Source of the DNA: Eubacteriales bacterium
GTDB taxonomy: Bacteria; Bacillota; Clostridia; Lachnospirales; Lachnospiraceae
Assembly (NCBI GenBank): GCA_030537135.1
Contig: JAUNOP010000002.1
Location: forward strand, 10,507 to 74,506
Reading direction: 5' to 3'
Length of the DNA: 64,000 nt
Positions 1-64,000 of this stretch are shown here, in pieces. Below the pieces are notes generated by a model. That model was not told the DNA's origin. It was given only the letters and a program-made list of their open reading frames with translations, and did not search any database. The translations under genes were made by a program, and so were the position numbers. Position 1 is the stretch's first letter. Every line of letters starts with the position of its first letter.

Positions 1-312
1 TTTGAAAATGTGATTGTCAATCTGACAGGAGAGACAGCAGACATTGTTGTGCCTGATATGGAGCTTGAGAACGATGCTGTGCGCGCGCAGATAGAGGACA
101 TTGTGAAGAGGAAGACAGGAGCTTCTCCTGAACAGATCATTATTACACCGCTCAGCGCCGGCAGCGACGAGGCGTCTCTTGCAGGAGAGGAAGGTCAGGA
201 GCAGACGCAGGAGACTGCTCTTGAAGGAGAGGATGACATGCAGGAGACCTGGGCAGAGGATACAGTGGCAGATTACGACTACACAATGGAAGAGGCAGCA
301 GAGGATTACTGA
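1..312 (+). CDS. 3' end of a SpoIIIAH-like sporulation protein with a long acidic C-terminal tail (5' end outside window)
   Basis: Frame 1 is open from base 1 to the stop at 310-312. The segment IVNLTGETADIVVPDMELENDAVRAQIEDIVKRKTGASPEQIIITPL resembles the C-terminal domain of SpoIIIAH from memory. Its position ahead of the nusB...spoIVB block fits the end of a spoIIIA operon. Confidence 0.4.
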   Translation, partial: FENVIVNLTGETADIVVPDMELENDAVRAQIEDIVKRKTGASPEQIIITPLSAGSDEASLAGEEGQEQTQETALEGEDDMQETWAEDTVADYDYTMEEAAEDY

Positions 313-457
313 TTGAAAAACCCCTTGACACCTGTACCTTCCCTATACTAGAATAGAGAAGCATATTTTGGAAAAAGAACATTACTGCCTGTGAACGCTC
401 TGAGAGAGACACTTTTTTTCAGGAGTCAGGCAGAGAAATTTACAGGAGGCATATATC

Positions 458-2047
458 GTGTCAAAGTATACGAAAGAAATAGAGCAGAGAAGGACGTTTG
501 CCATTATTTCTCACCCGGACGCAGGAAAAACCACACTGACAGAGAAGTTTCTTCTCTATGGAGGAGCTATCAATCTGGCAGGCTCAGTCAAGGGAAAGGC
601 AACCGCCCGTCATGCAGTTTCCGACTGGATGGAGATTGAGAAGGAGAGAGGTATTTCTGTGACCTCCTCTGTGCTGCAGTTTCATTATGACGGATATTGC
701 ATTAACATATTGGATACTCCGGGTCACCAGGATTTTTCGGAGGATACCTATCGTACCCTGATGGCGGCTGATTCCGCTGTCATGGTTATTGACGGAAGCA
801 AGGGAGTAGAGGCGCAGACGCGCAAGCTGTTTAAGGTTTGTGTGATGCGCCATATTCCTATTTTCACGTTTATCAACAAAATGGACAGGGACGCCAACGA
901 CACATTTGATCTTCTCGATGAGATTGAGAAGGAGCTGGGCATTGCAACCTGTCCGATAAACTGGCCGATTGGCTCAGGAAAGAAATTCCGCGGCGTTTAT
1001 GACAGAAACACAAGAAGGGTTCTCACCTTCTCAGACACGCAGAAGGGAACAAAGGAAGGCCATTTTGAGGAACTCTCTCTGGAGGATGAGACTCTCGACA
1101 GCTGGGTGGACCCTGAGCAAAAGGAGCAGCTTCTGGAGGAAATCGAGCTTCTGGACGGAGCCAGCGCAGATTTTGACCAGGATCTGGTGAGCAAAGGAGA
1201 GCTCACGCCAGTGTTTTTTGGTTCAGCCCTCACAAACTTTGGCGTAGAGACCTTTTTAAAGCATTTCCTTAAGATGACGACCTCCCCTCTTCCTCGTCTC
1301 TCTGACCAGGGAGTGATTGATCCGATGGAGGATATGTTCTCTGCCTTTGTATTTAAAATTCAGGCAAACATGAACAAGGCACACAGAGACAGAATTGCCT
1401 TTATGCGTATCTGCTCTGGAAAATTTGACGCCTCAGAGGAAGTGTATCATGTGCAGGGCGGCAAGAAGATGCGTCTGCTTCAGCCTCAGCAGATGATGGC
1501 AGAGGCCCGTCATGTGGTGGATGAGGCCTATGCCGGCGATATTATCGGCGTGTTTGACCCTGGCATTTTCTCTATAGGCGATACGGTCTGCACACCTGGA
1601 AATAGGTTTGCATTTGAAGGAATTCCGACCTTTGCACCTGAGCATTTTGCCAGAGTGCGTCAGGTGGATACCATGAAGAGAAAGCAGTTTGTCAAGGGAA
1701 TCAACCAGATTGCCCAGGAGGGCGCTATCCAGATTTTCCAGGAATTCCACACTGGCATGGAGGAGATCATTGTAGGAGTTGTCGGTGTGCTTCAGTTCGA
1801 TGTACTCAAATATCGTCTGGTGAATGAATATAATGTGGAAATTAAGCTGGAGAATCTTCCTTATGAACATATCCGCTGGATTGTGAACAAGGATGAGGTA
1901 AAGCTCGATACCCTGTCAGGAACCTCGGATATGAAGAAAGTGACAGATCTTAAGGGAAATCCGCTGCTTTTGTTTGTCAACCCCTGGAGCGTGGGAATGA
2001 CGCTGGATCGAAATCCTGGTCTTGAGCTTGCAGAATTTGGCAAATAA
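458..2047 (+). CDS. prfC: peptide chain release factor 3 (GTPase)
   Basis: 529 aa. GTPase motifs AIISHPDAGKTTLTEK, DTPGHQDF and NKMD are present. GTG start lies 8 nt after AGGAGG. Confidence 0.93.
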   Translation: MSKYTKEIEQRRTFAIISHPDAGKTTLTEKFLLYGGAINLAGSVKGKATARHAVSDWMEIEKERGISVTSSVLQFHYDGYCINILDTPGHQDFSEDTYRTLMAADSAVMVIDGSKGVEAQTRKLFKVCVMRHIPIFTFINKMDRDANDTFDLLDEIEKELGIATCPINWPIGSGKKFRGVYDRNTRRVLTFSDTQKGTKEGHFEELSLEDETLDSWVDPEQKEQLLEEIELLDGASADFDQDLVSKGELTPVFFGSALTNFGVETFLKHFLKMTTSPLPRLSDQGVIDPMEDMFSAFVFKIQANMNKAHRDRIAFMRICSGKFDASEEVYHVQGGKKMRLLQPQQMMAEARHVVDEAYAGDIIGVFDPGIFSIGDTVCTPGNRFAFEGIPTFAPEHFARVRQVDTMKRKQFVKGINQIAQEGAIQIFQEFHTGMEEIIVGVVGVLQFDVLKYRLVNEYNVEIKLENLPYEHIRWIVNKDEVKLDTLSGTSDMKKVTDLKGNPLLLFVNPWSVGMTLDRNPGLELAEFGK

Positions 2048-2160
2048 ACTCTTTTAATTTTGTGGCTTTTTTGATATAATCAGAAAGAAAAGAGACAATA
2101 GTAATACGGAATTTTTGGTGTATACGAATATTTGCATGAATACCTTTAGGAGGGTTTATT

Positions 2161-2547
2161 ATGGCAGAGAACAGAACTATTTTGAAAATACAGGATATCG
2201 GCGGCATTGGCGAGGTAAAGGTTGCGGATGAGGTTGTGACCATTATTGCAGGTCTGGCAGCCACAGAGGTGGAGGGTGTTGCCTCCATGGCGGGAAATAT
2301 CACCAATGAGCTGGTGAGCAAGCTTGGAAAGAAGAACCTGGCCAGAGGTGTGCGCGTGACCATTCTGGAGGGAGTGGTGACTGTGGATTTGACGCTGAAC
2401 ATTGAATACGGCAAGAATATTCTGGAAACCAGCAAGAAGGTTCAGGACAAGGTGAAATCTTCCATAGAGAATATGACAGGCCTGGAGGTAGCGGATGTGA
2501 ATATCCATATAGCAGGCGTAGATATGGAGAATGAAAAAGGAAAGTAA
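2161..2547 (+). CDS. Asp23/Gls24-family alkaline shock protein
   Basis: 128 aa of typical size, with the pattern VADEVVTIIAGLAATEVEGVASM...TVDLTLNIEYGKNI. RBS AGGAGGG lies upstream. Same position as yqhY/asp23 before nusB in Bacillus. Confidence 0.8.
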   Translation: MAENRTILKIQDIGGIGEVKVADEVVTIIAGLAATEVEGVASMAGNITNELVSKLGKKNLARGVRVTILEGVVTVDLTLNIEYGKNILETSKKVQDKVKSSIENMTGLEVADVNIHIAGVDMENEKGK

Positions 2548-2654
2548 CCCTTTCCTTTTTTCTATATACAAATGGTATGATGAAATTTAGGAAAGGAAAA
2601 ACTATTATCAAACATATACGATATATTCGTCTGTGTTTTTAGTAGCAGGAAAAC

Positions 2655-3095
2655 ATGAGTAGAAGAGAGATACGGGAGCATATTTTCAGGCTCCTTTTCA
2701 TGGGACAGTTTCATTCAGAGGAAGAGATGACAGAGCAGCTCCCCCTTTACTTTGAAGAGCTGGATGAAGAGACATACAAGGAACCAACAGACAGGGAAGA
2801 GACTTATATGAAGGAAAAATATGCCCTTGTGGTGAATAAGCTCCCTGAAATAGACGAGCTTCTTAACGCCACCAGCAAGGGCTGGAAGACAAGCCGTATG
2901 AATCGCGTGGACTTAACTGTGCTTCGTCTGGCAGTGTATGAACTCAAATACGATGAGGAGGTTCCTACAGGCGTGGCGATTAATGAAGCCGTGGAGCTGG
3001 CAAAGAAATTCGGGGGAGAAACCTCCTCCTCCTTTGTCAACGGAATTTTGGGCAAAATCGCTAAGGGCGCAGACAGCAAAGAAGCATTGTCATGA
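2655..3095 (+). CDS. nusB: transcription antitermination factor NusB
   Basis: 146 aa. RREIREHIFRLLF...LRLAVYELKYDEEVPTGVAINEAVELAKKFG is a typical NusB core. Synteny with xseA fits. Confidence 0.9.
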   Translation: MSRREIREHIFRLLFMGQFHSEEEMTEQLPLYFEELDEETYKEPTDREETYMKEKYALVVNKLPEIDELLNATSKGWKTSRMNRVDLTVLRLAVYELKYDEEVPTGVAINEAVELAKKFGGETSSSFVNGILGKIAKGADSKEALS

Positions 3096-4321
3096 AGAGC
3101 GTGTATTCTGTAGGTCAGGTCAACCGATATGTGAAAAACATGTTTACCCAGGATTTTCTCCTTCAAAGGCTTTATGTGAAGGGAGAGGTTTCCAACTGCA
3201 AATACCACACCTCAGGCCATATCTATTTCTCCCTGAAGGATGAGAGCGGGGCTTTAAGCTGCGTGATGTTCGCAGGCTATGCCAGAGGCCTTGGATTTCG
3301 CATGAAAAACGGGGACAAGGTGGTTGCAGGCGGCTGTGTAGACGTGTATGAGCGAGACGGAAAATATCAGTTCTATGCAAAAGAAATTTCCAGGGAAGGA
3401 GCAGGAGAGCTGTATGAGAGATTTCTTCGGCTCAAGGAAGAGCTTGAGGATATGGGGATGTTTGCACCAGAGTATAAGCAGAAAATACCTCCCTTTATCA
3501 AAACTCTTGGCGTTGTAACCGCCCCCACAGGGGCTGCCATCCAGGATATCCGAAATATTACGCACAGAAGAAATCCTTATGTCCAGGTCATTCTCTGTCC
3601 TGCCCTTGTTCAGGGCGAGGGCGCCAGAGAGAGCATTGTCAGAGGAATTCAGATGCTTGACAGGGCAGATGTGGATGTGATAATCGTGGGACGCGGAGGA
3701 GGCTCCATGGAGGATTTATGGGCGTTTAATGAGGAAATGGTGGCAAGAGCTATCTTTGAATGCAGGACGCCGGTGATTTCAGCAGTCGGACACGAAACAG
3801 ATTTTACGATTGCAGACTTTGCGGCGGATTTGCGTGCGCCAACACCCTCGGCTGCAGCTGAGCTGGCTGTATATGATTACAGGGGCTTTGTGCAGAGCCT
3901 TCTTGAGTATGAGAAGAGAATGCGCCTGTCCATGCATAGGAGCCTGGAGAGTTCCAGGAGCAGGTGCGCGCAGTATGGCTCCAGGCTGTCTTATCTAAGT
4001 CCGGAGAGACAGATACGGGAAAAAAGACTGCTTCTTGCGTCCATACAGGAGCAGATGAAGCATTTGATGGACAGAAGGCTGGAGGAGACAAGGCACAAAA
4101 GAAATGTTTATATAGAACGTCTGGAGGGACTTTCTCCTCTCAAAAAGCTCAGACAGGGTTTTTCTTATGTGGAAAAAGAGAATGGTCAGGGAATTCACAG
4201 TATTTCACAGGTTGAGACGGGACAGACACTTCTGATTCAGGTGGAAGACGGAACCATTCGGACGCAGGTTCAGGGAGCAAAGTCCCTTCAGAGAGGAGGA
4301 AAAGCCCATGCACAAGGATAA
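3092..4321 (+). CDS. xseA: exodeoxyribonuclease VII large subunit
   Basis: 409 aa. N-terminal OB fold (VKGEVSNCKYHTSGHIYFSLKD) and catalytic region GRGGGSMEDLWAFNEE. ATGA overlap with nusB. Confidence 0.93.
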   Translation: MKSVYSVGQVNRYVKNMFTQDFLLQRLYVKGEVSNCKYHTSGHIYFSLKDESGALSCVMFAGYARGLGFRMKNGDKVVAGGCVDVYERDGKYQFYAKEISREGAGELYERFLRLKEELEDMGMFAPEYKQKIPPFIKTLGVVTAPTGAAIQDIRNITHRRNPYVQVILCPALVQGEGARESIVRGIQMLDRADVDVIIVGRGGGSMEDLWAFNEEMVARAIFECRTPVISAVGHETDFTIADFAADLRAPTPSAAAELAVYDYRGFVQSLLEYEKRMRLSMHRSLESSRSRCAQYGSRLSYLSPERQIREKRLLLASIQEQMKHLMDRRLEETRHKRNVYIERLEGLSPLKKLRQGFSYVEKENGQGIHSISQVETGQTLLIQVEDGTIRTQVQGAKSLQRGGKAHAQG

Positions 4322-4553
4322 GCAGGATATACAGGAGACGTCTGGCAATAACAACAGCTGGGACATAGAAACCATTTTTAAGAATCTGGATGAAACCGTG
4401 GCGCAGATGGAAAAGAGGGAGACCTCTCTTGAGGAATCCTTTCGGCTTTATCAGGAGGGCATTCGGCTTCTGAGAGAATGCAGCAGCAGAATTGATACTG
4501 TGGAAAAAAAGATGCTTCAGATGAACGGAGATGGTACTTTAAGTGAATTTTAA
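4308..4553 (+). CDS. xseB: exodeoxyribonuclease VII small subunit
   Basis: 81 aa. LEESFRLYQEGIRLLRECSSRIDTVEKK is a typical XseB helix pair. Overlaps the xseA stop. Confidence 0.85.
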   Translation: MHKDKQDIQETSGNNNSWDIETIFKNLDETVAQMEKRETSLEESFRLYQEGIRLLRECSSRIDTVEKKMLQMNGDGTLSEF

Positions 4554-5430
4554 AGAAGAACTGCAAAAGAAAACAGAAGAAGTACAGAAGACGATTCTGC
4601 GCTATCTTCCAAAGGAGGAGGGCTTTGCCAGCAATCTGGCTGCTGCCATGAACTACAGCATGAAGGCAGGGGGAAAACGACTTCGCCCCATTCTTATGAA
4701 GGAAACCTATGCCATGTTTGGCGGCACAGGAGAGGTGATAGAACCCTTTATGGTGGGAATGGAAATGATTCATACCCACTCTTTGATTCATGACGACCTT
4801 CCTGCTCTGGACAATGACGAGTACAGAAGGGGAAAAAAGACCACGCATGTGGTGTTTGGAGAGGCCATGGGGATTCTCAGCGGAGACGCTCTCTTAAATT
4901 ATGCCTATGAGGTGCTTTTTCATGCTTTTGATTTAAGCGCAGACAATGAGAGAGTGGTGCTTGCTCTTCAGATTCTTGCTGCCAAAACAGGAATCTACGG
5001 AATGCTTGGCGGGCAGAGCGTGGATGTGGAGAACGATGGAAAGCCACTGTCTTTGTCTATGCTGGAATATATTTACAAGAATAAGACTTCAGCTCTTATA
5101 GAGGCCTCTATGATGGTTGGAGCGATTCTGGCAGGGGCAGATGATGGCAGCATCCGCACAATGGAACAAATCGGCTATCTGGTAGGAATCGCTTTTCAGA
5201 TTCAGGACGATATTCTGGATGTAACCAGTACCAGCGAGGAGCTGGGAAAGCCGGTGGGAAGCGATGAGAAGAACCATAAAACCACTTACGTTACTCTTGT
5301 GGGACTGGATGCGGCTCTACAGGAGGTAGAACGGCTGTCCAGGGAGGCACTCTCTCTTCTGGATGGTCTGGAAGAAAAAAATCCATTCCTGTATCAGCTT
5401 GTGGAGGAGCTGGTACATCGAAGAAAGTAA
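4543..5430 (+). CDS. ispA: polyprenyl (farnesyl/geranylgeranyl) diphosphate synthase
   Basis: Both aspartate-rich motifs are present (HDDLPALDNDEYRRG and FQIQDDILD). GTG start overlaps the xseB stop. Confidence 0.9.
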   Translation: MNFKEELQKKTEEVQKTILRYLPKEEGFASNLAAAMNYSMKAGGKRLRPILMKETYAMFGGTGEVIEPFMVGMEMIHTHSLIHDDLPALDNDEYRRGKKTTHVVFGEAMGILSGDALLNYAYEVLFHAFDLSADNERVVLALQILAAKTGIYGMLGGQSVDVENDGKPLSLSMLEYIYKNKTSALIEASMMVGAILAGADDGSIRTMEQIGYLVGIAFQIQDDILDVTSTSEELGKPVGSDEKNHKTTYVTLVGLDAALQEVERLSREALSLLDGLEEKNPFLYQLVEELVHRRK

Positions 5431-5442
5431 GGGAAGAAACGA

Positions 5443-7314
5443 ATGATCCTTGAAAAAATCAACGCACCGAATGATATACACAAGATTCCAATTGCGGATT
5501 TTCCGGTGCTTGCACAGGAAATCCGTCAGTTTTTGATAGAGAGCGTCAGCAGAACAGGAGGGCATCTGGCCTCTAATCTGGGAGTTGTGGAGCTGACGAT
5601 AGCTCTTCATAATGTGCTGGATTTTCCTCAAGACAAATTAATCTGGGACGTAGGACATCAGGCATATACACATAAGATTCTTACAGGCAGAAAAGAGGGG
5701 TTTGAAAACCTCCGCATGGGAGGGGGCTTAAGCGGCTTTCCAAAAAGAGAGGAGAGCAGATGCGATTCCTTTGACACGGGACACAGCTCTACCTCTATTT
5801 CAGCAGGAGTCGGATATGTGAGAGCCAGAGAGCTTCTGGGAGAAAAGCATCATGTGGTCTCCGTTATCGGGGACGGCGCTCTGACAGGAGGCATGGCCTA
5901 TGAGGCTCTGAACAATGCAGCAGAGCTGAAATCTAATTTTATTATTGTGCTGAATGACAATGAAATGTCTATTTCGCGGAATGTGGGAGGAATGTCCGGG
6001 TATTTGAGCGGCATCCGCACAGCAAAGGCTTATACAGGAATGAAGCTGGGAGTGACAAAGACGCTCACAAAGATTCCGAGAATCGGCACAGACATTGTGG
6101 ACACTGTGCGCAAGACAAAGTCAAGCATTAAACAGCTTTTTATTCCTGGAATGCTGTTTGAGGATATGGGTCTGACCTATCTGGGACCTGCGGACGGCCA
6201 CAATATGCGCCAGATGATGAAGCTGTTCAATGAGGCAAAGCGTGTGGAGGGAGCAGTGGTCGTTCATGTGATTACGCAGAAAGGCAAGGGCTATATGCCT
6301 GCTGTGAAAAATCCTTCCCGTTTCCACGGGACAGGCCCCTTTGACATTCGCACAGGTCTTCCCCTGAGCAAGGCCAAGCCTTCCTGGACGGACGCCTTTT
6401 CTTGTGTAATGGAAGAACTGGGAAGTGAGGAAAAGCGCCTGGTTGCGGTTACAGCTGCCATGTCCGCTGGAACCGGGCTGGAGAGATTTTCAAAGAAATA
6501 TCCAGGGCGCTGTTTTGATGTGGGAATTGCAGAGGAGCATGCAGTGACCTGTGCGGCGGGAATGGCTCTGGGAGGCCTGATTCCTGTTGCAGCCATTTAT
6601 TCCTCTTTCCTTCAGCGGGCAGTAGATCAGCTTCTTCATGATGTGTGCATGCAAAACCTGCATGTGATTCTGGCAGTGGACAGGGCGGGCCTTGTTGGCT
6701 CAGACGGAGAAACCCATCAGGGCTGTTTTGACTTGTCCTTTTTGTCTATGATGCCGAACATGACAATCATGGCTCCAAAGAACGGACAGGAGCTTTTTGA
6801 CATGATGCGCTTTGCAGTGGGGAATATGAAGGGACCGGTGGCTGTCCGATATCCCAGGGGAGCAGCCTTTACAGGACTTGCCGCTTATCGCGCACCTCTG
6901 GAATACGGACGGAGCGAGGTTATTTACTCAGGCAGCAAAGTGGCGATTCTGGCAGTAGGAAGCATGGCGGAAACAGGGGAAAAGGTCTGTCAGGGGCTTA
7001 AGGAAAGAGAAATTGAGCCTGTTTTTGTGAACGTAAGGTTTGTAAAGCCTCTTGACACGCAGCTTTTTCTTGAGCTTTCAAAAGTATGCGACATTTTTGT
7101 GACTCTGGAGGAAAATACCATAAAGGGAGGCTTTGGGCAGCAGGTCGCTGCCTGGGCGCAGAAGGAGGCTCCCTCCCTCAGAGTCCTTATAAAGGGAATT
7201 CCCGACCGCTTTGTCCGTCAGGGAAGGGTGGAGGATTTGATGAAGGAGCTGAAGCTGGATGCACAGTCCATCCTCTCATCTGTTTTGGAAGAAATAGAGG
7301 ACAAAGCTCAATAG
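5443..7314 (+). CDS. dxs: 1-deoxy-D-xylulose-5-phosphate synthase
   Basis: 623 aa. GHSSTSISAG and the TPP-binding GDGALTGGMAYEALNNA are present. Synteny fits. Confidence 0.95.
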   Translation: MILEKINAPNDIHKIPIADFPVLAQEIRQFLIESVSRTGGHLASNLGVVELTIALHNVLDFPQDKLIWDVGHQAYTHKILTGRKEGFENLRMGGGLSGFPKREESRCDSFDTGHSSTSISAGVGYVRARELLGEKHHVVSVIGDGALTGGMAYEALNNAAELKSNFIIVLNDNEMSISRNVGGMSGYLSGIRTAKAYTGMKLGVTKTLTKIPRIGTDIVDTVRKTKSSIKQLFIPGMLFEDMGLTYLGPADGHNMRQMMKLFNEAKRVEGAVVVHVITQKGKGYMPAVKNPSRFHGTGPFDIRTGLPLSKAKPSWTDAFSCVMEELGSEEKRLVAVTAAMSAGTGLERFSKKYPGRCFDVGIAEEHAVTCAAGMALGGLIPVAAIYSSFLQRAVDQLLHDVCMQNLHVILAVDRAGLVGSDGETHQGCFDLSFLSMMPNMTIMAPKNGQELFDMMRFAVGNMKGPVAVRYPRGAAFTGLAAYRAPLEYGRSEVIYSGSKVAILAVGSMAETGEKVCQGLKEREIEPVFVNVRFVKPLDTQLFLELSKVCDIFVTLEENTIKGGFGQQVAAWAQKEAPSLRVLIKGIPDRFVRQGRVEDLMKELKLDAQSILSSVLEEIEDKAQ

Positions 7315-7341
7315 AGGCGAGAGTCTCAATCGGAGGAAAAG

Positions 7342-8154
7342 ATGAAAGAACGCTTGGATTTATTATTGGTACAGCGAAATCTGGCTCCATCCAGGGAAAA
7401 GGCTAAGGCAGTGATTATGGCGGGCCAGGTCTATGTGGACGGCCAGAAGGAGGAGAAGGCAGGAACCATGTTTCCTGAGACAGTCTCCATTGAAGTGAAA
7501 GGAAATACACTCCCCTATGTGAGCAGAGGAGGACTTAAGCTTGAAAAGGCAATGACGCATTTTGCGCTCTCTCTTCAGGGCAAAACCTGCATGGATGTGG
7601 GAGCTTCAACAGGAGGATTTACAGATTGTATGCTTCAGAATGGGGCGAACAAGGTTTATGCTGTTGACGTGGGCTATGGACAGCTTGACTGGAAGCTCAG
7701 AAATGATGCAAGAGTCATATGTATGGAGAAAACAAACATCCGGTATGTGCTTCCAGAGCATATAGAGGAGCTGTGCGACTTTGCTTCGATTGATGTGTCC
7801 TTCATTTCTTTGACAAAGGTTCTGCTCCCTGTGAGAAACCTTCTGACAGCTTCCGGTGAGATTGTCTGTCTGATTAAGCCTCAGTTTGAAGCTGGCAGAG
7901 AAAAGGTAGGAAAAAAGGGAGTTGTGCGCGATGGCGCCGTTCATCTGGAGGTCATAGAGAAGGTAATCGAATATGCCAGAAGTATTGCTCTTAATCCTCT
8001 TCACCTTGAATTCTCCCCTATCAAGGGACCAGAGGGAAATATTGAGTATCTTCTTCATCTTCAGAAAATGCCAGAGGAGAGTACCCCGGAGCCTTTGAAG
8101 GAGCTGATGCCTTGCAGGGTGGTGGAAGTTGCTCATGCAGTGCTGGATAAGTGA
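7342..8154 (+). CDS. tlyA: TlyA-family rRNA 2'-O-methyltransferase (S4 domain + FtsJ-like domain)
   Basis: 270 aa. S4-like N-terminus (RLDLLLVQRNLAPSREKAKAVI) and SAM motif DVGASTGGFTDC. Confidence 0.88.
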   Translation: MKERLDLLLVQRNLAPSREKAKAVIMAGQVYVDGQKEEKAGTMFPETVSIEVKGNTLPYVSRGGLKLEKAMTHFALSLQGKTCMDVGASTGGFTDCMLQNGANKVYAVDVGYGQLDWKLRNDARVICMEKTNIRYVLPEHIEELCDFASIDVSFISLTKVLLPVRNLLTASGEIVCLIKPQFEAGREKVGKKGVVRDGAVHLEVIEKVIEYARSIALNPLHLEFSPIKGPEGNIEYLLHLQKMPEESTPEPLKELMPCRVVEVAHAVLDK

Positions 8155-8165
8155 GAGTAAGGCAG

Positions 8166-9026
8166 ATGGAAAAGTTTTATATTATCACAAATACGATTAA
8201 GGATCCGGATTTGGAGGTTACAAGAAAAATCACGCAGTATCTGGAGATGCAGGGAAGGAAATGCCGGGTTCAGAAGGCTGACAGAAAATATGAAGGAGCC
8301 TATCATTATACAAATCCGGATATGGTTCCGGACGATACAGACTGTATTATTGTACTCGGAGGGGACGGAACTCTTCTCCAGGCAGCCAGAGATATGGTTC
8401 ATAAAAAAATTCCGCTCTTTGGTATTAATCTTGGAAACCTTGGATTTCTGGCAGAGGTGGACAGGTATTCTGTCCATTCTGCGCTTGAAAAGCTGATTCG
8501 CGGACAGTATGAGCTTGAGGAACGGATGATGCTCAAGGGAAGGATTTTCAGGCAGGGAGAGCTTGTGGGAGAGGATCTTGCCCTCAATGATATTGTTATC
8601 AGCAGGGAAGGGCCGGTGCGTGTAGTACGGTTTATCAATTATGTGAATCAGGATTACCTGAATTCCTATAATGCAGATGGAATCATTGTCTCCACACCCA
8701 CCGGCTCCACAGGCTACAGCCTTTCAGCAGGAGGCCCGATTGTCTCTCCGAATGCCTCCCTCACGATTATGACGCCCCTGGCTCCGCACACACTTAACAC
8801 CCGCAGCATTATCTTTCCGTCCACAGATGTGATTACAGTGGAAATCGGAGAGGGGAGAAGAAAGGATGTGGAACATGGAATCGCCAGCTTTGACGGGGAC
8901 ACGCAGTTTTCTATGATTACAGGAGACAGAATCGTGATTGAGAGAGCAGAGGACAGCACAAAAATTGTAAAGCTCAGCAACCGCAGCTTTGTGGAGGTTC
9001 TGAGACAGAAAATGAGCAACAATTAG
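8166..9026 (+). CDS. nadK: NAD kinase
   Basis: GGDGTLL and NLGNLGFL motifs are present. I place the start at the ATG at 8166 (MEKFYII) rather than the track start at 8151. Confidence 0.9.
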   Translation: MEKFYIITNTIKDPDLEVTRKITQYLEMQGRKCRVQKADRKYEGAYHYTNPDMVPDDTDCIIVLGGDGTLLQAARDMVHKKIPLFGINLGNLGFLAEVDRYSVHSALEKLIRGQYELEERMMLKGRIFRQGELVGEDLALNDIVISREGPVRVVRFINYVNQDYLNSYNADGIIVSTPTGSTGYSLSAGGPIVSPNASLTIMTPLAPHTLNTRSIIFPSTDVITVEIGEGRRKDVEHGIASFDGDTQFSMITGDRIVIERAEDSTKIVKLSNRSFVEVLRQKMSNN

Positions 9027-9038
9027 GAGGAAAAGCAG

Positions 9039-9497
9039 GTGAAATTAGAGCGTCATGCGAAAATTATTGAACTCATACATTCTTATGATATTGATACACA
9101 GGAGGAGCTTGCCTCCCGTTTGAATGAAGCCGGCTTTTCCGTGACACAGGCAACCGTATCCAGAGATATCCGGGAGCTGAAGCTGACCAAGGTGGCTGGA
9201 AGAGACGGACGCTCCAGGTATGAGGTGATCCATCCGGGACAGGAGGGGCTGAATGAGAAATACATTCGGATTCTTCAGAATGCTCTGGTCAGTATGGATC
9301 TGGCACAGAATATTCTGGTGGTGAAGACAGTTCCGGGTATGGCTCAGGGAGTGGGGGTTGCCCTGGACGCCATGAAATGGAAGGAAGTGGTGGGCTGCAT
9401 TGCAGGAGACGACACCATCATGTGCGCCATCAAGACCTCTGATCAGGCTCTTCTGGTCATGGAGCGGCTCAGAAAAATTCTGGAAAAGGGGAAATAG
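9039..9497 (+). CDS. argR: arginine repressor
   Basis: 152 aa. Winged-helix QATVSRDIRELKL and C-terminal GCIAGDDTIM. GTG start after AGGAGG. Confidence 0.9.
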   Translation: MKLERHAKIIELIHSYDIDTQEELASRLNEAGFSVTQATVSRDIRELKLTKVAGRDGRSRYEVIHPGQEGLNEKYIRILQNALVSMDLAQNILVVKTVPGMAQGVGVALDAMKWKEVVGCIAGDDTIMCAIKTSDQALLVMERLRKILEKGK

Positions 9498-9507
9498 GTG
9501 ATTACAT

Positions 9508-11202
9508 ATGTTACTTCAGCTTCATGTGAAGAATCTTGCACTGATTGAGGAAATCGAGGTGGAATTTCATCCGGGACTCAATATCCTTACAGGAGAGACC
9601 GGCGCCGGAAAATCCATACTTCTGGGATCTATTCAGATGATACTGGGAGGAAAAATGACCAGAGACATGGTCAGGGAGAACGCATCCTATGCTCTTGTGG
9701 AGCTTTTGTTTCAGGTGGAAAATAAGAGAGCAGAGGAGGCTCTTGGCGCTCTGGGAATCGAAATGGAGGAAGGACAGGTGCTTCTCAGCAGAAAGCTCAC
9801 AGGCGGAAGAAGCGTGTGCAGAATAAACGGAGAGACATGCACCATTGGTCAGATGAAGGAGGCGGCAGGCCATCTTCTCGATATTCACGGACAGCATGAG
9901 CATCAGTCTCTTCTGTATCCGGACAGGCAGCTTGCCATCCTGGACGCCTATGGAAAAGAGAGAATAGACGCACTCAAGGCAAGGGTATGCAAAAGCTATG
10001 AAGCCTATCGCCTGTGCAGCGAGCGCCTAAAGGCCATGGACATGGACGAGGAACACCGAAGAAGAGAAATTGCGTTTCTGGAATTTGAGATTGGAGAAAT
10101 CGAGGAGGCTGCTCTTCGTGACGGAGAGGATGGGGAACTGGAGGCTCTGTACCGGAAGCTGAGCAATGGAAAGCAGATTACAGAGTCCCTGGCAGAGGTA
10201 AAGCGCTTTACAGGCTATGACTCCATGCAGGGAGCTGGAGAGGTTGTGGGGCAGGCGCTTCGGGAGCTTTCCAGGGTTGTACCGTATGACAGAGATATGA
10301 GAGAGCTGGAGGAAGCGCTCACAGATATTGACAGCCTGCTCAATGACTTTAATCGTGAGCTTTCGGATTATATGGATACTCTTGTCTTTGATGAAGAGAC
10401 CTTTTATGAGACAGAAAAGAGGCTGGATCTTATCAACAGCCTGAAAGCAAAGTACGGACAGAGCATTTCCGAAATTCTTAGTTATCAGACCAGACAGCAG
10501 AAAAAACTGGAAAATCTTGTAAAATTTGAAGAAAATCTGGAAAAGGCAAAGCAGGAGCTTTTAAAAGCAGAGAGGATTCTGGAAAAAAACTCGCATGAAT
10601 TGTCAGAGGTTCGGAAAGAATACAGTAGACACCTGGAACAAAAGATGATAGAAGGTCTTCGGGATTTGAATTTTCTGGATGTGCGTTTTCAGGTGGAATT
10701 CCAGAGAAAAAAGCGCTACACAGAAAATGGCTTTGACGAGCTTCAATATATGATTTCCACGAATCCAGGAGAACCCTTAAGACCTTTAAAAGCAGTGGCG
10801 TCAGGAGGAGAGCTTTCTCGAATCATGTTGGCTGTCAAGGCGATTCTGGCAGATAAGGACGAAATTGAAACGCTGATATTTGATGAAATTGACACAGGAA
10901 TCAGCGGACGCACTGCCCAGAAGGTGTCTGAGAAAATGGCGCTTATCGGGGCGCACCGTCAGGTGCTGTGTATCACCCATCTTCCCCAGATTGCGGCAAT
11001 GGCAGACACGCATTTTGAAATCAGGAAATCAGTGGAAGACAAGGAAACAATGACCAGAATTTATCCTCTGGATAAGGAAGCGTCTATTCGAGAGCTTGGA
11101 AGGCTTCTCGGAGGCGCGCAGATTACCAGGGCAGTGGAAGAAAACGCCAGAGAAATGAAGGAATTGGCACTCCAGTATAAAAATGCAAGACTGAAATCCT
11201 GA
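9508..11202 (+). CDS. recN: DNA repair protein RecN
   Basis: 564 aa. Walker A GETGAGKS, long coiled coil, signature ASGGELSRIMLA and Walker B LIFDEIDTGISG. Confidence 0.95.
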   Translation: MLLQLHVKNLALIEEIEVEFHPGLNILTGETGAGKSILLGSIQMILGGKMTRDMVRENASYALVELLFQVENKRAEEALGALGIEMEEGQVLLSRKLTGGRSVCRINGETCTIGQMKEAAGHLLDIHGQHEHQSLLYPDRQLAILDAYGKERIDALKARVCKSYEAYRLCSERLKAMDMDEEHRRREIAFLEFEIGEIEEAALRDGEDGELEALYRKLSNGKQITESLAEVKRFTGYDSMQGAGEVVGQALRELSRVVPYDRDMRELEEALTDIDSLLNDFNRELSDYMDTLVFDEETFYETEKRLDLINSLKAKYGQSISEILSYQTRQQKKLENLVKFEENLEKAKQELLKAERILEKNSHELSEVRKEYSRHLEQKMIEGLRDLNFLDVRFQVEFQRKKRYTENGFDELQYMISTNPGEPLRPLKAVASGGELSRIMLAVKAILADKDEIETLIFDEIDTGISGRTAQKVSEKMALIGAHRQVLCITHLPQIAAMADTHFEIRKSVEDKETMTRIYPLDKEASIRELGRLLGGAQITRAVEENAREMKELALQYKNARLKS

Positions 11203-11297
11203 GATTTCTGCATACTAAGAGAGAATGAACCGGAAGGACATTCTCTCTTTTTAACGTATAAAGGAAGTTTTACTAGATTTTACAAGGAGGTTCTGTC

Positions 11298-12497
11298 ATG
11301 GCCAAGAGAAAATACCGTCTGCTGGTACTCCTTCTTCTCGCAGCAGACATGATGATAATTTGCTATCTTGGATACCGTTATCTGGATCGTAAGGTACCAG
11401 ATAGGATTCTGGTGTCAGAGGAGGAGGGAAACACTCTGGTAGAGGCCCTGGAAAATCCCTGGATTCATGTGGAAGAGGCAATAGAGGTCTCAGGAAACGG
11501 AGGCTATCATCTGGAAACAACGATTCTGGGAGTGATTCCTTTTAAGGAGATTCAGGTGGAGAGCCAGCACAGGCCCACTGTGCTGGTGAGCGGAGAGCCT
11601 GTGGGAATTTATATGGAGACAGAGGGCGTGCTGATTGTGGATACAGGGGAAATTCTGTCAAGGGAAGGAATTTCCCAATATCCGGCGGAAAATATTGTTC
11701 AGCCAGGGGACTATATCGTGGCATTTAATGAACAAAATGTCAGCACAAAAAAGCAGCTTGTGGAGGATATCAGCGAGTGCAGCGGAGAGCCTGTATGTCT
11801 GACTGTAAAGCGTCAGGGAGAGATCTTTCCGATTTCTGTAAGTCCAGTGCTGGATCAGAATGGAGAGTATAAGCTGGGTATCTGGGTAAGGGACAATACA
11901 CAGGGAATCGGAACGCTCACCTATGTGGACAGTCAGGGACATTACGGAGCACTTGGCCATGGAATCAGCGATGTAGACACGGGCGAGCTTCTGGAAATAC
12001 GGACTGGAAATCTGTATGAGGCACAGATCCTGAGTATCCGAAAGGGGAGCAAGGGAAATCCGGGCGAGCTTGCAGGGCTGATTCGCTATGAGGAGGCAAA
12101 GAGAATCGGAAGCATCCTCTCAAACACTGGAAATGGAATTTATGGAACGATTCGTCAGGCAGAGGAGGCTGGGCTTCATCTGCAGAGCTATCCTGTGGGG
12201 TATAAGCAGGAAATGGAGCTTGGAGAGGCCACGATTTTATGCAGAGCAGAGGATGAGGTAAAGGAATACCGAGCCGAGATTACACAGATTGACATGAATC
12301 ATGAGGATACCAATAAAAGCTTTGTGATTCAGGTGACAGACCCGGAGCTTCTTGCCGCCACAGGAGGTATTGTCCAGGGAATGAGCGGCAGCCCGATTTT
12401 GCAGAATGGAAGGATTGTGGGGGCGGTGACGCATGTGTTTGTCAATGACCCGACGAGGGGGTATGGGATATTTATTGAAAATATGCTGGAGCATTGA
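11298..12497 (+). CDS. spoIVB: SpoIVB peptidase (S55) signalling protease
   Basis: 399 aa. N-terminal TM segment, PDZ-like middle, and protease core GIGTLTYVD...GALGHGI...QGMSGSPI. Strong RBS AAGGAGG. Confidence 0.9.
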   Translation: MAKRKYRLLVLLLLAADMMIICYLGYRYLDRKVPDRILVSEEEGNTLVEALENPWIHVEEAIEVSGNGGYHLETTILGVIPFKEIQVESQHRPTVLVSGEPVGIYMETEGVLIVDTGEILSREGISQYPAENIVQPGDYIVAFNEQNVSTKKQLVEDISECSGEPVCLTVKRQGEIFPISVSPVLDQNGEYKLGIWVRDNTQGIGTLTYVDSQGHYGALGHGISDVDTGELLEIRTGNLYEAQILSIRKGSKGNPGELAGLIRYEEAKRIGSILSNTGNGIYGTIRQAEEAGLHLQSYPVGYKQEMELGEATILCRAEDEVKEYRAEITQIDMNHEDTNKSFVIQVTDPELLAATGGIVQGMSGSPILQNGRIVGAVTHVFVNDPTRGYGIFIENMLEH

Positions 12498-12511
12498 ATC
12501 CGGGCAGGACA

Positions 12512-12542
12512 GGCCATCGGCTAAGCCGGTGGTCTTGATTTT
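12512..12542 (+). terminator. intrinsic terminator after spoIVB
   Basis: Hairpin GGCCATCGGC-taa-GCCGGTGGTC (one G-U pair) followed by TTGATTTT. Confidence 0.55.
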
Positions 12543-12652
12543 GCAGATTTAGACAGTGAAATTTTAGTATGTGACCTGAAAAAATATGCTATACTTAAAT
12601 TAGTATAAATTGGTTTTGAAATGTGAATTATTTTAGAGAAGGGGGATTTAGA

Positions 12653-13208
12653 ATGAGAGGTATTATAAATTCAATTCTAGTAATTGCAATGATAGTAATA
12701 ATAGGTGAAAATATTTCTGTTTACGCTGCTAACGACACATCTCTTTTACAAGAAAATTATTTATGAAAAGACGGCGGACGCAGACTGCGCTCTGGTTTCT
12801 ATAAACGATTACAGCCCTGAGAACGGATACCGGTTCAACCGCGAGGGCATCGGCTGGCACATCTGGGCCGGCGACATCAACAGCGATGCTGTCGATATCA
12901 TCCGCAGCAATGGAACGACGCTGACGGTTCAGAAACTGACCGGAGCTAAGATCAAGGATATGCTGGCGGAGGGCTATCATGTGGAGAACGGCGGAAGTGA
13001 TTACGGTCAGCATTCCTATTTGCTGGTAACTAGGGGCGGCATCGAACTTCAGGATGACCAGACCTATCGTCTGGCTATGAATACCCGGGATCTGCCAAAG
13101 GAGGTACGAGAGAGTCTTCCGATGCTTGAGATCACACCGCATGATGCGATCAAGGATTATATCCAGGAGCTTGGCACTTTTGCACAGGAGGATGTCGTGT
13201 GGGAATAA
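12653..13208 (+). pseudogene. frameshifted or fused remnant of a secreted protein (C-terminal part resembles a 5'-nucleotidase/metallophosphatase C-terminal domain)
   Basis: ATG at 12653 behind GAAGGGGG encodes a signal peptide (MRGIINSILVIAMIVIIGENISVYAANDTS...) that hits TGA at 12764-12766. The 167-aa ORF 12705-13208 continues in another frame (..TLTVQKLTGAKIKDMLAEG...YRLAMNTRDLP...DAIKDYIQ). There is an abrupt AT-rich to GC-rich switch near 12780. Confidence 0.4.
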
Positions 13209-13445
13209 ACGGGGGAGGGTGGAGCCTGCATGGCACTCCCACCCTCTGGAGCAGGCAAATTCTTCGCGCAGGAAGCACTTGCGGCAGGCGCGTTATTTTC
13301 CTGAACAGCTGCGGCATTACTACATAGAAGTGGGACAGTATATGGAACGGAACCTATAAAGGCATTGATGATCGGCTTATGTGGGAAGAAGAAATCTGAG
13401 AGGATCCTATCCACCTGTATGCACTGAATTCAAAATAGGAAGGCA

Positions 13446-13607
13446 TCAAAAATCATGTTGATATGGTTTTGGGTGCCTTTTTTGCGTTGTACAGGATAAA
13501 ATCCATCTATACAGCGTGTCCACATTGACGTCCTGCTCTTTTGCCGCTTTGCGAAATCCGCTCTCCCTTCTAAGCTTTACTGCCTGAAGTCTGAAAAAAT
13601 ACTGCGT
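13446..13607 (-). mobile_element. remnant of an IS3-family transposase OrfA helix-turn-helix
   Basis: The minus-strand frame, open between stops, reads YFFRLQAVKLRRESGFRKAAKEQDVNVDTLYRWILS... This matches the F-K-x-x-A-V-x-L...(HTH)...TLYRW pattern of IS3/IS911 OrfA. It has no start codon and is truncated at both ends. Confidence 0.4.
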
Positions 13608-13651
13608 TTATGCGGCTTAATGGGTCCTATTTAATTACAGCTGTCTACAGC

Positions 13652-13671
13652 TGTCGAAGACCCGTGTCGAA
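13652..13671 (+). promoter_or_regulatory. two perfect Spo0A-box heptamers (TGTCGAA) in direct repeat
   Basis: TGTCGAA occurs at 13652-13658 and 13665-13671, 13 bp start to start. They lie inside ACAGCTGTCtACAGCTGTCGAAgacccgTGTCGAAttttttt. Confidence 0.4.
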
Positions 13672-13823
13672 TTTTTTTATAAAATTCACAAAAAAGGATT
13701 TGTATTTTTAATTTTCCGTGATAAAATGAGATAAAATGATAAAGGCATCAGGAAAAGGCATAATTAAGAAAAACTTGGAATATAGAAATAAAGAAAACTG
13801 AAGGGGTAATTATAAGAAGATGT

Positions 13824-14162
13824 GTGAAGACTTTCCTGGCGTTTCTGGCTGTTAGTGTGTATGCGGATGAAGTGGAGAAATCCTAAAAGCCTGAGATTGC
13901 AGCAGACTATCATATGATTGTGGAATCGCCGGAGAGCGGAATTAACATATACTTCGGAACCAACGGATGCAGAGAGCAACGAGCTTCTCATAGTTAATGG
14001 AAGCAGTCTTACCCTTACTTCATCTGTAACATCAACAGCGAAGAAACTTCTGCCAGTCAGGTGACCAGCTCTTCCTTTATTTTGAAGGATCCATTTTTCT
14101 GGATTATTCTCGTAGTTATTATTACAGTGATCGTATTTCTGATTTATAGAAAATCCCCTTAA
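13824..14162 (+). pseudogene. decayed small secreted/membrane-anchored protein gene
   Basis: GTG at 13824 gives the signal peptide MKTFLAFLAVSVYA followed by an early stop. Later frames carry fragments (..NELLIVNGSSLTLTSSVTSTAKK..) and a C-terminal TM anchor (KDPFFWIILVVIITVIVFLIYRKSP-stop at 14160-14162). At least two frame breaks. Confidence 0.3.
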
Positions 14163-14220
14163 ACTGATATTTCCTCCATCATACCCAAAAGAAGATTGTT
14201 TGGCAAGGAAAAACGCCGGA

Positions 14221-14284
14221 AATACCTAAACGACCAAAATAATACCTAAACAACATCCCACAGCAGAAAAAAGTATGTTATAAT
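14221..14284 (+). promoter_or_regulatory. extended -10 promoter (TGTTATAAT) preceded by two phased AATACCTAAAC repeats; likely promoter of the envelope operon
   Basis: AATACCTAAAC lies at 14221-14231 and 14241-14251, exactly 20 bp apart. TGTTATAAT lies at 14276-14284. There is no good -35, consistent with activator dependence. Confidence 0.45.
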
Positions 14285-14416
14285 TTGATTATAAAATGGA
14301 AAGTGGGGTTGACGTTTATAATCAGCACAAGACAGAGCAAGCATTTGCCTTGCCTGCCTTGTGTTGGTTTTTGGGGCATACAAAAATATACGGAAAAAGG
14401 GTGCGCCTGGAAAGGG

Positions 14417-15214
14417 ATGAAAGATATTATGAAAGAAAAACGGATTATCTATTATTCCAGAACATACCGGAGAATCAAGGTCAACAAGATAAAATACATA
14501 CTCTATATCTGCCTTTTGATTTTGCCGGCGCTTCTGTTTTTGTGGTTTCATCTGGATGATCTGACCAGATGGATGTGCGAAGTGTCTGTACAGGTTTTAA
14601 AAAAATACTGTCCGGAGGTAAGAGCCGGGATTCGGACCGAGCGCTATGCACTGTTTGGAAATTTAAGCTACTTATCTGCCAGGACGGTGTATCCGGGCTT
14701 TCGTACAAGCGTACTGAATGCCGTGGCGTCATTTTTTGCGATTGCTGTGATTGTGAATCTTCCCTGGAAGGGACGGCCGGTTGCGATTTATCTGCTTTTA
14801 AATACGGGAATCCATCTCATAAACAGTTTGTGGTTTGTATTTGGCGAGCGGTACTTTCCCTATTCCCTTACGACCTATTCAGAGCTGTACATGCTGCAGG
14901 AAATCGGTATCTGGATTGTGTTTCTGGTGATGACCGGGCTGGTGACAGGAATGATTGGCGATCGGGGTTTTATATATAAATTCCTGGCAGTGGCGGCGGT
15001 TATGGCATACTCCATTCTTTTTGGGGTTTTGCGCTATATGGTATTTATGTATTTTATGTATCGTTATTCGATTATTTATATGGCGTTGTGCTACTTCACC
15101 TTTGGCCCCATGTTTGATTTTTTGTATCTTGTAATGATTTATGCGATATTTGTAAACCGGATGATTAAGATCTATGATTCTGGAAAAGGCAGGGAGGCAT
15201 GGAGATGGTCGTAA
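14417..15214 (+). CDS. multi-pass integral membrane protein of unknown function (first gene of the envelope operon)
   Basis: About 6 hydrophobic segments are visible (YILYICLLILPALLFLWF, ASFFAIAVIVNL, VAIYLLLNTGIHLI, IGIWIVFLVMTGLV, FLAVAAVMAYSILFGVL, FDFLYLVMIYAIF). The track ORF start at 14285 overlaps the promoter -10, so the start is probably the ATG at 14417 or 14429. The 3' end overlaps the GT2 gene. Confidence 0.6.
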   Translation: MKDIMKEKRIIYYSRTYRRIKVNKIKYILYICLLILPALLFLWFHLDDLTRWMCEVSVQVLKKYCPEVRAGIRTERYALFGNLSYLSARTVYPGFRTSVLNAVASFFAIAVIVNLPWKGRPVAIYLLLNTGIHLINSLWFVFGERYFPYSLTTYSELYMLQEIGIWIVFLVMTGLVTGMIGDRGFIYKFLAVAAVMAYSILFGVLRYMVFMYFMYRYSIIYMALCYFTFGPMFDFLYLVMIYAIFVNRMIKIYDSGKGREAWRWS

Positions 15215-16470
15215 AAATAATGAAGGGGTATATGATTTTTGTCATCATTGTAATGCTGCTGTATACGGCCCGACATTTTTTCTTTACCATTGTCCGGCTG
15301 GTTGGAAGACAGCGGCTTTACTATAATGACGTTGTGACAAGCAGAATGAAAAGTATTTCTGTACTGATTCCCATGCACAATGAGGAACAGGTATTAAATA
15401 ATGTGCTGAATTCTTTGCTGGAGTGTGATTATGACAGAGACAGGCTGGAAATTATTCCCATCAATGATAATTCCACAGACCAGACAAAGGCCATGCTGGA
15501 TGAATATCACCGGAAGTATGAATTTATCCGTCCTCTGCACAGGGACTGCCCGGACAGGGGCAAGCCCGTGGGATTAAATGACGCCATGCAGAGGGCAAGA
15601 GGGGAGATTATCATTGTTTTTGACGCGGATTATCGTCCTGCCAAAAACATGCTCAAGCAGATTGCCCTGGCCTTTGAGGATCCCCAGGTGGGAGCGGTTA
15701 TGGGAAGGGTAATTCCTTATAATACCAACAAAAATATACTTACCCGGCTGATTAATCTGGAGCGTTCCGGAGGGTATCAGATAGACCAGCAGGCACGGTA
15801 TAATCTGCGGGCAATCCCTCAGTACGGGGGAACCGTGGGCGGCTTTCGCAAGGATTTCCTTCTGGAAAGCGGCGGCTTTAACCCCAAGGTGCTGGCAGAG
15901 GATACGGAGCTTACCTATCGGCTTTTTACCAATGGCTGGAAGGTGGTTTATGCCAACTCCGCAGAGTGCTATGAGGAGTCGCCGGAGAGCTGGAATGTGC
16001 GAGGAAGGCAGATACGAAGATGGTCCAGGGGGCATAATCAGGTGCTGTTTCGATATCTGATCCCCACTATACTTACGCCCCATCTGACGTTGTTTCAGAA
16101 AATTGACGGCCTGTTTCTTTTGTTCATTTATTCTGTTCCGCTGATTTTGCTTCTTGGCTGGGCGAATTCCCTAGGGTTGTTTTTCCTGGGAGAAATGAAT
16201 ATCTTCAAAGGCTGGTGGGTGATTTTGTTCCTTGGAGTTTACAATTCTCTGGGAAATTTCGCACCATTTTTTGAGATAGGTACCTCGCTGGTAGTTGACG
16301 GGCTTTTGGGAGAGGCCATGCTTCTGCCGCTTATAATGTTTAACTTTTTCTTTTATATGTGGAACATTTCTCTTGGCTTTTTGGACGCAGTGGTGGATAT
16401 CATCACAGGACGCGGTGTGAAGTGGGATAAAACCGTCCGTTTTGCCAAGAAGAAAGGAGCGCCGCAATGA
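15205..16470 (+). CDS. processive family-2 glycosyltransferase (PgaC/IcaA/cellulose-synthase-like polymer synthase) with N- and C-terminal TM segments
   Basis: It carries the D, DxD, TED and QxxRW set: PINDNSTD, IIVFDADY, QYGGTVGGFRK, LAEDTELTYR, RGRQIRRWSRGH. One TM helix precedes and about 4 follow the catalytic domain. The ATG at 15205 is 7 nt after AGGGAGG (an alternative ATG is at 15199). Confidence 0.85.
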   Translation: MVVKIMKGYMIFVIIVMLLYTARHFFFTIVRLVGRQRLYYNDVVTSRMKSISVLIPMHNEEQVLNNVLNSLLECDYDRDRLEIIPINDNSTDQTKAMLDEYHRKYEFIRPLHRDCPDRGKPVGLNDAMQRARGEIIIVFDADYRPAKNMLKQIALAFEDPQVGAVMGRVIPYNTNKNILTRLINLERSGGYQIDQQARYNLRAIPQYGGTVGGFRKDFLLESGGFNPKVLAEDTELTYRLFTNGWKVVYANSAECYEESPESWNVRGRQIRRWSRGHNQVLFRYLIPTILTPHLTLFQKIDGLFLLFIYSVPLILLLGWANSLGLFFLGEMNIFKGWWVILFLGVYNSLGNFAPFFEIGTSLVVDGLLGEAMLLPLIMFNFFFYMWNISLGFLDAVVDIITGRGVKWDKTVRFAKKKGAPQ

Positions 16471-18188
16471 GTTCATTGGTTTTGTTATTTGTCTTCTTGC
16501 TCCTGGCGCCTCTTCTCATTGCAACGCTGTACTTTAAGACAAGAAAGGGAAATATTCTGGGAATCCGCCAGGATTATGTAAGAGATGTGCGTTACTTTGG
16601 CCACAGCTTTGCCGGGATGGTGGAAAAAGCGCTGCCAAATATGAAAAACGGAGAGCTTCAGTTATCCAGAAAGGAACAGGTGCTGGAGATTGGAAGCGAG
16701 CAGATATTTGAGGAGCCGGAGATTGAAAAGCTGGTCATTGTGAGAAACAGGGAGTTTTGTCCAAAAGGGGAAAAGCTTCATTTTCAGAAGGAGATTTACT
16801 GCGAAAAAGATGCGCACCTTATTGGAGAGGAGCTTTATCTTCGAGCTGCGTTCAGTAGGAAGCGGATACTTCTTGGCAATGGAACAGAGGTGGTGCGCTG
16901 GGTGGATGCAGACGGTGCGGTGGCAGTTTATGATCACTGCGACCTGGGAAGGAGTGTTTCCAGCGGTGAGCAGCTGGTGATTGGATTTGACAATATCTTT
17001 CATAGCCTTTTTGCCCCACAGATAAGGCTGGGTGTGCGGCCGGAGGATCCGGACGAATTTATGAAGGGACGTGATCCGAAAATTTTCCGCCTTCCAGTCA
17101 TAACGGATTCAGAGTTCAATGCCCATTATATCAGTGATGATATGATTTCCGAGGAGGGGCTTGTACCCTATACCATCATCACCAGGTTGGGTCTTAAGAT
17201 TGTAGACGGAATCATTCTCCAGGGAGATATCCACAGTGACCACTTTGTCCGTGTGATGGAAGGCGGGACGGTTCTTGGAAATATTTTCGCGGAGAAGGAT
17301 ATTCTTCTGGAGAAAAATACGACGGTTCTTGGAAATGTATTTACGCAGGGGGATATCTTTTTTGAGGAAGGCGCCTGCGTAGGGCAGCCTGGAAAAATCA
17401 GTTCTGTGATTGCCAGAGGAAATATTCAGTTTACCGGTAAGAATTATGTGTATGGTTATATCTCGTCAGAAGCAGGAGGCAGGATACTTCCGCAGATGGA
17501 TATTCAGATGGATGATGATGGAAATGAAATCCCGCCAATTTACTGCTTTCCGGGAAAGATGAAATATCAGGAGGAAATTCGCTTCCGGGATTTGATAGAA
17601 TATGGGAATGTGGACGCCCAGGGCTTCCGGCTGGATATGAATATCAAGCGGGCAGAGATTCCTTTCGGCGCCAGGGAAATACCGGAAAGCCAGTTCTTTG
17701 GCTGCGGCGGCATGGAGGAAATCTCGCTTCCTGTTACGCTTACCTCTGTAGAGGCTTATGCCTTTGCAGATTGTTTAAAAATGCGGTGTAAGGAGGATTT
17801 GGGAAGAATACCCCTGCGCTTTGTGGGAATTTCTGCCTTTGAAAATTGCGAAAATCTGGAATGCTCTGGTTTGCCAGATACATTGGAAAGCATTGAGGGC
17901 GCCGCCTTTGCCGGCTGCAGTTCTTTGAAAACGCTTGTCTTTTCGGATGGGGCTGCCCTGAAAAAAGTGGGGGATCACGCATTCCGAAGCTGTACGGGGC
18001 TTACAAAGGTTTCCCTGCCGGATAGGACGGAATATGTGGGCGTCAGCGCCTTTTTGGGTTGTACCTCATTAAAAGAAATCTCTCTGCCGGAAACAGTGAA
18101 GAAGGAGCCGGGGGTAAAGGAGCTTGCCAAGAATTGCCCTGGAATCCATATTACCTTCCGTGAAGTTCCGGCTGAAGAGGAAAGCTAG
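16467..18188 (+). CDS. membrane-anchored protein with bactofilin-like beta-helix repeats and C-terminal BspA-type leucine-rich repeats
   Basis: N-terminal TM (SLVLLFVFLLLAPLLIATLYF). Middle repeats GDIHSDHFVRVMEGGTVLGNIFAEKDILLEKNTTVLGNVFTQGDIFFEEGACVG. C-terminal LRRs (AFADC..., ISAFENCENL, IEGAAFAGCSSLKTL, VGDHAFRSCTGLTKVSLP, VSAFLGCTSLKEISLP). ATGA overlap with the GT2 stop. Confidence 0.7.
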   Translation: MSSLVLLFVFLLLAPLLIATLYFKTRKGNILGIRQDYVRDVRYFGHSFAGMVEKALPNMKNGELQLSRKEQVLEIGSEQIFEEPEIEKLVIVRNREFCPKGEKLHFQKEIYCEKDAHLIGEELYLRAAFSRKRILLGNGTEVVRWVDADGAVAVYDHCDLGRSVSSGEQLVIGFDNIFHSLFAPQIRLGVRPEDPDEFMKGRDPKIFRLPVITDSEFNAHYISDDMISEEGLVPYTIITRLGLKIVDGIILQGDIHSDHFVRVMEGGTVLGNIFAEKDILLEKNTTVLGNVFTQGDIFFEEGACVGQPGKISSVIARGNIQFTGKNYVYGYISSEAGGRILPQMDIQMDDDGNEIPPIYCFPGKMKYQEEIRFRDLIEYGNVDAQGFRLDMNIKRAEIPFGAREIPESQFFGCGGMEEISLPVTLTSVEAYAFADCLKMRCKEDLGRIPLRFVGISAFENCENLECSGLPDTLESIEGAAFAGCSSLKTLVFSDGAALKKVGDHAFRSCTGLTKVSLPDRTEYVGVSAFLGCTSLKEISLPETVKKEPGVKELAKNCPGIHITFREVPAEEES

Positions 18189-18201
18189 AAGGAGGGAAGA
18201 A

Positions 18202-19323
18202 ATGAAGGAAAAAAAATTAGGCTTGGCGCTTCTTTCTTTGGCAGTGATGGCGGTATTGGCAATCGGCTGTGTGTGCCTGCAGAACTTTATGCATGAGCTG
18301 ACAAATGCAAAAGAAGCAGAGGTGTTCTGGCCGGAAATGCGGGATCAGTATAATCAGTATGGTTTGCCGGATCATACGGAACTTTCCAAGGAAATCATTG
18401 TGCAAAACGATACAGAGGTAATTTATACAGATCGTATTTTTACACTTGGACAGCTAACCAAGAGCGATGCGCAGTATGCGATAAAGGCTGCTGACGCACT
18501 TCTGAAAATCGAGCCGCAGATCGAAAAGCTGTATATTATGCCCATCCCGGAAAGGGCGGTATTTGAAGAAGGCTATGAAACAGAACGGGAAGCATATCAG
18601 ACGCTTATCGAAAATCTTCAAAATTCGGTACACGAAGGGGAAGTAATTCTGGATCCACTGGAGGAGCTTCTTGCTCACCAGGAAGAATACATTTACTTTC
18701 GGACACATAACTCCTGGACTATGCGGGGGGCCTTTTACGGAATGCAGGTTATGCGAAAAGCTCTTGGCCTTGAAGAAGAAGATCTGAATGGGTACAGAAC
18801 CTATATGTTTGGAGATTTTACTGGTAGTTTGTTGACGCATGCGACTGCAGAATATAAGGATACAGAGTATGAGGAAGCCATAGATGAAATGGAAGGGGAT
18901 CCATTTTATATCTATATTAAAGGACATAATCCGAACAGAGAGGAACTGACATTCCGAAATGCACAGGGCGAGCTGAAAACGATGAAGAGAGGGACTATTC
19001 TGATGAACAGTAATGGGCCGTCTTCTGTAGTTGGAGGGAGCTATTATCACAGTGTTGTATCAGGAAACGGAAAAGGAAGTATTATTTTAATTGCAGATAG
19101 CCTGGGAAAGCTGCTGGTTTCTTACCTTTCCCAATTGTATGAGACGGTATATGTGGTAAAGGCGGATGAAGATGCTTTGTTTGCAGAAGAGGTAAATAAG
19201 GTGGTATCGGAATACGGGGTGCATGAGGTCTTATGGGCACAAAGAGCTTCTGAGATAGGAGATGCTTCTTATATGAAGGCGTGGAATACTCTTCTTAGAA
19301 AGGAAGGTATGGCAAATGACTGA
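18202..19323 (+). CDS. DHHW/AlgJ-like family protein with the signature motif degenerated (RTHNSWT)
   Basis: N-terminal TM anchor (LGLALLSLAVMAVLAIGCV). Size (about 373 aa) and the block YIYFRTHNSWTMRGAFYG align with the YYRTDHHWT(x)GAY block of DHHW proteins as I recall it. ATG at 18202 follows GAAGGAGGG. Confidence 0.5.
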   Translation: MKEKKLGLALLSLAVMAVLAIGCVCLQNFMHELTNAKEAEVFWPEMRDQYNQYGLPDHTELSKEIIVQNDTEVIYTDRIFTLGQLTKSDAQYAIKAADALLKIEPQIEKLYIMPIPERAVFEEGYETEREAYQTLIENLQNSVHEGEVILDPLEELLAHQEEYIYFRTHNSWTMRGAFYGMQVMRKALGLEEEDLNGYRTYMFGDFTGSLLTHATAEYKDTEYEEAIDEMEGDPFYIYIKGHNPNREELTFRNAQGELKTMKRGTILMNSNGPSSVVGGSYYHSVVSGNGKGSIILIADSLGKLLVSYLSQLYETVYVVKADEDALFAEEVNKVVSEYGVHEVLWAQRASEIGDASYMKAWNTLLRKEGMAND

Positions 19324-19933
19324 ATGGATTCTTCGATGGATATCCCTTTTTGAGACAAAAACCAGGATTGCCGGGAAGTTTACCCTGGAGGAAACAACAT
19401 GGGAGCTGGTATTTTTGGTATTTGGAATCCTCCTTGTTTTTGCCGGTATTAAGCTTTTTCGCCTCTTAAGTTCTTTTTTGATGTTTTCGGCAACTGCCAT
19501 TGTACTGTGTACCTTTATGAATGGAAGAGCGAATTGGGGGGCGATTGTGACTGCCTTTACCATTATTGGCTGTCTGTTTGCCTATATGGTCTTTAACTGG
19601 AAGGTGGCGGATGCCATTGTGATAAGCTCCCTCACAGCGGCCGCCATAGCCTGGAAGGTGTATCCAGTATGGTGGGCGGCGCTGCTTGTTGGGGCTGCAG
19701 TGGGTATTTTTGTTGGGAACTTTCCGCTTATTGGGATCACCGCCTCCACAGCAGTAGCAGGTGTGACGATTCTTATGGAAGGAGCGTTAAGGGATGGCAG
19801 TCCGTTTATTCCTGTTTTGGCAGTATTCGCCGGATTTGGAGTTCAGTTTTTCTTGATTGGAAGGAAACAGAAGCTTTTTGCAAGGACTATGCCGGCAAAG
19901 CTGAAGCATAGGCTGGAACGCAGAAGGAGGTGA
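19316..19933 (+). CDS. polytopic membrane protein of unknown function
   Basis: 205 aa with 5-6 hydrophobic helices and a basic tail (KLKHRLERRRR). 8-nt overlap with the preceding gene. Confidence 0.6.
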   Translation: MTEWILRWISLFETKTRIAGKFTLEETTWELVFLVFGILLVFAGIKLFRLLSSFLMFSATAIVLCTFMNGRANWGAIVTAFTIIGCLFAYMVFNWKVADAIVISSLTAAAIAWKVYPVWWAALLVGAAVGIFVGNFPLIGITASTAVAGVTILMEGALRDGSPFIPVLAVFAGFGVQFFLIGRKQKLFARTMPAKLKHRLERRRR

Positions 19934-19937
19934 GGCT

Positions 19938-20618
19938 ATGCGGACGGTTTTTCGAAAAGAAATCAAATATTTGATTCCAAGAGGTACGGCTCTTTCTCTG
20001 GAAAGAAGGCTGAGAGAAGTCATGGAGAGGGATACGCATGGAGACGATGGAAATTATTTCATCCGCTCTCAGTACTACGATTCTGTGTATGACCGGGATC
20101 TGGCGGATAACCTGGACGGCTTGTATGAAAAGAGAAAAATTCGCCTGCGGATTTACGATTTGGATACGTCCATGGTGAAACTGGAATATAAGTGCAAAAA
20201 CGGTCTGGACGGAGTGAAATATTCCATGGATATCAGCAGGGAGGAGGCTTTGCAGATGGAGCAGGGGGATATCTCTTTCCTCCTGGATTATGACAATGAG
20301 CTGGCCATGCATCTCTGGGCCAGAATGACGGAAGGTTATTATCGGCCGAAGATCATTGTGGATTATCACAGACTGGCCTTTGCGTATCCGGCGGGAGACG
20401 TACGGATTACCTTTGACCGGGATATCCGGGGGTCTGTTTGCCCCTACGGGCTTTTTGAGGAAATCAGCACCGATGGGATAGGCGGACCGGAGGAGGTTTT
20501 GATGGAGGTCAAATACACAGATTTTTTGCCGGATACCCTGCAGTGGATTTTAAAGGATGCAGATTCACTGGCTGCAAGCAATAGTAAATATTCCAGAACA
20601 AGAATGCTCTGCCGGTAA
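19938..20618 (+). CDS. VTC-domain (polyphosphate polymerase / triphosphate-tunnel) protein, soluble
   Basis: 226 aa. FRKEIKYLI..., YFIRSQYYDS, KRKIRLRIY, VKLEYKCK and LMEVKY form the alternating basic/acidic beta-strand pattern of CYTH/VTC tunnels. Called by recollection. Confidence 0.7.
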   Translation: MRTVFRKEIKYLIPRGTALSLERRLREVMERDTHGDDGNYFIRSQYYDSVYDRDLADNLDGLYEKRKIRLRIYDLDTSMVKLEYKCKNGLDGVKYSMDISREEALQMEQGDISFLLDYDNELAMHLWARMTEGYYRPKIIVDYHRLAFAYPAGDVRITFDRDIRGSVCPYGLFEEISTDGIGGPEEVLMEVKYTDFLPDTLQWILKDADSLAASNSKYSRTRMLCR

Positions 20619-20708
20619 CAAAGGAATCGACAGGAAGGAGAAAAGTTTGGAAGTAAACTTCCAAATTTACCATTATTGACGCAGCATGTGCGTCATGAAG
20701 GAGGAAAA

Positions 20709-21389
20709 ATGAGAGAATTTATTGTAGAAAATTTAACGAACACAGAAGCGCTTAGTGTGACAGTGATTGTCATGAACAATGTACTCGCTTTGGTTGCTGC
20801 TTTTTTTATTATGTTTACGTACAAAATATCCTTTACAGGAAGCGCTTACAGCCGGAAATTTAATGTTTCCCTTGGCTCTATTACCATTATTACGACTATG
20901 ATTATGAGTGTTATCAGCAACAATGTAGCATTGTCTCTTGGTATGGTGGGCGCTCTTTCCATCATCCGTTTCCGTACGGCTGTGAAGGATGTACGGGATG
21001 CTGTCTATATTTTCTGGGCCATTGCGGCAGGAATTGGCTGCGGTGTGTCTCAGTATGCTCTGATAGCCATTGGCTCTGCGTTTTTGCTTCTGTTTCTTAT
21101 TCTTACCAGGAGAGGCTTTACTTCTGAGAAGAAGCTGATGATTGTTCAGGGCGATGTTGCGGCGCTGCATAAGATTGAGGCGGCAGTAGAAAATTTCTTT
21201 GACAGAAAGGTTCAGGTGACCATGCGCAATGTGACAAAAACAAGCTGTGAGCTGGTGTATTCCATTGGAGAAGGGCTTCTGTCCAAGGCTGCCAAGGAAA
21301 AACAGATGGATATTTCCGAAAAGCTGATTAAAATTGATGGTGTAAAGAGAGTAAATATCGTAGACCAGAAAGATGAACTGTCACAATAA
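20709..21389 (+). CDS. DUF4956-family membrane protein (4 TM + C-terminal soluble domain)
   Basis: ATG at 20709 follows GAAGGAGG. It has TM helices and the conserved-looking GALSIIRFRTAVKDVRDAVYIFWAIAAGIGCG, then a soluble tail of about 90 aa. It sits beside VTC and CotH genes, as DUF4956 genes usually do. Confidence 0.6.
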   Translation: MREFIVENLTNTEALSVTVIVMNNVLALVAAFFIMFTYKISFTGSAYSRKFNVSLGSITIITTMIMSVISNNVALSLGMVGALSIIRFRTAVKDVRDAVYIFWAIAAGIGCGVSQYALIAIGSAFLLLFLILTRRGFTSEKKLMIVQGDVAALHKIEAAVENFFDRKVQVTMRNVTKTSCELVYSIGEGLLSKAAKEKQMDISEKLIKIDGVKRVNIVDQKDELSQ

Positions 21390-21416
21390 AACAGGAACCA
21401 TGCAAGGGGTGAGGCT

Positions 21417-22853
21417 ATGAAACGTGCAAAGAAGCTGGCGGCGTGTGTGATGCTGCTGCTGGTTCTGCTTGCGGCAGTGGTGGCGGGAAATTATGTGGTG
21501 CGCTTGGAAGAAACCGTGGAAGCAGAAAAGCGGGTCTCTATTTCCGAGAAGGAGATGGAAAAATGGAAGGCGCCTTCGGAGAAATTTTTGGAGTATTACG
21601 GGCTTGGTGTATTTCGCACCAATCTTCCGGTGGTCTATATGAACACAAATGGACAGCAGGTTTTAAAGGAAAACAAAATCTGGGGAAATATTGCCCTTCT
21701 GGATGCAAATGGCGAGGAACAGTCGATTATATCTGTTCCAAACGCGTTGTATCGGGCAACGATCAAATACCGGGGGGCATCCTCGTATAGCGGTTTTGAT
21801 AAGAAACAGTATCGGATAAAATTTTATAAGAATGATTCTGACGGGGCAAAGAACGTATCACTGGCCGGTATGGGAGCGAACAGCGAATGGGTGTTAAACG
21901 GGCCGTATCTGGACAAGACGCTGATGCGGAATAAACTGGTTTATGACCTGGCAAGGGAATTGAATGGCTGGGCGCCGGATTCCAGATTCGTGGAGCTTTT
22001 TGTGGATGGAGAGTATCAGGGCGTTTATCTTGCTGTGGAGCCGGTCACAAACGGGGAAAGCAGGCTGCGGCTTTCGGAATTTGGCCTGTTATCAGGAGAG
22101 ACGGCATATATTGTGGGACGTGACAGGCTGGAGACAGGAACCTCGGAGATTGAAACTAGCGGAAAGACTAAAGGGTATACGAACAATACTTTGTATTTGA
22201 GGTATCCTTCAGAAAGTAACGTGACGGAAAGACAGTGGGAATACATTGTCAAGGATATTTCGGATTTTGAGGAAGTCCTTTATGGGGAGGATTTTACAGA
22301 TTCCAGGATGGGATATTTGGCTTATATTGATGTGGATAACTGGGTAGACTATTTTATTATCAATGAATTTGCCATGAACTATGATGCAGGAAATTTGTCA
22401 ACCTATGTCTATAAGGAGTTGGCTGGGAAGCTGCAGCTTGCCGTGTGGGATTTCAATAATAGTTTTGATAATTATCATTGGCTCGGAGTGGATACTGCAG
22501 GTTTTTATACCGTTGAGAATTCCTGGCTGGACAGAATATGTGAAGACAGAGATTTTATTGACCGGGTTATAGAACGATACCGTGTGTTGCGGGAAGGCAT
22601 TTTGTCAGAGGAGCATATACAGGAACTGCTGGATTCCTATGAAGCGGAGCTGGGAGACGCGATAGAGCGAAACTTTAAGATTTGGGAATATTCCTTTGAG
22701 GAAAACCTCTTGGTAGGAAAAAAAGCAGACGGAGGCGAAAGAGATATCACAAGCTATGAGCAGGCAATGGAGCAGTTAACCTCCACCATCCATAAACGTT
22801 TGTTATGGCTGGATGAACATATCGAAGATCTTTACCAATATTGTGTAGAGTGA
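21417..22853 (+). CDS. CotH-family atypical protein kinase with N-terminal signal anchor
   Basis: 478 aa. Signal anchor LAACVMLLLVLLAAVVAG. CotH blocks YRIKFYK, NSEWVLNGPYLDKTLMRNKLVYDLAREL, FVELFVDGEYQGVYLAVEPV, DYFIINEFAMNYDAGNLSTY and AVWDFNNSFD. Confidence 0.8.
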   Translation: MKRAKKLAACVMLLLVLLAAVVAGNYVVRLEETVEAEKRVSISEKEMEKWKAPSEKFLEYYGLGVFRTNLPVVYMNTNGQQVLKENKIWGNIALLDANGEEQSIISVPNALYRATIKYRGASSYSGFDKKQYRIKFYKNDSDGAKNVSLAGMGANSEWVLNGPYLDKTLMRNKLVYDLARELNGWAPDSRFVELFVDGEYQGVYLAVEPVTNGESRLRLSEFGLLSGETAYIVGRDRLETGTSEIETSGKTKGYTNNTLYLRYPSESNVTERQWEYIVKDISDFEEVLYGEDFTDSRMGYLAYIDVDNWVDYFIINEFAMNYDAGNLSTYVYKELAGKLQLAVWDFNNSFDNYHWLGVDTAGFYTVENSWLDRICEDRDFIDRVIERYRVLREGILSEEHIQELLDSYEAELGDAIERNFKIWEYSFEENLLVGKKADGGERDITSYEQAMEQLTSTIHKRLLWLDEHIEDLYQYCVE

Positions 22854-22871
22854 AAGGACTGGAAGAAGAAA

Positions 22872-23972
22872 ATGAAAAAAGTAATGGCTGTGTTTGGGAC
22901 AAGGCCGGAGGCTATTAAGATGTGTCCTCTTGTTCTGGAGCTGAAAAAAAGCGATCAGTTAGAGACTCTTGTGTGCGTCAGCGGACAGCATAGGGAGATG
23001 CTTCAGCAGGTGCTGGATATTTTCGGTGTGGTGCCGGATTATGATTTGGCAATTATGAAGCAGGGGCAGGATTTGACGGATGTGACTACCGCAAGCCTTG
23101 TTGGAATGAGAGAGGTGCTGAAAAAGGAAGAGCCGGACGTGGTGTTGGTTCATGGTGATACCTCGACGGCCTTTGCGGCTTCCCTTGCGGCCTTTTATCA
23201 GCAGATTCCTGTGGGGCATGTGGAGGCGGGGCTTCGTACCTATAATCTTTGGTCCCCGTATCCGGAAGAGTTTAACCGTCAGGGTATCGGTCTGACTGCG
23301 ACGTATCATTTTGCCCCCACGGAGACGGCCAGGAAAGCGCTTTTAAAAGAGGGAAAAAATCCGGAGCGAATCTATGTGACCGGAAATACAGGAATCGATG
23401 CTCTGTTTCATACCATCCGGGAGGATTTCCATCATCCGGAGATTGACTGGGCGAAGGGAAGCCGGTTAATCGTTCTTACAGCTCACAGAAGAGAGAATTT
23501 AGGCGATCCTATGCGGGAAATGTTTCGGGCAATTCGCCGAATCATTGATGAATTCCAGGATGTGAAGGTTCTTTATCCTATTCATATGAATCCGAAGGTG
23601 CGGGCGATTGCATCGGAGGTCTTTGAGGACTGCGAGCGGATTCGGATCATTGAGCCGCTGGATGTGGTGTCGTTCCATAATCTGATGAAAGCCAGCTATC
23701 TCATCATGTCGGACAGCGGCGGAATTCAAGAGGAAGCGCCTGCATTAGGAAAGCCGGTTCTGGTGATGCGGGATACCACCGAGAGGCCGGAGGGTGTGGA
23801 AGCGGGTACGCTGAAACTGACCGGCACCGGAGAGGAAGCAATCTATCAGGAATGCAAAAGGCTCTTGACAGACCCGGAGGTTTACCGTCAGATGAGCGAG
23901 GCCACAAATCCGTATGGAGACGGAAAGGCCAGCCAGAGAATCCGAAAAATTTTGGAGGAGACAGATGCGTAA
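22872..23972 (+). CDS. wecB: UDP-N-acetylglucosamine 2-epimerase (non-hydrolysing)
   Basis: 366 aa. MAVFGTRPEAIKMCPL..., HVEAGLRT, TAHRREN and SDSGGIQEEAP are typical WecB/MnaA blocks. Confidence 0.9.
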   Translation: MKKVMAVFGTRPEAIKMCPLVLELKKSDQLETLVCVSGQHREMLQQVLDIFGVVPDYDLAIMKQGQDLTDVTTASLVGMREVLKKEEPDVVLVHGDTSTAFAASLAAFYQQIPVGHVEAGLRTYNLWSPYPEEFNRQGIGLTATYHFAPTETARKALLKEGKNPERIYVTGNTGIDALFHTIREDFHHPEIDWAKGSRLIVLTAHRRENLGDPMREMFRAIRRIIDEFQDVKVLYPIHMNPKVRAIASEVFEDCERIRIIEPLDVVSFHNLMKASYLIMSDSGGIQEEAPALGKPVLVMRDTTERPEGVEAGTLKLTGTGEEAIYQECKRLLTDPEVYRQMSEATNPYGDGKASQRIRKILEETDA

Positions 23973-25137
23973 GCGCTTTTTGGGACGCAGAAGTTTTACT
24001 TGGATAGGAGTGTTGGCGCTGCTTGCGGTATTGGGATACCTGGGCGCGGATATGGTATACCGAAAAATGAATGAGAGAATATATCAGCCAAGGCTTGCCT
24101 GGGCAGAGGCTCTGATGGAGCGGGAGAAGGAATGGATTTTTGCTAATCAGGGAGAGGATGGGGAAATTTACATGAACGGAGAAGAGGCCGGGAATGTAAA
24201 TCCCTATTTTTCCTGTCAGGCGGCGCTGGGACTTTTACAAGGAACAAAAGAACGGCCGGCTGCGGAAAGGGAGCTTTCTGCAGCCGGCCGTTATTTGAAT
24301 TGGCATACAAAGGTGCTGCTGGATTCTGATGGAGCAGTGGGGATTTATGAGAAGAAGGGGGATTCCTTTGTGCGGACAGACAAAGGGGATTCCGTGGATG
24401 CGTATCTGGGGACGTATCTGGAGCTGCTTGGAAAGTATCTGCTGACAGCTGGAAGCGTGGAGGGGCTGGACTCCTGGGAGGAGGGCATTTTGGCGGCTGT
24501 TGGTGCGCTGGAGTCGCTTTTGGAGGATGGTCTGACCAGGGTTTCGGCGGAGAATGATACGAAGTATTTGATGGATAATCTGGAGGTTTGGAGGGGGCTT
24601 GCGGCTTTGGAGGAGGGGCTGGATGCAATATCGACTACCACCGGGGAGGCTTTGGCAGTGTGCGGGCGCATAGAGAAGCTGCGGAGGATTCTGGAAGAGC
24701 GGATAACAGAGGCTTTTTGGGTGGAAAGCGTGGGAAGATGGCGCGTTATGGAGGGGGATGAGCGTTTTTCTGAGGGGTCATTTTATTTGGATGAGTTTTA
24801 TCCGGACGGAGTGGCACAGATTTATCCGCTGATTTATGGATTCCCGGTGGAGGACTGGAAGGCGCAGAAGGAGCTTTATCGTGATTTTACGGAGGCATTT
24901 CGGTGGGAAGTGATTGAAGAAAACACATCGGAGTTTGTCTGGACGATGGTGGGAATGGGAGCTGCGAAAGCAGGGGATGTAGAGAGGCTGGAAGACTTTT
25001 TGGAAAACTATGAGAAGGCATTTGCCTCTAAGAGAGACTACCCGCTATACACCGGCGAGGCCGGATGGGTTTGCAGAGAGTGCGAGTGGTATTGTAGATA
25101 TTGTTTGAAGAAGATAGAAGGGCATTTGTTATTTTGA
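23965..25137 (+). CDS. membrane-anchored all-helical protein of unknown function (possible six-hairpin glycosidase-like fold)
   Basis: The ATG at 23965 overlaps the wecB stop (ATGCGTAA). N-terminal anchor FTWIGVLALLAVLGYLG. The rest is helix-rich with aromatic/acidic repeats (DAYLGTYLELLGKY, YLMDNLEVWRGLAAL, FYPDGVAQIYPLIYG). The fold guess is weak. Confidence 0.55.
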   Translation: MRKRFLGRRSFTWIGVLALLAVLGYLGADMVYRKMNERIYQPRLAWAEALMEREKEWIFANQGEDGEIYMNGEEAGNVNPYFSCQAALGLLQGTKERPAAERELSAAGRYLNWHTKVLLDSDGAVGIYEKKGDSFVRTDKGDSVDAYLGTYLELLGKYLLTAGSVEGLDSWEEGILAAVGALESLLEDGLTRVSAENDTKYLMDNLEVWRGLAALEEGLDAISTTTGEALAVCGRIEKLRRILEERITEAFWVESVGRWRVMEGDERFSEGSFYLDEFYPDGVAQIYPLIYGFPVEDWKAQKELYRDFTEAFRWEVIEENTSEFVWTMVGMGAAKAGDVERLEDFLENYEKAFASKRDYPLYTGEAGWVCRECEWYCRYCLKKIEGHLLF

Positions 25138-25229
25138 GGCTTTATGAGAAAAAGGGGATCTTGCGCGGTCATGAAGTGAGTGGAAAGATTTTTTGAAGGC
25201 AGAATAAACGTCAGGTGAGGAATAATGTC

Positions 25230-28043
25230 ATGGAAAAGAAGGTAAGCCAGAAACAATATAAAAGACATGTTCAGACTGTCCTGCTTTTGCTGATTGCGGC
25301 TGCTGTTGCGCTGTTGGTGTTTTTCTGGGCAGTCCAGCAGGCAGTCGAGGCGAATGTAAAACAGAGTGTCTGCAGGAATGTGGAGAACCAGAACAAATAT
25401 TTTCAGATGACTCTGGATATCCAATACAGCTATCTGGAGGCAGCGGCAGGAAAGGTTGGATTCTCCAAACAGCTTTTTTCGGAGGATAATATGGATCTGA
25501 TTCGCTCTATCACAGAGTGTACAGAACTCGATAGAGTGGCGATTATTGACAGCAGCGGTGAGTCGCATTATGACAACGGCGAGGTCAAGTCAGTAAAAGA
25601 GAGAAGATATTTTGCCGAGGGGATGGCAGGAAGCCGGACAATCAGCGATCCGCTGGAGAGCAAGGTATCTGGACAGACCCGGGTAATCCTCGGCGTACCT
25701 ATCTGGAAGGACGGGAAGACCGGAGGGGAAGTCATCGGCATTCTGGGAGGTTCTTATGATGTGTCTACGCTGAGCCAGCTCCTTTTTGGGGATATTTACG
25801 GCGGCAAGGGGAATCCCTTTCTGGCAGCAAAGGATGGCAAAATCATTGCCTACGGCGAGGAAAGCATGGAAAGCCTGAAAGATAAGGATAACCTGTTTGA
25901 TTTTTATAGCGAGATGTATGGCGACACCCGTGCAATCGTCCAGATGCGCAGAGACTTTGCAGCGGGGAAGTCAGGCTTTTTGCAGATAAAGAAAAGGACA
26001 TCTATACGCAATGTGGCTTATGAGCCGTTTGGTTACAATGGCTGGATGATTTGTTATGGAGTGTCTTCCGAGGATGCAGAGAAGGACTATCGCTTTATCA
26101 GCCACTATGAAATGATATTGCTGATAGTGATGGTAGGTCTTGTGTTGTGTATGATATTCTCCTTTGTAAATGTCAACGGCGTCCGGCAGAAGGAACTGAT
26201 AAAGCTTGCCAGCACAGATGCTCTGACAGAACTGCACAGCAAAAAAAGCACTGAGGATCAGATTCAGAAATGGCTGAGTCCGGAGAACGAAGCCTTGAAA
26301 GGAATCCAGGCATTTTTGATCATGGACGTCGATTATTTTAAGGAGGTCAATGATAATTACGGACACACAGTTGGCGATGAGGTGCTGCGCCAGATAGGCG
26401 GATGCATCAAAAAAGTTTTTCGCAGTACAGATATCATGGGAAGAATCGGCGGCGATGAGTTTGCTGTTTTCATTAAAAATGTAGGGTCTGTTGAGAATGT
26501 GGAACACAAGGCGGTGGAGCTGGCTGAGCGAATCCGCCAGATGACTGTCCCAGAGCTGGCTGATCAGAGAATTACCTGCAGCATTGGGGTGGCCTGCTAT
26601 CCAAAACATGGGAGAACCTATCTGGAGCTGTTTAAGCATGCAGATATGGCGCTGTATGAGACAAAGGATCGTGGGCGCAACGGTTATACCATATATTGTG
26701 CAGACGGCAGTGTGCAGAATGAGGACAGCTTTGTGCAGCGCGCGTACACGGAAATCAATCCGCTTACTGGTTTGTACTTCAATAAGGCGTTCTTCAGGAA
26801 GGCGAATGAATATATTCAGAGGGAGGAAAACAGCGCTTATTTGATGGCGGCCATTGATATTGAACATTTCCGGCTGTTTAATACTCTTTACGGCAGGAAA
26901 GAGGGCGATCGCTTTTTGGTGTATATTGCTGAATGTCTGCTGCAGGTGCAGAGGGAAGGAAAAGGGATAGCCGGATATCTGGGAGGCGATAACTTTTGCG
27001 TTATTCTCTCGTCTCATCACAGGATTTTGCCGAGAATTCAGAGGGAAATTACAGAGAAGGTGGAGGAATGGAGCCGGTCCGTGGCATTTTTGCCGGCATT
27101 TGGTATTTATTATATTATGGACAAAACCATGCCCGCAGTAGCTATGTATGACTGCGCTACCATGGCGCTGTCCCGTGTTTATGGCAATTATTCGCAGAGA
27201 AGCTGCGTATTCAGCAACCAGATGATTCGGCAGACAGAAGAGGAAATCCTTCTGATCAATGAGATCAAGGAAGGAATCGAGCGAGAGGAATTTGTCTTTT
27301 ACGTGCAGCCCCAGTGCCGTATTTCTTCTGACAAGCTGAAAATTGTAGGAGGCGAGTGTCTGGTGCGCTGGAACCATCCGAAACGGGGTATAATCTCACC
27401 GGGAGAATTTGTTCCAATTCTGGAACAAAGCGGATTTTTGGCGGAGCTTGATCGTTACACATGGCAAAAGGCGTGTCAGTGGCTAAGCAGCTGGATTGGC
27501 AGGGGAAAAAGCATAGTTCCGATTTCAATCAATGTGTCGCGGATTGACATTCTTTCTATGGATGTACTCGGATATTTGAAAGGGCTGATTGAAGAATATA
27601 AGGTGCCGCCGCAGCTTTTGCAGCTGGAGATTACGGAAAGTGTATATGCAGATGAAAATAAAGCAATCCTGGAAACACTGGAGCTGTTGCAGCAGGCGGG
27701 ATTTATGGTAATAATGGATGACTTTGGAAGCGGTTATTCATCTTTAAATATGCTCAAGAGCGTGACAGTGGATGCGTTGAAGATCGATATGAAATTCCTT
27801 CAGTTTGATAAGAATCAGGAAGAGCGTGGACTAAATATTCTGGGCTCCGTAATCCGTATGTCACAGGGCATCGGACTCCCTACGATTATGGAGGGCGTTG
27901 AGAACCGCGCTCAGCAGGAATTTCTGGAATCTATGGGCTGCTGCTATGTCCAGGGCTTTTACTACTTCCGCCCAATGCCTGTGCAGGATTTTGAAAAGCT
28001 GATTTCGGACGAGAATGTACTGGATCAGGGCGGCTTTCAGTGA
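25230..28043 (+). CDS. membrane sensor: Cache-like periplasmic domain, GGDEF (with I-site), degenerate GGDEF, EAL
   Basis: Two TM segments flank a domain of about 260 aa. The first GGDEF is RSTDIMGRIGGDEFAV, with RxxD five residues before GGDEF. The second is YLGGDNFCV. The EAL domain carries GGECLVRW, QLEITES, DDFGSGYSSL, LKIDMKF and EGVE. The ATG at 25230 follows GGTGAGG. Confidence 0.9.
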   Translation: MEKKVSQKQYKRHVQTVLLLLIAAAVALLVFFWAVQQAVEANVKQSVCRNVENQNKYFQMTLDIQYSYLEAAAGKVGFSKQLFSEDNMDLIRSITECTELDRVAIIDSSGESHYDNGEVKSVKERRYFAEGMAGSRTISDPLESKVSGQTRVILGVPIWKDGKTGGEVIGILGGSYDVSTLSQLLFGDIYGGKGNPFLAAKDGKIIAYGEESMESLKDKDNLFDFYSEMYGDTRAIVQMRRDFAAGKSGFLQIKKRTSIRNVAYEPFGYNGWMICYGVSSEDAEKDYRFISHYEMILLIVMVGLVLCMIFSFVNVNGVRQKELIKLASTDALTELHSKKSTEDQIQKWLSPENEALKGIQAFLIMDVDYFKEVNDNYGHTVGDEVLRQIGGCIKKVFRSTDIMGRIGGDEFAVFIKNVGSVENVEHKAVELAERIRQMTVPELADQRITCSIGVACYPKHGRTYLELFKHADMALYETKDRGRNGYTIYCADGSVQNEDSFVQRAYTEINPLTGLYFNKAFFRKANEYIQREENSAYLMAAIDIEHFRLFNTLYGRKEGDRFLVYIAECLLQVQREGKGIAGYLGGDNFCVILSSHHRILPRIQREITEKVEEWSRSVAFLPAFGIYYIMDKTMPAVAMYDCATMALSRVYGNYSQRSCVFSNQMIRQTEEEILLINEIKEGIEREEFVFYVQPQCRISSDKLKIVGGECLVRWNHPKRGIISPGEFVPILEQSGFLAELDRYTWQKACQWLSSWIGRGKSIVPISINVSRIDILSMDVLGYLKGLIEEYKVPPQLLQLEITESVYADENKAILETLELLQQAGFMVIMDDFGSGYSSLNMLKSVTVDALKIDMKFLQFDKNQEERGLNILGSVIRMSQGIGLPTIMEGVENRAQQEFLESMGCCYVQGFYYFRPMPVQDFEKLISDENVLDQGGFQ

Positions 28044-28139
28044 GAAGCTTTTTTGCTCTCAAGGCCGTGTACAAAGCCTTGAGCTCCTGTCTGTAATATA
28101 ATGAGGCTGTATGATTGAGAAAAGCTAAGGAGGGATAGT

Positions 28140-29099
28140 GTGAAAAATAAAATACGGGTACTTTTTTTGGTGGGAACCATGGCGATTTGCCTGGGGGGCT
28201 TTGAAGCAAGGGCAGATGTCGTGGAGGCAGCGAACATGCAGGGTGAGGAAAGTATGCTTTCTTTTCAGGATCTGACAGGGCGTCAGTTCTGCTTTGCCAG
28301 CGGAGCCGGCGCCTGGGCTACCCTGCTGACAATACAGGAGGACGGAAGCTTTTCTGGCGAATATTTTGACAGAGACATGGGAGCATCGGGCGACGCTTAC
28401 CCGAATGGAACGATGTATCAGAGTAATTTCAGCGGAACCTTCACGCAGCCTGTAAGAGTGAATGCGTATACGTATTCCATGCAAATCCGTGAGATAAGCT
28501 ATGACAAGGAGGTTGGGACAGAAGAAATCATAGATGGCGTACTGTACCATTATACAGAGGTTTATGGCCTGGATGGTGCAGAAGATATTCTGGTCTATCT
28601 GCCGAATGCTCCCATTGCAGAGCTTCCCCAGGAATTCAGAAGCTGGGTGGGCTATTCGGATCTCCCGGCTTCTTCAGATACCACACTTCCATTTTATGCT
28701 TTATACAATGAGAAGGAACAGTGCGGCTTTTCCAGCTACAGCTTTCTTGACAATCTGAAAGAAACCGTGGCTGCTGCAGAGGAATCGGCGGCTGCTTTGG
28801 AAAATTCGATTCAGAATGAGTCCCTCAGTCAGGCGCAGCTCAATGAGAAAACAGGGCAGCTTTATGAGCTGTGGGATGGGGTATTAAACCATATCTGGAG
28901 TGTCTTAGAGCAGACAAAGGATGAAGAGACCATGATGGCTATCACAGAAGAAGAGCTTGCATGGCTCAATCAAAAGGAAGAAGCAGCAGCGCAGGCAGGC
29001 GCAGAGTTTGAGGGCGGTTCGCTGCAGCCAATGGTTATGAATCAAACGGCAGCAGAAATGACCAAGGCCAGAGTCTATGAGCTTTTGGAGCTGTTCTAA
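28140..29099 (+). CDS. secreted protein with C-terminal DUF1311 (LprI-like) domain
   Basis: Signal peptide KIRVLFLVGTMAICLGGFEARA. The C-terminus LYELWDGVLNHIWSVL...EELAWLNQKE...EGGSLQPMV...TKARVYELLE matches the DUF1311 pattern. GTG start follows AAGGAGGG. Confidence 0.55.
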   Translation: MKNKIRVLFLVGTMAICLGGFEARADVVEAANMQGEESMLSFQDLTGRQFCFASGAGAWATLLTIQEDGSFSGEYFDRDMGASGDAYPNGTMYQSNFSGTFTQPVRVNAYTYSMQIREISYDKEVGTEEIIDGVLYHYTEVYGLDGAEDILVYLPNAPIAELPQEFRSWVGYSDLPASSDTTLPFYALYNEKEQCGFSSYSFLDNLKETVAAAEESAAALENSIQNESLSQAQLNEKTGQLYELWDGVLNHIWSVLEQTKDEETMMAITEEELAWLNQKEEAAAQAGAEFEGGSLQPMVMNQTAAEMTKARVYELLELF

Positions 29100-29107
29100 C
29101 GCAGGCG

Positions 29108-29155
29108 GTGCGGCGAGGACAGGCTGACACGTGTCTCTGTCTGTCCTCACCGCAC
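29108..29155. terminator. long hairpin between convergent genes (bidirectional terminator candidate)
   Basis: GTGCGGCGAGGACAG (29108-29122) pairs with CTGTCCTCACCGCAC (29141-29155) with one mismatch. The loop contains the palindrome GACACGTGTC. There is no clear U-tract. Confidence 0.45.
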
Positions 29156-29163
29156 TGTGAGCC

Positions 29164-29841
29164 TCAGCTCTGAGCATTTTCTTCAATCAAATCTTTAATC
29201 TGTTCCATCTTTATATCAAGAGCTGCGCTGGATTCGGCACAGTCTTTCAAATCCTTTGCCAGCATCTGAGTGAGCTCAGGACTCAGGTTCTTTTTGTAGC
29301 GCATTCGGTGTTCTAGGTTTGCCCAGAAATCCATGGCTATGGTGCGAAGCTGAACCTCAACCTTCATCATGCGTTTCTCGTCCTTGAGAAAGATAGGAGT
29401 CTCCACAATGAGATGAAGGCTTCTGTAGCCATTTGGCTTGGGATGCTTGATATAATCCTTTCTTTCAAGCAGCCATACATCATCCTGTTCAAGAAGACAG
29501 TCTGCAAGCAGGTAGATATCCTTGATAAAGGGGCAGATAACACGCACGCCTGCCACATCGTTCAGATTGGCTTCCACAGATTCTATATTTAACGGAAGAT
29601 TTTTGCGCTTCATTTTTTCCAGAATGCTTTCCGGAGATTTCAGGCGGGTTTTTATGGTATCAATAGGATTGTGTTCCTGTTCCAGGGAAAACTGACGGTT
29701 CAGAACATTGAATTTTGTTTCGATTTCCAGCAGGGCGCAGCTATAGTAGGTCATAAGGCGCTTTGAGAAATCCAGGTTTTCTTTAAAGGCTTCGATGGTT
29801 TCCTGCGGCATATTGGGTATTAGATTTTCAATCGGGTTCAT
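29164..29841 (-). CDS. small alarmone synthetase (RelQ/RelP-type GTP pyrophosphokinase)
   Basis: RelA/SpoT synthetase core DVAGVRVICPFIKDIY...PKPNGYRSLHLIV...VEVQLRTIAMDFWANLEH. The start is set at the ATG at 29841 behind GAAAGGAA, so the track N-terminal extension is rejected. Confidence 0.85.
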   Translation of the reverse strand: MNPIENLIPNMPQETIEAFKENLDFSKRLMTYYSCALLEIETKFNVLNRQFSLEQEHNPIDTIKTRLKSPESILEKMKRKNLPLNIESVEANLNDVAGVRVICPFIKDIYLLADCLLEQDDVWLLERKDYIKHPKPNGYRSLHLIVETPIFLKDEKRMMKVEVQLRTIAMDFWANLEHRMRYKKNLSPELTQMLAKDLKDCAESSAALDIKMEQIKDLIEENAQS

Positions 29842-30336
29842 AAATAAATTCCTTTCGTTATTGTAGGCGGAAACCCACTGTCCTTGGACGGTGGGAGGAG
29901 CCTTGTAAATGGTTACCAAAAATAATATCCTATGTTATAATACACGCATAGGAGAAAACCGTTGGGAGCATTTGCTCTGAAGGCACTCTTTTGTACTTTG
30001 AAAAGTTAAGATATGAGGTTTTTAACACCAACCGTTGTTAATGTAAAATCTTAAACGTAATGATATATACTGTAAAGCATGGAAAGTTTTCGTACCGTTT
30101 ACAGTTACAGCTGAGTAAATCTTTGCTGTAAAGGGTGCTGTCAACCACCCTATGATGTAATGTCACTTTAGGTAGTAATACCTATTGGGGTTTTAAAAGG
30201 TCGGAGGCATAAGCAGTTACTACGACTGGGCAGTTGACAAAATAAGAGTAGTGAAAATCAAGATTTTTGTCAAGAATATTTGACGAGTTCTTAAAAAAAT
30301 CACAAATGAAGCACAGCCTCTGTCTGCACGCGGCTC

Positions 30337-30365
30337 TTGTAATTTTGTCAGGGAAATGTTATACT
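30337..30365 (+). promoter_or_regulatory. sigma-A-type promoter of the TM1266-hydG-hydF unit
   Basis: TTGTAA (30337-30342), a 17-nt spacer, then TATACT (30360-30365). Confidence 0.5.
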
Positions 30366-30504
30366 TTGGCTATCATATCCAGACCTCGAAGGGCTGTACC
30401 TGAGAGGAAAGGGCCGCAGACAGAAGAAATGAATATACTGTAGGAGCGCCCGTAGGAGCGCTTTGTTTTTTTATGGGTATATCTGTTTACAGGGAGGAAA
30501 TAAT

Positions 30505-30759
30505 ATGGACACAAGACTCGCAGCAATTACCATCATTGTGGAGGACAGGGAAAGCGCAGAGGCAATCAATCGTCTGCTTCACCTGTATGGAGATTATATT
30601 GTCGGCAGGATGGGGATTCCCTACAGGCCGAGGAAGGTGTCTGTTATCAGTGTTATTTTGGATGCTCCTCAGGATAAAATCAGCGCTCTGTCAGGAAAGT
30701 TGGGAATGCTTCCTGGCGTGAGCAGCAAGACGGTTTATTCCAAAGAAGCAAAAAAATAA
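30505..30759 (+). CDS. TM1266-family small protein (iron-only hydrogenase system regulator)
   Basis: 84 aa. AAITIIVEDRESAEAINRLLHLYGDYIVGRMGIPYRPRKVSVISVILDAPQDKISALSGKLGMLPGVSSK matches my recollection of the TM1266 family that accompanies hydG/E/F. ATG follows GGGAGGAAA. Confidence 0.65.
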   Translation: MDTRLAAITIIVEDRESAEAINRLLHLYGDYIVGRMGIPYRPRKVSVISVILDAPQDKISALSGKLGMLPGVSSKTVYSKEAKK

Positions 30760-30877
30760 GAATTTCTTTCACATGTCTGCAGTGTCTGAAAGAAAGCAGG
30801 CTGCTCAAGCGAACAGTAACCTCGCGTTCCCCGTCATCGTCTGGGTAGAGAATAAGGAACAAGAGAGGAAAAAAATC

Positions 30878-32296
30878 ATGTATCGTGTGGATTCCATGAA
30901 GGCAGAGGAGTTTATTTCCCATGAGGAGATTATGGATACTCTGGCCTATGCACAGGAGAACAAAAACAATGTAGAGCTGATTGACAGAATTCTTGCCAGA
31001 GCCAGACAGAGAAAGGGGCTGAACCACAGGGAGGCCTCTGTTCTTCTTGTCTGTGAGGATGAGGAGAAGAATCAGGAAATCTATGCCCTTGCAGAGCAGA
31101 TTAAGAAGGATTTCTATGGAAACAGAATTGTTATGTTTGCACCGCTGTATCTTTCTAATTACTGTATCAATGGCTGCATATACTGCCCCTTCCATGCCAA
31201 AAACAAGCATATTCCAAGAAAGAAGCTGACCCAGGAGGAGATCCGCAGGGAGGTGATTGCCCTTCAGGATATGGGGCATAAGCGTCTGGCTCTTGAAACC
31301 GGGGAGGATCCGAAAAACTGTCCCATTGAATATGTGCTGGAGAGCATTCGCACTATCTACAGCATTCATCATAAGAACGGAGATATCCGCAGAGTTAATG
31401 TGAACATTGCTGCCACAACCGTGGAAAATTATCGAAAATTAAAGGAAGCAGGCATAGGAACCTATATTCTTTTCCAGGAAACCTATCATAAGGAATCTTA
31501 TGAAAAGCTTCATCCAACAGGACCAAAGCATGACTATGCCTATCATACAGAAGCCATGGACAGAGCCATGGAGGGCGGCATTGACGATGTGGGAATCGGC
31601 GCTCTCTTTGGACTGGAGCTGTATCGCTATGAATTTGCCGGTCTTCTCATGCATGCAGAACACCTGGAGGCAGTACACGGAGTAGGACCTCATACCATTA
31701 GTGTTCCGAGAATCCGCAGAGCAGATGATATCGACCCAGATACCTTTGATAATGGAATTGACGACGATACCTTTGCAAAGCTGGTAGCCTGCATCCGTAT
31801 CGCTGTTCCGTATACAGGTATGATTATCTCTACAAGAGAAAGCCAGAAATGCAGAGAGAGGGTTCTTCACCTGGGCGTTTCCCAGATAAGCGGCGGTTCC
31901 AGAACAAGCGTGGGAGGCTATGTGGAACCTGAACCAGAGGAGGAAAGCTCGGCGCAGTTTGATATCAGCGACAACCGAACCCTGGATGAGGTAGTAAACT
32001 GGCTGATAAAGATGGGCTACATTCCGAGCTTTTGCACAGCCTGCTACAGAGAGGGCCGTACAGGAGATCGTTTTATGAGTCTCTGTAAGAGCGGGCAGAT
32101 TCAGAACTGCTGTCATCCCAATGCATTGATGACTCTGAAAGAATATATGGAGGATTATGCATCTGAGGACACCAGGAGGGCAGGAGAGCTTCTGATTCAA
32201 AGAGAGCTTTCCAATATTCCGAGAGAGAAGACCAGAGAAATCGTGGTCAGAAATCTCGCGGAGATTGAAAAGGGAAAGAGAGATTTCCGATTCTAG
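30878..32296 (+). CDS. hydG: [FeFe]-hydrogenase H-cluster radical SAM maturase HydG
   Basis: 472 aa from the ATG at 30878. Radical SAM motif CINGCIYCPF. C-terminal Fe-S motif CTACYREGRTGDRFM...CCHPNAL typical of HydG (ThiH-like). Confidence 0.88.
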   Translation: MYRVDSMKAEEFISHEEIMDTLAYAQENKNNVELIDRILARARQRKGLNHREASVLLVCEDEEKNQEIYALAEQIKKDFYGNRIVMFAPLYLSNYCINGCIYCPFHAKNKHIPRKKLTQEEIRREVIALQDMGHKRLALETGEDPKNCPIEYVLESIRTIYSIHHKNGDIRRVNVNIAATTVENYRKLKEAGIGTYILFQETYHKESYEKLHPTGPKHDYAYHTEAMDRAMEGGIDDVGIGALFGLELYRYEFAGLLMHAEHLEAVHGVGPHTISVPRIRRADDIDPDTFDNGIDDDTFAKLVACIRIAVPYTGMIISTRESQKCRERVLHLGVSQISGGSRTSVGGYVEPEPEEESSAQFDISDNRTLDEVVNWLIKMGYIPSFCTACYREGRTGDRFMSLCKSGQIQNCCHPNALMTLKEYMEDYASEDTRRAGELLIQRELSNIPREKTREIVVRNLAEIEKGKRDFRF

Positions 32297-32315
32297 AGAG
32301 CAGGAGGGAAGAGCC

Positions 32316-33551
32316 ATGGGAATGAACAGCATACCATCTGCAGAGAGGGTGCATATCGGAATCTTTGGAAAGAGAAATTCAGGAAAGTCAAGTCTTATCA
32401 ATGCTATGACCGGTCAGAGGCTTTCTATTGTGTCAGAGGTAAAGGGAACTACCACAGACCCCGTGCAAAAGGCCATGGAGCTTTTGCCTCTGGGACCTGT
32501 GGTACTAATTGATACTCCTGGGATCGATGATGAGGGAGCGCTTGGAGCCATGCGCGTAGGCAGAAGCCTTCAGATGCTGAACAAATCCGATATGGCTCTT
32601 CTTGTTCTGGATGCAGGGAGGAAGGTGACAGAAGAGGATAAGGCTCTTCTTGCCCGTATCAGAGCCAAGAAGATTCCCTGCATGATTGCCTTGAACCAGT
32701 GCGATTTGTTCACAGAGCAGGAAATCAACAGGCAGATACAAGAGACAAAACAAAAGCTTGGAGAGGAAGCGGCAGGAATACAAATCCTTCCTGTAAGCGC
32801 CTCTTCTGGGTATCATATCACAGAACTCAAGGAGGCTCTTGCAGGGCTTCTCTCAGAGGAGGAACCCAGCAGGAGAATTGCGGCAGACCTTATAATTCCG
32901 GGAAAGCTCACAATCCTGGTGATTCCCATTGATAAGGCAGCCCCAAAGGGAAGGCTGATTCTTCCTCAGCAGCAGACAATCCGTGATATTCTGGAGGCTG
33001 GGGGCGCCTGTCTTGTTGTGCGGGATACAGAGCTTTCCCAGGTGCTATCCTCTCTGGAAGGGCAGGTGGGACTTGTTATTACGGACAGTCAGGCCTTTGG
33101 AGCTGTGTCTCGCATTGTGCCTGAGGGCATTTTGCTCACCTCTTTTTCCATTCTTTTTGCGAGATATAAGGGAGAACTAGAGCCTTTGCTCTCAGGAGTC
33201 GGCGCTTTAGAGGAGCTAAAGGATGGAGACAGGGTTCTTATTTCTGAAGGCTGTACCCACCATCGGCAGTGCGATGACATCGGTACGGTTAAGATACCGG
33301 GCTGGATTAGCGCTTACACAGGGAAGAAGCTTCATTTTTCCTTTACAAGCGGAGGAGAATTCCCGTCTGATTTATCCTCATATGGGCTTATCGTTCATTG
33401 CGGCGGCTGTATGCTCAATGCCAGGGAGATGCGTTATCGCATTGCCTGCGCCCTTGATGCCGGCGTTCCTATAACGAATTATGGAATGCTGATTGCCAGT
33501 ATTAAGGGCATTCTTGAGCGAAGTCTTGCGCCTGTGAGAGGAAAGCAATAG
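32316..33551 (+). CDS. hydF: [FeFe]-hydrogenase maturation GTPase HydF
   Basis: GTPase motifs GKRNSGKSSLINAM, DTPG and NQCD. C-terminal cluster ligands EGCTHHRQ...VHCGGCM. ATG at 32316 follows GGAGGGAAG. Confidence 0.85.
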   Translation: MGMNSIPSAERVHIGIFGKRNSGKSSLINAMTGQRLSIVSEVKGTTTDPVQKAMELLPLGPVVLIDTPGIDDEGALGAMRVGRSLQMLNKSDMALLVLDAGRKVTEEDKALLARIRAKKIPCMIALNQCDLFTEQEINRQIQETKQKLGEEAAGIQILPVSASSGYHITELKEALAGLLSEEEPSRRIAADLIIPGKLTILVIPIDKAAPKGRLILPQQQTIRDILEAGGACLVVRDTELSQVLSSLEGQVGLVITDSQAFGAVSRIVPEGILLTSFSILFARYKGELEPLLSGVGALEELKDGDRVLISEGCTHHRQCDDIGTVKIPGWISAYTGKKLHFSFTSGGEFPSDLSSYGLIVHCGGCMLNAREMRYRIACALDAGVPITNYGMLIASIKGILERSLAPVRGKQ

Positions 33552-33822
33552 AAAAAGAAAAATCGGGAGTTTTTTCCAAAAAAATCCATAAAATACGGCG
33601 AATATTATGCAGATAAAAATACCCCTGTGCGATTAAGCGAAAATAACAGCGAAGCAAATCAAAAATTGCCAATCTATGGTGAACGAAAGACAGCTTTTGG
33701 CGCCATTTTCGGCTTGATTCCGCCAAGAAGACTGTTCTATAATGACTCTTGTGCGGAGCTTTCAACAGGGCCCGATGGCTCCGCCGATTAGTCAGATAGA
33801 AAAGGGGAGGAGCCAGGACATT

Positions 33823-34629
33823 ATGGATAAGTTAAATGTTGCCATTGCCGATGATAATGAAAAAATGATAGAGCTGCTTGGAAAAATGATTTCAGAAGAC
33901 AAGGACTTAGAGCTTGTGGGAAAAGCACACAATGGAGAGGAAATTTGCAGTATTATCAGGGAAAAACAGCCGGATGTGGTTGTTTTGGACATTATTATGC
34001 CAAAGGTGGACGGGCTGTCTGTTATGGAAAAAATCGGGAGAGACAGAGATTTAAAGAAGCATCCGTCGTTTATTGTGGTAACAGCAGTAGGACAGGAAAA
34101 AATCACAGAGAACGCCTTTTCCTTGGGAGCGGATTATTATATGCTCAAGCCATTTGATAATCGGCTTCTTCTGAACCGCATCAAGCAGATACGCAGTGCC
34201 GGAGAGAGAAAGACAAGGGACAATGTGAAAGGGCAGCTGCATGAGGAGACGGTAGAAATTGATAAGAGAAATCTTGAGGGAGATGTGACCACTATTATTC
34301 ATGAGATAGGTGTTCCTGCTCACATCAAAGGCTACCAGTACCTCCGCGATGCTATCATTTTGTCTGTCAATGATATGGAAATGCTTAATTCCATTACAAA
34401 AATTTTATATCCTACAATCGCAAAAAAACACCAGACAACATCCAGTCGTGTGGAGAGAGCCATACGCCATGCAATAGAGGTTGCTTGGAGCAGGGGAAAA
34501 ATGGACACGATTGACGAGCTTTTTGGATATACGGTCAGCACAGGCAAGGGAAAACCGACTAATTCTGAGTTTATTGCACTGATTGCCGATAAAATTCGTC
34601 TGGAATATAAAAAACACTCTTTCAATTAG
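33823..34629 (+). CDS. spo0A: sporulation master regulator Spo0A
   Basis: Receiver domain ([10 protein letters not shown]...[15 protein letters not shown]) and the Spo0A-specific DNA-binding C-terminus ([16 protein letters not shown]...[20 protein letters not shown]). ATG follows GGGGAGGA. Confidence 0.96.
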
Positions 34630-34757
34630 GGGAATATTAGGATATAATGAGATTATATTTTAGTAACTCCTTGTTCCAGGGTACAGACTGCATTTTACAG
34701 CAGCTGTGAAGGTACAAGGCAGTTATATATTTGCAACATACAAGGAGGTTTTTACAG

Positions 34758-36203
34758 ATGAAGAAAATTTTATTTGCCACATCAGAAGCGGTTCCCTTTA
34801 TTAAGACAGGAGGACTTGCTGATGTAGCGGGAGCATTGCCAAAATGCTTTGACAAGAGATACTTTGACATTCGAGTGATTTTGCCGAAATATGCCTGTAT
34901 GAAGCAGGAGTGGAAGGATCAGATGCAGTATGTTACCCATTTTTACATGGATTTAGGATACAAGAACTGCTATGTCGGCATCCTGCAGATGGAATATGAG
35001 GGAATTCAGTTCTATTTTATTGATAATGAGTATTATTTCAGCGGACCAAAGCCTTATGACAGCGCTCCATGGGATTTGGAGAAGTTTGCTTTCTTCTCAA
35101 AGGCAGTTCTGTCTGTGCTTCCGGTTCTGGATTTTCGTCCTGACATCATTCACTGCCATGACTGGCAGACCGGTCTGGTGCCTGTGTATCTGAATGATTC
35201 CTTCCAGGCAAACCCATTCTTCCGGGGAATTAAGACAATTATGACCATACATAATCTGAAATTCCAGGGCGTATGGGATGTGAAGACAGTGAAGGAGATT
35301 ACCGGACTTTCAGACTATTATTTTGCTCCTGACAAGCTGGAGGCTTATCGGGACGCCAACTTCCTCAAGGGAGGCATTGTTTTTGCAGATGCTGTGACAA
35401 CAGTCAGCAACACCTATGCAGAGGAAATCAAGACCCCATTCTACGGCGAGAGACTGGACGGACTTCTCTGCGCTCGCTCCAACAGCCTCAGAGGAATTGT
35501 AAACGGTATTGACTATGATATTTTCAATCCTGAGACAGACCAGTATATTTACAAGAATTATAGTGCGAAAACCTTCCGCAAGGAAAAGGTGAAAAACAAG
35601 ATTCAGCTTCAGAGAGAGCTGGGACTTCAGGAAGATCCCAAGGCAATGCTCATTGGTGTGGTATCCCGTCTGACAGACCAGAAGGGCTTTGACTTAATTG
35701 CCTATGTTATGGACGAGCTGTGTCAGGACAGCATTCAGCTGGTAGTTCTGGGAACAGGAGAGGAACGCTATGAGAATATGTTCCGCCATTTTGAGTGGAA
35801 ATATCAGGGCAAGGTATCTGCTCAGATCTACTATGACGAGCCGTTGTCTCACAAGATCTACGCTGCCTGCGATGCCTTCCTTATGCCTTCTCTGTTTGAG
35901 CCGTGCGGCCTTAGCCAGCTGATGAGCCTTAGATATGGAACGCTTCCGATTGTCCGTGAAACAGGCGGCTTAAAGGATACGGTGGAACCTTACAATGAAT
36001 ATGAAGGAACCGGAACAGGCTTCAGCTTCCGCAATTATAATGCGCATGAAATGCTCAATACCATCCGCAATGCAGAGAGAATCTACTACGATAAGAAGCG
36101 TGAGTGGAATAAGCTTGTGGATCGCGCTATGGCAGCAGACTTCTCCTGGAAATATTCTGCAAGCCAGTACGAAGAAATGTACAATTGGATGATTGGAGAA
36201 TAA
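34758..36203 (+). CDS. glgA: glycogen synthase (ADP-glucose type)
   Basis: MKKILFATSEAVPFIKTGGLADV, HCHDWQTG and SLFEPCGLSQL are present. ATG follows AAGGAGG. Confidence 0.94.
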   Translation: MKKILFATSEAVPFIKTGGLADVAGALPKCFDKRYFDIRVILPKYACMKQEWKDQMQYVTHFYMDLGYKNCYVGILQMEYEGIQFYFIDNEYYFSGPKPYDSAPWDLEKFAFFSKAVLSVLPVLDFRPDIIHCHDWQTGLVPVYLNDSFQANPFFRGIKTIMTIHNLKFQGVWDVKTVKEITGLSDYYFAPDKLEAYRDANFLKGGIVFADAVTTVSNTYAEEIKTPFYGERLDGLLCARSNSLRGIVNGIDYDIFNPETDQYIYKNYSAKTFRKEKVKNKIQLQRELGLQEDPKAMLIGVVSRLTDQKGFDLIAYVMDELCQDSIQLVVLGTGEERYENMFRHFEWKYQGKVSAQIYYDEPLSHKIYAACDAFLMPSLFEPCGLSQLMSLRYGTLPIVRETGGLKDTVEPYNEYEGTGTGFSFRNYNAHEMLNTIRNAERIYYDKKREWNKLVDRAMAADFSWKYSASQYEEMYNWMIGE

Positions 36204-36314
36204 AAAAAGCAAAAGTACACATACTACCTCTGTAAAATCATTATACGGCAGATAAAAGAAAGGCTGCAGCAAGAAGTCACTTTCTTTTATTTTCCGCAGA
36301 AAACAGGAGGTAGC

Positions 36315-36503
36315 ATGATGAATCAGATTTCAGAACTGGATTTACAGAATCTCCGTCACTTAATCGGCGGGTTTGAGACCACCCACTGCAAAATGCAGGC
36401 CTACGCGCAGCAGACGCAGGACACAGAGGTGAAGCAGTTTTTCCAGAAGGCGGCGCAGTCGGCCATGACAGGAAAACAGCAGCTGATGCAGTTTTTACAG
36501 TAG
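36315..36503 (+). CDS. small Coat-F-like spore protein
   Basis: 62 aa helical protein (ELDLQNLRHLIGGFETTHCKMQAYAQQTQDTEVKQFF). RBS AGGAGG. It is paired with the next Coat-F-like gene. Confidence 0.5.
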   Translation: MMNQISELDLQNLRHLIGGFETTHCKMQAYAQQTQDTEVKQFFQKAAQSAMTGKQQLMQFLQ

Positions 36504-36515
36504 GAGGGAAAGTCA

Positions 36516-36776
36516 ATGAATGAGATGATGAACGAGAAAACCATGGTAGCCGATACACTTGCATCTATTAACGGAGAGCTGGTCCGCTATGGGGAAATGA
36601 TTTCCCAGACAGAGAATCCCCAGCTCAAGCAGACGCTTAAACAGATGCGCAATCAGTGTGAGACTTCTCAGGAGGAGATTTACAAAATTGCCCGTGAACG
36701 CCAGTATTATGTGCCGGCGCAGCAGGCTGCCAGAGAAGAGGTAGAGCATGTACGCTCTATTCTTTCCAGAGGCTGA
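36516..36776 (+). CDS. Coat F domain spore coat protein
   Basis: 86 aa. ADTLASINGELVRYGEMISQTENPQLKQTLKQMRNQCETSQEEIYKIARERQYY follows the Coat F pattern. Confidence 0.6.
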   Translation: MNEMMNEKTMVADTLASINGELVRYGEMISQTENPQLKQTLKQMRNQCETSQEEIYKIARERQYYVPAQQAAREEVEHVRSILSRG

Positions 36777-36795
36777 TTCACAAAAAGAGGAACTT

Positions 36796-36827
36796 CGGGG
36801 GCGGAGCTTTGTACGCCCCCGTTTTTT
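36796..36827 (+). terminator. intrinsic terminator after the Coat-F pair
   Basis: CGGGGGCG-gagctttgta-CGCCCCCG followed by TTTTTT. Confidence 0.8.
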
Positions 36828-36966
36828 AACGGATTAAGCAAGTTTCCTGCTTGAATTTGACTGCTTTCTTATATTTTTTCTTATCCATTTCTTTCTATTT
36901 CCCTGTCTCCCCTTGTTTTGATCATCCTGTCCGGCTTTATCCGAAAATCAGAACCCTAAAAAAGAC

Positions 36967-36995
36967 TTGACAACACGCAGAATTTGTAATACTAT
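36967..36995 (+). promoter_or_regulatory. recA promoter
   Basis: TTGACA (36967-36972), a 17-nt spacer, then TACTAT (36990-36995). Confidence 0.6.
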
Positions 36996-37008
36996 GTAAA
37001 AAGAAAAG

Positions 37009-37022
37009 CGAACATAAGTTCA
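37009..37022 (+). promoter_or_regulatory. LexA (DinR) box / Cheo box
   Basis: CGAACATAAGTTCA matches the Firmicute SOS box CGAAC-N4-GTTCG in 12 of 14 positions, just downstream of the recA -10. Confidence 0.8.
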
Positions 37023-37055
37023 TGCTATGACCATAAAGGAGGAATTTATAAAATA

Positions 37056-38258
37056 ATGATAAATGAAGATAAAAAGAAGGCTCTTGAAGCAGCATTAGGT
37101 CAGATAGAGAAGCAGTATGGCAAGGGCTCTGTGATGAAGCTTGGCGAATCCAGGGCAAATCTCCAGGTAGAGGCTGTTCCCACAGGCTCCCTGAGTCTTG
37201 ACATTGCCCTGGGCGTAGGCGGTGTTCCCAAGGGAAGAATTGTGGAAATTTATGGCCCGGAATCCAGCGGTAAGACAACGGTTGCCCTGCACATGGTCGC
37301 AGAAGTGCAGAAGAGGGGCGGAATCGCAGGCTTTATTGATGCGGAGCATGCTCTTGATCCTGTTTATGCCAGAAATATTGGGGTGGATATTGACAATCTC
37401 TATATTTCTCAGCCAGATAATGGAGAACAGGCTCTGGAGATTACAGAGACAATGGTTCGCTCAGGAGCTGTGGACATTATTATTGTAGATTCTGTAGCAG
37501 CCCTGGTTCCAAAGGCTGAGATTGACGGAGACATGGGAGACAGTCATGTAGGACTTCAGGCGCGTCTTATGTCCCAGGCTCTGAGAAAGCTGACTGCTGT
37601 TATCAGCAAATCCAACTGTGTGGTGATCTTTATTAATCAGCTTCGTGAGAAAGTGGGGATTATGTTCGGCAATCCGGAGACAACCACAGGCGGACGCGCC
37701 CTGAAATTTTATTCGTCTGTGCGCATGGACGTGCGCAGAGTAGAAACTCTCAAGCAGGGAGGCGAGATGGTAGGAAATCATACAAAGATTAAAGTCGTGA
37801 AGAACAAAGTAGCTCCCCCCTTTAAGCAGGCAGAGTTTGATATTATGTTTGGCACAGGCATTTCCAGAGAGGGAGATATTCTGGATCTGGCAGCAGAAAT
37901 CAATGTGGTCAATAAGAGCGGCGCATGGTATGCCTACAATGGCAATAAAATCGGTCAGGGGCGTGAGAATGCCAAGACGTATCTGAAGGAGCATCCAGAA
38001 ATCCGCGATGAGATCGAAAAGCAGGTGCGGATTTTCTATGGACTTGAAGAGAAAGAGGCAGAGACAGCACAGCCAGAGACTGAGAAGAAGCCAAGAAAGG
38101 CAGGGAAAGCTGCTCAGGATAAGGCTTCCAGGGATAAGAAGCAGGAATTGACAGCCCAGGAGCAGGAGCCGGAAAATATGCTTTCAGAAGAAGATTCTCT
38201 TAAGCTGGCAAAAGGGGAAGAGGCAATACCTGAAGAAGAGTCAGTGGAGAAGGAATAA
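37056..38258 (+). CDS. recA: recombinase RecA with an unusually long charged C-terminal tail
   Basis: Walker [10 protein letters not shown] plus [12 protein letters not shown] and [17 protein letters not shown]. 400 aa, where about 350 is usual. Confidence 0.97.
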
Positions 38259-38740
38259 TGCAGAATTTTTCTACAGAGGAAGCACATGAGGCCGCTAAGA
38301 AGGCAATGCGTCTTTTAGAACATATGGACAGAACAGAGAAGGGGCTTTTTGATAAGCTCCTTCAATCTGGTTTTTCAGAGGAAGCAGCCCAGGAGGCTCT
38401 GCATTACGTGAAGTCCTTTGGCTATGTAAATGACGAGAGATATGCACAGCGCTATATTGAGGGGAGAATACGCACCAAGAGCAGACAGAAGATTTTTCAG
38501 GAACTCTGGCAAAAGGGAATTGACAGGGAGACGATTGCCCTTGCCTGGGAGACGGTTTCTTCCTGTGAACAGACGGACGAGAGGGAACTGATTCAAAGCC
38601 TGGTGAAAAAGAAATGTCCAGAGGGCGTGGCTTTGGATGACAGAGATAAGCGCAGACTCTGCGCTTATCTTCAGAGAAGAGGCTTTGGCCTTTCAGATAT
38701 ATATTCTGTGATAGAGGAATTGTCAAATAACAACGAGTAA
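38258..38740 (+). CDS. recX: RecA regulator RecX
   Basis: 160 aa of helical repeats (GYVNDERYAQRYIEGRIRTKSRQKIFQELWQKGI). TAATG overlap with recA. Confidence 0.8.
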   Translation: MQNFSTEEAHEAAKKAMRLLEHMDRTEKGLFDKLLQSGFSEEAAQEALHYVKSFGYVNDERYAQRYIEGRIRTKSRQKIFQELWQKGIDRETIALAWETVSSCEQTDERELIQSLVKKKCPEGVALDDRDKRRLCAYLQRRGFGLSDIYSVIEELSNNNE

Positions 38741-38847
38741 GAAGAAATAAACAAAGAATGGGTAGAAAAACTTGACATAAGTCATAAAAACATTTAAAAT
38801 CATATTGTTGTATTTGTACAATGAAAACAGAATAAGGAGGTGCTCCT

Positions 38848-40410
38848 GTGACAGGCACAACAATTATTGTTGCTATTGTCGCTGTAGTAATTACGCTTCT
38901 TATTGCAGTTCCTGTTACTTGCAGGATAGCAGTTTCCAATAAGGTGAAAAAGGATGCCGAGATTGTAGGAACTGCTGAAGAAAAAGCAAGAAATATCATA
39001 GATGAGGCTTTGAAATCGGCGGAGACAAAGAAACGAGAGACTCTTCTGGAAATTAAGGAGGAATCTCTGCGAAACAAAAATGAGCTGGAGAAAGAAACCA
39101 AGGAAAGAAGGGCTGAACTGCAGAAGTATGAGAAGCGAGTATTATCCAAGGAGGAATCTGTGGATAAGAAGGCAGATGCTATAGAGCGGCGGGAAGCTGA
39201 CTATACGTCGAGAATAGCAAAATTACAGGAAAAAGAAAAAAGGGTAAGTGAACTTGAAAAGCAGGGATTGCAGGAATTGGAGCGTGTTTGCGGACTGACC
39301 TCCGAACAGGCAAAGGAAGAGCTTCTGCGTGCAGTAGAGGACGACGTGAAGGTGGATGTGGCCAGACTTTACAAGGAACTGGAGAGCAGAGCAAGGGAAG
39401 AAGCAGATAAAAAGGCAAAGGAATATGTTGTCAATGCCATTCAGAAATGTGCGGTTGATCATGTTTCTGAGGCTACTATTTCTGTGGTACAGCTTCCAAG
39501 CGATGAGATGAAAGGACGCATCATCGGACGTGAGGGACGCAACATTCGTACCTTAGAAACGCTCACAGGAGTGGACTTGATTATTGACGACACCCCTGAA
39601 GCAGTGGTTCTGTCAGCCTTTGACCCGATTCGGAGAGAGATTGCAAGAGTCGCTCTGGAGAAACTGATTGTGGATGGACGTATTCATCCGGCGCGTATCG
39701 AGGAAATGGTTGAGAAAGCACAGCGAGAGGTAGAGAACCTGATTCGCGAGGAAGGCGAAACAGCAGCTATGGACGTGGGAGTACATGGAATTCATCCGGA
39801 ATTGATTAAGCTTCTGGGAAGAATGAAATTCCGCTCCAGCTATGGACAGAATGCACTGAAGCACTCCATTGAGGTAGCGCAGCTTTCAGGACTTCTGGCA
39901 GGAGAAATCGGAGCAGACGTGCGTCTGGCAAAGCGTGCGGGACTTCTTCATGACATTGGAAAATCCATTGACCACGAGGTAGAGGGTTCCCATATCCAGA
40001 TAGGAGTTGACCTTTGCAGAAAGTATAAGGAATCTGCTGTTGTGATTAATGCTGTGGCAGCACATCATGGAGATGTAGAGCCGGAATCCTTGGTAGCCTG
40101 TATTGTGCAGGCAGCAGACGCTATTTCAGCAGCACGTCCGGGCGCCAGAAGAGAAACCCTGGAGACTTATACGAACCGTTTGAAGCAGCTGGAAGATATT
40201 ACCAATACGTTTAAGGGCGTTGATAAATCCTTTGCTATTCAGGCAGGAAGAGAAATTCGCGTTATGGTTCTTCCTGAGCATGTCAATGATGCTGACATGG
40301 TTATTCTGGCAAGAGACATTGCAAAGCAGATTGAAGCTGAATTGGAATATCCAGGACAGATTAAAGTGAATGTTATCCGCGAGAGCCGTGCTGTTGATTA
40401 TGCAAAGTAA
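38848..40410 (+). CDS. rny: ribonuclease Y
   Basis: N-terminal TM, coiled coil, KH domain ([15 protein letters not shown]) and HD domain (LLHDIGK). GTG start follows AAGGAGG. Confidence 0.95.
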
Positions 40411-40466
40411 CAGTCTATTGAAATCCATACAGGCGTCATAAGCACTATCCTAACCTAATGAAAATA

Positions 40467-40521
40467 AATACCAGGACTCTTTTGTCTGCATTTCAGCAGG
40501 TAAAAGAATTCTGGTATTTTT
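40467..40521. terminator. bidirectional terminator between rny and the convergent permease gene
   Basis: AATACCAG...CTGGTATT outer stem with an inner CTTTTGTCTGC/GCAGGTAAAAG helix. T-runs on both strands. Confidence 0.6.
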
Positions 40522-40541
40522 GCTTCTTTGAAAAAGAAGTC

Positions 40542-41396
40542 TCAGAAAAGCTCAACAATCATTCCGCATAATACACTGATTCCGTACAGGCTTCCGAGAA
40601 TCAGCAGGTTATTTTTTAAATGTCTATTTGAACGGAAAAGAACAGCAAGGCCAATACCGGCGCAGGAGAGAAGTCCTGCAAGCATGCTTCCTGTACTCAG
40701 GATTCCGTCCAGATAGAGACTGGTGATTGTGACAGAAGAAGCACAGTTGGGAATCAGCCCAACAAGTCCTGTGAGAAGTACACTTATAAGAGGATAGCTG
40801 GAGATTGTGCGGACAAGGGTTTCCATACCTATAACCTCCACAAGTCCATTCAATGCCAGAGAAATGATAAAAATAAAAGCTGTAATCTGAAGAGAATGGG
40901 TGAAAGCAGAATAGAAGATACTTCCTTCCTCACAGTGGCAGTGTTCCCTCTCGCATAGCTCATGAATGTGAAGTCCTCGCTGTTCTCCCTTGTGAAGAAT
41001 GCGCACTCCCATGTCTACGAGGATTCCGGCTATGATACCAATGAATACCTTAGCAGCCAGGATTTTCAAAATTTTATCAGCAGGAGCCTGCTCTGAAAGC
41101 AAAATAGGAAGCATCTCATCAGAGGTTGACAGGTATACCGCGAGCAGGGTTCCAACAGTGATAACGCCGCCGGAATACAAATTAGACGCGGCAGCGGAAA
41201 AGCCGCATTGCGGGAGAATTCCCAGAAGTCCTCCAATCACAGGACCTTTTTTTCCTGTATGAAGAAGCATGGAGATTGTTTTTTCTCCGGCCTTTGTTTC
41301 CAGATATTCCATAGCCAGATAAGCCAGAAAGAGGAAGGGAATCAGCTTAACAGTATCAATGGCAGTATCCAGTAAAATATCCAATAATAATTCCAT
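40542..41396 (-). CDS. 10-TM permease, putative heavy-metal exporter (ArsP_2-like)
   Basis: 284 aa. MELLLDILLDTAIDTVKLIPFLFLAYLAMEYLE opening and a Cys/His-rich central loop HIHELCEREHCHCEEG. The family call is from memory. Confidence 0.5.
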   Translation of the reverse strand: MELLLDILLDTAIDTVKLIPFLFLAYLAMEYLETKAGEKTISMLLHTGKKGPVIGGLLGILPQCGFSAAASNLYSGGVITVGTLLAVYLSTSDEMLPILLSEQAPADKILKILAAKVFIGIIAGILVDMGVRILHKGEQRGLHIHELCEREHCHCEEGSIFYSAFTHSLQITAFIFIISLALNGLVEVIGMETLVRTISSYPLISVLLTGLVGLIPNCASSVTITSLYLDGILSTGSMLAGLLSCAGIGLAVLFRSNRHLKNNLLILGSLYGISVLCGMIVELF

Positions 41397-41410
41397 ATTT
41401 TACATTCCTT

Positions 41411-41480
41411 GTTACGGTTCACAGCGGCGCAAGCGCACACTTCGCGATGCATACAGATGCAGCGCAAGCGCCGCAGTTGT
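41411..41480. repeat. GC-rich structured repeat module (copy R1) in the 5' leader of the permease gene
   Basis: GTTACGGTTCACAGCGGCGCAAGCGCACACTTCGCGATGCATACAGATGCAGCGCAAGCGCCGCAG. CAGCGGCGC pairs with GCGCCGCAG. It shares ordered blocks with copy R2 at 44496. Confidence 0.6.
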
Positions 41481-41669
41481 TTGTGAAGAGTAACGTTTCC
41501 TTTCATTAGGTTTGCTGGCAGGAGCTTTCTGATTGGAGTATCAGCATTTTCTGTGATATATTTCCCCTGCACAGACATATTGGCTTTTATAATAAATAGA
41601 AAATGGTCATTTGTCAATGTCCTTCTTGACTCTTTTGTTCTATTTTTCCCACTGAAGCCGTACATTAGA

Positions 41670-42275
41670 ATGGATGAGCAAAGAGAGGCGGTCGGGGAAG
41701 TGAAAAGGAAAACTCCTTTTTTATTCTTTTATATCCTGGGAACTGTGGCAGGAATCCTGCTTCCCTGCTTTTTATGGAAATATGAAATAGCGCTTATGAA
41801 AAGCACAAGTATTTATTTCCTTGCGTCTCTGGAGACGCGCACAGCAGCAGGCTGGACATATTTCAGGGAAATCGCGGGTATACGGGGCGTTTACTGGCTT
41901 TTGTGGGTACTGAGTGGATTTTCTATTTTCGGAATTCCTCTAAGCGTTGTCACGGTTGTCTGGAAGGGCTTTATGGCAGGAGGAATTGTCACCATGTCGA
42001 TTCTGCATTTTGGAATCCTGGGAGGCGTGTGGGGCTGCCTGCTTCTTTTACCGCAGTATTTTATTTATGTTCCCGTATCTATTCTTCTGTCTGAGCAGAT
42101 TATAAAGGTCAGTGGTTTTTCCTGGAAAAACAGGAGAATGACAGGAAGAGAGCTGCGAAATTATGGGATTTCGGCTTTTCTTTTGTCCATTGGAATGACG
42201 CTCGGAATGTTTCTGGAAGCCTTTATAAATCCCTTGCTGCTGGGGCTTTTTGTGCAGAGATGGAAACTCTTCTGA
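41670..42275 (+). CDS. spoIIM: stage II sporulation protein M
   Basis: 5-TM protein with LLWVLSGFSIFGIPLSVVTVVWKGFMAGG...LLLLPQYFIYVPVSILL...FLEAFINPLL, parallel to B. subtilis SpoIIM. It lies upstream of xerD as in Bacillus. The start is uncertain (ATG at 41670, weak RBS). Confidence 0.7.
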   Translation: MDEQREAVGEVKRKTPFLFFYILGTVAGILLPCFLWKYEIALMKSTSIYFLASLETRTAAGWTYFREIAGIRGVYWLLWVLSGFSIFGIPLSVVTVVWKGFMAGGIVTMSILHFGILGGVWGCLLLLPQYFIYVPVSILLSEQIIKVSGFSWKNRRMTGRELRNYGISAFLLSIGMTLGMFLEAFINPLLLGLFVQRWKLF

Positions 42276-42426
42276 GATAACAATCATCACATGAGCCTGA
42301 AAAAAGATTTGCTTTTTAACCAAAAAATAAGTATAATGTGACTTATTGGAAGGAAAGGGGCGCTGAGCGTCGGTGGCACTCGTTTAGCACCGACCGAAGG
42401 GGCTGGAGCAGCAGAAAAGGAAACGT

Positions 42427-43335
42427 ATGAGAAATCAGGGACAAAGGCTTATGGAGAGTGCTATCAGAGAATTTATCGAATATTTGCATAATGTAAAGAC
42501 CACCTCTGGAAACACAGAGGTTTCTTATTTGCGCGATTTAAAGAAAATGACAGTCTGGTTAGCAGAGAGGGAAATTACGCAGGTATCCCAGGTGTCCTCA
42601 GATGCATTGGAAGCCTATATCAGCTCTTTGGAAGAGCAGCAATTTGCCTCCTCTACAATTTCCAGGAGTGTGGCTTCTGCCAGAGCTTTTTTTCAGTATG
42701 AGCTGCAGGAGGGAAGAATCGCCACAAATCCGGCAGAGAAATTACATCCTCCAAAGATACAGAAAAAGATTCCTGAGATTCTGACAATAGAGGAAGTGGA
42801 TCTTCTGATGAGGCAGCCAGATATGACCACTGCCAAGGGAATGCGTGACAAGGCTATGCTGGAGCTTCTATACGCAACAGGAATGCGGGTGAGCGAGCTG
42901 ATTCATTTAAAGGTTTCTGATTTGAACCTTTCTCTGGGCTATGTAAGCTGCTGCGCTTATGGAAAGAACAGAATTATTCCCATTGGAAGTGTGTGCAGAA
43001 AGGCTCTTCACAGATACATAGACAAGGCGCGTGGAAGTCTGGTACAGCATTCAGACACAGAAGAACTGTTTACAAACTGCTCTGGCAAGGCCATGAGTCG
43101 TCAGGGCTTTTGGAAGGTATTGAAGGGATATGCACACGAGGCTGGAATTCGGGGAGATATCACGCCCCATACTCTGCGCCATTCCTTTGCTGTTCATATG
43201 CTTCAAAACGGAGCAGATGTGAAAAGTGTGCAGGAAATGCTGGGACATTCTGATATTGCAACCACACAGCTTTACCTGAGCATGCACGTGAATCGCATGA
43301 GAGATGTATATAGAAAAGCACACCCACGGTGCTGA
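42427..43335 (+). CDS. xerD: tyrosine recombinase XerD/XerC
   Basis: 302 aa. SAM-like N-domain, ATGMRVSEL, TPHTLRHSFAVHML and GHSDIATTQLYLSM catalytic set. Confidence 0.8.
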   Translation: MRNQGQRLMESAIREFIEYLHNVKTTSGNTEVSYLRDLKKMTVWLAEREITQVSQVSSDALEAYISSLEEQQFASSTISRSVASARAFFQYELQEGRIATNPAEKLHPPKIQKKIPEILTIEEVDLLMRQPDMTTAKGMRDKAMLELLYATGMRVSELIHLKVSDLNLSLGYVSCCAYGKNRIIPIGSVCRKALHRYIDKARGSLVQHSDTEELFTNCSGKAMSRQGFWKVLKGYAHEAGIRGDITPHTLRHSFAVHMLQNGADVKSVQEMLGHSDIATTQLYLSMHVNRMRDVYRKAHPRC

Positions 43336-43354
43336 AGCAATGGGAAAATTCAAA

Positions 43355-43395
43355 GGCAGCGGATGAGTCAGGAAATTTCTGACTGATCCGCTGCC
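43355..43395. terminator. bidirectional terminator between xerD and the DAHP synthase gene
   Basis: GGCAGCGGATGAGTCAG / CTGACTGATCCGCTGCC form a 17-bp stem with one mismatch. It is flanked by AAA and TGTTT. Confidence 0.75.
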
Positions 43396-43431
43396 TGTTT
43401 GAACGTATCAAGCAAGTCCCGCGCTTCCATT

Positions 43432-44469
43432 TCAGCATTTTTCTGCAATTTCATAAAGCAGTTTTTCAGATTCTTCCCAGCCCAGACAAGCGTCTGTGAT
43501 GGATTTGCCGTAAATATGAGGGCAGCCGGGGATGAGCTTTTGATTTCCGCTTTCAATATAACTTTCGATCATCAGGCCCTTCACGAGCTTATGAAGGTCA
43601 GGATTTACTCTTCGATTGTGCAGGATTTCCTCTGCAATACGAATCTGCTGCTCATATTTTTTGCTGGAATTGGAGTGGTTGGTATCTACAATAACAGCTG
43701 GGTTTAAAAGATTTCTTTCCCCGTATTTTTCCAGAAGAAGGACTAAATCCTCATAATGGTAGTTGGGAATAGATTCTCCGTGCTTATTTACGGCTCCCCG
43801 GAGAATGGTATGAGCAAGAGGGTTTCCGGTAGTTTCCACCTCCCAGGAACGGTAGATAAAGCGGTGTCCGTGCTGGGCAGCATGCACAGAATTCAGCATA
43901 ACGCTGAAGTCTCCGCTCGTCGGATTTTTCATTCCGGCAGGCACATCCATGCCGCTCACGGTCAGGCGGTGCTGCTGGTCCTCTACAGAACGCGCTCCTA
44001 CAGCTACATAAGAGAGGAGGTCAGATAAATATCTCCAGTTTTCGGGATAAAGCATCTCATCTGCACAGGTAAAGCCACTTTCCTTGATGGCGCGTATGTG
44101 CATCTTACGGATAGCAACCAATCCAGCCAGCATATTGGTTTCCTTTTCCGGGTCAGGCTGGTGAACCATTCCTTTATAGCCGTCGCCGGTTGTTCTGGGC
44201 TTATTCGTATATACGCGTGGGATAATCAAAACCCTGTCGGCAATTTTTTCCTGGACTTTTCTGAGGCGGAGAAGATAATCACACACAGCATCTTCATTAT
44301 CTGCAGAGCATGGGCCGATAATAGCAATAAAGCGGTCTGATTTTCCAGTAAAAACATCTTTGATTTCCTGGTCTCGTGTTTCCTTGAGTTTGCGGATATC
44401 CTGAGAGATGGGATACTGGCTGCGGATTTCCTCTGGTGTGGGCAATTTTGTGATAAATTCAAATCCCAT
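43432..44469 (-). CDS. 3-deoxy-7-phosphoheptulonate (DAHP) synthase, class I (AroF/G/H-like)
   Basis: 345 aa. IAIIGPCSADNEDA, RVYTNKPRTTGDGYKGM and GARSVEDQQHR are present. Confidence 0.88.
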   Translation of the reverse strand: MGFEFITKLPTPEEIRSQYPISQDIRKLKETRDQEIKDVFTGKSDRFIAIIGPCSADNEDAVCDYLLRLRKVQEKIADRVLIIPRVYTNKPRTTGDGYKGMVHQPDPEKETNMLAGLVAIRKMHIRAIKESGFTCADEMLYPENWRYLSDLLSYVAVGARSVEDQQHRLTVSGMDVPAGMKNPTSGDFSVMLNSVHAAQHGHRFIYRSWEVETTGNPLAHTILRGAVNKHGESIPNYHYEDLVLLLEKYGERNLLNPAVIVDTNHSNSSKKYEQQIRIAEEILHNRRVNPDLHKLVKGLMIESYIESGNQKLIPGCPHIYGKSITDACLGWEESEKLLYEIAEKC

Positions 44470-44495
44470 GTTCGTGTCTCCTTTTTTCGTTACAT

Positions 44496-44575
44496 GTTAT
44501 GGTTCGCTGCGTTCGCAGAATACGCTTTGCGATGAACAGAAATGCTGCACTTTGCAGCGTTTCGCGCCGACTGCT
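44496..44575. repeat. GC-rich structured repeat module (copy R2) in the 5' leader of the DAHP synthase gene
   Basis: GTTATGGTTCGCTGCGTTCGCAGAATACGCTTTGCGATGAACAGAAATGCTGCACTTTGCAGCGTTTCGCGCCGACTG. It shares the ordered blocks GTTAYGGTTC, GCG.YCGCA, TTYGCGATG, ACAGA, ATGC and GCGCCG with R1. Confidence 0.6.
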
Positions 44576-44600
44576 TCAGGATTTTCGTGTCAAAGGAACG

Positions 44601-44731
44601 AAAACACCTCGCAGAATCGCCCGTGAACAGTAACCATTACATACGTTCTTTATTATAATATATCTGTCATTATTTGTCGATAGAAAAATTTTAGTTACTG
44701 TTCACACGGCTACTGTCCCGCGAGGTGTTTT
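44601..44731. repeat. imperfect 34-38-bp inverted repeat flanking the DAHP synthase promoter
   Basis: Left arm AAAACACCTCGC...GTGAACAGTAAC (44601-44634). Right arm GTTACTGTTCAC...GCGAGGTGTTTT (44694-44731). Both terminal 12-mers are perfect inverted copies. The spacer is 59 bp and AT-rich. Confidence 0.75.
44652..44680 (-). promoter_or_regulatory. promoter of the DAHP synthase gene
   Basis: On the minus strand: TCGACA (44680-44675), a 17-nt spacer, then TATAAT (44657-44652). Confidence 0.55.
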
Positions 44732-44780
44732 GGCATGTATATGCCAAAATCCCGAGACATACAAGCCAAAATTTGCGCTT

Positions 44781-46130
44781 TTATTTTTGCTCTGTGAAAA
44801 GAAACTGCCTCAGAGCAAGCACATGCATAAGCGTCAGCGTCAGCTCTCCTGCCAGAATTCCCCACAGATAGCCTTGAATTCCCTTTATAGGAATCACGTT
44901 TACAACAAAAAATATTCTTATAGAAATAGCCAGAGCATTATGAATCAGACAGCTTCCTGCCTTTCCGAGCCCATTAAGCACACTGGAAAGCGTGGAATTT
45001 AAGTATAAAAAAGGACAGATAAAGGACATAATTCTTAGGTAGATTCCTACATCTTCATTATGAAAAAGAAAAAGTCCTGCCTGCTTTCCAAAGAAAAAAT
45101 AAAACATTCCGCATGAAATACCAAGAAACAGGCAAAACTGAATAATTCGATGTACGGCTCTTCTGATCGCCCCCTTCTGGCCAAGGGTCTGAAGCTCTGC
45201 AATGGACGGAAGCAGCATGGTTCCTACCGAATTCGTCAGGGTAGTGGGAAAAAGAATAAGGGGAAGAGCCATTCCTGTAAAAACTCCGTAAATACTGAGC
45301 GCTTCTGAGGAGGAAAGGCCGAATTTCTGAAGCCTTTGCGGAATCAGAACAACCTCCATGCTTGCAAGCAGTGTCAAAAGCACGCGGTTTGCAGTAAGGG
45401 GAACAGCCATTTCTCCGATTTCCCGAATACTTTGAAAAAGCGGCGGAAGCTTTTTCAGGGAAAAGGAGGACTTTTGTATGTGAACGCCGATTACAAGAAC
45501 AGAGAATAAAACAGCTATGATTTCACTGATTAATATTCCATGGACAGCAATAGAAGGAGTGGGAGCTTTTCCCTCAGACACAAGAATCCGGCATAAAAGG
45601 CATACAGAAAGCACTCGAACTCCCTGTTCAATAAGCTGAATAAAAGAGGGAAGCGCAGGCTTTTTCATGCCATAATAATAGCTGTTAATGCATCCGTGAA
45701 GAGCGCTTAAGGGAAGACTGAGGGCAAGAGGGATAAGAAGGGGAACCGTCCTTGCCTCCTTTAAAATATCCCGTCCAAAGGTTTCGCTGCCATGATACAG
45801 AAGATAGGCGGCTATTCCTGACAAAAGAAGGGAAATCGCAGTTCCGGTAAAAAAAGAGCCGATGGCGCCGTTTTTATCTTTTTTCGCGTATTTTGCTGCA
45901 GTGTGCCTTGAAATGGAAACCTGGAAACCGGATGCTGTGAGTGCAAGAAACAGGCCCTGAATCGGAAAAATCAGCTGGTAAATGCCCATACCTGCGGCAC
46001 CAATTGTATGAGACAATAATATTCTATAGAAAAATCCAATTATCCGGCTGAGGAGTCCGGTCATGGTGAGAATGATGGTACCTTTAAAAAAAAGGGATTT
46101 TTGCATGAGAAGCCTCATCGTTTTTTCCAA
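44781..46130 (-). CDS. MOP-superfamily flippase, SpoVB/MurJ-like
   Basis: 449 aa with about 12-14 TM segments. The opening KGTIILTMTGLLSRIIGFFYRILLSHTIGAAGMGIYQLIFPI is typical of SpoVB-type polysaccharide biosynthesis proteins. Confidence 0.7.
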   Translation of the reverse strand: MEKTMRLLMQKSLFFKGTIILTMTGLLSRIIGFFYRILLSHTIGAAGMGIYQLIFPIQGLFLALTASGFQVSISRHTAAKYAKKDKNGAIGSFFTGTAISLLLSGIAAYLLYHGSETFGRDILKEARTVPLLIPLALSLPLSALHGCINSYYYGMKKPALPSFIQLIEQGVRVLSVCLLCRILVSEGKAPTPSIAVHGILISEIIAVLFSVLVIGVHIQKSSFSLKKLPPLFQSIREIGEMAVPLTANRVLLTLLASMEVVLIPQRLQKFGLSSSEALSIYGVFTGMALPLILFPTTLTNSVGTMLLPSIAELQTLGQKGAIRRAVHRIIQFCLFLGISCGMFYFFFGKQAGLFLFHNEDVGIYLRIMSFICPFLYLNSTLSSVLNGLGKAGSCLIHNALAISIRIFFVVNVIPIKGIQGYLWGILAGELTLTLMHVLALRQFLFTEQK

Positions 46131-46313
46131 TTCTATGCAAAAATGTCCCTTGACAGAACAGGAGGTTTTTGGTACAGTATTAATAAAATCCGAGTGTTTT
46201 AGTAGGATTTTAACGTATCAAGCAAGTCCCCCACAGGACAATAAACAGACATGATTTAGTCTTAGCCGCAATCCAGGACTTTTAGAGTAAAGACAGAGGC
46301 AGGAGGAATAGAA

Positions 46314-47498
46314 ATGAATCAAGTTATATATTTAGATAATGCAGCCACGACAAGGACTGCTCCTGAGGTAGTGGAGGCAATGCTTCCCTATTTCTCAGAG
46401 CTGTATGGGAATCCGTCAAGCATTTATGAGTTTGCAGGAAAAAGCAAGGAGGCGATTATGGCGTCCAGAGCCAAAATCGCAGAGATTCTGGGAGCGCAGA
46501 CAAATGAGATTTATTTTACAGCAGGAGGAAGCGAGGCTGACAACTGGGCGCTCAAGGCAGCCTTTGAAGCCTACAGTAAGAAAGGAAACCACATTATTAC
46601 TACAAAAATAGAGCATCACGCGATTCTCCACACCTGTGAATATCTGGAGAAGACCAGAGGCGCTCGCGTTACGTATCTGGATGTGGATGAGAATGGTATT
46701 GTGCGCATGGATGAATTGGAGAAGGCCATTACTCCTGAGACCATTCTTATTTCTGTTATGTTTGCAAACAATGAAATCGGTTCAATACAGCCGATTAAAG
46801 AAATCGGAAGAATTGCCAGAGAGCATAATATTCTTTTCCATACAGACGCTGTCCAGGCGTTTTGCCAGGTGCCGATAAATGTAGACGAGTGCGGTATAGA
46901 TATGCTCAGCTCAAGCGCTCATAAAATCAATGGGCCAAAGGGAATCGGTTTTCTTTATATCAGAAAAGGAGTGAAAAACCGTTCCTTTGTACACGGCGGA
47001 GGGCAGGAGAGAAAGCGCCGTGCAGGAACAGAAAATGTTCCGGGAATTGTTGGCTATGGAGCAGCAGCCCAGAGAGCATGGAAATCCATGAAAAAGAGAA
47101 CCGAAGAGGAGGCAGCTCTCAGAGATTACATGATTCAGAGGATTCTGACAGAAATTCCTTATGTGCGTCTGAATGGCGATAAGGAGAGGCGCCTTCCGAA
47201 TAATGTCAATGTGAGCTTCCAGTTTGTAGAGGGAGAGTCCCTTCTTTTGATGCTTGATACCTATGGAATTTGTGCGTCCAGCGGTTCTGCCTGCACATCC
47301 GGGTCTCTGGATCCTTCCCATGTGCTTCTGGCGATTGGGCTGCCCCATGAGATTGCTCATGGCTCTTTAAGAATGACGCTTTCTGAGGAGACAACTCGTG
47401 AAGAAATTGACTTTACAGTAGATAAATTAAAGGAGATTGTTCAAAATCTGAGAAATATGTCTCCATTATACGAAGATTTTATAAAAAGTAAGAGATAA
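46314..47498 (+). CDS. nifS: cysteine desulfurase (NifS/IscS type)
   Basis: PLP lysine SSAHKINGPKG and active-site loop SSGSACTSG. Confidence 0.92.
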   Translation: MNQVIYLDNAATTRTAPEVVEAMLPYFSELYGNPSSIYEFAGKSKEAIMASRAKIAEILGAQTNEIYFTAGGSEADNWALKAAFEAYSKKGNHIITTKIEHHAILHTCEYLEKTRGARVTYLDVDENGIVRMDELEKAITPETILISVMFANNEIGSIQPIKEIGRIAREHNILFHTDAVQAFCQVPINVDECGIDMLSSSAHKINGPKGIGFLYIRKGVKNRSFVHGGGQERKRRAGTENVPGIVGYGAAAQRAWKSMKKRTEEEAALRDYMIQRILTEIPYVRLNGDKERRLPNNVNVSFQFVEGESLLLMLDTYGICASSGSACTSGSLDPSHVLLAIGLPHEIAHGSLRMTLSEETTREEIDFTVDKLKEIVQNLRNMSPLYEDFIKSKR

Positions 47499-47564
47499 TA
47501 GCTTTACAGAATAATAGTAAACAATCACTGCCATAAATAAAATACTTGTCAGGAGGAAAAAAAC

Positions 47565-48011
47565 ATGTATAGTGAAAAGGTAATGGATCATTTTCAGAAT
47601 CCCCGTAATGTGGGAGAAATCCCGGATGCGAGCGGTGTGGGTACTGTGGGAAATGCAAAATGCGGAGACATCATGAGAATTTTCCTGGATATAGACGAAG
47701 AAACCAAGATTATCAAGGACTGTAAATTTAAAACTTTTGGATGCGGCGCAGCAGTGGCAACCAGCAGTATGGCAACAGAGCTGGTAAAGGGCAAGACCAT
47801 TCAGGAGGCTATGGAGGTTACCAACAAGGCGGTTATGGAAGCGCTTGACGGCCTTCCGCCTGTGAAGGTACATTGTTCTCTCCTTGCTGAGGAAGCTATC
47901 CATGCGGCATTATGGGATTATGCACAGAAGCATGGCATTACCATTGAGGGACTTGAGAAGCCAAAGTCAGACATTCATGAGGGAGAAGAAGAGGCAGAGG
48001 ATACGTATTGA
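47565..48011 (+). CDS. nifU: Fe-S cluster scaffold NifU/IscU
   Basis: HFQNPRNVG, GNAKCGD, FKTFGCGAAVA and VHCSLLAEEA are present. Confidence 0.92.
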   Translation: MYSEKVMDHFQNPRNVGEIPDASGVGTVGNAKCGDIMRIFLDIDEETKIIKDCKFKTFGCGAAVATSSMATELVKGKTIQEAMEVTNKAVMEALDGLPPVKVHCSLLAEEAIHAALWDYAQKHGITIEGLEKPKSDIHEGEEEAEDTY

Positions 48012-49087
48012 TGAGTAAGGGAACTGTGATTTTAGGCCTGTCAGGAGGAGTGGACTCCTCTGTGGCTGCCTTTCTTTTAAAAGAGCAGGGATATGAGGTT
48101 ATTGGAATAACTATGATAAATTTCCGGGAGCAGAGTCTGTCTCCCGGAATTTGTGATGCTTCGGAGAAGAGCGCCGCAGATGCGGCGGCAGTTGCCAGGT
48201 ATCTTGGAATTCCCCATATGACAGTAGATTTTACCAGAAAATTTGAGAATCAGGTAATCAATCATTTTGTAGCGGAATATTTAAATGGAAGGACCCCTAA
48301 TCCCTGCGTGGTATGCAACCGTTTTGTCAAATGGGAGGCCATGCTTGCCAAATGCAGGGAGCTTGGCGGCGATTATCTGGCAACTGGTCATTATGCGCGA
48401 ATTGAAAGACTTAAGAACGGCAGATATGCGGTTATGAGGAGCGCCTCTGCACAAAAGGATCAGACCTATGCACTTTATCGCCTGACGCAGGAGCAGCTTT
48501 CCAGAACCTTGATGCCTGTAGGAGATTTTCCAAAGGAGGAAATCAGGAGGATTGCAGAACGGGCAGGAATTCCGGTTGCTGATAAGCCGGACAGCATGGA
48601 AATCTGCTTTATTCCGGATAAGGATTATGCAGGCTTTATTGAGAGAAGATGCGGCGCGCTCCCAAAGGGAAATTATGTAAATGCAAAAGGAGAGCTTCTA
48701 GGGCAGCATGAGGGAATTATTCATTATACCATAGGGCAGAGAAAGGGGCTTGGCCTTGCCATGGGACACCCGGTTTTTGTCACAGAAATTCGGCCAAAAA
48801 CCAATGAAGTAGTGATTGGCGAAAAGGAAGAGCTGTTTTCCAGCACACTTTTATGTAATCAGCTTAGTGCAATGGGAGTTGAAAGTCTGGACACAGGAAT
48901 GCAGGTTCAGGCAAAAATCCGGTATAACCATAAGGGCGCGAGCGCTGTTTTGGAGAGAGTGGGGGAGGATGAGCTGATTTGCCGCTTTCAGGAGCCGCAG
49001 AGAGCGGTTACTCCGGGGCAGGCGGTTGTTTTCTACCAGGGAGACGCTGTGGCTGGAGGAGGAACAATAAAGGGTAAAATGGCGTGA
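48008..49087 (+). CDS. mnmA: tRNA 2-thiouridine(34) synthase MnmA
   Basis: PP-loop GLSGGVDSSVAA, plus NPCVVCN and DQTYALY. ATGA overlap with nifU. Confidence 0.94.
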   Translation: MMSKGTVILGLSGGVDSSVAAFLLKEQGYEVIGITMINFREQSLSPGICDASEKSAADAAAVARYLGIPHMTVDFTRKFENQVINHFVAEYLNGRTPNPCVVCNRFVKWEAMLAKCRELGGDYLATGHYARIERLKNGRYAVMRSASAQKDQTYALYRLTQEQLSRTLMPVGDFPKEEIRRIAERAGIPVADKPDSMEICFIPDKDYAGFIERRCGALPKGNYVNAKGELLGQHEGIIHYTIGQRKGLGLAMGHPVFVTEIRPKTNEVVIGEKEELFSSTLLCNQLSAMGVESLDTGMQVQAKIRYNHKGASAVLERVGEDELICRFQEPQRAVTPGQAVVFYQGDAVAGGGTIKGKMA

Positions 49088-49223
49088 GACTTTTTGATAT
49101 ATTTTTTGATGTAGAATATCAACAAGAAAGCGACTGATACAGCAGAGCAGCTATTCGGTTATGAGCAAGTAACAAAGCGGACTGAAAATATCCGCTGACA
49201 ACAGAAAGTAAGATGAGAAAAGT

Positions 49224-51641
49224 ATGACAGGACTAACAAAGGAACAGGTAGAAGAGAGAATACAGGCAGGAAAGGTGAATCATAATGAGGAGCCGATTAC
49301 CAGAACCTATAAGCAGATTATTCTGGAGAATACGCTTACGTTCTTCAACTTTTTGAATGTGGTGCTTTTGGCTCTGGTACTCTTTGTGCGCTCGTATAAA
49401 AATTCCATGTTTATGGGAATTATTCTGCTCAATACAATCATTGGAATTGTGCAGGAGATCCGCGCAAAGAAAACCATAGACAAGCTGGCGATTATGACAG
49501 TGAGCCAGATAACAGTTTTCAGAGACGGGGAGGAGACAGTACTTCCTGTTGATCATCTGGTCTTGGACGATCGGATTCTTCTGAAGGCAGGAGACCAGAT
49601 TCCGGCGGATTCCAGAATTGTACAGGGGTCTTTGGAGGTAAATGAATCCCTCCTTACAGGAGAGGCGGACAATCTCTCAAAAACAGAAGGGGATGAGCTG
49701 TATTCAGGAAGCTTTGTGACAGCAGGTCAGGCAGAATGCGAGATTATTCGCGTAGGAGCAGAAAATTATGCATCCAAAATCACAAGCGAAGCAAAGGAAT
49801 TTCGGCGCCATAATTCAGAACTCCGTAATTCTCTGAATATTATCCTCAGGTGCATCGGAATCATTATTCTTCCCCTGGGGGGAATGCTTTTTTATAAACA
49901 ATATGTTATCATGAAAAACACACTTCAGATTTCAGTGGTTCATACAGTGTCCGCAGTTCTGGGAATGATTCCTGAAGGGCTGGTTCTTCTGACAAGCGTG
50001 GCGCTGACATTGGGGGCGCTTGCCCTGGCAAGAAAGAAAACTCTTGTGCAGGAGTTGTATTGCATTGAAACCCTGGCCAGAGTAGACACGCTTTGCCTTG
50101 ACAAGACGGGAACCATTACAGAGGGCAGCATGTGTGTGGAGAGAGTGGAAATCCTGGAGGCCGAGACAGAAGGAGACGCGGAGAATCCAGAAGACGAGAA
50201 CAAGGAGAAGCAGGACAAAGCGCAGACAATGACGCCCCAGGAGCTTCAACGGCTTATGGGGAATCTGATGACTGCTCTCACTGACAAGAACGCCACTGCC
50301 GAGGCTCTGCGCAGATATTTTCCTTTTGCAAGGGATTATTCGCCAAGATGCGTGATTCCATTTTCGTCAGACAGAAAATACAGCGGCGCCAGCTTTGCAG
50401 GACAGGGAACCTGGCTTATGGGAGCTTTTCAGTTTTTATTCCCAGAGGGAAATCCCTCCCTGGAGGAGAAGTGCAGGCAGTATGCAGGGGAAGGACTTCG
50501 CGTACTGGTTCTGACACACAGTGAGCAGGAGACAGAGGAAGCATGTCTTCCCGAGGGGCTTCAGGCAAAGGCCTTGATTCTTCTCACAGATGTTATTCGT
50601 GAGGAAGCGCCGGATACGCTGGCCTTTTTTGACAGCCAGGGGGTGGACTGCAAGGTGATTTCAGGGGATGACCCTGTGACAGTGGCAAGCATTGCAGAGA
50701 GAGCCGGACTGAAGAACGCAGATAAATATGTGGACGCCTCCATGCTGCGTACTCCTGAAGAGCTTGCAGAGGCAATGAAGAGCTATCAGGTATTTGGGCG
50801 GGTAACGCCTCAACAGAAAAAAGAGATGGTTCTGGCACTGAAAAAACAAGGGCATACAGTAGCAATGACAGGGGATGGAGTGAATGACGTTCTGGCTCTT
50901 AAGGAGGCAGACTGCAGTATTGCTATGGCTTCAGGAAGTGATGCTGCCAAGAACATTGCCAATGTAGTGCTTCTTACCTCTGATTTCAGTGCCATGCCTC
51001 ATATTGTGAATCAGGGACGGCGGGTGGTCAACAATATCCGTATGGCGGCATCTATGTTTTTGGTGAAAACGCTGTTTTCTGTATTTCTGGCTCTTTTGAC
51101 CATTTTCTTTGGAAATTCTTATCCCTTTGAGCCGATTCAGATGTCTCTTATCAGCTTCTGTGCTGTGGGAGCGCCCACCTTCCTTTTGGCTCAGGAGCAT
51201 AATTACAATAAAATTGACAACACCTTTTTGAGGCACGTATTTATGAATGCAGTTCCGGCGGCCGTGACAATTACAGGCTGTGTGTTTATCATTATGATGG
51301 TATGTGAGAATGTATATCATTCGGCAGCCATGATGGGAACTGCCTGCGTGCTGGCAACAGGATGGAATTATATGGCTACCCTGAAGACCGTGTATTCTCC
51401 TCTGAATACGTATAGAAAGGTGATTATCTATGGTATGCAGTTAATTTTCTTTGGGGCAGCCGTGTGCCTTCAGGATCTTTTGGTTCTTGGCTCCCTGGAA
51501 TTCGGGATGATTATTCTGGTCTTTGTACTGATGACCTTTGCGCCTCTGGCCATTGATGGAATTACAACAGGGCTTCGCACGCTCTGTGAGAAGCTAACCC
51601 AACACCGTGCAGAACGGAAAAGAAAAAAGAGCAAAGGATAG
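49224..51641 (+). CDS. cation-translocating P-type ATPase (specificity unknown)
   Basis: 805 aa. TGEA, DKTGTITEG, TGDGVNDVLALKEAD and 8-10 TM segments. Confidence 0.9.
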   Translation: MTGLTKEQVEERIQAGKVNHNEEPITRTYKQIILENTLTFFNFLNVVLLALVLFVRSYKNSMFMGIILLNTIIGIVQEIRAKKTIDKLAIMTVSQITVFRDGEETVLPVDHLVLDDRILLKAGDQIPADSRIVQGSLEVNESLLTGEADNLSKTEGDELYSGSFVTAGQAECEIIRVGAENYASKITSEAKEFRRHNSELRNSLNIILRCIGIIILPLGGMLFYKQYVIMKNTLQISVVHTVSAVLGMIPEGLVLLTSVALTLGALALARKKTLVQELYCIETLARVDTLCLDKTGTITEGSMCVERVEILEAETEGDAENPEDENKEKQDKAQTMTPQELQRLMGNLMTALTDKNATAEALRRYFPFARDYSPRCVIPFSSDRKYSGASFAGQGTWLMGAFQFLFPEGNPSLEEKCRQYAGEGLRVLVLTHSEQETEEACLPEGLQAKALILLTDVIREEAPDTLAFFDSQGVDCKVISGDDPVTVASIAERAGLKNADKYVDASMLRTPEELAEAMKSYQVFGRVTPQQKKEMVLALKKQGHTVAMTGDGVNDVLALKEADCSIAMASGSDAAKNIANVVLLTSDFSAMPHIVNQGRRVVNNIRMAASMFLVKTLFSVFLALLTIFFGNSYPFEPIQMSLISFCAVGAPTFLLAQEHNYNKIDNTFLRHVFMNAVPAAVTITGCVFIIMMVCENVYHSAAMMGTACVLATGWNYMATLKTVYSPLNTYRKVIIYGMQLIFFGAAVCLQDLLVLGSLEFGMIILVFVLMTFAPLAIDGITTGLRTLCEKLTQHRAERKRKKSKG

Positions 51642-51674
51642 CTTAAGCGCCGCTGGCGCTTAGGTTATCCTCTG

Positions 51675-51711
51675 GTTGCTGCTCACGGAATAGTCGCCAG
51701 TGAGCAGTAAC
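51675..51711. repeat. hairpin built from the GTTACTGYTCAC repeat core
   Basis: GTTGCTGCTCAC-ggaatagtcgcca-GTGAGCAGTAAC. The same 12-mer family appears at 41411, 44623 and 44694. It is preceded by the hairpin TAAGCGC-cgctg-GCGCTTA. Confidence 0.65.
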
Positions 51712-51750
51712 TTCACAGCTGCTGTCTGGGACTTTTATAGTAAAATAGGA

Positions 51751-51779
51751 TTGAAATCTGAAAGCATTGTTGTTATAAT
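51751..51779 (+). promoter_or_regulatory. leuA promoter (extended -10)
   Basis: TTGAAA (51751-51756), a 17-nt spacer ending in TGT, then TATAAT (51774-51779). Confidence 0.55.
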
Positions 51780-51802
51780 AGAAAAAAGGCAGAAGAGTAT
51801 AG

Positions 51803-51839
51803 GGGGTTCCAGAACATAGAAGGAGCCTCGCTTTTTTTT
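51803..51839 (+). terminator. intrinsic terminator inside the short leuA leader
   Basis: GGGGTTCC-agaacatagaa-GGAGCCTC (8 bp, two G-U pairs) followed by GC and TTTTTTTT. It starts only about 17 nt after the predicted transcription start. Confidence 0.5.
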
Positions 51840-51877
51840 ACTCTATATCAGCCGCTATTATCAGGGAGGACAAAAAA

Positions 51878-53533
51878 ATGATGAATGCAGACAAGTACAA
51901 AAGACAATATTATCTGCCTCCGGAAAGATGTATGAGCTGGGCAGATAAGGAATATGTAGATAAAGCGCCCATATGGTGCAGCGTAGACCTCAGAGATGGC
52001 AATCAGGCTCTGGTAATTCCTATGAGTCTTGAACAAAAGGTGGAATTCTTCAAGCTTCTGGTTCAGATTGGATTCAAGGAAATTGAAGTGGGATTTCCAG
52101 CTGCCTCAGAGACAGAATATGAATTTCTGCGTACCTTGATTGAACAGAATCTGATTCCAGAAGATGTTACTATCCAGGTGCTGACCCAGGCTCGCGAGCA
52201 CATTATACGCAAAACCTTTGAGGCGGTAAAGGGCGCGCCAAGAGCGATTGTGCATGTGTATAATTCTACCTCTGTTTCTCAGAGAGAGCAGGTATTCCGA
52301 AAATCAAAGGAGGAAATCCTCAAAATTGCCGTGGAGGGAGCGGCTCTCCTAAAGAAGCTTGCACAGGAGACAGAAGGGAATTTCCAGTTTGAATACAGCC
52401 CGGAAAGCTTTACAGGAACAGAACCAGAGTATGCTCTGGAGGTGTGCAATGCAGTTCTGGATGTATGGCAGCCGACTGCTGAGAACAAGGCCATTATCAA
52501 TCTGCCTGTCACAGTACAGCATTCTATGCCCCACATCTATGCAAGCCAGATTGAGTACATGTGCAAGCACATGAAATACAGAGAAAATGTGCTGGTATCT
52601 CTTCATCCGCATAATGACAGAGGCTGCGGCGTGGCGGACGCGGAGATGGGACTTCTGGCAGGCGCAGACAGGATTGAGGGAACCTTATTTGGAAATGGTG
52701 AGAGAACCGGAAATGTAGACATTGTGACCCTGGCCATGAATATGTATTCTCAGGGCGTGGAGCCTGGTCTTGACTTTTCAGACATGCCTCATGTGTGTGA
52801 GATTTATGAGGAATGCACGGGAATGAAGGTGGATGAGAGAAGCCCATACAGCGGAGCTCTGGTTTTTGCAGCCTTCTCAGGCTCTCATCAGGATGCGATT
52901 GCAAAGGGCATGCACTGGATTGAAGAGAAGGATCCGGATCACTGGACAGTTCCTTATCTTCCGATTGATCCAAAAGATGTGGGAAGAAATTATGACGCGG
53001 ATGTTATCCGCATTAACAGTCAGTCCGGAAAGGGCGGCGTAGGCTATATTCTTGAGACAAAATATGGTCTTAACCTTCCGCCGAAAATGCGTGAGGCAAT
53101 GGGCTACGCGGCAAAGGCGGTTTCTGACCATGCACACAAGGAGCTGCTTCCGTCAGAAATTTTTGACCTGTTCAAAAAGACCTTTGAAAACGTTGTGGAG
53201 CCGTACAGCATCAACGAGGTTCATTTCCAGCAGAAGAATGGAGGAATTGTCACTCAGGTAACGTCTACCTTCCGCGGAAGAACCATAACCACAGAGGCGT
53301 CAGGAAATGGTCGTCTTGACGCGGTAAGCAATGCTCTTAAGAAGGCATATGAACTCAAATACAGCCTTGTTACATATCAGGAACACGCATTGGAGAAGAG
53401 TTCCAAATCAAAGGCGATTGCTTATGTGGGAATCCAGAAGCCAGATGGCACTCTGGCCTGGGGAGCTGGTGTGGATGCAGATATTATCCGTGCTTCCATA
53501 GACGCCCTTGTGACGGCCATTAACAACAGATAA
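51878..53533 (+). CDS. leuA: 2-isopropylmalate synthase (long form)
   Basis: 551 aa. WCSVDLRDGNQAL, HPHNDRGCGVA and a C-terminal LeuA dimerisation/regulatory domain. Confidence 0.9.
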   Translation: MMNADKYKRQYYLPPERCMSWADKEYVDKAPIWCSVDLRDGNQALVIPMSLEQKVEFFKLLVQIGFKEIEVGFPAASETEYEFLRTLIEQNLIPEDVTIQVLTQAREHIIRKTFEAVKGAPRAIVHVYNSTSVSQREQVFRKSKEEILKIAVEGAALLKKLAQETEGNFQFEYSPESFTGTEPEYALEVCNAVLDVWQPTAENKAIINLPVTVQHSMPHIYASQIEYMCKHMKYRENVLVSLHPHNDRGCGVADAEMGLLAGADRIEGTLFGNGERTGNVDIVTLAMNMYSQGVEPGLDFSDMPHVCEIYEECTGMKVDERSPYSGALVFAAFSGSHQDAIAKGMHWIEEKDPDHWTVPYLPIDPKDVGRNYDADVIRINSQSGKGGVGYILETKYGLNLPPKMREAMGYAAKAVSDHAHKELLPSEIFDLFKKTFENVVEPYSINEVHFQQKNGGIVTQVTSTFRGRTITTEASGNGRLDAVSNALKKAYELKYSLVTYQEHALEKSSKSKAIAYVGIQKPDGTLAWGAGVDADIIRASIDALVTAINNR

Positions 53534-53694
53534 GAACAGATATACGAACATAAACCCTGGAAAACTTTATACAACTACAAAATTCGACTTGACATATTCT
53601 ATATTATTAACTATAATTTATTTATAAGTTACAAAAATGTTACGAAATGATAAAAAATTAAAAAACAAAAGAAAAACAATAAATTTCGTAAAGG

Positions 53695-54597
53695 ATGAGG
53701 AATATGGAAAGGAAAAGAAACGATACGCCCCCAAACCGGCAAAGGAGAACAAAGAGCAAATTCCCGGTCAGGAGCATTAAAAGCCTGTTTCTGCTTTGCA
53801 GCATAACAGTAGCAGCACTTGTTATAACAATAGGAGTTCACCGGTTATCAAGGACAGAGAGCGGCCAGATATATGCCTTTGAGGCAGCTTCACAGAACTC
53901 AGAAAAGCTGATTTCTTATGCGAGTCTCTCAAGCAGTCTGGCTGGAGTAATGAGCGAAGTACAAGGCTATGAAGAAGGAAAGGTAAGGGTTGAGAGAATA
54001 GGAACCTCCTGCGAGGATGTTATTGTAGGGCAGAGAACAAATATTGTGAGCAGTGAAATACCTACAGTCAATTTGAAGAATTCTATGGAAACGGCAGTTC
54101 AAAGTCTTGAGACCCATTCTCTGGCAGCCGTTCAGAATCCAAAGCTTATGTCAGACAGCGATTATGAATATCTTTTGAAGCTGGTAGAGGCAGAGGCCTG
54201 CGGAGAGGATTTGAAGGGAAAAATTCTGATTGCCAATGTAGTCATGAACAGGGTAAACAATCCATTGTTCCCGGATAATGTGACAGAGGTAATATGGGAT
54301 TCTTCCTATGGAGTAGCGCAGTTTTCTCCTACAATTGATGGGAGAATTCTGAACATGGTTCCCTCAGAGGATACCAAGGAGGCTGTAAAGCAGGCGCTCA
54401 ACGGCATAGATTATTCTCAGGGAGCTCTGTTTTTTATGGCAAGAGAACAGTCCGCGCAGGAAAACGTAGACTGGTTTACCCAGAATCTGGAATTGATTTT
54501 TACTCACGGCGGTCATGAATTTTATACATTTCAGGAGAAAACAGCAGAGCAGGAAGCTCTGGTGCTGGAACAGACAGTCGATATGATTTCGCAATAA
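53695..54597 (+). CDS. SleB/CwlJ-family cell wall hydrolase with N-terminal membrane anchor
   Basis: C-terminal Hydrolase_2 blocks LLKLVEAEACGEDLKGKILIANVVMNRV...AQFSP...GALFF. An alternative ATG at 53704 has the better RBS. A perfect TTGACA-17-TATAAT promoter starts near 53588. Confidence 0.8.
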   Translation: MRNMERKRNDTPPNRQRRTKSKFPVRSIKSLFLLCSITVAALVITIGVHRLSRTESGQIYAFEAASQNSEKLISYASLSSSLAGVMSEVQGYEEGKVRVERIGTSCEDVIVGQRTNIVSSEIPTVNLKNSMETAVQSLETHSLAAVQNPKLMSDSDYEYLLKLVEAEACGEDLKGKILIANVVMNRVNNPLFPDNVTEVIWDSSYGVAQFSPTIDGRILNMVPSEDTKEAVKQALNGIDYSQGALFFMAREQSAQENVDWFTQNLELIFTHGGHEFYTFQEKTAEQEALVLEQTVDMISQ

Positions 54598-54604
54598 TTC
54601 ACAA

Positions 54605-54634
54605 AAGGAGTCCCATCTCAGGGACTCCTTTTTG
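54605..54634 (+). terminator. intrinsic terminator
   Basis: AAGGAGTCCC-atctca-GGGACTCCTT followed by TTTG. Confidence 0.85.
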
Positions 54635-54901
54635 AATAAATCAAGTTCTTCCTGATAAGCTGCGAAGCAGTTATTTGGTTATGAGCAGGCAGCGAAGCGA
54701 ACATTGTACTCTGTGGGTATTATGAATATCCGCTTGACTATGTGTTTTGGTGCAATCCTTGATTTTTTTGAAATATTAGTGCAGATTTCTGTGATTTTTG
54801 CTTCTGGAACAGGAGAAGATATTCTGATATAATAGGTGGGAATATGGATAAGCACTAAATAAAAGAAATTCTAAGAACCATATAGAAAGGCAGGAAGAAA
54901 C

Positions 54902-56395
54902 ATGCAGGTTTTGTATAAAAGTACCAGAGGCAGCGGAGAAACGGTTACTGCATCCATGGCAATTTTAAAGGGACTTTCAGAGGACGGAGGCTTGTTTGTA
55001 CCGACGGCTATTCCGAAGCTGAGAACATCCATGGATACCTTGTCCAGAATGAGTTACCAGGAAACAGCTTATGAGGTTATGAGATTATTTTTCAGTGATT
55101 TCAGCGACCAGGAACTAAAAAAATGTATTGCAAAGGCGTATGACCATAAGTTTGACACTCCTGAGATTGCCCCGCTTCATAAGGCAGACGGCGCTTATTA
55201 TCTGGAACTATTCCATGGAGCCACCATTGCCTTTAAAGACATGGCTCTTTCCATACTTCCGCATCTGATGACAACAGCAGCAAAGAAAAACCATGCAGAT
55301 AAGGAAATTGTTATTTTGACTGCTACTTCCGGGGACACAGGAAAAGCCGCTATGGCAGGCTTTGCAGATGTTCCGGGAACGAAAATCATTGTTTTTTATC
55401 CTAAAGGCGGTGTCAGTGCTATCCAGGAGAAGCAGATGCTCACACAAAAAGGAAAAAACACCTATGTGGTAGGCATCACAGGAAATTTTGACGATGCCCA
55501 GACAGCAGTGAAGAAAATGCTCAACGATGCAGCGCTTGGCGCTGAGCTTGCCCAGGCGGGCTTCCAGTTCTCATCTGCAAATTCCATTAATATTGGACGT
55601 CTTGTTCCACAGATTGTTTATTATGTGTACGCCTATGCATCTCTGGTAAAAAAAGGCGTTGTTTCCTCTGGCCAGCAGATTAATGTGGTGGTTCCTACCG
55701 GAAACTTTGGAAATATTCTCGCTGCGTTTTATGCAAAGCAGATGGGACTTCCTATCCATAAGCTGATTTGTGCTTCCAATGACAATAAGGTACTATATGA
55801 TTTCTTTTCAACAGGAACCTATGACAGGAGAAGAGAGTTTATTCTGACGACCTCTCCGTCCATGGACATCCTGATTTCCAGCAACCTGGAGCGTCTGATT
55901 TACAGACTTACAGGAGAGGACTCAGCAAAATGCAGAGAACTTATGGAGAGCCTTGCAGCAAATGGAGTATATGAGATTACAGAAGAGATGAGAAGCGGGC
56001 TGGGAGATTTTTATGGAAATTACTGCTGTGAGGAGGAAACAAGGCAGGCTATCTGCAGGATCTTTGAAAACAGCCATTATGTAGTGGATCCGCACACCGC
56101 CGTAGCAGCGGGCGTGTATGAGAAGTACAAGAAAGAGACTGGAGACAATACAATTACTGTTATAGCTTCCACAGCAAGTCCGTACAAATTCAACAGATGT
56201 GTGGTAGAGGCTGTCTCTGACCAGTATAAGGACCTGGATTTGGATGACTTTGCTCTGGTGGACGCACTTCATGAAATTTCAGATGTAAAGATTCCAAGGG
56301 CAGTGGAGGAGATCCGCACAGCGCCGATTCTTCATAACCGTGTGGTAGAACCAGAGGACATGCCAAGGACAGTAAAGGAGATTTTGGGAATCTGA
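54902..56395 (+). CDS. thrC: threonine synthase
   Basis: 497 aa. YLELFHGATIAFKDMAL (PLP lysine), TSGDTGKAA and NSINIGRL. Confidence 0.9.
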   Translation: MQVLYKSTRGSGETVTASMAILKGLSEDGGLFVPTAIPKLRTSMDTLSRMSYQETAYEVMRLFFSDFSDQELKKCIAKAYDHKFDTPEIAPLHKADGAYYLELFHGATIAFKDMALSILPHLMTTAAKKNHADKEIVILTATSGDTGKAAMAGFADVPGTKIIVFYPKGGVSAIQEKQMLTQKGKNTYVVGITGNFDDAQTAVKKMLNDAALGAELAQAGFQFSSANSINIGRLVPQIVYYVYAYASLVKKGVVSSGQQINVVVPTGNFGNILAAFYAKQMGLPIHKLICASNDNKVLYDFFSTGTYDRRREFILTTSPSMDILISSNLERLIYRLTGEDSAKCRELMESLAANGVYEITEEMRSGLGDFYGNYCCEEETRQAICRIFENSHYVVDPHTAVAAGVYEKYKKETGDNTITVIASTASPYKFNRCVVEAVSDQYKDLDLDDFALVDALHEISDVKIPRAVEEIRTAPILHNRVVEPEDMPRTVKEILGI

Positions 56396-56441
56396 TTATG
56401 AAGGTATTGACATTTTACAGCTGAGATGCGATAATAAAATA

Positions 56442-56748
56442 GGACTTTGAAATGATGTGGGCGCAATCCCATTTGCTTAAGATGATGGGTAGTTGACTCA
56501 GCAAAGCAGAAATATAAAGCAATAAGCTATTACATCCTGAAATGTGCGAAGCCCCTTTTTATTTTGAACCTACATTGATTTTTACGGGATTCCTATATTG
56601 CAGGTAGGATGTCAGGCCTCTCGTCGTGGAAGGCAGAATATCTGTTGCGGTTGCCCACCTAGCTTCGGCTAGGCGTCAAAATAAGGGAACGGCATTTTGG
56701 GATAGGATGAATGCAGGGAGAGCCGAAGAATTTTCGGCTCTCTTTTTT
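56442..56748 (+). ncRNA. candidate structured RNA or leader of unknown class (promoter-to-terminator unit without a credible ORF)
   Basis: Promoter TTGACA (56407-56412), 17-nt spacer, GATAAT (56430-56435). Strong terminator GAGAGCCGAA-gaatt-TTCGGCTCTC plus T6 at 56718-56748. Internal UUCG-capped hairpin CCTAGC-TTCG-GCTAGG. The only ORFs are 14 aa without an RBS and a 67-aa ORF that runs through the terminator. Confidence 0.4.
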
Positions 56749-56825
56749 GCAACGGAAGCAGGGGACTTGCCTGATTTGGTTAAATGGGCGGTAACATGCT
56801 ATTTTATTAGGGAAAGGTATAAGAA

Positions 56826-57890
56826 ATGAGCGTAGAGAAAAAACTATTTGGAACTCTGAAAACAGGAGAGAGTGTCTATTTATACAAGATTGAGAACAAA
56901 AAGGGAGCCTATGTAGAGGTTTGTGATTTCGGAGCCCTTCTTGTGCGCGTCTGTGTTCCTGACAGGGACGGCCTCTTAAGAGATGTTGTTTTGGGATACG
57001 ATAATCTGGAGGCTTACCTTACTAATGGCTGCTATTTTGGCGCAACCGTAGGGCGCAGCGGAAACAGAATAGCAGGAGGACGCTTTGCACTGGGCGGGGT
57101 AGAGTATCAGCTGCCCCAGAATGAAAATGAGAATAACCTTCACAGTGGTCCAGAGGGATATCAGCTGAAGCTGTGGAACGTAAAGGAACTGGAAGAGGAT
57201 TCTGACAATGTTGCGTTTGAGAGAGTCAGCCCGGATGGAGAGCAGGGCTTTCCAGGAGCCCTTCATATCTGTGTGCGCTATACCTTCACAGAGGAAAATG
57301 AACTGAAAATCAGTTATGATGGAGTGTGTGATCAGGATACAGTGGTAAATATGACAAACCATTCTTATTTTAATCTGAACGGCGCGGGAAATGGAAGTAT
57401 TTTGAATCAAAAACTGCAAATCAATGCAGACTATTATACTCCTGTTATTGACAGCAAGTCCATTCCTACGGGAGAGCTGGACAAGGTAGAAGGGACTCCT
57501 ATGGATTTTCGCACGGAAAAGGAGATCGGAAAGGAGATTGATGCAGATTTCCAGCAGCTTATTTATACAGGCGGCTATGACCATAATTTTGTGCCGAATG
57601 GCTATCAGAAGGGAGTTGTACGCAAGATTGCGCAGGCCAGATGCGAAGAGAGCGGCATTGTGATGGAAGTATTCAGCGACCTTCCTGGAGTTCAGTTCTA
57701 TGCGGGCAACTTTATCATTGAGGAAAAGGGCAAGGACGGCAAGACATACGGCAAGAGGGATGGCTTCTGTCTGGAAACGCAGTATGCTCCGAACTCTGTA
57801 AATGAGTACAGCTTTGAATCTCCGGTACTGGAGGCAAAGGATACTTATCACACGGAAACTATTTATCAGTTTAACGTATCAAGTAAGTAG
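56826..57890 (+). CDS. galM: aldose 1-epimerase (galactose mutarotase)
   Basis: 354 aa. NNLHSGPEGY, TNHSYFNL, GYDHNF and CLETQYAPNS. Confidence 0.9.
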   Translation: MSVEKKLFGTLKTGESVYLYKIENKKGAYVEVCDFGALLVRVCVPDRDGLLRDVVLGYDNLEAYLTNGCYFGATVGRSGNRIAGGRFALGGVEYQLPQNENENNLHSGPEGYQLKLWNVKELEEDSDNVAFERVSPDGEQGFPGALHICVRYTFTEENELKISYDGVCDQDTVVNMTNHSYFNLNGAGNGSILNQKLQINADYYTPVIDSKSIPTGELDKVEGTPMDFRTEKEIGKEIDADFQQLIYTGGYDHNFVPNGYQKGVVRKIAQARCEESGIVMEVFSDLPGVQFYAGNFIIEEKGKDGKTYGKRDGFCLETQYAPNSVNEYSFESPVLEAKDTYHTETIYQFNVSSK

Positions 57891-57936
57891 TGAAGCGGAC
57901 ATCGTACCCTGCGGGTATTGCGAATATCCGCTTCAC
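57890..57936. repeat. perfect 10-bp-stem hairpin copy of the AAGCGGA...TCCGCTT repeat module
   Basis: GTGAAGCGGA (57890-57899) pairs with TCCGCTTCAC (57927-57936). Related copies lie at 49174-49198 and 54690-54738. Confidence 0.7.
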
Positions 57937-57973
57937 AGGAATGAAAAAACTGGTTTTCTCATAAGATAGGTAT

Positions 57974-59209
57974 ATGAGAATGACCAGTTTTTTTTATCTC
58001 AAAAAAATTTTACGGGGGATAATGCTGCCTTCTCTTTTGCTGGCAGCAGGAGTACAGGGAATCCAGGCGCAGGAACTTGTCTCCGAGGAGGCAGACCTGG
58101 AAATGAGTGTCCTGCTTATGACGACCGGGTATCAATCCTATTATCATCCTGAGGTTGTGCTGGAGATTGATGGAGAGCCTGTGACGATTGCTTATGACAG
58201 CCCTGCATTCTCGAATGGAGACATCGTGTTTCGCCCAAGAAGAGAAGGAGAATCCATTCGGATTCTGTCAATTGAGCGCGCGCAGGGAAATCCCAGCTAT
58301 AAAGGCACTCTTACGCTTCGCAGAAAAGAAGCGGGAATTCTGATTATCAATGACCTTTATATGGAGGATTATCTCTGCGGAGTGGTTCCGAGCGAGATGC
58401 CTTCTTATTATGAGGAAGAGGCTCTGAAGGCACAGGCTGTGTGCGCGAGAACCTATGCCTATCGCCAATGTCAGGAGCAGCGTCTGGCTGAATATGGGGC
58501 AGATGTAGACGATAGTGTGAGCTTTCAGGTGTATAACAATATCGGGGAGCAGGAGGCTGCCACCTGTGCAGTGCGGGACACAGAAGGGGAAATTCTCTGC
58601 CAAAATGGAAGTCCGATAGAAGCGTATTATTTTTCTACCTCATCAGGAAACACAAGTACAGATGAAGTATGGGAGAGCGAGGAGGAGGCCTCCTATCTCA
58701 AGAGCGTGGAATGCATGTATGATGCAAGCGAGCCATGGAGCAAGTGGCAGGTATTTTTTCCAATAGAACGAATCCAGAATCTGGCAGAGCAGAAATTTGG
58801 AATCCAGGATACTGTGCAGGGCATGGCAGCTGTCAAGCTCAGCAGCGGAGGCGCTGTTACCCAGCTGAGAATTTACACAGACAGCGGAGAGGAAACTGTG
58901 CATAAGGAATATGCGATTCGTTCCTTTCTCTCTCCCTATGGTTTGGACATTACGCAGAACGATGGCAGTGTAAGCAGCTTTCAGACTACGCTTCCGAGTG
59001 CGTATTTTTCTTTACAAGCATATTATGACGAGGAGACAGGGGCAATAGCAGGCTATACCCTGTACGGCGGAGGCTATGGACACGGCGTGGGAATGAGCCA
59101 AAATGGAGCCAACCATATGGCGGCCCAGGGAAGCAGCTACGGAGATATCCTGAATTATTTCTTTAATCAGGTGGAGCTGACTTCCATACAAACCCTTGCC
59201 CAAAATTAG
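57974..59209 (+). CDS. SpoIID/LytB-domain protein
   Basis: Signal peptide. MEDYLCGVVPSEMPSYYEEEALKAQAVCARTYAY, EAYYFSTSSGNT and GHGVGMSQNGA. Confidence 0.85.
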   Translation: MRMTSFFYLKKILRGIMLPSLLLAAGVQGIQAQELVSEEADLEMSVLLMTTGYQSYYHPEVVLEIDGEPVTIAYDSPAFSNGDIVFRPRREGESIRILSIERAQGNPSYKGTLTLRRKEAGILIINDLYMEDYLCGVVPSEMPSYYEEEALKAQAVCARTYAYRQCQEQRLAEYGADVDDSVSFQVYNNIGEQEAATCAVRDTEGEILCQNGSPIEAYYFSTSSGNTSTDEVWESEEEASYLKSVECMYDASEPWSKWQVFFPIERIQNLAEQKFGIQDTVQGMAAVKLSSGGAVTQLRIYTDSGEETVHKEYAIRSFLSPYGLDITQNDGSVSSFQTTLPSAYFSLQAYYDEETGAIAGYTLYGGGYGHGVGMSQNGANHMAAQGSSYGDILNYFFNQVELTSIQTLAQN

Positions 59210-59417
59210 AAGACACAGCTTGCAGGCGCTGCAAATTTGTGATATGATACGAAGGTCAAAAGGTCATGCATGATATGTCTGCATGTCAATTATATTCAGA
59301 GTATGATGTTGGGACAAAAGGTCAAAAATTCTCTTGCAAGAGGATTCCTGGTCTTTTGTCCCTGGTAGCCGAGTATTCTGGTATCACAAAATCAGTACGG
59401 TCAGAAAGGGCTTACAG

Positions 59418-60296
59418 ATGAAAAACAGAAATGAACAGCAGGAAACTATTCTTGGATTTATGCAGAGAATCAAGCAGGACCATGTAAGCGCTTATGCTGC
59501 CCAGGCTGCTTATTTTATGATCCTCTCCTTTATTCCTTTTATTTTGTTTCTTACTACTTTGATTCGATATACTCCTCTTACCTATGACATGATGCAGCAG
59601 GCAATGAATAATATCATTCCAGAGGGACTGCAGGGCTATGTAATGAATATTATGCTGGAGGTTTATCATCGCAATACAGCATTGATGCCTCTGACAGCTC
59701 TCACAGCCCTCTGGTCCGCCGGTAAAGGTCTTCAGGCTATCACAAACGGACTGAACTGTATTTATCACGTGCATGAGACAAGAAACTGGCTGATAACCAG
59801 AATTTACTCTGTATTTTATACAGTGATTTTCGTGTTTTCTATTATTGGCTGTCTTCTGGTTTTGGTTCTTGGAAATGCATTTCAGAAGCCCCTTTTAAAG
59901 TATGTGCCGATTCTTGGCAAGCTCCTGGGAAAGATTCTTGGCTCCAGGTCTATTCTGGTAGTGTGCATTTTAGTTGCAATTTTTACTTTTCTGTACAAAT
60001 ACCTGCCCAACAGGAAGGCGTCTCTCAGAAATCAGCTTCCTGGAGCCATGCTTACAACGGCTGCCTGGATTCTCTTTTCCTATGCAGTTTCTCTGTATTT
60101 TAAATATTGGCCCAGCTTCAGCAACATGTATGGAAGTCTGACAGCTGTGATTATGCTCCTTTTGTGGCTGTATGGGTGCATGAATATTGTGCTGTACGGG
60201 GCAGAGATTAATGCCTATTTTGAAGAGGATTTCCTTATTGCCCAGGGCATTGCAAGAGAGCTTTTTGAAAAGGAGGATACAGACGCTAAAAGGTGA
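59418..60296 (+). CDS. YihY/BrkB-family membrane protein
   Basis: HVSAYAAQAAYFMILSFIPF opening and 6 TM segments. ATG at 59418 follows AGAAAGGG. Confidence 0.8.
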   Translation: MKNRNEQQETILGFMQRIKQDHVSAYAAQAAYFMILSFIPFILFLTTLIRYTPLTYDMMQQAMNNIIPEGLQGYVMNIMLEVYHRNTALMPLTALTALWSAGKGLQAITNGLNCIYHVHETRNWLITRIYSVFYTVIFVFSIIGCLLVLVLGNAFQKPLLKYVPILGKLLGKILGSRSILVVCILVAIFTFLYKYLPNRKASLRNQLPGAMLTTAAWILFSYAVSLYFKYWPSFSNMYGSLTAVIMLLLWLYGCMNIVLYGAEINAYFEEDFLIAQGIARELFEKEDTDAKR

Positions 60297-60459
60297 GGCA
60301 AAAGCCTGACAATGAAAAAATCACTCTTGACAGATGCGTTTCATATGTTAAAATAGGTAAAGACAGGCAAAAATCTCTGCCACAGAGCAATGCTGTGTGC
60401 TGGAGACGCGCATTTTGCATTGACCTGGGTATGGATTTTTGCTCATATCTGTGAAGATA

Positions 60460-60730
60460 GTGAACAAATATGTCAAGAGAATAAAAGGTATTTAAAAGCA
60501 TAGAAGGTGTTAGTAGAAAGCTGTTTTCTATCAGAGAGAGGAGGTCACCGGCTGAAAGCCCCCTTGAGTTCAGGCAGCTTTTGAGATTCCCACTGGAGCT
60601 GCATTTCTGAACATGAAGTAGGAAATGACGTGCCTGCGCGTTAAGCAGACAGAGAGCCCATGGCTGTGCCGTGGGAATCAGGGTGGTACCGCGAGAGTTG
60701 CTTCGTCCCTATCAGGGGCGGAGTTTTTTT
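60460..60730 (+). promoter_or_regulatory. T-box leader (Phe) controlling pheS-pheT
   Basis: T-box sequence AATCAGGGTGGTACCGCG at 60676-60693. Terminator CTTCGTCCCT-atc-AGGGGCGGAG plus T7 at 60701-60730. AGAGA/GA-type stem I elements lie near 60533-60560. A candidate UUC/UUU specifier lies at 60604-60607. The 5' boundary is approximate. Confidence 0.85.
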
Positions 60731-60755
60731 ATTACAGTAAAAGGAGAAAAAAGCT

Positions 60756-61781
60756 ATGGATATGAGACAGAAACTGCAGGAAATCCATGAGGAAGCCAAA
60801 AAGCGAATCATGGAATCCGAAGGCCTGGATAAGCTCAATGAGGTACGAGTTGCTTATCTTGGAAAAAAAGGAGAGTTGACTGCGCTGTTAAAGAGTATGA
60901 AGGAGGTTGCTCCTGAGGATCGCCCAAAGGTAGGACAGCTTGTCAATGAAACAAGGAAAAAAATCGAAGAGATTCTGGATGAAACCCGCACTCGTCTTGA
61001 GGAGGCTGCAAGAGAGGCAAAGATGAAGGAAGAGGTCATAGACGTGACATTGCCTGCAAAGAAGGCTCTGATTGGACATCGCCATCCCAATACCATTGCT
61101 CTTGAAGAGGTGGAGCGTATTTTTATCGGAATGGGCTATGAGGTTGTGGAAGGTCCTGAGGTGGAATATGCAGACTACAATTTTACAAAGCTCAATATCC
61201 CGGAGGATCATCCGGCACGTGATGAGCAGGATACCTTTTTCATCAATGATTCTATTCTGCTTCGTTCCCAGACCTCTCCAGTGCAGGCACGTACCATGGA
61301 AAAGGGCAAGCTTCCTATCCGTATGATTGCGCCTGGACGTGTGTTCCGCTCCGATGAGGTGGATGCGACACACTCCCCATCCTTCCATCAGATTGAAGGT
61401 CTGGTAATTGACAAGCATATTACCTTTGCAGACCTTAAGGGAACTCTGGAGGAGTTTGCAAAGGAACTGTTCGGGCCAGAGACCAGGACAAAATTCCGCC
61501 CTCATCATTTCCCGTTCACAGAGCCGAGCGCAGAGGTGGATGTATCCTGCTTTAAATGCGGCGGAAGCGGCTGTCGTTTCTGCAAGGGCTCTGGGTGGAT
61601 TGAAATTCTGGGCTGCGGAATGGTACATCCGCATGTGCTGGAAATGTGCGGCATTGACCCAGAGGAATACACAGGCTTTGCTTTTGGAGTAGGACTTGAG
61701 AGAATTGCTCTTCTGAAATATGAAATCGACGACATGAGACTTCTTTATGAGAACGATGTACGCTTCCTGAAGCAGTTCTGA
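60756..61781 (+). CDS. pheS: phenylalanine-tRNA ligase alpha subunit
   Basis: 341 aa. HPARDEQDTFF, RSQTSPVQ, FRPHHFPFTEPSAEVD and GFAFGVGLERI. Confidence 0.97.
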   Translation: MDMRQKLQEIHEEAKKRIMESEGLDKLNEVRVAYLGKKGELTALLKSMKEVAPEDRPKVGQLVNETRKKIEEILDETRTRLEEAAREAKMKEEVIDVTLPAKKALIGHRHPNTIALEEVERIFIGMGYEVVEGPEVEYADYNFTKLNIPEDHPARDEQDTFFINDSILLRSQTSPVQARTMEKGKLPIRMIAPGRVFRSDEVDATHSPSFHQIEGLVIDKHITFADLKGTLEEFAKELFGPETRTKFRPHHFPFTEPSAEVDVSCFKCGGSGCRFCKGSGWIEILGCGMVHPHVLEMCGIDPEEYTGFAFGVGLERIALLKYEIDDMRLLYENDVRFLKQF

Positions 61782-61871
61782 AGCATCCCTCATGTCAGAA
61801 GAGAAACAAGCCTTATGGCTTTCAGATAACAGGCAGTTCGAGAATAAAGCAAGACAGAAAGGATAGAAGAG

Positions 61872-64000
61872 ATGAATACTTCATTATCTTGGATTAAGAT
61901 GTATGTGCCGGATCTGGACGTCACGGCACAGGAATATACAGATGCTATGACTTTGTCCGGCACAAAAGTAGAAGGCTATGAAGTGCTGGATGCAGATTTG
62001 GATAAAATTATTATCGGACAGATCGAGAAAATCGACAGACATCCAGATGCAGACAAGCTGATTGTCTGCCAGGTGAATCTGGGAGAAGAAAAGGTACAGA
62101 TTGTTACAGGCGCGCCGAATGTAAAGGTTGGAGATAAGGTGCCGGTTGTTCTTGACGGAGGCCGTGTGGCAGGAGGTCACGACGGAAAAATGGTTTCAGG
62201 CGGAATTAAAATCAAGAAGGGCAAGCTCCGCGGCGTGGAATCCTGCGGAATGATGTGCTCGATTGAAGAGCTTGGAAGCACCAGAGAAATGTATCCAGAA
62301 GCGCCGGAATTTGGTATTTATATTTTCCCGGAGGATGCGGTTGTTGGAAGCAGTGCTGTTCATGCACTGGGACTTGATGATGTTGTGTTTGAATATGAGA
62401 TTACCTCCAACCGTGTGGACTGCTATGGAGTGATTGGCATTGCAAGAGAGGCGGCAGCCACCTTTGGAAAGAAATTCTGCCCTCCTGAGGTGAAAGTACA
62501 TGGAAATGATGAGAAAACCTCAGACTATATCAAGGTGACAGTAGAAGACCCTGAGCTTTGCCCCCGCTATTGTGCAAGAGTGGTAAAAAATGTAAAAATC
62601 GGTCCGTCTCCGAAATGGATGCAGAGATGTCTGGCAGCAAATGGAATCCGCCCTATCAACAACCTGGTAGATATTACAAACTATGTGATGGAGGAATATG
62701 GTCAGCCTATGCATGCCTATGACCTGGATACCATTGCAGGAAGAGAAATCATTGTGCGCCGTGCAAAAAAGGATGAGAAGTTTGTTACTCTGGACGGAAA
62801 TGAGCGTACAATGGACGACTCTGTTCTGATGATCTGCGACGGAGAGAAGGCAGTCGGCATTGCCGGAATCATGGGCGGCGAGAATTCCATGATTACAGAT
62901 CAGGTAAAAACAGTGTTATTTGAGGCAGCCACCTTCCATGGCCCCAACATTCGCCTTTCCTCCAAGAAGATCGGCCTCCGCACAGACGCTTCCGGCAAGT
63001 TTGAGAAGGGTCTTGATCCTAACAATGCACAGGAGGCTATCAACCGCGCCTGCCAGCTGATGGAAGAGCTGGAAGCAGGAGAGGTTGTGGGAGGTATTGT
63101 AGATGTATGCAGTGAAACAAGAGAGCCCTCAAGAGTTGCCTTTGACCAGGATAAAATCAACAACCTTCTTGGAACCAGCCTTTCCAAAGAGGAGATGCTT
63201 GGCTATCTGGCAGCAGTGGAACTGACCTATGATGAAAAAACCAATGAAATCGTGGCTCCTACCTTCCGTCAGGATATTCACTGTCTGGCCGATATTGCAG
63301 AGGAAGTGGCTCGTTTTTATGGATATGACAAGATTCCAACCACTCTTCCTACCGGAGAGGCAACGACCGGACGTCTTCCATTCAAGCTTCGCATTGAGAG
63401 CGTGGCAAGGGATATTGCAGAATATTGCGGATTCTCTGAGGGAATGACCTATTCCTTTGAAAGTCCAAAGGTATTTGATAAGCTTCGTATGGCCCCGGAT
63501 GATGTACATCGTCAGGCCATTACCATCAGTAATCCTCTGGGAGAGGATTTCAGCATTATGCGCACCACTACGCTGAACGGAATGCTCACATCACTTTCTA
63601 CAAACTACAACAGAAGAAACAAGCATGTGCGCCTCTATGAGCTTGGAAATGTCTATCAGCCAAAGTCTCTGCCTCTTACAGAGCTTCCAGACGAGCGCAT
63701 GGAGTTTACTCTCGGCATGTGCGGAGCCGGTGATTTCTTCGATATGAAGGGCGTGTGCGAGGAGTTCCTGGAAAAGGTAGGAATGAAGGAGCGCATTGAG
63801 TATGATCCGAATGCAGGAAAGACCTTCCTTCATCCGGGACGTCAGGCAAAGATTCTTTACAGGGGAACTGTGCTTGGCTATCTGGGAGAGGTACATCCTC
63901 TGGTTGCAGATGCGTATGATATCGGAGACAAAGCGTATGTGGCAGTGATTGATATTCCAACGGTTCTGGAATTTGCAGGCTTTGACCATAAGTACACAGG
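61872..64000 (+). CDS. pheT: phenylalanine-tRNA ligase beta subunit (3' end outside window)
   Basis: Not in the ORF track because there is no stop in the window. The ATG at 61872 gives MNTSLSWIKMYVPDLDVTAQEYTDAMTLSGTKVEGYE...HPDADKLIVCQVNLGEE (tRNA-binding domain). The frame stays open to base 64000. Confidence 0.95.
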   Translation, partial: MNTSLSWIKMYVPDLDVTAQEYTDAMTLSGTKVEGYEVLDADLDKIIIGQIEKIDRHPDADKLIVCQVNLGEEKVQIVTGAPNVKVGDKVPVVLDGGRVAGGHDGKMVSGGIKIKKGKLRGVESCGMMCSIEELGSTREMYPEAPEFGIYIFPEDAVVGSSAVHALGLDDVVFEYEITSNRVDCYGVIGIAREAAATFGKKFCPPEVKVHGNDEKTSDYIKVTVEDPELCPRYCARVVKNVKIGPSPKWMQRCLAANGIRPINNLVDITNYVMEEYGQPMHAYDLDTIAGREIIVRRAKKDEKFVTLDGNERTMDDSVLMICDGEKAVGIAGIMGGENSMITDQVKTVLFEAATFHGPNIRLSSKKIGLRTDASGKFEKGLDPNNAQEAINRACQLMEELEAGEVVGGIVDVCSETREPSRVAFDQDKINNLLGTSLSKEEMLGYLAAVELTYDEKTNEIVAPTFRQDIHCLADIAEEVARFYGYDKIPTTLPTGEATTGRLPFKLRIESVARDIAEYCGFSEGMTYSFESPKVFDKLRMAPDDVHRQAITISNPLGEDFSIMRTTTLNGMLTSLSTNYNRRNKHVRLYELGNVYQPKSLPLTELPDERMEFTLGMCGAGDFFDMKGVCEEFLEKVGMKERIEYDPNAGKTFLHPGRQAKILYRGTVLGYLGEVHPLVADAYDIGDKAYVAVIDIPTVLEFAGFDHKYT

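Follow-up and report, generated by a model that had tools for sequence, protein, structure and literature searches.

Two ManNAc-polymer synthase systems, PssA-E of Listeria and, alongside a WecB paralogue, NfrB/NfrA of E. coli, link a processive GT2 genetically with a UDP-GlcNAc 2-epimerase and c-di-GMP signalling. CotH of B. subtilis is a protein kinase. Gram-positive Pel exopolysaccharide (EPS) loci (pelDEADAFG; Streptococcus, Clostridia, Bifidobacterium) carry accessory genes for CotH, a polyphosphate (polyP) polymerase, DUF4956 and DUF4832 (PMC7112168, PMC12345266), and the first three of these, hereafter the trio, are also visible in C. perfringens NELoc-2 (PMC2879425). In S. intermedius, deletion of the CotH-like or the DUF4956-like gene alters Pel amount and aggregation, and deletion of the VTC-like gene gives no aggregation phenotype (PMC12345266). 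The mBio 2025 authors reported that the trio was not found beyond Pel loci. The literature that we found describes no polyP product of a VTC-domain protein from bacteria and no CotH kinase that acts on a glycan.

We analysed a 64,000-nucleotide stretch of DNA (the window) from an uncultured gut Eubacteriales bacterium. Our main reading, to which we assign a probability of about 0.6 as a joint figure for the whole explanation, is that positions 14417-25137 form a single operon for a synthase-dependent cell-surface polysaccharide. A preliminary description had set out its fusion of a synthase module with the trio and knew of no characterised EPS system of this composition; the combination is new, but not the principle, as the trio was already published as an EPS accessory (PMC7112168, PMC12345266, PMC2879425). 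The features are as follows.

14276..14284, + strand: putative extended -10 promoter element TGTTATAAT, ~130 nt 5' of P1 (sequence reading)
14417..15214, + strand: P1, polytopic membrane protein of a new family, GT2 partner
15199..16470, + strand: P2, processive membrane GT2 synthase (Pfam GT2 families, 103 bits)
16467..18188, + strand: P3, TM-anchored bactofilin-like/LRR protein (LRR_5, 100.6 bits; weak Bactofilin match)
18202..19323, + strand: P4, signal-anchored extracytoplasmic DHHW/AlgX-like domain (Pfam DHHW, 62 bits)
19316..19933, + strand: P5, small polytopic membrane protein (~5 TM, basic C-terminus)
19938..20618, + strand: P6, cytoplasmic VTC-type triphosphate-tunnel (polyP-polymerase-like) enzyme (Pfam VTC, 96.6 bits, full length)
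20709..21389, + strand: P7, DUF4956 membrane protein (Pfam DUF4956, 50.6 bits; weak MgtC match)
21417..22853, + strand: P8, signal-anchored outward-facing CotH-family kinase (Pfam CotH, 213 bits)
22872..23972, + strand: P9, non-hydrolysing UDP-GlcNAc 2-epimerase, WecB/MnaA type (TIGR00236, 510 bits; cut-off 210)
23965..25137, + strand: P10, signal-anchored helical protein with a tentative six-hairpin (alpha/alpha)6 glycosidase-like domain
25215..28043, + strand: P11, dCache-TM-GGDEF (RxxD I-site)-degenerate GGDEF-EAL protein (Pfam matches and motifs)

Recomputation of the open reading frames confirmed the ten same-strand genes P1-P10 at the positions first given, and Pfam/NCBIfam profiles matched their domains (GT2, LRR_5, DHHW, VTC, DUF4956, CotH and WecB); P1, P5 and P10 matched no Pfam or NCBIfam family. 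The junctions from P1 to P10 are -16, -4, +13, -8, +4, +90, +27, +18 and -8 nt, of which eight had been reported exactly and the first as about -10. A Shine-Dalgarno-like purine run precedes all ten starts, and the P1 start is ambiguous between 14417 and 14429, the latter according to the NCBI model (261 aa). Inside the cluster, terminator-like sites do not exceed the frequency found for shuffled sequence. The element TGTTATAAT is absent from the consensus-scan listing because its -35 is weak. An Rfam search of the operon leader returned no element, and conservation of the leader sequence was not seen among relatives.

The likeness to Gram-positive Pel loci lies in the accessory genes: a secreted CotH-like kinase, a VTC-type protein and DUF4956 are contiguous with a monoderm synthase-dependent EPS operon, in some cases a gene for a c-di-GMP enzyme adjoins them, and a glycoside-hydrolase-type gene ends the operon (PMC7112168, PMC12345266). 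The synthesis machineries are unrelated, with PelF (GT4), PelG, PelD and PelE in place of GT2, P1 and P3; P4 and P5 are found only in the present system, and the Pel polymer is GalNAc-rich, whereas WecB suggests ManNAc here. C. perfringens NELoc-2 and a Planococcus maritimus plasmid share the order VTC-DUF4956-CotH-689-aa protein-HEAT-GT2, in which an identical trio order adjoins a membrane GT2 synthase (PMC2879425). However, the GT2 there resembles chitin synthases (Pfam Chitin_synth_2) and reaches only 105 bits against the P2 profile, and the HEAT-repeat and 689-aa proteins stand in place of P1, P3, P4, P5, P10 and WecB. This cluster is likewise uncharacterised.

The PNAG systems (PgaABCD/IcaADBC) resemble the locus in a PgaC-like GT2 topology with a small membrane partner and, for its diderm relatives, in the logic of a de-N-acetylase and an outer-membrane porin. 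They differ in their partners, which are P1 and P3 here, and in the linkage of WecB; PgaC_IcaA is the top NCBIfam match of P2 (residues 13-322), but its 121.6 bits fall far short of the curated cut-off (422.3), and the CelA model likewise scores far under its cut-off. No CE4 gene was found in the window with Pfam/NCBIfam. NfrB, for which we read the annotated E. coli nfr region, does not resemble P2 to any meaningful degree and has, unlike P2, a c-di-GMP-binding domain at its C-terminus. For Listeria Pss, compared by domains alone, the BcsB-like PssD and the GGDEF-receptor PssE have no counterpart among the ten proteins, nor did Pfam find Pel or BcsB-type proteins among them. The earlier statement that no characterised EPS system matches the locus thus stands. 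The eukaryotic VTC complex (Vtc4 polyP polymerase plus a membrane channel) shares the tunnel domain with its conserved charged residues, and a P5-VTC fusion in two genomes echoes its catalytic-domain-plus-TM architecture; SPX and DUF202 TM domains are missing here, with P5 and DUF4956 as putative membrane partners. In the yaiO-yaiX-yaiP-yaiS cluster of E. coli K-12, YaiP aligns with P2 at 25% identity over 376 residues, membrane part included, and its neighbours are the YaiO barrel, a deacetylase and a beta-helix protein of the hexapeptide kind. A P1 homologue is absent, however, and the YaiX helix is left-handed and of acyltransferase type rather than bactofilin-like. The yai cluster is cryptic and uncharacterised, and is IS2-disrupted in K-12.

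The P1-P2-P3 core occurs in about 80 species, usually with WecB and P10, among Firmicutes, Negativicutes, Nitrospirota, Deltaproteobacteria, Acidobacteria, Aquificae and Dictyoglomus (GT2 identity 52-89%). Judged from these sequences, the core is pan-bacterial and ancient, not Firmicutes-specific. We counted accessory genes in 38 Firmicutes (monoderm) loci with enough flanking sequence and in 22 diderm loci. The trio is present in 35/38 monoderm versus 0/22 diderm loci, and a deacetylase-like protein, X, in 0/38 versus 17/22. The accessories depend on the envelope: monoderm Firmicutes have the pseudo-DHHW protein P4, P5, VTC, DUF4956 and CotH, and diderms, including Negativicutes, have a deacetylase-like protein and predicted outer-membrane barrels. 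The Phascolarctobacterium locus reads P1-GT2-P3-X-P10, and the next gene encodes a coiled-coil protein of 599 aa with no Pfam match, which we take to be an outer-membrane barrel; in a deltaproteobacterial locus, a YaiO-domain barrel lies behind P1-P2-P3. The order of genes 1-2-3-4-5-6-7-8 is identical in 35 of the 38 monoderm loci, at GT2 identities down to about 59%, and P3-P4 and P5-VTC fusions tie the synthase and trio blocks physically. The proposed two-module operon is borne out by this order and by the fusions.

P1 lies immediately 5' of the GT2 gene in 77/80 loci and belongs to a family of 337 representative clusters, whose invariant residues include K8, R15, R18, D234 and a C-terminal W-x-W. 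Hydropathy gives five hydrophobic segments and the AF2 model (pLDDT 84) seven helices; the model matched no PDB fold (E >= 0.1, TM < 0.25), and we count its fold as new. Because P1 has no structural relative, its channel role is one that we purely infer. The GT2 motifs originally noted in P2 are invariant among its orthologues: DxD (D142/D144), ED (E234/D235) and QIRRW (271-275). P3 starts with a TM anchor, which is followed by a beta-rich domain predicted to be cytoplasmic, a bactofilin-like beta-helix and, at the C-terminus, an LRR domain of BspA type. The Bactofilin profile matches 43 of 46 family members, the AF2 model (pLDDT 91.6) gave fold matches from the LRR part only, and a short form without LRR is found in diderms. 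With no K/R ahead of the TM segment and four behind it, the C-terminal domain is predicted to be cytoplasmic by the positive-inside rule. An LRR_5 domain in the cytoplasm is an unusual placement, which counts against our main reading.

P4 had been called degenerate, and indeed it matches only the C-terminal half of the DHHW profile (positions 225-385); its family has R-T-x-x-x-W-T in place of D-H-H-W, and so has lost the catalytic motif. P3-TM-P4 fusions occur in L032, L042, L043 and P0277/P0279. The positive-inside rule is consistent with P3 inside and P4 outside. P5, found in 29/38 monoderm loci, is joined in frame to VTC through a Pro/Ala-rich linker in two genomes (L014, L015), and is a putative membrane partner of the VTC enzyme.

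Within the trio, VTC residues conserved in at least 95% of 43 sequences are R6, E8, K10, K65, K67, R69, R71, E83, K85, K87, R145, R156, E190, K192, S216, K217 and Y218; the charged ones are those expected to line the tunnel. A phmmer search of the PDB with P6 found no relative. P7 has an MgtC-like TM region followed by a cytoplasmic C-terminal domain, with the conserved motif SLGMVGALSIxRFRTxxKDxxD. Aligned to B. cereus CotH (5JD9), P8 keeps the catalytic motifs N-Y-D...N and W-D-F, and conservation is 95% or higher at D323, D345, N348 and K129. In both P8 and P10 a TM segment comes after a basic N-terminus, as in signal anchors, which for P8 is consistent with an N-in, C-out topology. Contrary to the mBio 2025 report, the trio is present outside Pel loci, both here and in other glycan loci on two plasmids (Planococcus, and Pseudobutyrivibrio pNP95).

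The 2-epimerase had been taken to point to a ManNAc-type polymer. WecB is linked to the core in 28/38 monoderm and 16/22 diderm loci, often directly 5' of P1, and because this link is conserved the polymer probably contains ManNAc. The linkage is common but not universal. The P10 family profile gave only weak matches (E 0.03-0.05), each of them to an (alpha/alpha)6 enzyme, and its members show scattered LanC_like, rhamnosidase-6H and MGH1 matches, from which we tentatively assign a glycosidase-like fold. S143, Y147, D204, N205 and E207 are invariant, D142 and D145 occur in at least 90% of members, and diderm loci have a short form. The c-di-GMP gene reported to follow the operon is P11, 77 nt 3' of P10 with no terminator-like site in between, and it is possibly co-transcribed; GGDEF/EAL genes adjoin only 7/38 related monoderm loci, however, so that the link is a loose one.

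A different view of the trio is that it is regulatory: CotH would phosphorylate synthase components or surface proteins, VTC and DUF4956 would adjust local phosphate or polyP, and output would be tuned post-translationally. Characterised CotH enzymes are protein kinases, among them the 5JD9 family that aligns with P8. The Pel authors propose protein phosphorylation as regulation (PMC7112168); deletions of the CotH-like and DUF4956-like genes shift Pel amount in opposite directions and neither abolishes Pel, and DUF4956 is similar to the phosphate-metabolism regulator MgtC (PMC12345266; the Pfam match is weak). Yet CotH looks signal-anchored and outward-facing, whereas P3 and the GT domain of P2, the regulatory and catalytic parts of the synthase, are cytoplasmic, and the trio accompanies four unrelated glycan machineries (including PMC7112168), which a common product-level chemistry fits better than specific protein recognition. 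We regard regulation as possible but rather unlikely. That two unrelated operons simply abut is effectively refuted: gaps of +90 nt ahead of DUF4956 and of +13 to +27 nt elsewhere would leave room for internal promoters, but the conserved order, the fusions and the background frequency of internal terminator-like sites all argue otherwise, and the co-occurrence analysis first suggested as a check contradicts it through synteny.

If the locus were of PNAG type (Pga/Ica-like, for poly-beta-1,6-GlcNAc) with additional genes, this would explain why PgaC_IcaA heads the NCBIfam matches of P2 and why diderm relatives, like pgaABCD, combine outer-membrane barrels with a deacetylase-like gene. We consider this reading improbable given the sub-threshold score, the absence of PgaD/IcaD-like and IcaB-like proteins, the lack of Pga/Ica counterparts for P1 and P3, and the 2-epimerase linked in most loci, which is superfluous for PNAG synthesis. 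Slighter still are the chances of a sporulation-specific locus for a spore-surface glycan, with CotH acting as in the Bacillus spore coat. CotH is a spore-coat kinase family, hosts are mostly Clostridia, and a SpoIVB gene lies 2 kb upstream, but a terminator-like hairpin and 1.2 kb part that gene from the operon. The core also occurs in non-sporulating diderm phyla, non-sporulating streptococci and bifidobacteria have the trio (PMC7112168, PMC12345266), CotH bears a signal anchor, and the sole promoter-like element seen is a sigma-A-type extended -10.

Under our preferred reading of a surface-polysaccharide operon, P2 would polymerise and translocate a HexNAc polymer, with P1 completing the channel and P9 supplying its ManNAc. 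P3 would scaffold or regulate the synthase from the cytoplasmic side, and c-di-GMP input to the synthase is possible. Outside the membrane, P4 would receive the chain as a non-catalytic AlgX-like module, and P10 may trim the polymer. We read the trio as a portable phosphate-based module that may act on the polymer outside the membrane, its chemistry being inferred: P5-tethered VTC and DUF4956 would deliver phosphate or polyP at or across the membrane, and the outward-facing CotH would phosphorylate the polymer or a partner at the surface, with that phosphate or polyP, or else ATP, as donor. We hypothesise that the polymer is phosphorylated, which would fix or charge it in an envelope without an outer membrane. 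The locus would then represent a widely conserved surface-polymer operon with no characterised EPS counterpart, which carries the trio in most monoderm loci.

Our analysis supports a synthase-dependent exopolysaccharide (EPS) system at this locus, with a core not described before and an accessory module that is known yet unexplained. The operon region comprises:

14276-14284: a putative extended -10, the lone promoter-like feature seen, from visual reading of the sequence
14417-25137, + strand: ten consecutive ORFs, encoding P1 to P10
25215-28043: P11, the next gene downstream, a DGC/PDE gene adjacent to the operon

In order, the ten products are a polytopic membrane protein (P1), a GT2 protein (P2), a beta-helix/LRR protein (P3), a DHHW-like protein (P4), a small polytopic protein (P5), VTC (P6), DUF4956 (P7) and CotH (P8) proteins, hereafter the trio, a WecB 2-epimerase (P9) and a helical protein (P10). 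Pfam and NCBIfam profile searches confirmed every domain call in the preliminary description, which had been made from sequence alone; P1, P5 and P10 had no match in these searches. The recomputed junctions from P1 to P10 are -16, -4, +13, -8, +4, +90, +27, +18 and -8 nt; eight of the lengths originally reported are exact and the first was wrong. Each of the ten starts is preceded by a Shine-Dalgarno-like motif. A sequence scan found no terminator-like site in the 77-nt gap between P10 and P11, and the counts of terminator and promoter candidates inside the cluster were not above those in shuffled sequence. The P10 coding sequence contains, at 24251-24292, a perfect inverted repeat of 19 bp whose arms flank a 4-nt loop (AACGGCCGGCTGCGGAAAG-GGAG-CTTTCTGCAGCCGGCCGTT); it far exceeds the other terminator-like candidates in length and has no T-run after it.

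As previously described, a cyclic-di-GMP gene follows the operon. It encodes dCache, GGDEF and EAL domains and comes 77 nt after P10. The full architecture of P11 is dCache-GGDEF-(degenerate GGDEF)-EAL, with an intact GGDEF carrying an RxxD I-site and an ECL variant of the EAL motif. In a near-identical metagenomic contig (L002, 4561-7373) this gene is split in two. Pfam searches of P1-P10 found no PilZ, MshEN or I-site receptor domain. We expected a c-di-GMP riboswitch upstream of the operon, and Rfam returned none at the gathering threshold and none at E <= 5. The operon leader showed no conservation in relatives. The ~1.2 kb 5' of the operon (13210-14416) contains no ORF of 80 aa or more, short TM-like ORF remnants and no Rfam match; a terminator-like hairpin lies within it, near 13437-13485. 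Elsewhere in the window, Rfam identified a 6S RNA gene and a T-box leader at its gathering threshold (56531-56707 and 60492-60713), which have no bearing on the operon.

The general hallmark of synthase-dependent EPS production, a membrane-embedded processive GT2 with D, DxD, ED and QxxRW motifs, is present in P2. It matches Pfam GT2 families, its catalytic domain is flanked by TM segments, and D142-x-D144, E234-D235 and Q271-I-R-R-W275 are invariant in orthologues. The related loci also co-encode inner-membrane partners and, in diderms, modifying enzymes and a barrel. P9 is a bona fide WecB (510 bits versus a cut-off of 210). P1 defines a family of compact, stand-alone proteins (~260 aa), for which 337 representative clusters were counted among 1.84 billion proteins; a hypothetical protein from an NCBI "Eubacteriales bacterium" MAG matches the window's P1 at 100% identity. 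Foldseek with its AF2 model (pLDDT 84, pTM 0.78) found no structural relative in the PDB, and a P1 profile found no match among PDB sequences. The invariant residues of P1 are mainly aromatic or basic, with no obvious catalytic set; we infer a role as channel or assembly partner to the GT2. The N-terminal TM helix of P3 is preceded by no positive charges and followed by four, a pattern that predicts a cytoplasmic location for everything after the helix. Its AF2 model (pLDDT 91.6) comprises a beta-rich domain, a beta-helix at 236-340 with a regular 18-residue period, and LRRs. In the window protein the LRRs are of the BspA type and the Bactofilin (PF04519) match is weak (17.8 bits versus a gathering cut-off of 27.9). 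Across the family, 43 of 46 members match Bactofilin at E <= 0.01 (best E 1.9e-7), some are named CcmA/bactofilin by JGI, and P3 of diderms is without the LRR. Foldseek results for P3 were dominated by the LRR part, and its profile gave only weak beta-helix matches in the PDB; because these searches were uninformative on the core fold, the bactofilin call rests on the Pfam counts.

We scanned one genome per species with the GT2 alignment as query and placed all window proteins on the ORFs of the resulting 80 loci (GT2 identity 52-89%) by iterated HMMs. P1-P2-P3 occur together and in the same order in essentially all 80 loci, with P1 and P3 adjacent in almost every one. Carriers include the Lachnospiraceae Dorea amylophila, Blautia glucerasea and Bariatricus massiliensis, together with members of the Oscillospiraceae, Christensenellales, Bacilli, Negativicutes, Nitrospirota, Deltaproteobacteria, Acidobacteria, Aquificae and Dictyoglomus. 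Accessory genes were counted only at loci with at least 7.5 kb downstream, comprising 38 from monoderm Firmicutes and 22 from diderms (five of them Negativicutes). The trio follows the core in 35/38 monoderm loci versus 0/22 diderm loci, and a deacetylase-like protein of ~620 aa is found in 17/22 diderm loci versus 0/38 monoderm loci. WecB is linked to the core in both groups (28/38 and 16/22, respectively), often immediately 5' of P1, and a short P10 homologue is also present in diderm loci. In a deltaproteobacterial MAG (L071, 12520-13332), a YaiO-domain barrel directly follows P1-P2-P3; a 599-aa protein after the core in another locus (L056) has no Pfam match, and we take it to be an outer-membrane barrel. 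The synteny of the core together with these accessory counts identifies the cluster as a conserved unit. The core is pan-bacterial, and the accessory half follows envelope type, not phylogeny. Two bins labelled Sphaerochaetaceae and Micrarchaeota (L016 and L042) carry the full Firmicutes-type cluster; these are probably mis-binned contigs and not true hosts.

Two of the remaining proteins, P4 and P10, are candidates for handling the polymer. The DHHW (PF14286) match of P4 is limited to profile positions 225-385, in the C-terminal half. Its D-H-H-W motif is replaced by R-T-x-x-x-W-T in 32 of 32 family members, with loss of the catalytic Asp and His, so P4 is a probable pseudo-enzyme in which acyl-transfer chemistry has probably been lost. 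We read it as an outward-facing, signal-anchored polymer-binding module. P3 and P4 are fused into a single protein in several relatives:

L032, 11254-14100: P3-P4 fusion
L042, 7924-10140: P3-P4 fusion
L043, 11251-13452: P3-P4 fusion
P0277 and P0279: P3-P4 fusion

A second TM segment lies between the two domains of these fusions, which implies that the domains are on opposite sides of the membrane. The fusions also tie P4 to the synthase complex. P10 gave only weak matches, all to (alpha/alpha)6 glycosidase-like (six-hairpin) folds; D142 and D145 are conserved and D204 and E207 are invariant, and we tentatively assign it as a trimming hydrolase.

We then considered the trio. P6 matches VTC (PF09359) over its full length (96.6 bits versus 23), and the residues ExK, RxR, ExKxK, ExK and SKY are at least 95% conserved in its family. 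From this conservation and the known triphosphate-tunnel (TTM) motifs, we take these charged residues to be the tunnel sites. A phmmer search of P6 against the PDB found no match, and Pfam found in P1-P10 neither the SPX regulatory domain nor the DUF202 TM subunit that mark the VTC polyP polymerase. P8 is a predicted kinase of the CotH family (PF08757; 213 bits versus a gathering cut-off of 23.8), whose N-Y-D323...N and W-D345-F motifs align to Bacillus cereus CotH (5JD9) and are at least 95% conserved. In two different species, P5 and VTC are fused in frame through a Pro/Ala-rich linker of ~70 aa:

L014, 13957-15576: P5-VTC fusion
L015, 13753-15573: P5-VTC fusion

These fusions indicate that the VTC tunnel enzyme is membrane-tethered. 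Eukaryotic Vtc4 is likewise tethered; here the link is through P5, as in the fusions, and DUF4956, not DUF202. The trio also occurs in other glycan loci, and its charged VTC tunnel residues and CotH catalytic and metal-binding Asp motifs are kept in every family member, the copies from unrelated loci included:

L086, Planococcus maritimus plasmid NZ_CP059541, 4470-12824: trio in a NELoc-2-like layout, with HEAT and chitin-synthase-like GT2 genes
L087, Pseudobutyrivibrio xylanivorans pNP95, 8959-14763: trio among GT4/GT2, acyltransferase and pyruvyl-transferase genes

A phosphodiester-glycosidase gene lies ~8 kb upstream of the trio on pNP95. Whitfield et al. described cotH, a polyP-polymerase gene, DUF4956 and DUF4832 as accessories contiguous with Gram-positive pel operons (PMC7112168). 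In Streptococcus intermedius, deletion of the CotH-like and DUF4956-like genes changes Pel amount and aggregation, deletion of the VTC-like gene has no aggregation phenotype, and the authors state that they were unable to find the trio anywhere but at Pel loci (PMC12345266). The NELoc-2 locus of Clostridium perfringens lists VTC, a "tubulin" gene, CotH, a 685-aa protein, a HEAT protein and a GT2 "chitin synthase" (PMC2879425). The Planococcus plasmid has the same layout, with DUF4956 in the position of the "tubulin" gene, which is misnamed. Since it is found at Pel, NELoc-2-type, pNP95 and the present loci, the trio serves at least four unrelated glycan machineries as a portable accessory. What is new about its position beside the present core is the combination and not the principle. 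In the searchable literature we found nothing on P1, P3 or the GT2 family of P2, and no characterisation of the trio beyond Pel and NELoc-2. The earlier interpretation of a synthase module joined to a VTC/DUF4956/CotH module is supported with two caveats: the association of the trio with EPS is already published, and the core is pan-bacterial.

Few synthase-dependent EPS systems have been recognised so far, namely those for cellulose, PNAG and alginate and the Pel, Pss and Nfr systems. The preliminary description had recognised no characterised EPS system here, and PNAG, cellulose, Pel and Nfr membership all failed. A PNAG synthase is the best named model for P2 (PgaC/IcaA, TIGR03937), but the score of 121.6 bits against a cut-off of 422.3 leaves PNAG identity a weak proposition. 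BcsA models scored 61.8 and 49.7 bits against 699 and 992 (TIGR03030 and PRK11498), with no PilZ or BcsB in P1-P10. BLASTP of P2 against NfrB, a GT2 with a C-terminal c-di-GMP-binding domain, gave 24.6 bits, with 19% identity over 134 residues. No PelF (GT4), PelG, PelD, PelE or PelA-type deacetylase domain occurs in P1-P10; the synthase differs from that of Pel in being a GT2, and only the accessory trio is shared (PMC7112168). For Listeria Pss the comparison was by domain content, and Pfam found neither a BcsB (as in PssD) nor a degenerate-GGDEF receptor (as in PssE) in P1-P10. The Escherichia coli protein YaiP is distantly related to P2 over its full length (25% identity over 376 residues), and the cryptic yaiO-yaiX-yaiP-yaiS cluster of K-12 (L088, 380069-384616) places a deacetylase and the YaiO barrel beside it. 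Chance juxtaposition of the two modules is also a weak explanation: both the trio following the core in 35 of 38 monoderm loci and the P3-P4 and P5-VTC fusions argue against it. We regard a role at the spore surface as similarly weak.

What the analysis shows is the make-up of the locus, how far it is conserved, the fusions, the retained active sites and the predicted topology. For the synthase-dependent system we infer a sequence of steps. P9 would supply UDP-ManNAc, and P2 with P1 would make and export a HexNAc polymer. P3 may act as a cytoplasmic scaffold or regulator of the synthase, with c-di-GMP control from P11 possible. Outside the membrane, P4 would receive the chain and P10 would trim the polymer. 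In monoderms, P5-VTC-DUF4956-CotH would provide a phosphate-based step on the outer face, taking the place held in diderms by the deacetylase and outer-membrane export. These four proteins might form a trans-membrane phosphoryl-delivery machine, in which the tethered VTC enzyme would make polyP and thread it outward through P5/DUF4956, and the outward-facing CotH would take polyP as donor, ATP being unavailable there, and phosphorylate or polyphosphorylate the nascent exopolysaccharide. This polyP-driven scheme agrees with the data; we consider it unlikely, with a probability of about 0.2. The main rival reading, a regulatory trio with CotH acting as a protein kinase, is possible but on the unlikely side. 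If true, phosphoryl delivery would be a first on two counts, as a bacterial VTC-like polyP translocase and as a CotH kinase that is driven by polyP and acts on glycans, and would account for the trio riding with at least four unrelated glycan machineries.

The locus defines a further synthase-dependent EPS system with a pan-bacterial core; its two obligatory partners, P1 with a new fold and the bactofilin-like P3, are without counterpart in known systems of this class. What makes the locus valuable is how widespread the new core family is, how abundant it is in gut Lachnospiraceae, and the envelope-type switch of its accessories, a natural experiment in the post-translocation handling of a polymer by envelopes that have or lack an outer membrane. 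The strict coupling of the trio and the P5-VTC fusion offer the clearest genetic handle yet on bacterial VTC-like enzymes and secreted CotH kinases, and the fusion makes the polyP/CotH question experimentally tractable. The locus is common in human-gut Lachnospiraceae (Dorea, Blautia and Bariatricus), with protein clusters of thousands of members, so its polymer is probably of importance in gut colonisation, in aggregation and in recognition by phages or the immune system.

Follow-up and report, generated by a model that had tools for sequence, protein, structure and literature searches.

The window analysed here, a 64,000-nt stretch of DNA from a Eubacteriales bacterium of the gut Clostridia (GCA_030537135.1 JAUNOP010000002.1:10507-74506), carries on its + strand a tight operon of 10-11 genes (14417-25137) that is centred on a processive GT2 synthase and includes consecutive genes for a VTC-domain protein, a DUF4956 membrane protein and a CotH-family atypical kinase (Table 1). 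Neighbouring genes overlap by up to 16 nt or lie up to 90 nt apart, and ribosome-binding sites of the GGAGG type are present. The operon is understood as serving a sugar polymer of the biofilm matrix, of the synthase-dependent exopolysaccharide type. The three ORFs named in the original prediction are all present on the + strand, and profile search assigns each of them to the proposed family, above the Pfam gathering threshold in every case.

Table 1. Genes of the exopolysaccharide operon and the adjoining c-di-GMP gene (positions in the window)
Feature	Position	Strand	Matches and remarks
memA, 265-aa multi-pass membrane protein, operon's first gene	14417..15214	+	five hydrophobic segments
Processive membrane GT2 synthase, operon's polymer-making enzyme	15199..16470	+	PF00535 (E=2e-29), PF13641, PF13632
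573-aa protein with N-terminal anchor, bactofilin-like stretch and BspA-type LRRs	16467..18188	+	PF13306 E=7.7e-29; weak Bactofilin match
DHHW-family protein, anchored, bulk predicted outside	18202..19323	+	PF14286 E=9.4e-17
memB, 205 aa, roughly 6-TM	19316..19933	+	six hydrophobic segments
VTC-domain protein, 226 aa	19938..20618	+	PF09359
DUF4956 membrane protein, 226 aa	20709..21389	+	PF16316; start set from homologues
CotH-family atypical kinase, 478 aa	21417..22853	+	PF08757
WecB, non-hydrolysing UDP-GlcNAc 2-epimerase, supplies UDP-ManNAc	22872..23972	+	TIGR00236 E=3.2e-153, above cut-off; PF02350
Anchored protein, tight operon's last gene (ORF from 23914)	23965..25137	+	N-terminal TM
dCache-GGDEF-EAL membrane protein	25215..28043	+	PF00990, PF00563, PF02743

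The family match of the synthase bears out the expected GT2 neighbour and, with it, the link of the triad to a GT2 polymer operon. Transmembrane segments lie at both ends of the GT2 protein, and its nearest solved relatives are the GT2 of 6yv7 and BcsA. PgaC_IcaA (TIGR03937) is the best NCBIfam match but, at 121.6 bits, falls far under the cut-off of 422.3, and identification as the PNAG synthase PgaC/IcaA is therefore not supported. The LRR protein begins with a transmembrane segment (residues 1-19) followed by KTRKG, its bulk being predicted cytoplasmic; the DHHW protein, whose family is SGNH/AlgX-like, starts at the ATG at 18202 (ORF translation) and has its N-terminal segment after MKEKK. 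Among operons of the window type, memA is kept at the head, the LRR protein is retained and the last anchored protein recurs in many loci, with Pfam and NCBIfam returning no family for memA, and Pfam, NCBIfam and PDB none for the anchored protein. The stop codon of memB lies 4 nt ahead of the VTC start. Although memB matches nothing in Pfam or NCBIfam, most window-type loci have a homologue in the equivalent slot (tblastn); in a BcsA-like operon type the slot is filled by a different small membrane protein, c13 (hhalign probability 36% against memB), and distant triads lack memB. We consider memB a possible fourth component of the cassette. The dCache-GGDEF-EAL gene, beginning 77 nt past the operon end, likely provides the c-di-GMP input for the locus.

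The VTC protein matches PF09359 over profile positions 1-229 of 235 (E=2.2e-27, 96.6 bits vs cut-off 23). Its AlphaFold2 (AF2) model (pLDDT 83.6) finds its best PDB fold match in yeast Vtc4 (3g3r, E=3.6e-12, TMq 0.68-0.73), which outranks other tunnel enzymes, and the top 12 Foldseek PDB matches are all Vtc4 or Vtc3 chains (TMq 0.60-0.73). Profile comparison with Vtc4 agrees (hhalign probability 95.6%; 93-96% across runs, where it served as positive control). All nine triphosphate/Mn ligands of Vtc4 are in place: K10, R69, R71, K85, Y143, R145, E190, S216 and K217 correspond, in this order, to Vtc4 K200, R264, R266, K281, Y359, R361, E426, S457 and K458, and each of them is unchanged in 66-67 members of a set of 67 homologues. 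Given that K458 is replaced by Ile or Leu in inactive Vtc2/3 (residue roles from 10.1101/2023.01.27.525886), the window protein keeps the very Lys that sets active Vtc4 apart. As foreseen, the protein is soluble, with no transmembrane segment (maximal 19-mer hydrophobicity 0.53). From sequence and model it is thus predicted to be an active cytoplasmic tunnel enzyme with the complete polyP-polymerase catalytic set.

The DUF4956 gene (PF16316, E=3.3e-13, 50.2 bits vs cut-off 30.6) stood up to scrutiny, though not with its first proposed start: because nearly all listed homologues have 226 aa and begin at the corresponding Met, the ATG at 20709, preceded by a GGAGG ribosome-binding site, is the most likely start rather than the TTG at 20676. 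Instead of the four transmembrane helices first proposed, the AF2 model has five (17-41, 49-69, 73-90, 95-112, 116-133), followed by the expected soluble C-terminal domain, a beta-alpha-beta-beta-alpha-beta unit of ACT-like fold at residues 141-220. The distribution of K+R over the loops (1/3/0/4/0/4) gives an N-out, C-in topology in which the loops with 3-4 K+R, hence the invariant basic loop and the ACT-like domain, are predicted to face the cytoplasm. The conservation claimed for the IIRFRTAVKDxRD loop is borne out, R87, F88, R89, T90, K93, D94 and D97 being invariant in 35 sequences of 38-100% identity and the RFRT-KD-D residues likewise in 10 diverse family members including Proteobacteria; the whole family motif, LSLGMVGALSI-RFRT-KD-D, is present and invariant. 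AF2 confidence is lowest exactly at the RFRT motif (pLDDT <50, residues 85-92), and no basic residues lie inside the membrane core.

Several comparisons suggest that DUF4956 is MgtC-like, a distant relative of that family. The match to PF02308 (E=0.0086, 16.9 bits) is under the threshold of 31.4, as is that to NCBIfam PRK09977 (15.9 bits vs cut-off 214); several DUF4956 homologues carry a precomputed MgtC annotation; the top fold match is the MgtC C-terminal domain 2lqj, at only E=2.8e-3 and TMt 0.56, followed by ACT domains; and hhalign gives 80% against an unverified Salmonella MgtC sequence. The original prediction, by contrast, had drawn on yeast VTC to cast DUF4956 as a conduit, and here homology fails: against the channel subunit Vtc1 the hhalign probability is 0.3%, the 50 fold matches listed for DUF4956 contain no VTC chain, DUF4956, memB, c13 and memA all score ≤3.5% against Vtc1, and Pfam and NCBIfam find neither SPX nor DUF202 in any operon protein. 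A conduit role is conceivable by analogy only. Each of the best 150 DUF4956 representatives is a stand-alone protein of only 104-282 aa, too short for a fusion with VTC; apparent VTC-DUF4956 fusions were rejected as junction chimeras. For the Bacteroidetes, named in the original prediction beside the Firmicutes, the literature yielded only a DUF4956 gene of B. thetaiotaomicron.

The CotH protein is a clear family member (PF08757, E=9.9e-63, 213 bits vs cut-off 23.8) and is recognisably related to B. cereus CotH 5jd9 (E=1.8e-10 with the single sequence, 6.4e-14 with the profile). Its D323 and D345 align with high posterior probability to B. cereus D224 and D247, which with an offset of 4 would be D228 and D251 of B. 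subtilis CotH, the residues whose mutation inactivates the kinase (data cited in PMC7821199). Both Asp are invariant in 67/67 CotH homologues. ATP is, to our knowledge, the only phosphodonor that CotH uses. A hydrophobic segment (residues 7-25, Kyte-Doolittle 2.58) follows MKRAKK, and 65 of the 67 homologues are alike in having one; the N terminus is thus predicted to be inside, as anchor or signal, and the catalytic domain outside the cytoplasm, in line with the extracytoplasmic placement first proposed. In more distant triads, the CotH proteins bear LTD, Fn3-associated, CHB_HEX_C or beta-helix modules of the kind typical of extracellular proteins.

Since the spore coat is the only characterised setting of CotH, one may ask if, in this spore-former, the operon builds a spore-surface glycan with CotH as the coat kinase, as in Bacillus. 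The window does hold SpoIVB, Spo0A, SpoIIM, SpoIID and a SleB-like hydrolase, and the operon sits between spoIVB and spo0A. However, the N-terminal anchor, apparently missing from the solved B. cereus chain, and the setting in a polysaccharide operon indicate a location at the cell surface, the flanking gene encodes a c-di-GMP enzyme, no sporulation-specific promoter is callable, and the triad occurs in non-sporulating Streptococcus as well as in Bifidobacterium, Enterococcus and Halioglobus, none of them known as spore-formers. We judge a sporulation role very improbable.

That the three genes belong together is evident from their genomic linkage, which is far beyond chance, as the proposed co-occurrence check reveals. 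The gene immediately preceding DUF4956 is VTC in 74/75 species-representative genome loci, and CotH adjoins in 62/69 genome loci (63 with a divergent Halioglobus CotH; ~90%). Reciprocally, VTC and DUF4956 adjoin in 68 of 69 VTC-anchored metagenome loci, a further adjacency count gives 47/48, and all five distant DUF4956 representatives have VTC next to them, four with a Pfam CotH adjoining in shuffled gene order and the fifth with a divergent CotH-like beta-helix protein. An accidental meeting of three unrelated genes, refuted by these counts and by the rearranged order in distant lineages, is left with a practically negligible probability. CotH is missing from 7 loci where the pair lies next to a sigma-factor gene and from a SAR324 locus; the basic function of the pair would therefore not need CotH. 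That the triad forms one functional cassette, co-transcribed with the exopolysaccharide operon, is proposed tentatively and jointly with the mechanism set out below.

Contrary to the original prediction, the triad is not without precedent: descriptions that include mutant phenotypes date from 2020 and 2025, although the prediction was roughly right in that neither account offers a mechanism (PMC7112168, PMC12345266). Whitfield et al. (2020; PMC7112168 / 10.1101/768473) count the genes for CotH, a 'poly-phosphate polymerase' and DUF4956 among the accessories of pel operons in Gram-positive bacteria, as does the S. intermedius study; in bifidobacteria a DGC/PDE gene accompanies them. The S. intermedius homologues are SIR_1594 (CotH), SIR_1593 (polyP-polymerase-like) and SIR_1592 (DUF4956/MgtC-ACT) (mBio 2025, PMC12345266). 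According to the same work, deletion of the DUF4956 or CotH homologue changes the amount of Pel and lowers aggregation by >50%, the DUF4956 mutant making more Pel yet aggregating less and the CotH mutant making less Pel, whereas deletion of SIR_1593, unlike that of both partners, has no clear aggregation phenotype. Synteny of the triad outside pel loci is reported there as absent (PMC12345266). The present data show otherwise. A Pel-specific Pfam match is found in 0 of the 48 window ORFs scanned (the larger ORFs outside 1-5442), where the sole GT4/GT1 match is a starch-synthase-type gene at 34731-36203. Besides pel and the GT2/WecB operon of the window, the cassette is found in a BcsA-like GT2-PilZ/MBOAT/AlgX/GH5 operon, in a Bac_transf/GT2/GT1 cluster and in Butyrivibrio clusters. 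At least three glycan contexts other than Pel thus include the triad, and the restriction to Pel does not hold. Because the polymers that it travels with differ in chemistry, the triad probably has a generic role, for instance in adding charge or in cross-linking, rather than a sugar-specific one.

Taken together, we propose a mechanism in which VTC, in complex with DUF4956, would make polyP from NTP at the membrane. In the pair, bacteria would have a split counterpart of the eukaryotic VTC complex by analogy, without homology to the VTC channel. DUF4956, probably oligomeric, might pass or present the phosphate-rich product across the membrane under gating by its ACT-like domain, and CotH, lacking ATP supply outside the cell, could draw on this product to phosphorylate either the growing polymer or a protein of the surface or matrix, thereby altering charge and cohesion of the matrix. 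DUF4956, the only membrane-spanning member, would bridge a phosphate polymerase in the cytoplasm and a phosphotransferase outside it. The proposal as a whole seems to us to fall a little short of an even chance. A linear pathway from VTC through DUF4956 to CotH leads one to expect that a VTC mutant phenocopies the other two, and the silent SIR_1593 deletion argues against so simple an arrangement; the model of polyP export to an ecto-kinase from which this analysis started is plausible, though partly contradicted by that missing phenotype. Other observations weigh against the proposal as well: DUF4956 shows neither homology to Vtc1 nor basic residues inside the membrane core, its relative MgtC is no channel, its model is least confident at the RFRT motif, VTC fusions are missing among the best 150 representatives, the pair occurs in loci lacking CotH, and ATP is the sole donor known for CotH.

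The mutant data also accommodate a regulatory reading. DUF4956 would then be an MgtC-like membrane regulator whose partner is another membrane protein (the synthase, the ATP synthase or a phosphate sensor) and whose ACT-like domain responds to a metabolite; VTC would make or bind cytoplasmic polyP as a phosphate/energy buffer or signal, nothing phosphate-rich would cross the membrane, and CotH would be an independent ecto-kinase on released ATP, the triad as such tuning polymer amount. The weak but recurrent likeness to MgtC, the regulatory look of more Pel in one mutant and less in the other, the slight effect of losing VTC, the suggestion in an S. intermedius preprint that polyP remains cytoplasmic and the pair beside a sigma-factor gene in loci without CotH all fit. 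What remains unexplained is why VTC and DUF4956 are almost never apart, why CotH stays attached through gene shuffling across phyla, and which phosphodonor would serve it where ATP is scarce, outside a Gram-positive cell; in addition, the MgtC score is below the Pfam threshold. We regard this reading as somewhat unlikely.

Alternatively, polyP itself could be the matrix component, exported by VTC and DUF4956 as a structural polyanion that cross-links polymer, cations or proteins, with CotH not using it as donor but anchoring or trimming it, or phosphorylating matrix proteins separately. Active-polymerase residues combined with an obligate membrane partner speak for this as they do for phosphotransfer, and so do the lower aggregation of the DUF4956 mutant despite higher Pel and a PhoD-like secreted phosphatase adjoining the Halioglobus triad. 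Pel carries partially deacetylated, cationic sugars and would offer a suitable counterpart; however, no deacetylase is recognisable in the window operon or in the BcsA-like operon, so that a polycation partner is not evident there. The VTC mutant again lacks a clear aggregation phenotype, and the catalytic Asp pair conserved throughout the CotH homologues implies real phosphotransfer chemistry. We consider polyP as matrix quite improbable.

The phosphotransfer mechanism invites a generalization, in which VTC and DUF4956 constitute a polyP synthase-translocase, combining a yeast-type catalytic tunnel with an unrelated MgtC-like membrane protein, and CotH-family ecto-kinases use outside polyP, not ATP, on exopolysaccharides or surface proteins. 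In this broad form we deem it unlikely; if true, it would give a general answer to how substrates are phosphorylated outside the bacterial cytoplasm and a third bacterial route of polyP synthesis, besides PPK1 and PPK2.

Among known systems, MgtC/SapB, the virulence factor of Salmonella and M. tuberculosis, appears to share with DUF4956 a membrane domain of several helices ahead of an ACT-like domain in the cytoplasm, and there is a weak sequence match over a G-rich helix and basic loop; DUF4956 differs in scoring under the MgtC threshold and in its own RFRT-KD-D motif, and pairing with VTC is, as far as we know, no feature of MgtC. MgtC is described as a regulator with other membrane proteins as binding partners, and not as a channel (PMC12345266). 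The Bacillus spore-coat Ser/Thr kinase CotH (5JD9/5JDA) has the Pfam family and both catalytic Asp in common with the window protein, which is distinguished by ~110 extra N-terminal residues including the anchor (the kinase core aligns from ~residue 36 in B. cereus vs ~112 here) and by a polysaccharide operon in place of the spore coat. Fam20B, a xylose kinase, and POMK offer a functional analogy only, as atypical kinase-fold enzymes acting on glycans outside the cytosol; they differ in that their ATP is brought into the lumen of the Golgi or ER. POMK is described in the literature as a mannose kinase of the secretory pathway. The eukaryotic VTC complex (Vtc4/Vtc3 or Vtc2/Vtc1), which acts as polyP polymerase and translocase at the yeast vacuole, is similar in tunnel fold, in the nine ligands and in the obligate association of the enzyme with a membrane protein that displays a basic cluster at the cytoplasmic face; in yeast, synthesis is coupled to membrane transit via rings of basic residues at a cytoplasmic vestibule (10.1101/2023.01.27.525886). 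The window protein differs in having no SPX and a separate, soluble catalytic domain, its partner bears no relation to the three-helix domain of the Vtc1 type, and translocation is here only putative. Also close is the Gram-positive pel cassette, which unites these three families in one contiguous block joined to a synthase-dependent exopolysaccharide operon, with the dCache-GGDEF-EAL gene as counterpart of the bifidobacterial DGC/PDE gene. In the window, contiguity with pelDEA(DA)FG gives way to a GT2 synthase resembling PgaC or BcsA, accompanied by the WecB, DHHW and LRR proteins, and the gene order is VTC-DUF4956-CotH.

The VTC, DUF4956 and CotH genes are present on the plus strand as originally predicted, each scoring above its Pfam gathering threshold, and they lie inside a tightly packed plus-strand operon whose genes are spaced by -16 to +90 nt and, for the most part, have strong ribosome-binding sites. 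The DUF4956 start is placed at an internal ATG, as in nearly all listed homologues, and GGAGG precedes it. The operon's GT2 resembles PgaC only remotely (121.6 bits against the PgaC profile, cut-off 422) and has a membrane GT2 (6yv7) and BcsA as its nearest solved structures. Pel-specific families were not matched in a Pfam scan of 48 window ORFs, and the family-less anchored protein (407 aa) at the operon's end has no match in PDB, Pfam or NCBIfam. Scanning 13000-29500 for promoters and terminators gave counts not above shuffled controls; an inverted repeat flagged in the terminator scan lies mid-gene. No Rfam family, riboswitches included, reached threshold in the 1.2 kb leader. Proteins identical to this DUF4956 come from a MAG labelled 'Eubacteriales bacterium'; among genomes with a name, those of Blautia and Dorea are nearest.

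Features of the window (memA and memB, multi-pass membrane proteins of no known family)
Feature	Position	Strand	Remarks
spoIVB	11298-12497		
Leader	13209-14416		upstream of operon; no long ORF
memA	14417-15214	+	first operon gene
Processive GT2 synthase	15199-16470	+	
Anchored LRR/bactofilin-like protein	16467-18188	+	
DHHW protein	18202-19323	+	
memB	19316-19933	+	directly before VTC
VTC	19938-20618	+	PF09359, E=2.2e-27
DUF4956	start 20709	+	226 aa; PF16316, E=3.3e-13
CotH	21417-22853	+	PF08757, E=9.9e-63
WecB	22872-23972	+	after CotH
Anchored protein, family without name	23965-25137	+	after WecB
Inverted repeat	24251-24292		19 bp, 12 G-C pairs, 4-nt loop; in 407-aa anchored protein gene
dCache-GGDEF-EAL gene	25215-28043	+	77 nt past operon
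spo0A	33742-34629		
6S RNA	56531-56707		Rfam, 66.5 bits
T-box leader	60492-60713		Rfam, 116 bits

Two further features of the locus deserve record. The genes spoIVB and spo0A, which adjoin in many Firmicutes, are ~21 kb apart here. Between them lies what looks like an inserted block: besides the EPS operon and the GGDEF-EAL gene, it contains genes for an LprI-domain protein and a small RelA/SpoT-type synthetase, as well as two hydrogenase-maturation-like genes (for a radical-SAM/BATS protein and for HydF). Immediately 5' of VTC there is, in two operon types, always a small multi-pass protein of no family, memB in the window and c13 in the BcsA-like type (L036, 262-819); both have a short LLxxGxLLxFxGxKxYR-like stretch and may be related (hhalign probability 36% over 25 columns).

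In a survey anchored on DUF4956 (one genome per GTDB species, 79 loci), the gene just upstream, in the same orientation, was VTC in 74/75 testable loci, and CotH lay directly downstream in 62/69, with a 63rd CotH locus, in Halioglobus, having a divergent CotH-beta-helix protein upstream instead. On metagenome contigs anchored on VTC, DUF4956 was adjacent at 68 of 69 loci and CotH came next at 47 of 48. Six distant DUF4956 representatives (~150 bits against the profile) were sampled, five of which could be read, the contig of P0500 being too short: VTC was adjacent in all five and Pfam CotH in four, in three different gene orders, and the fifth locus has a 938-aa beta-helix protein homologous (E=2e-33) to the CotH-beta-helix protein of Halioglobus. 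The co-occurrence of three families claimed at the outset is thus upheld, and because the adjacency outlives rearrangement across phyla, it constitutes strong evidence that the triad forms one pathway; chance adjacency is a practically negligible explanation. The part that does not vary is the pairing of VTC with DUF4956. The pair is found without CotH in one SAR324 locus and, after a sigma-factor gene, in seven Lachnospiraceae loci, the latter showing that it has a role independent of CotH. In these seven (L044, L045, L053, L054, L056, L069, L070), the pair directly follows a gene of the sigma-70 family and a conserved series of genes for Cys-tRNA ligase, a Ribonuclease_3-domain protein, SpoU methylase and GDSL lipase. 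At L037 and L051, two DUF4956-CotH copies flank GT2-PilZ, MBOAT and AlgX genes, and the VTC gene is single. Natural VTC fusions, considered as Rosetta-stone evidence, were rejected: the database proteins P0021, P0028, P0034 and P0048 (VTC with the C-terminal half of CotH, memB with VTC, VTC with a ParA/Mrp-like part, DHHW with VTC) are junction chimeras skipping parts of neighbouring genes and, since each skips intervening sequence, are read as assembly artefacts or operon deletion variants.

The relation of the VTC protein to yeast Vtc4 was settled by structure prediction with Foldseek and by hhalign. The AlphaFold model (pLDDT 83.6) is most similar to the Vtc4 catalytic domain (3g3r, E=3.6e-12, TMq 0.68-0.73), other triphosphate-tunnel enzymes ranking lower, and a profile built from 67 VTC proteins of bacterial origin aligns with Vtc4 over 223 columns at 95.6% probability. 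PDB searches with the single sequence or an 18-sequence profile did not convincingly reach Vtc4 (best E=0.056, spurious YEATS matches). The residues contacting triphosphate/Mn in cryo-EM of Vtc4 are K200, R264, R266, K281, Y359, R361, E426, S457 and K458 (10.1101/2023.01.27.525886; Vtc4 sequence and numbering checked against PDB). All nine are found in the window VTC and are invariant in 66-67 of 67 homologues, with K458 carrying the greatest weight because the inactive Vtc2/3 have Ile or Leu at its position (10.1101/2023.01.27.525886). The complete ligand set, the Vtc4 fold and the absence of hydrophobic segments make it very likely, as judged from sequence and model, that VTC is a polyP polymerase both soluble and active.

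The DUF4956 model (pLDDT 73, pTM 0.54) shows five helices, then a beta-alpha-beta-beta-alpha-beta domain. Loop K+R counts of 1/3/0/4/0/4 predict an N-out, C-in topology, in which both the C-terminal domain and the invariant RFRT-KD-RD loop would be cytoplasmic. A distant kinship with MgtC is indicated in several ways: in a fold search, the C-terminal domain matches that of MgtC best, with ACT domains next; the Pfam match to MgtC is sub-threshold, with several homologues annotated as MgtC; and hhalign gives 80% against an unverified Salmonella MgtC sequence. DUF4956 does not resemble Vtc1, the channel subunit in yeast (hhalign 0.3%), and the idea that the module's membrane proteins are Vtc1 homologues was likewise rejected, none being detectable by hhalign. 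Regulation in the style of MgtC, with polyP staying cytoplasmic, is accordingly a reading to be weighed, if a somewhat unlikely one; the S. intermedius preprint also considers that polyP may remain in the cytoplasm. DUF4956 proteins form a large family, with ~4,100 representative clusters at E <= 1e-10; all of the 150 best representatives are short and stand-alone, none exceeding 282 aa. With a partner family of this size, a catalytically complete Vtc4-type enzyme appears widespread and would add a third route to polyP in bacteria, where its synthesis is, to our knowledge, credited to PPK1 and PPK2.

The window CotH matches the B. cereus CotH structure, and D323/D345 align with D224/D247 therein, the presumed B. 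subtilis counterparts being D228/D251; mutation of D228 or D251 inactivates the B. subtilis kinase (PMC7821199). Both catalytic Asp are invariant in 67/67 homologues. From the N-terminus (MKRAKK, then a hydrophobic segment of 19 residues, KD 2.58), CotH is predicted to be oriented N-in and to expose its domain on the outer side, and this predicted anchor, its hydrophobic feature common to 65/67 homologues, bears out the extracytoplasmic placement of CotH. The source is a spore-forming member of the Clostridia, and a role of the cassette at the spore surface is considered very unlikely. Based on the compartments, with the polymerase in the cytoplasm, a single partner spanning the membrane and a phosphotransferase that faces outward without obvious ATP supply, we tentatively favour a phosphate relay: VTC and DUF4956 would synthesise polyP and either present or export it, and CotH would then transfer phosphate from it to the polymer or to proteins of the surface. 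Against this relay stand the MgtC-like, not channel-like, ancestry of DUF4956 and the weak VTC-mutant phenotype: in S. intermedius, deletion of the DUF4956 and CotH genes alters the Pel level and cuts aggregation by more than half, whereas deletion of the VTC gene has little effect (PMC12345266). That polyP itself serves as the matrix polyanion seems improbable. The original prediction, with DUF4956 as polyP conduit, is thus supported in part: families, linkage and external CotH stand, but DUF4956 is MgtC-like without Vtc1 similarity and the triad had already been described. What powers extracytoplasmic phosphorylation in bacteria is a long-standing puzzle, made directly testable by a VTC enzyme that is strictly paired with a membrane protein and often accompanied by an outward-facing kinase, and the chemistry of the cassette may shape biofilm and aggregate properties in commensals and pathogens alike.

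Operons built as in the window (memA-GT2-LRR-DHHW-memB-triad; WecB and the family-less anchored protein variable) occur at ~33 genome loci and at most metagenome loci, many of the latter from human gut. In a second type (~28 loci), the triad precedes MBOAT, an AlgX-like protein, a BcsA-like GT2-PilZ synthase and GH5; further contexts are a Butyrivibrio cluster with large LTD-CotH, a Bac_transf/GT2/GT1 cluster and a beta-helix/GT cluster. In Butyrivibrio (L055, L071, L072, L075), the triad with its 700-aa LTD/Fn3-associated CotH adjoins a lasso-peptide-like set of Asn-synthase-like, transglutaminase-like and HPr-kinase-like genes, together with a two-component system and a GT2. In the proteobacterial Halioglobus MAG (L079, 6447-12659), VTC-DUF4956 is preceded by the CotH-beta-helix protein, of 909 aa, and followed at once by a PhoD-like phosphatase, which hints at extracellular phosphate chemistry. 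Two window-type operons are on contigs binned to non-Firmicutes (L013, Sphaerochaetaceae MAG; L030, Chitinophagales MAG); their DUF4956 shows 60-81% identity to the window's, as high as Lachnospiraceae and Oscillospiraceae loci, and the distribution probably reflects mis-binning, or else recent transfer.

Lastly, the same three families are known as pel accessory genes (Whitfield et al. 2020, PMC7112168; S. intermedius study, preprint 2024, mBio 2025, PMC12345266), with CotH predicted there to be secreted, the VTC-like polymerase to be cytoplasmic and the third product to be an MgtC/ACT protein with 4 TM segments (PMC7112168, PMC12345266). Our literature search found no functional work on the triad beyond the pel papers; for the Bacteroidetes it brought up only a DUF4956 gene, in B. 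thetaiotaomicron. The earlier statement that no function was described holds for the mechanism but needs softening in view of the mutant phenotypes published for the pel-linked DUF4956 and CotH genes. Triad synteny outside pel loci has been reported as absent (PMC12345266), a restriction contradicted by the non-Pel loci found here. New from the current analysis are the full inventory of catalytic residues, the topology, the relation to MgtC, and the evidence for the pair as core and for shuffled gene order. Whereas the published Gram-positive cassette belongs to a pel operon, that of the window belongs to a GT2/WecB operon devoid of matches to Pel-specific families; the cassette is thus already known, and the window represents a new, non-Pel operon type.
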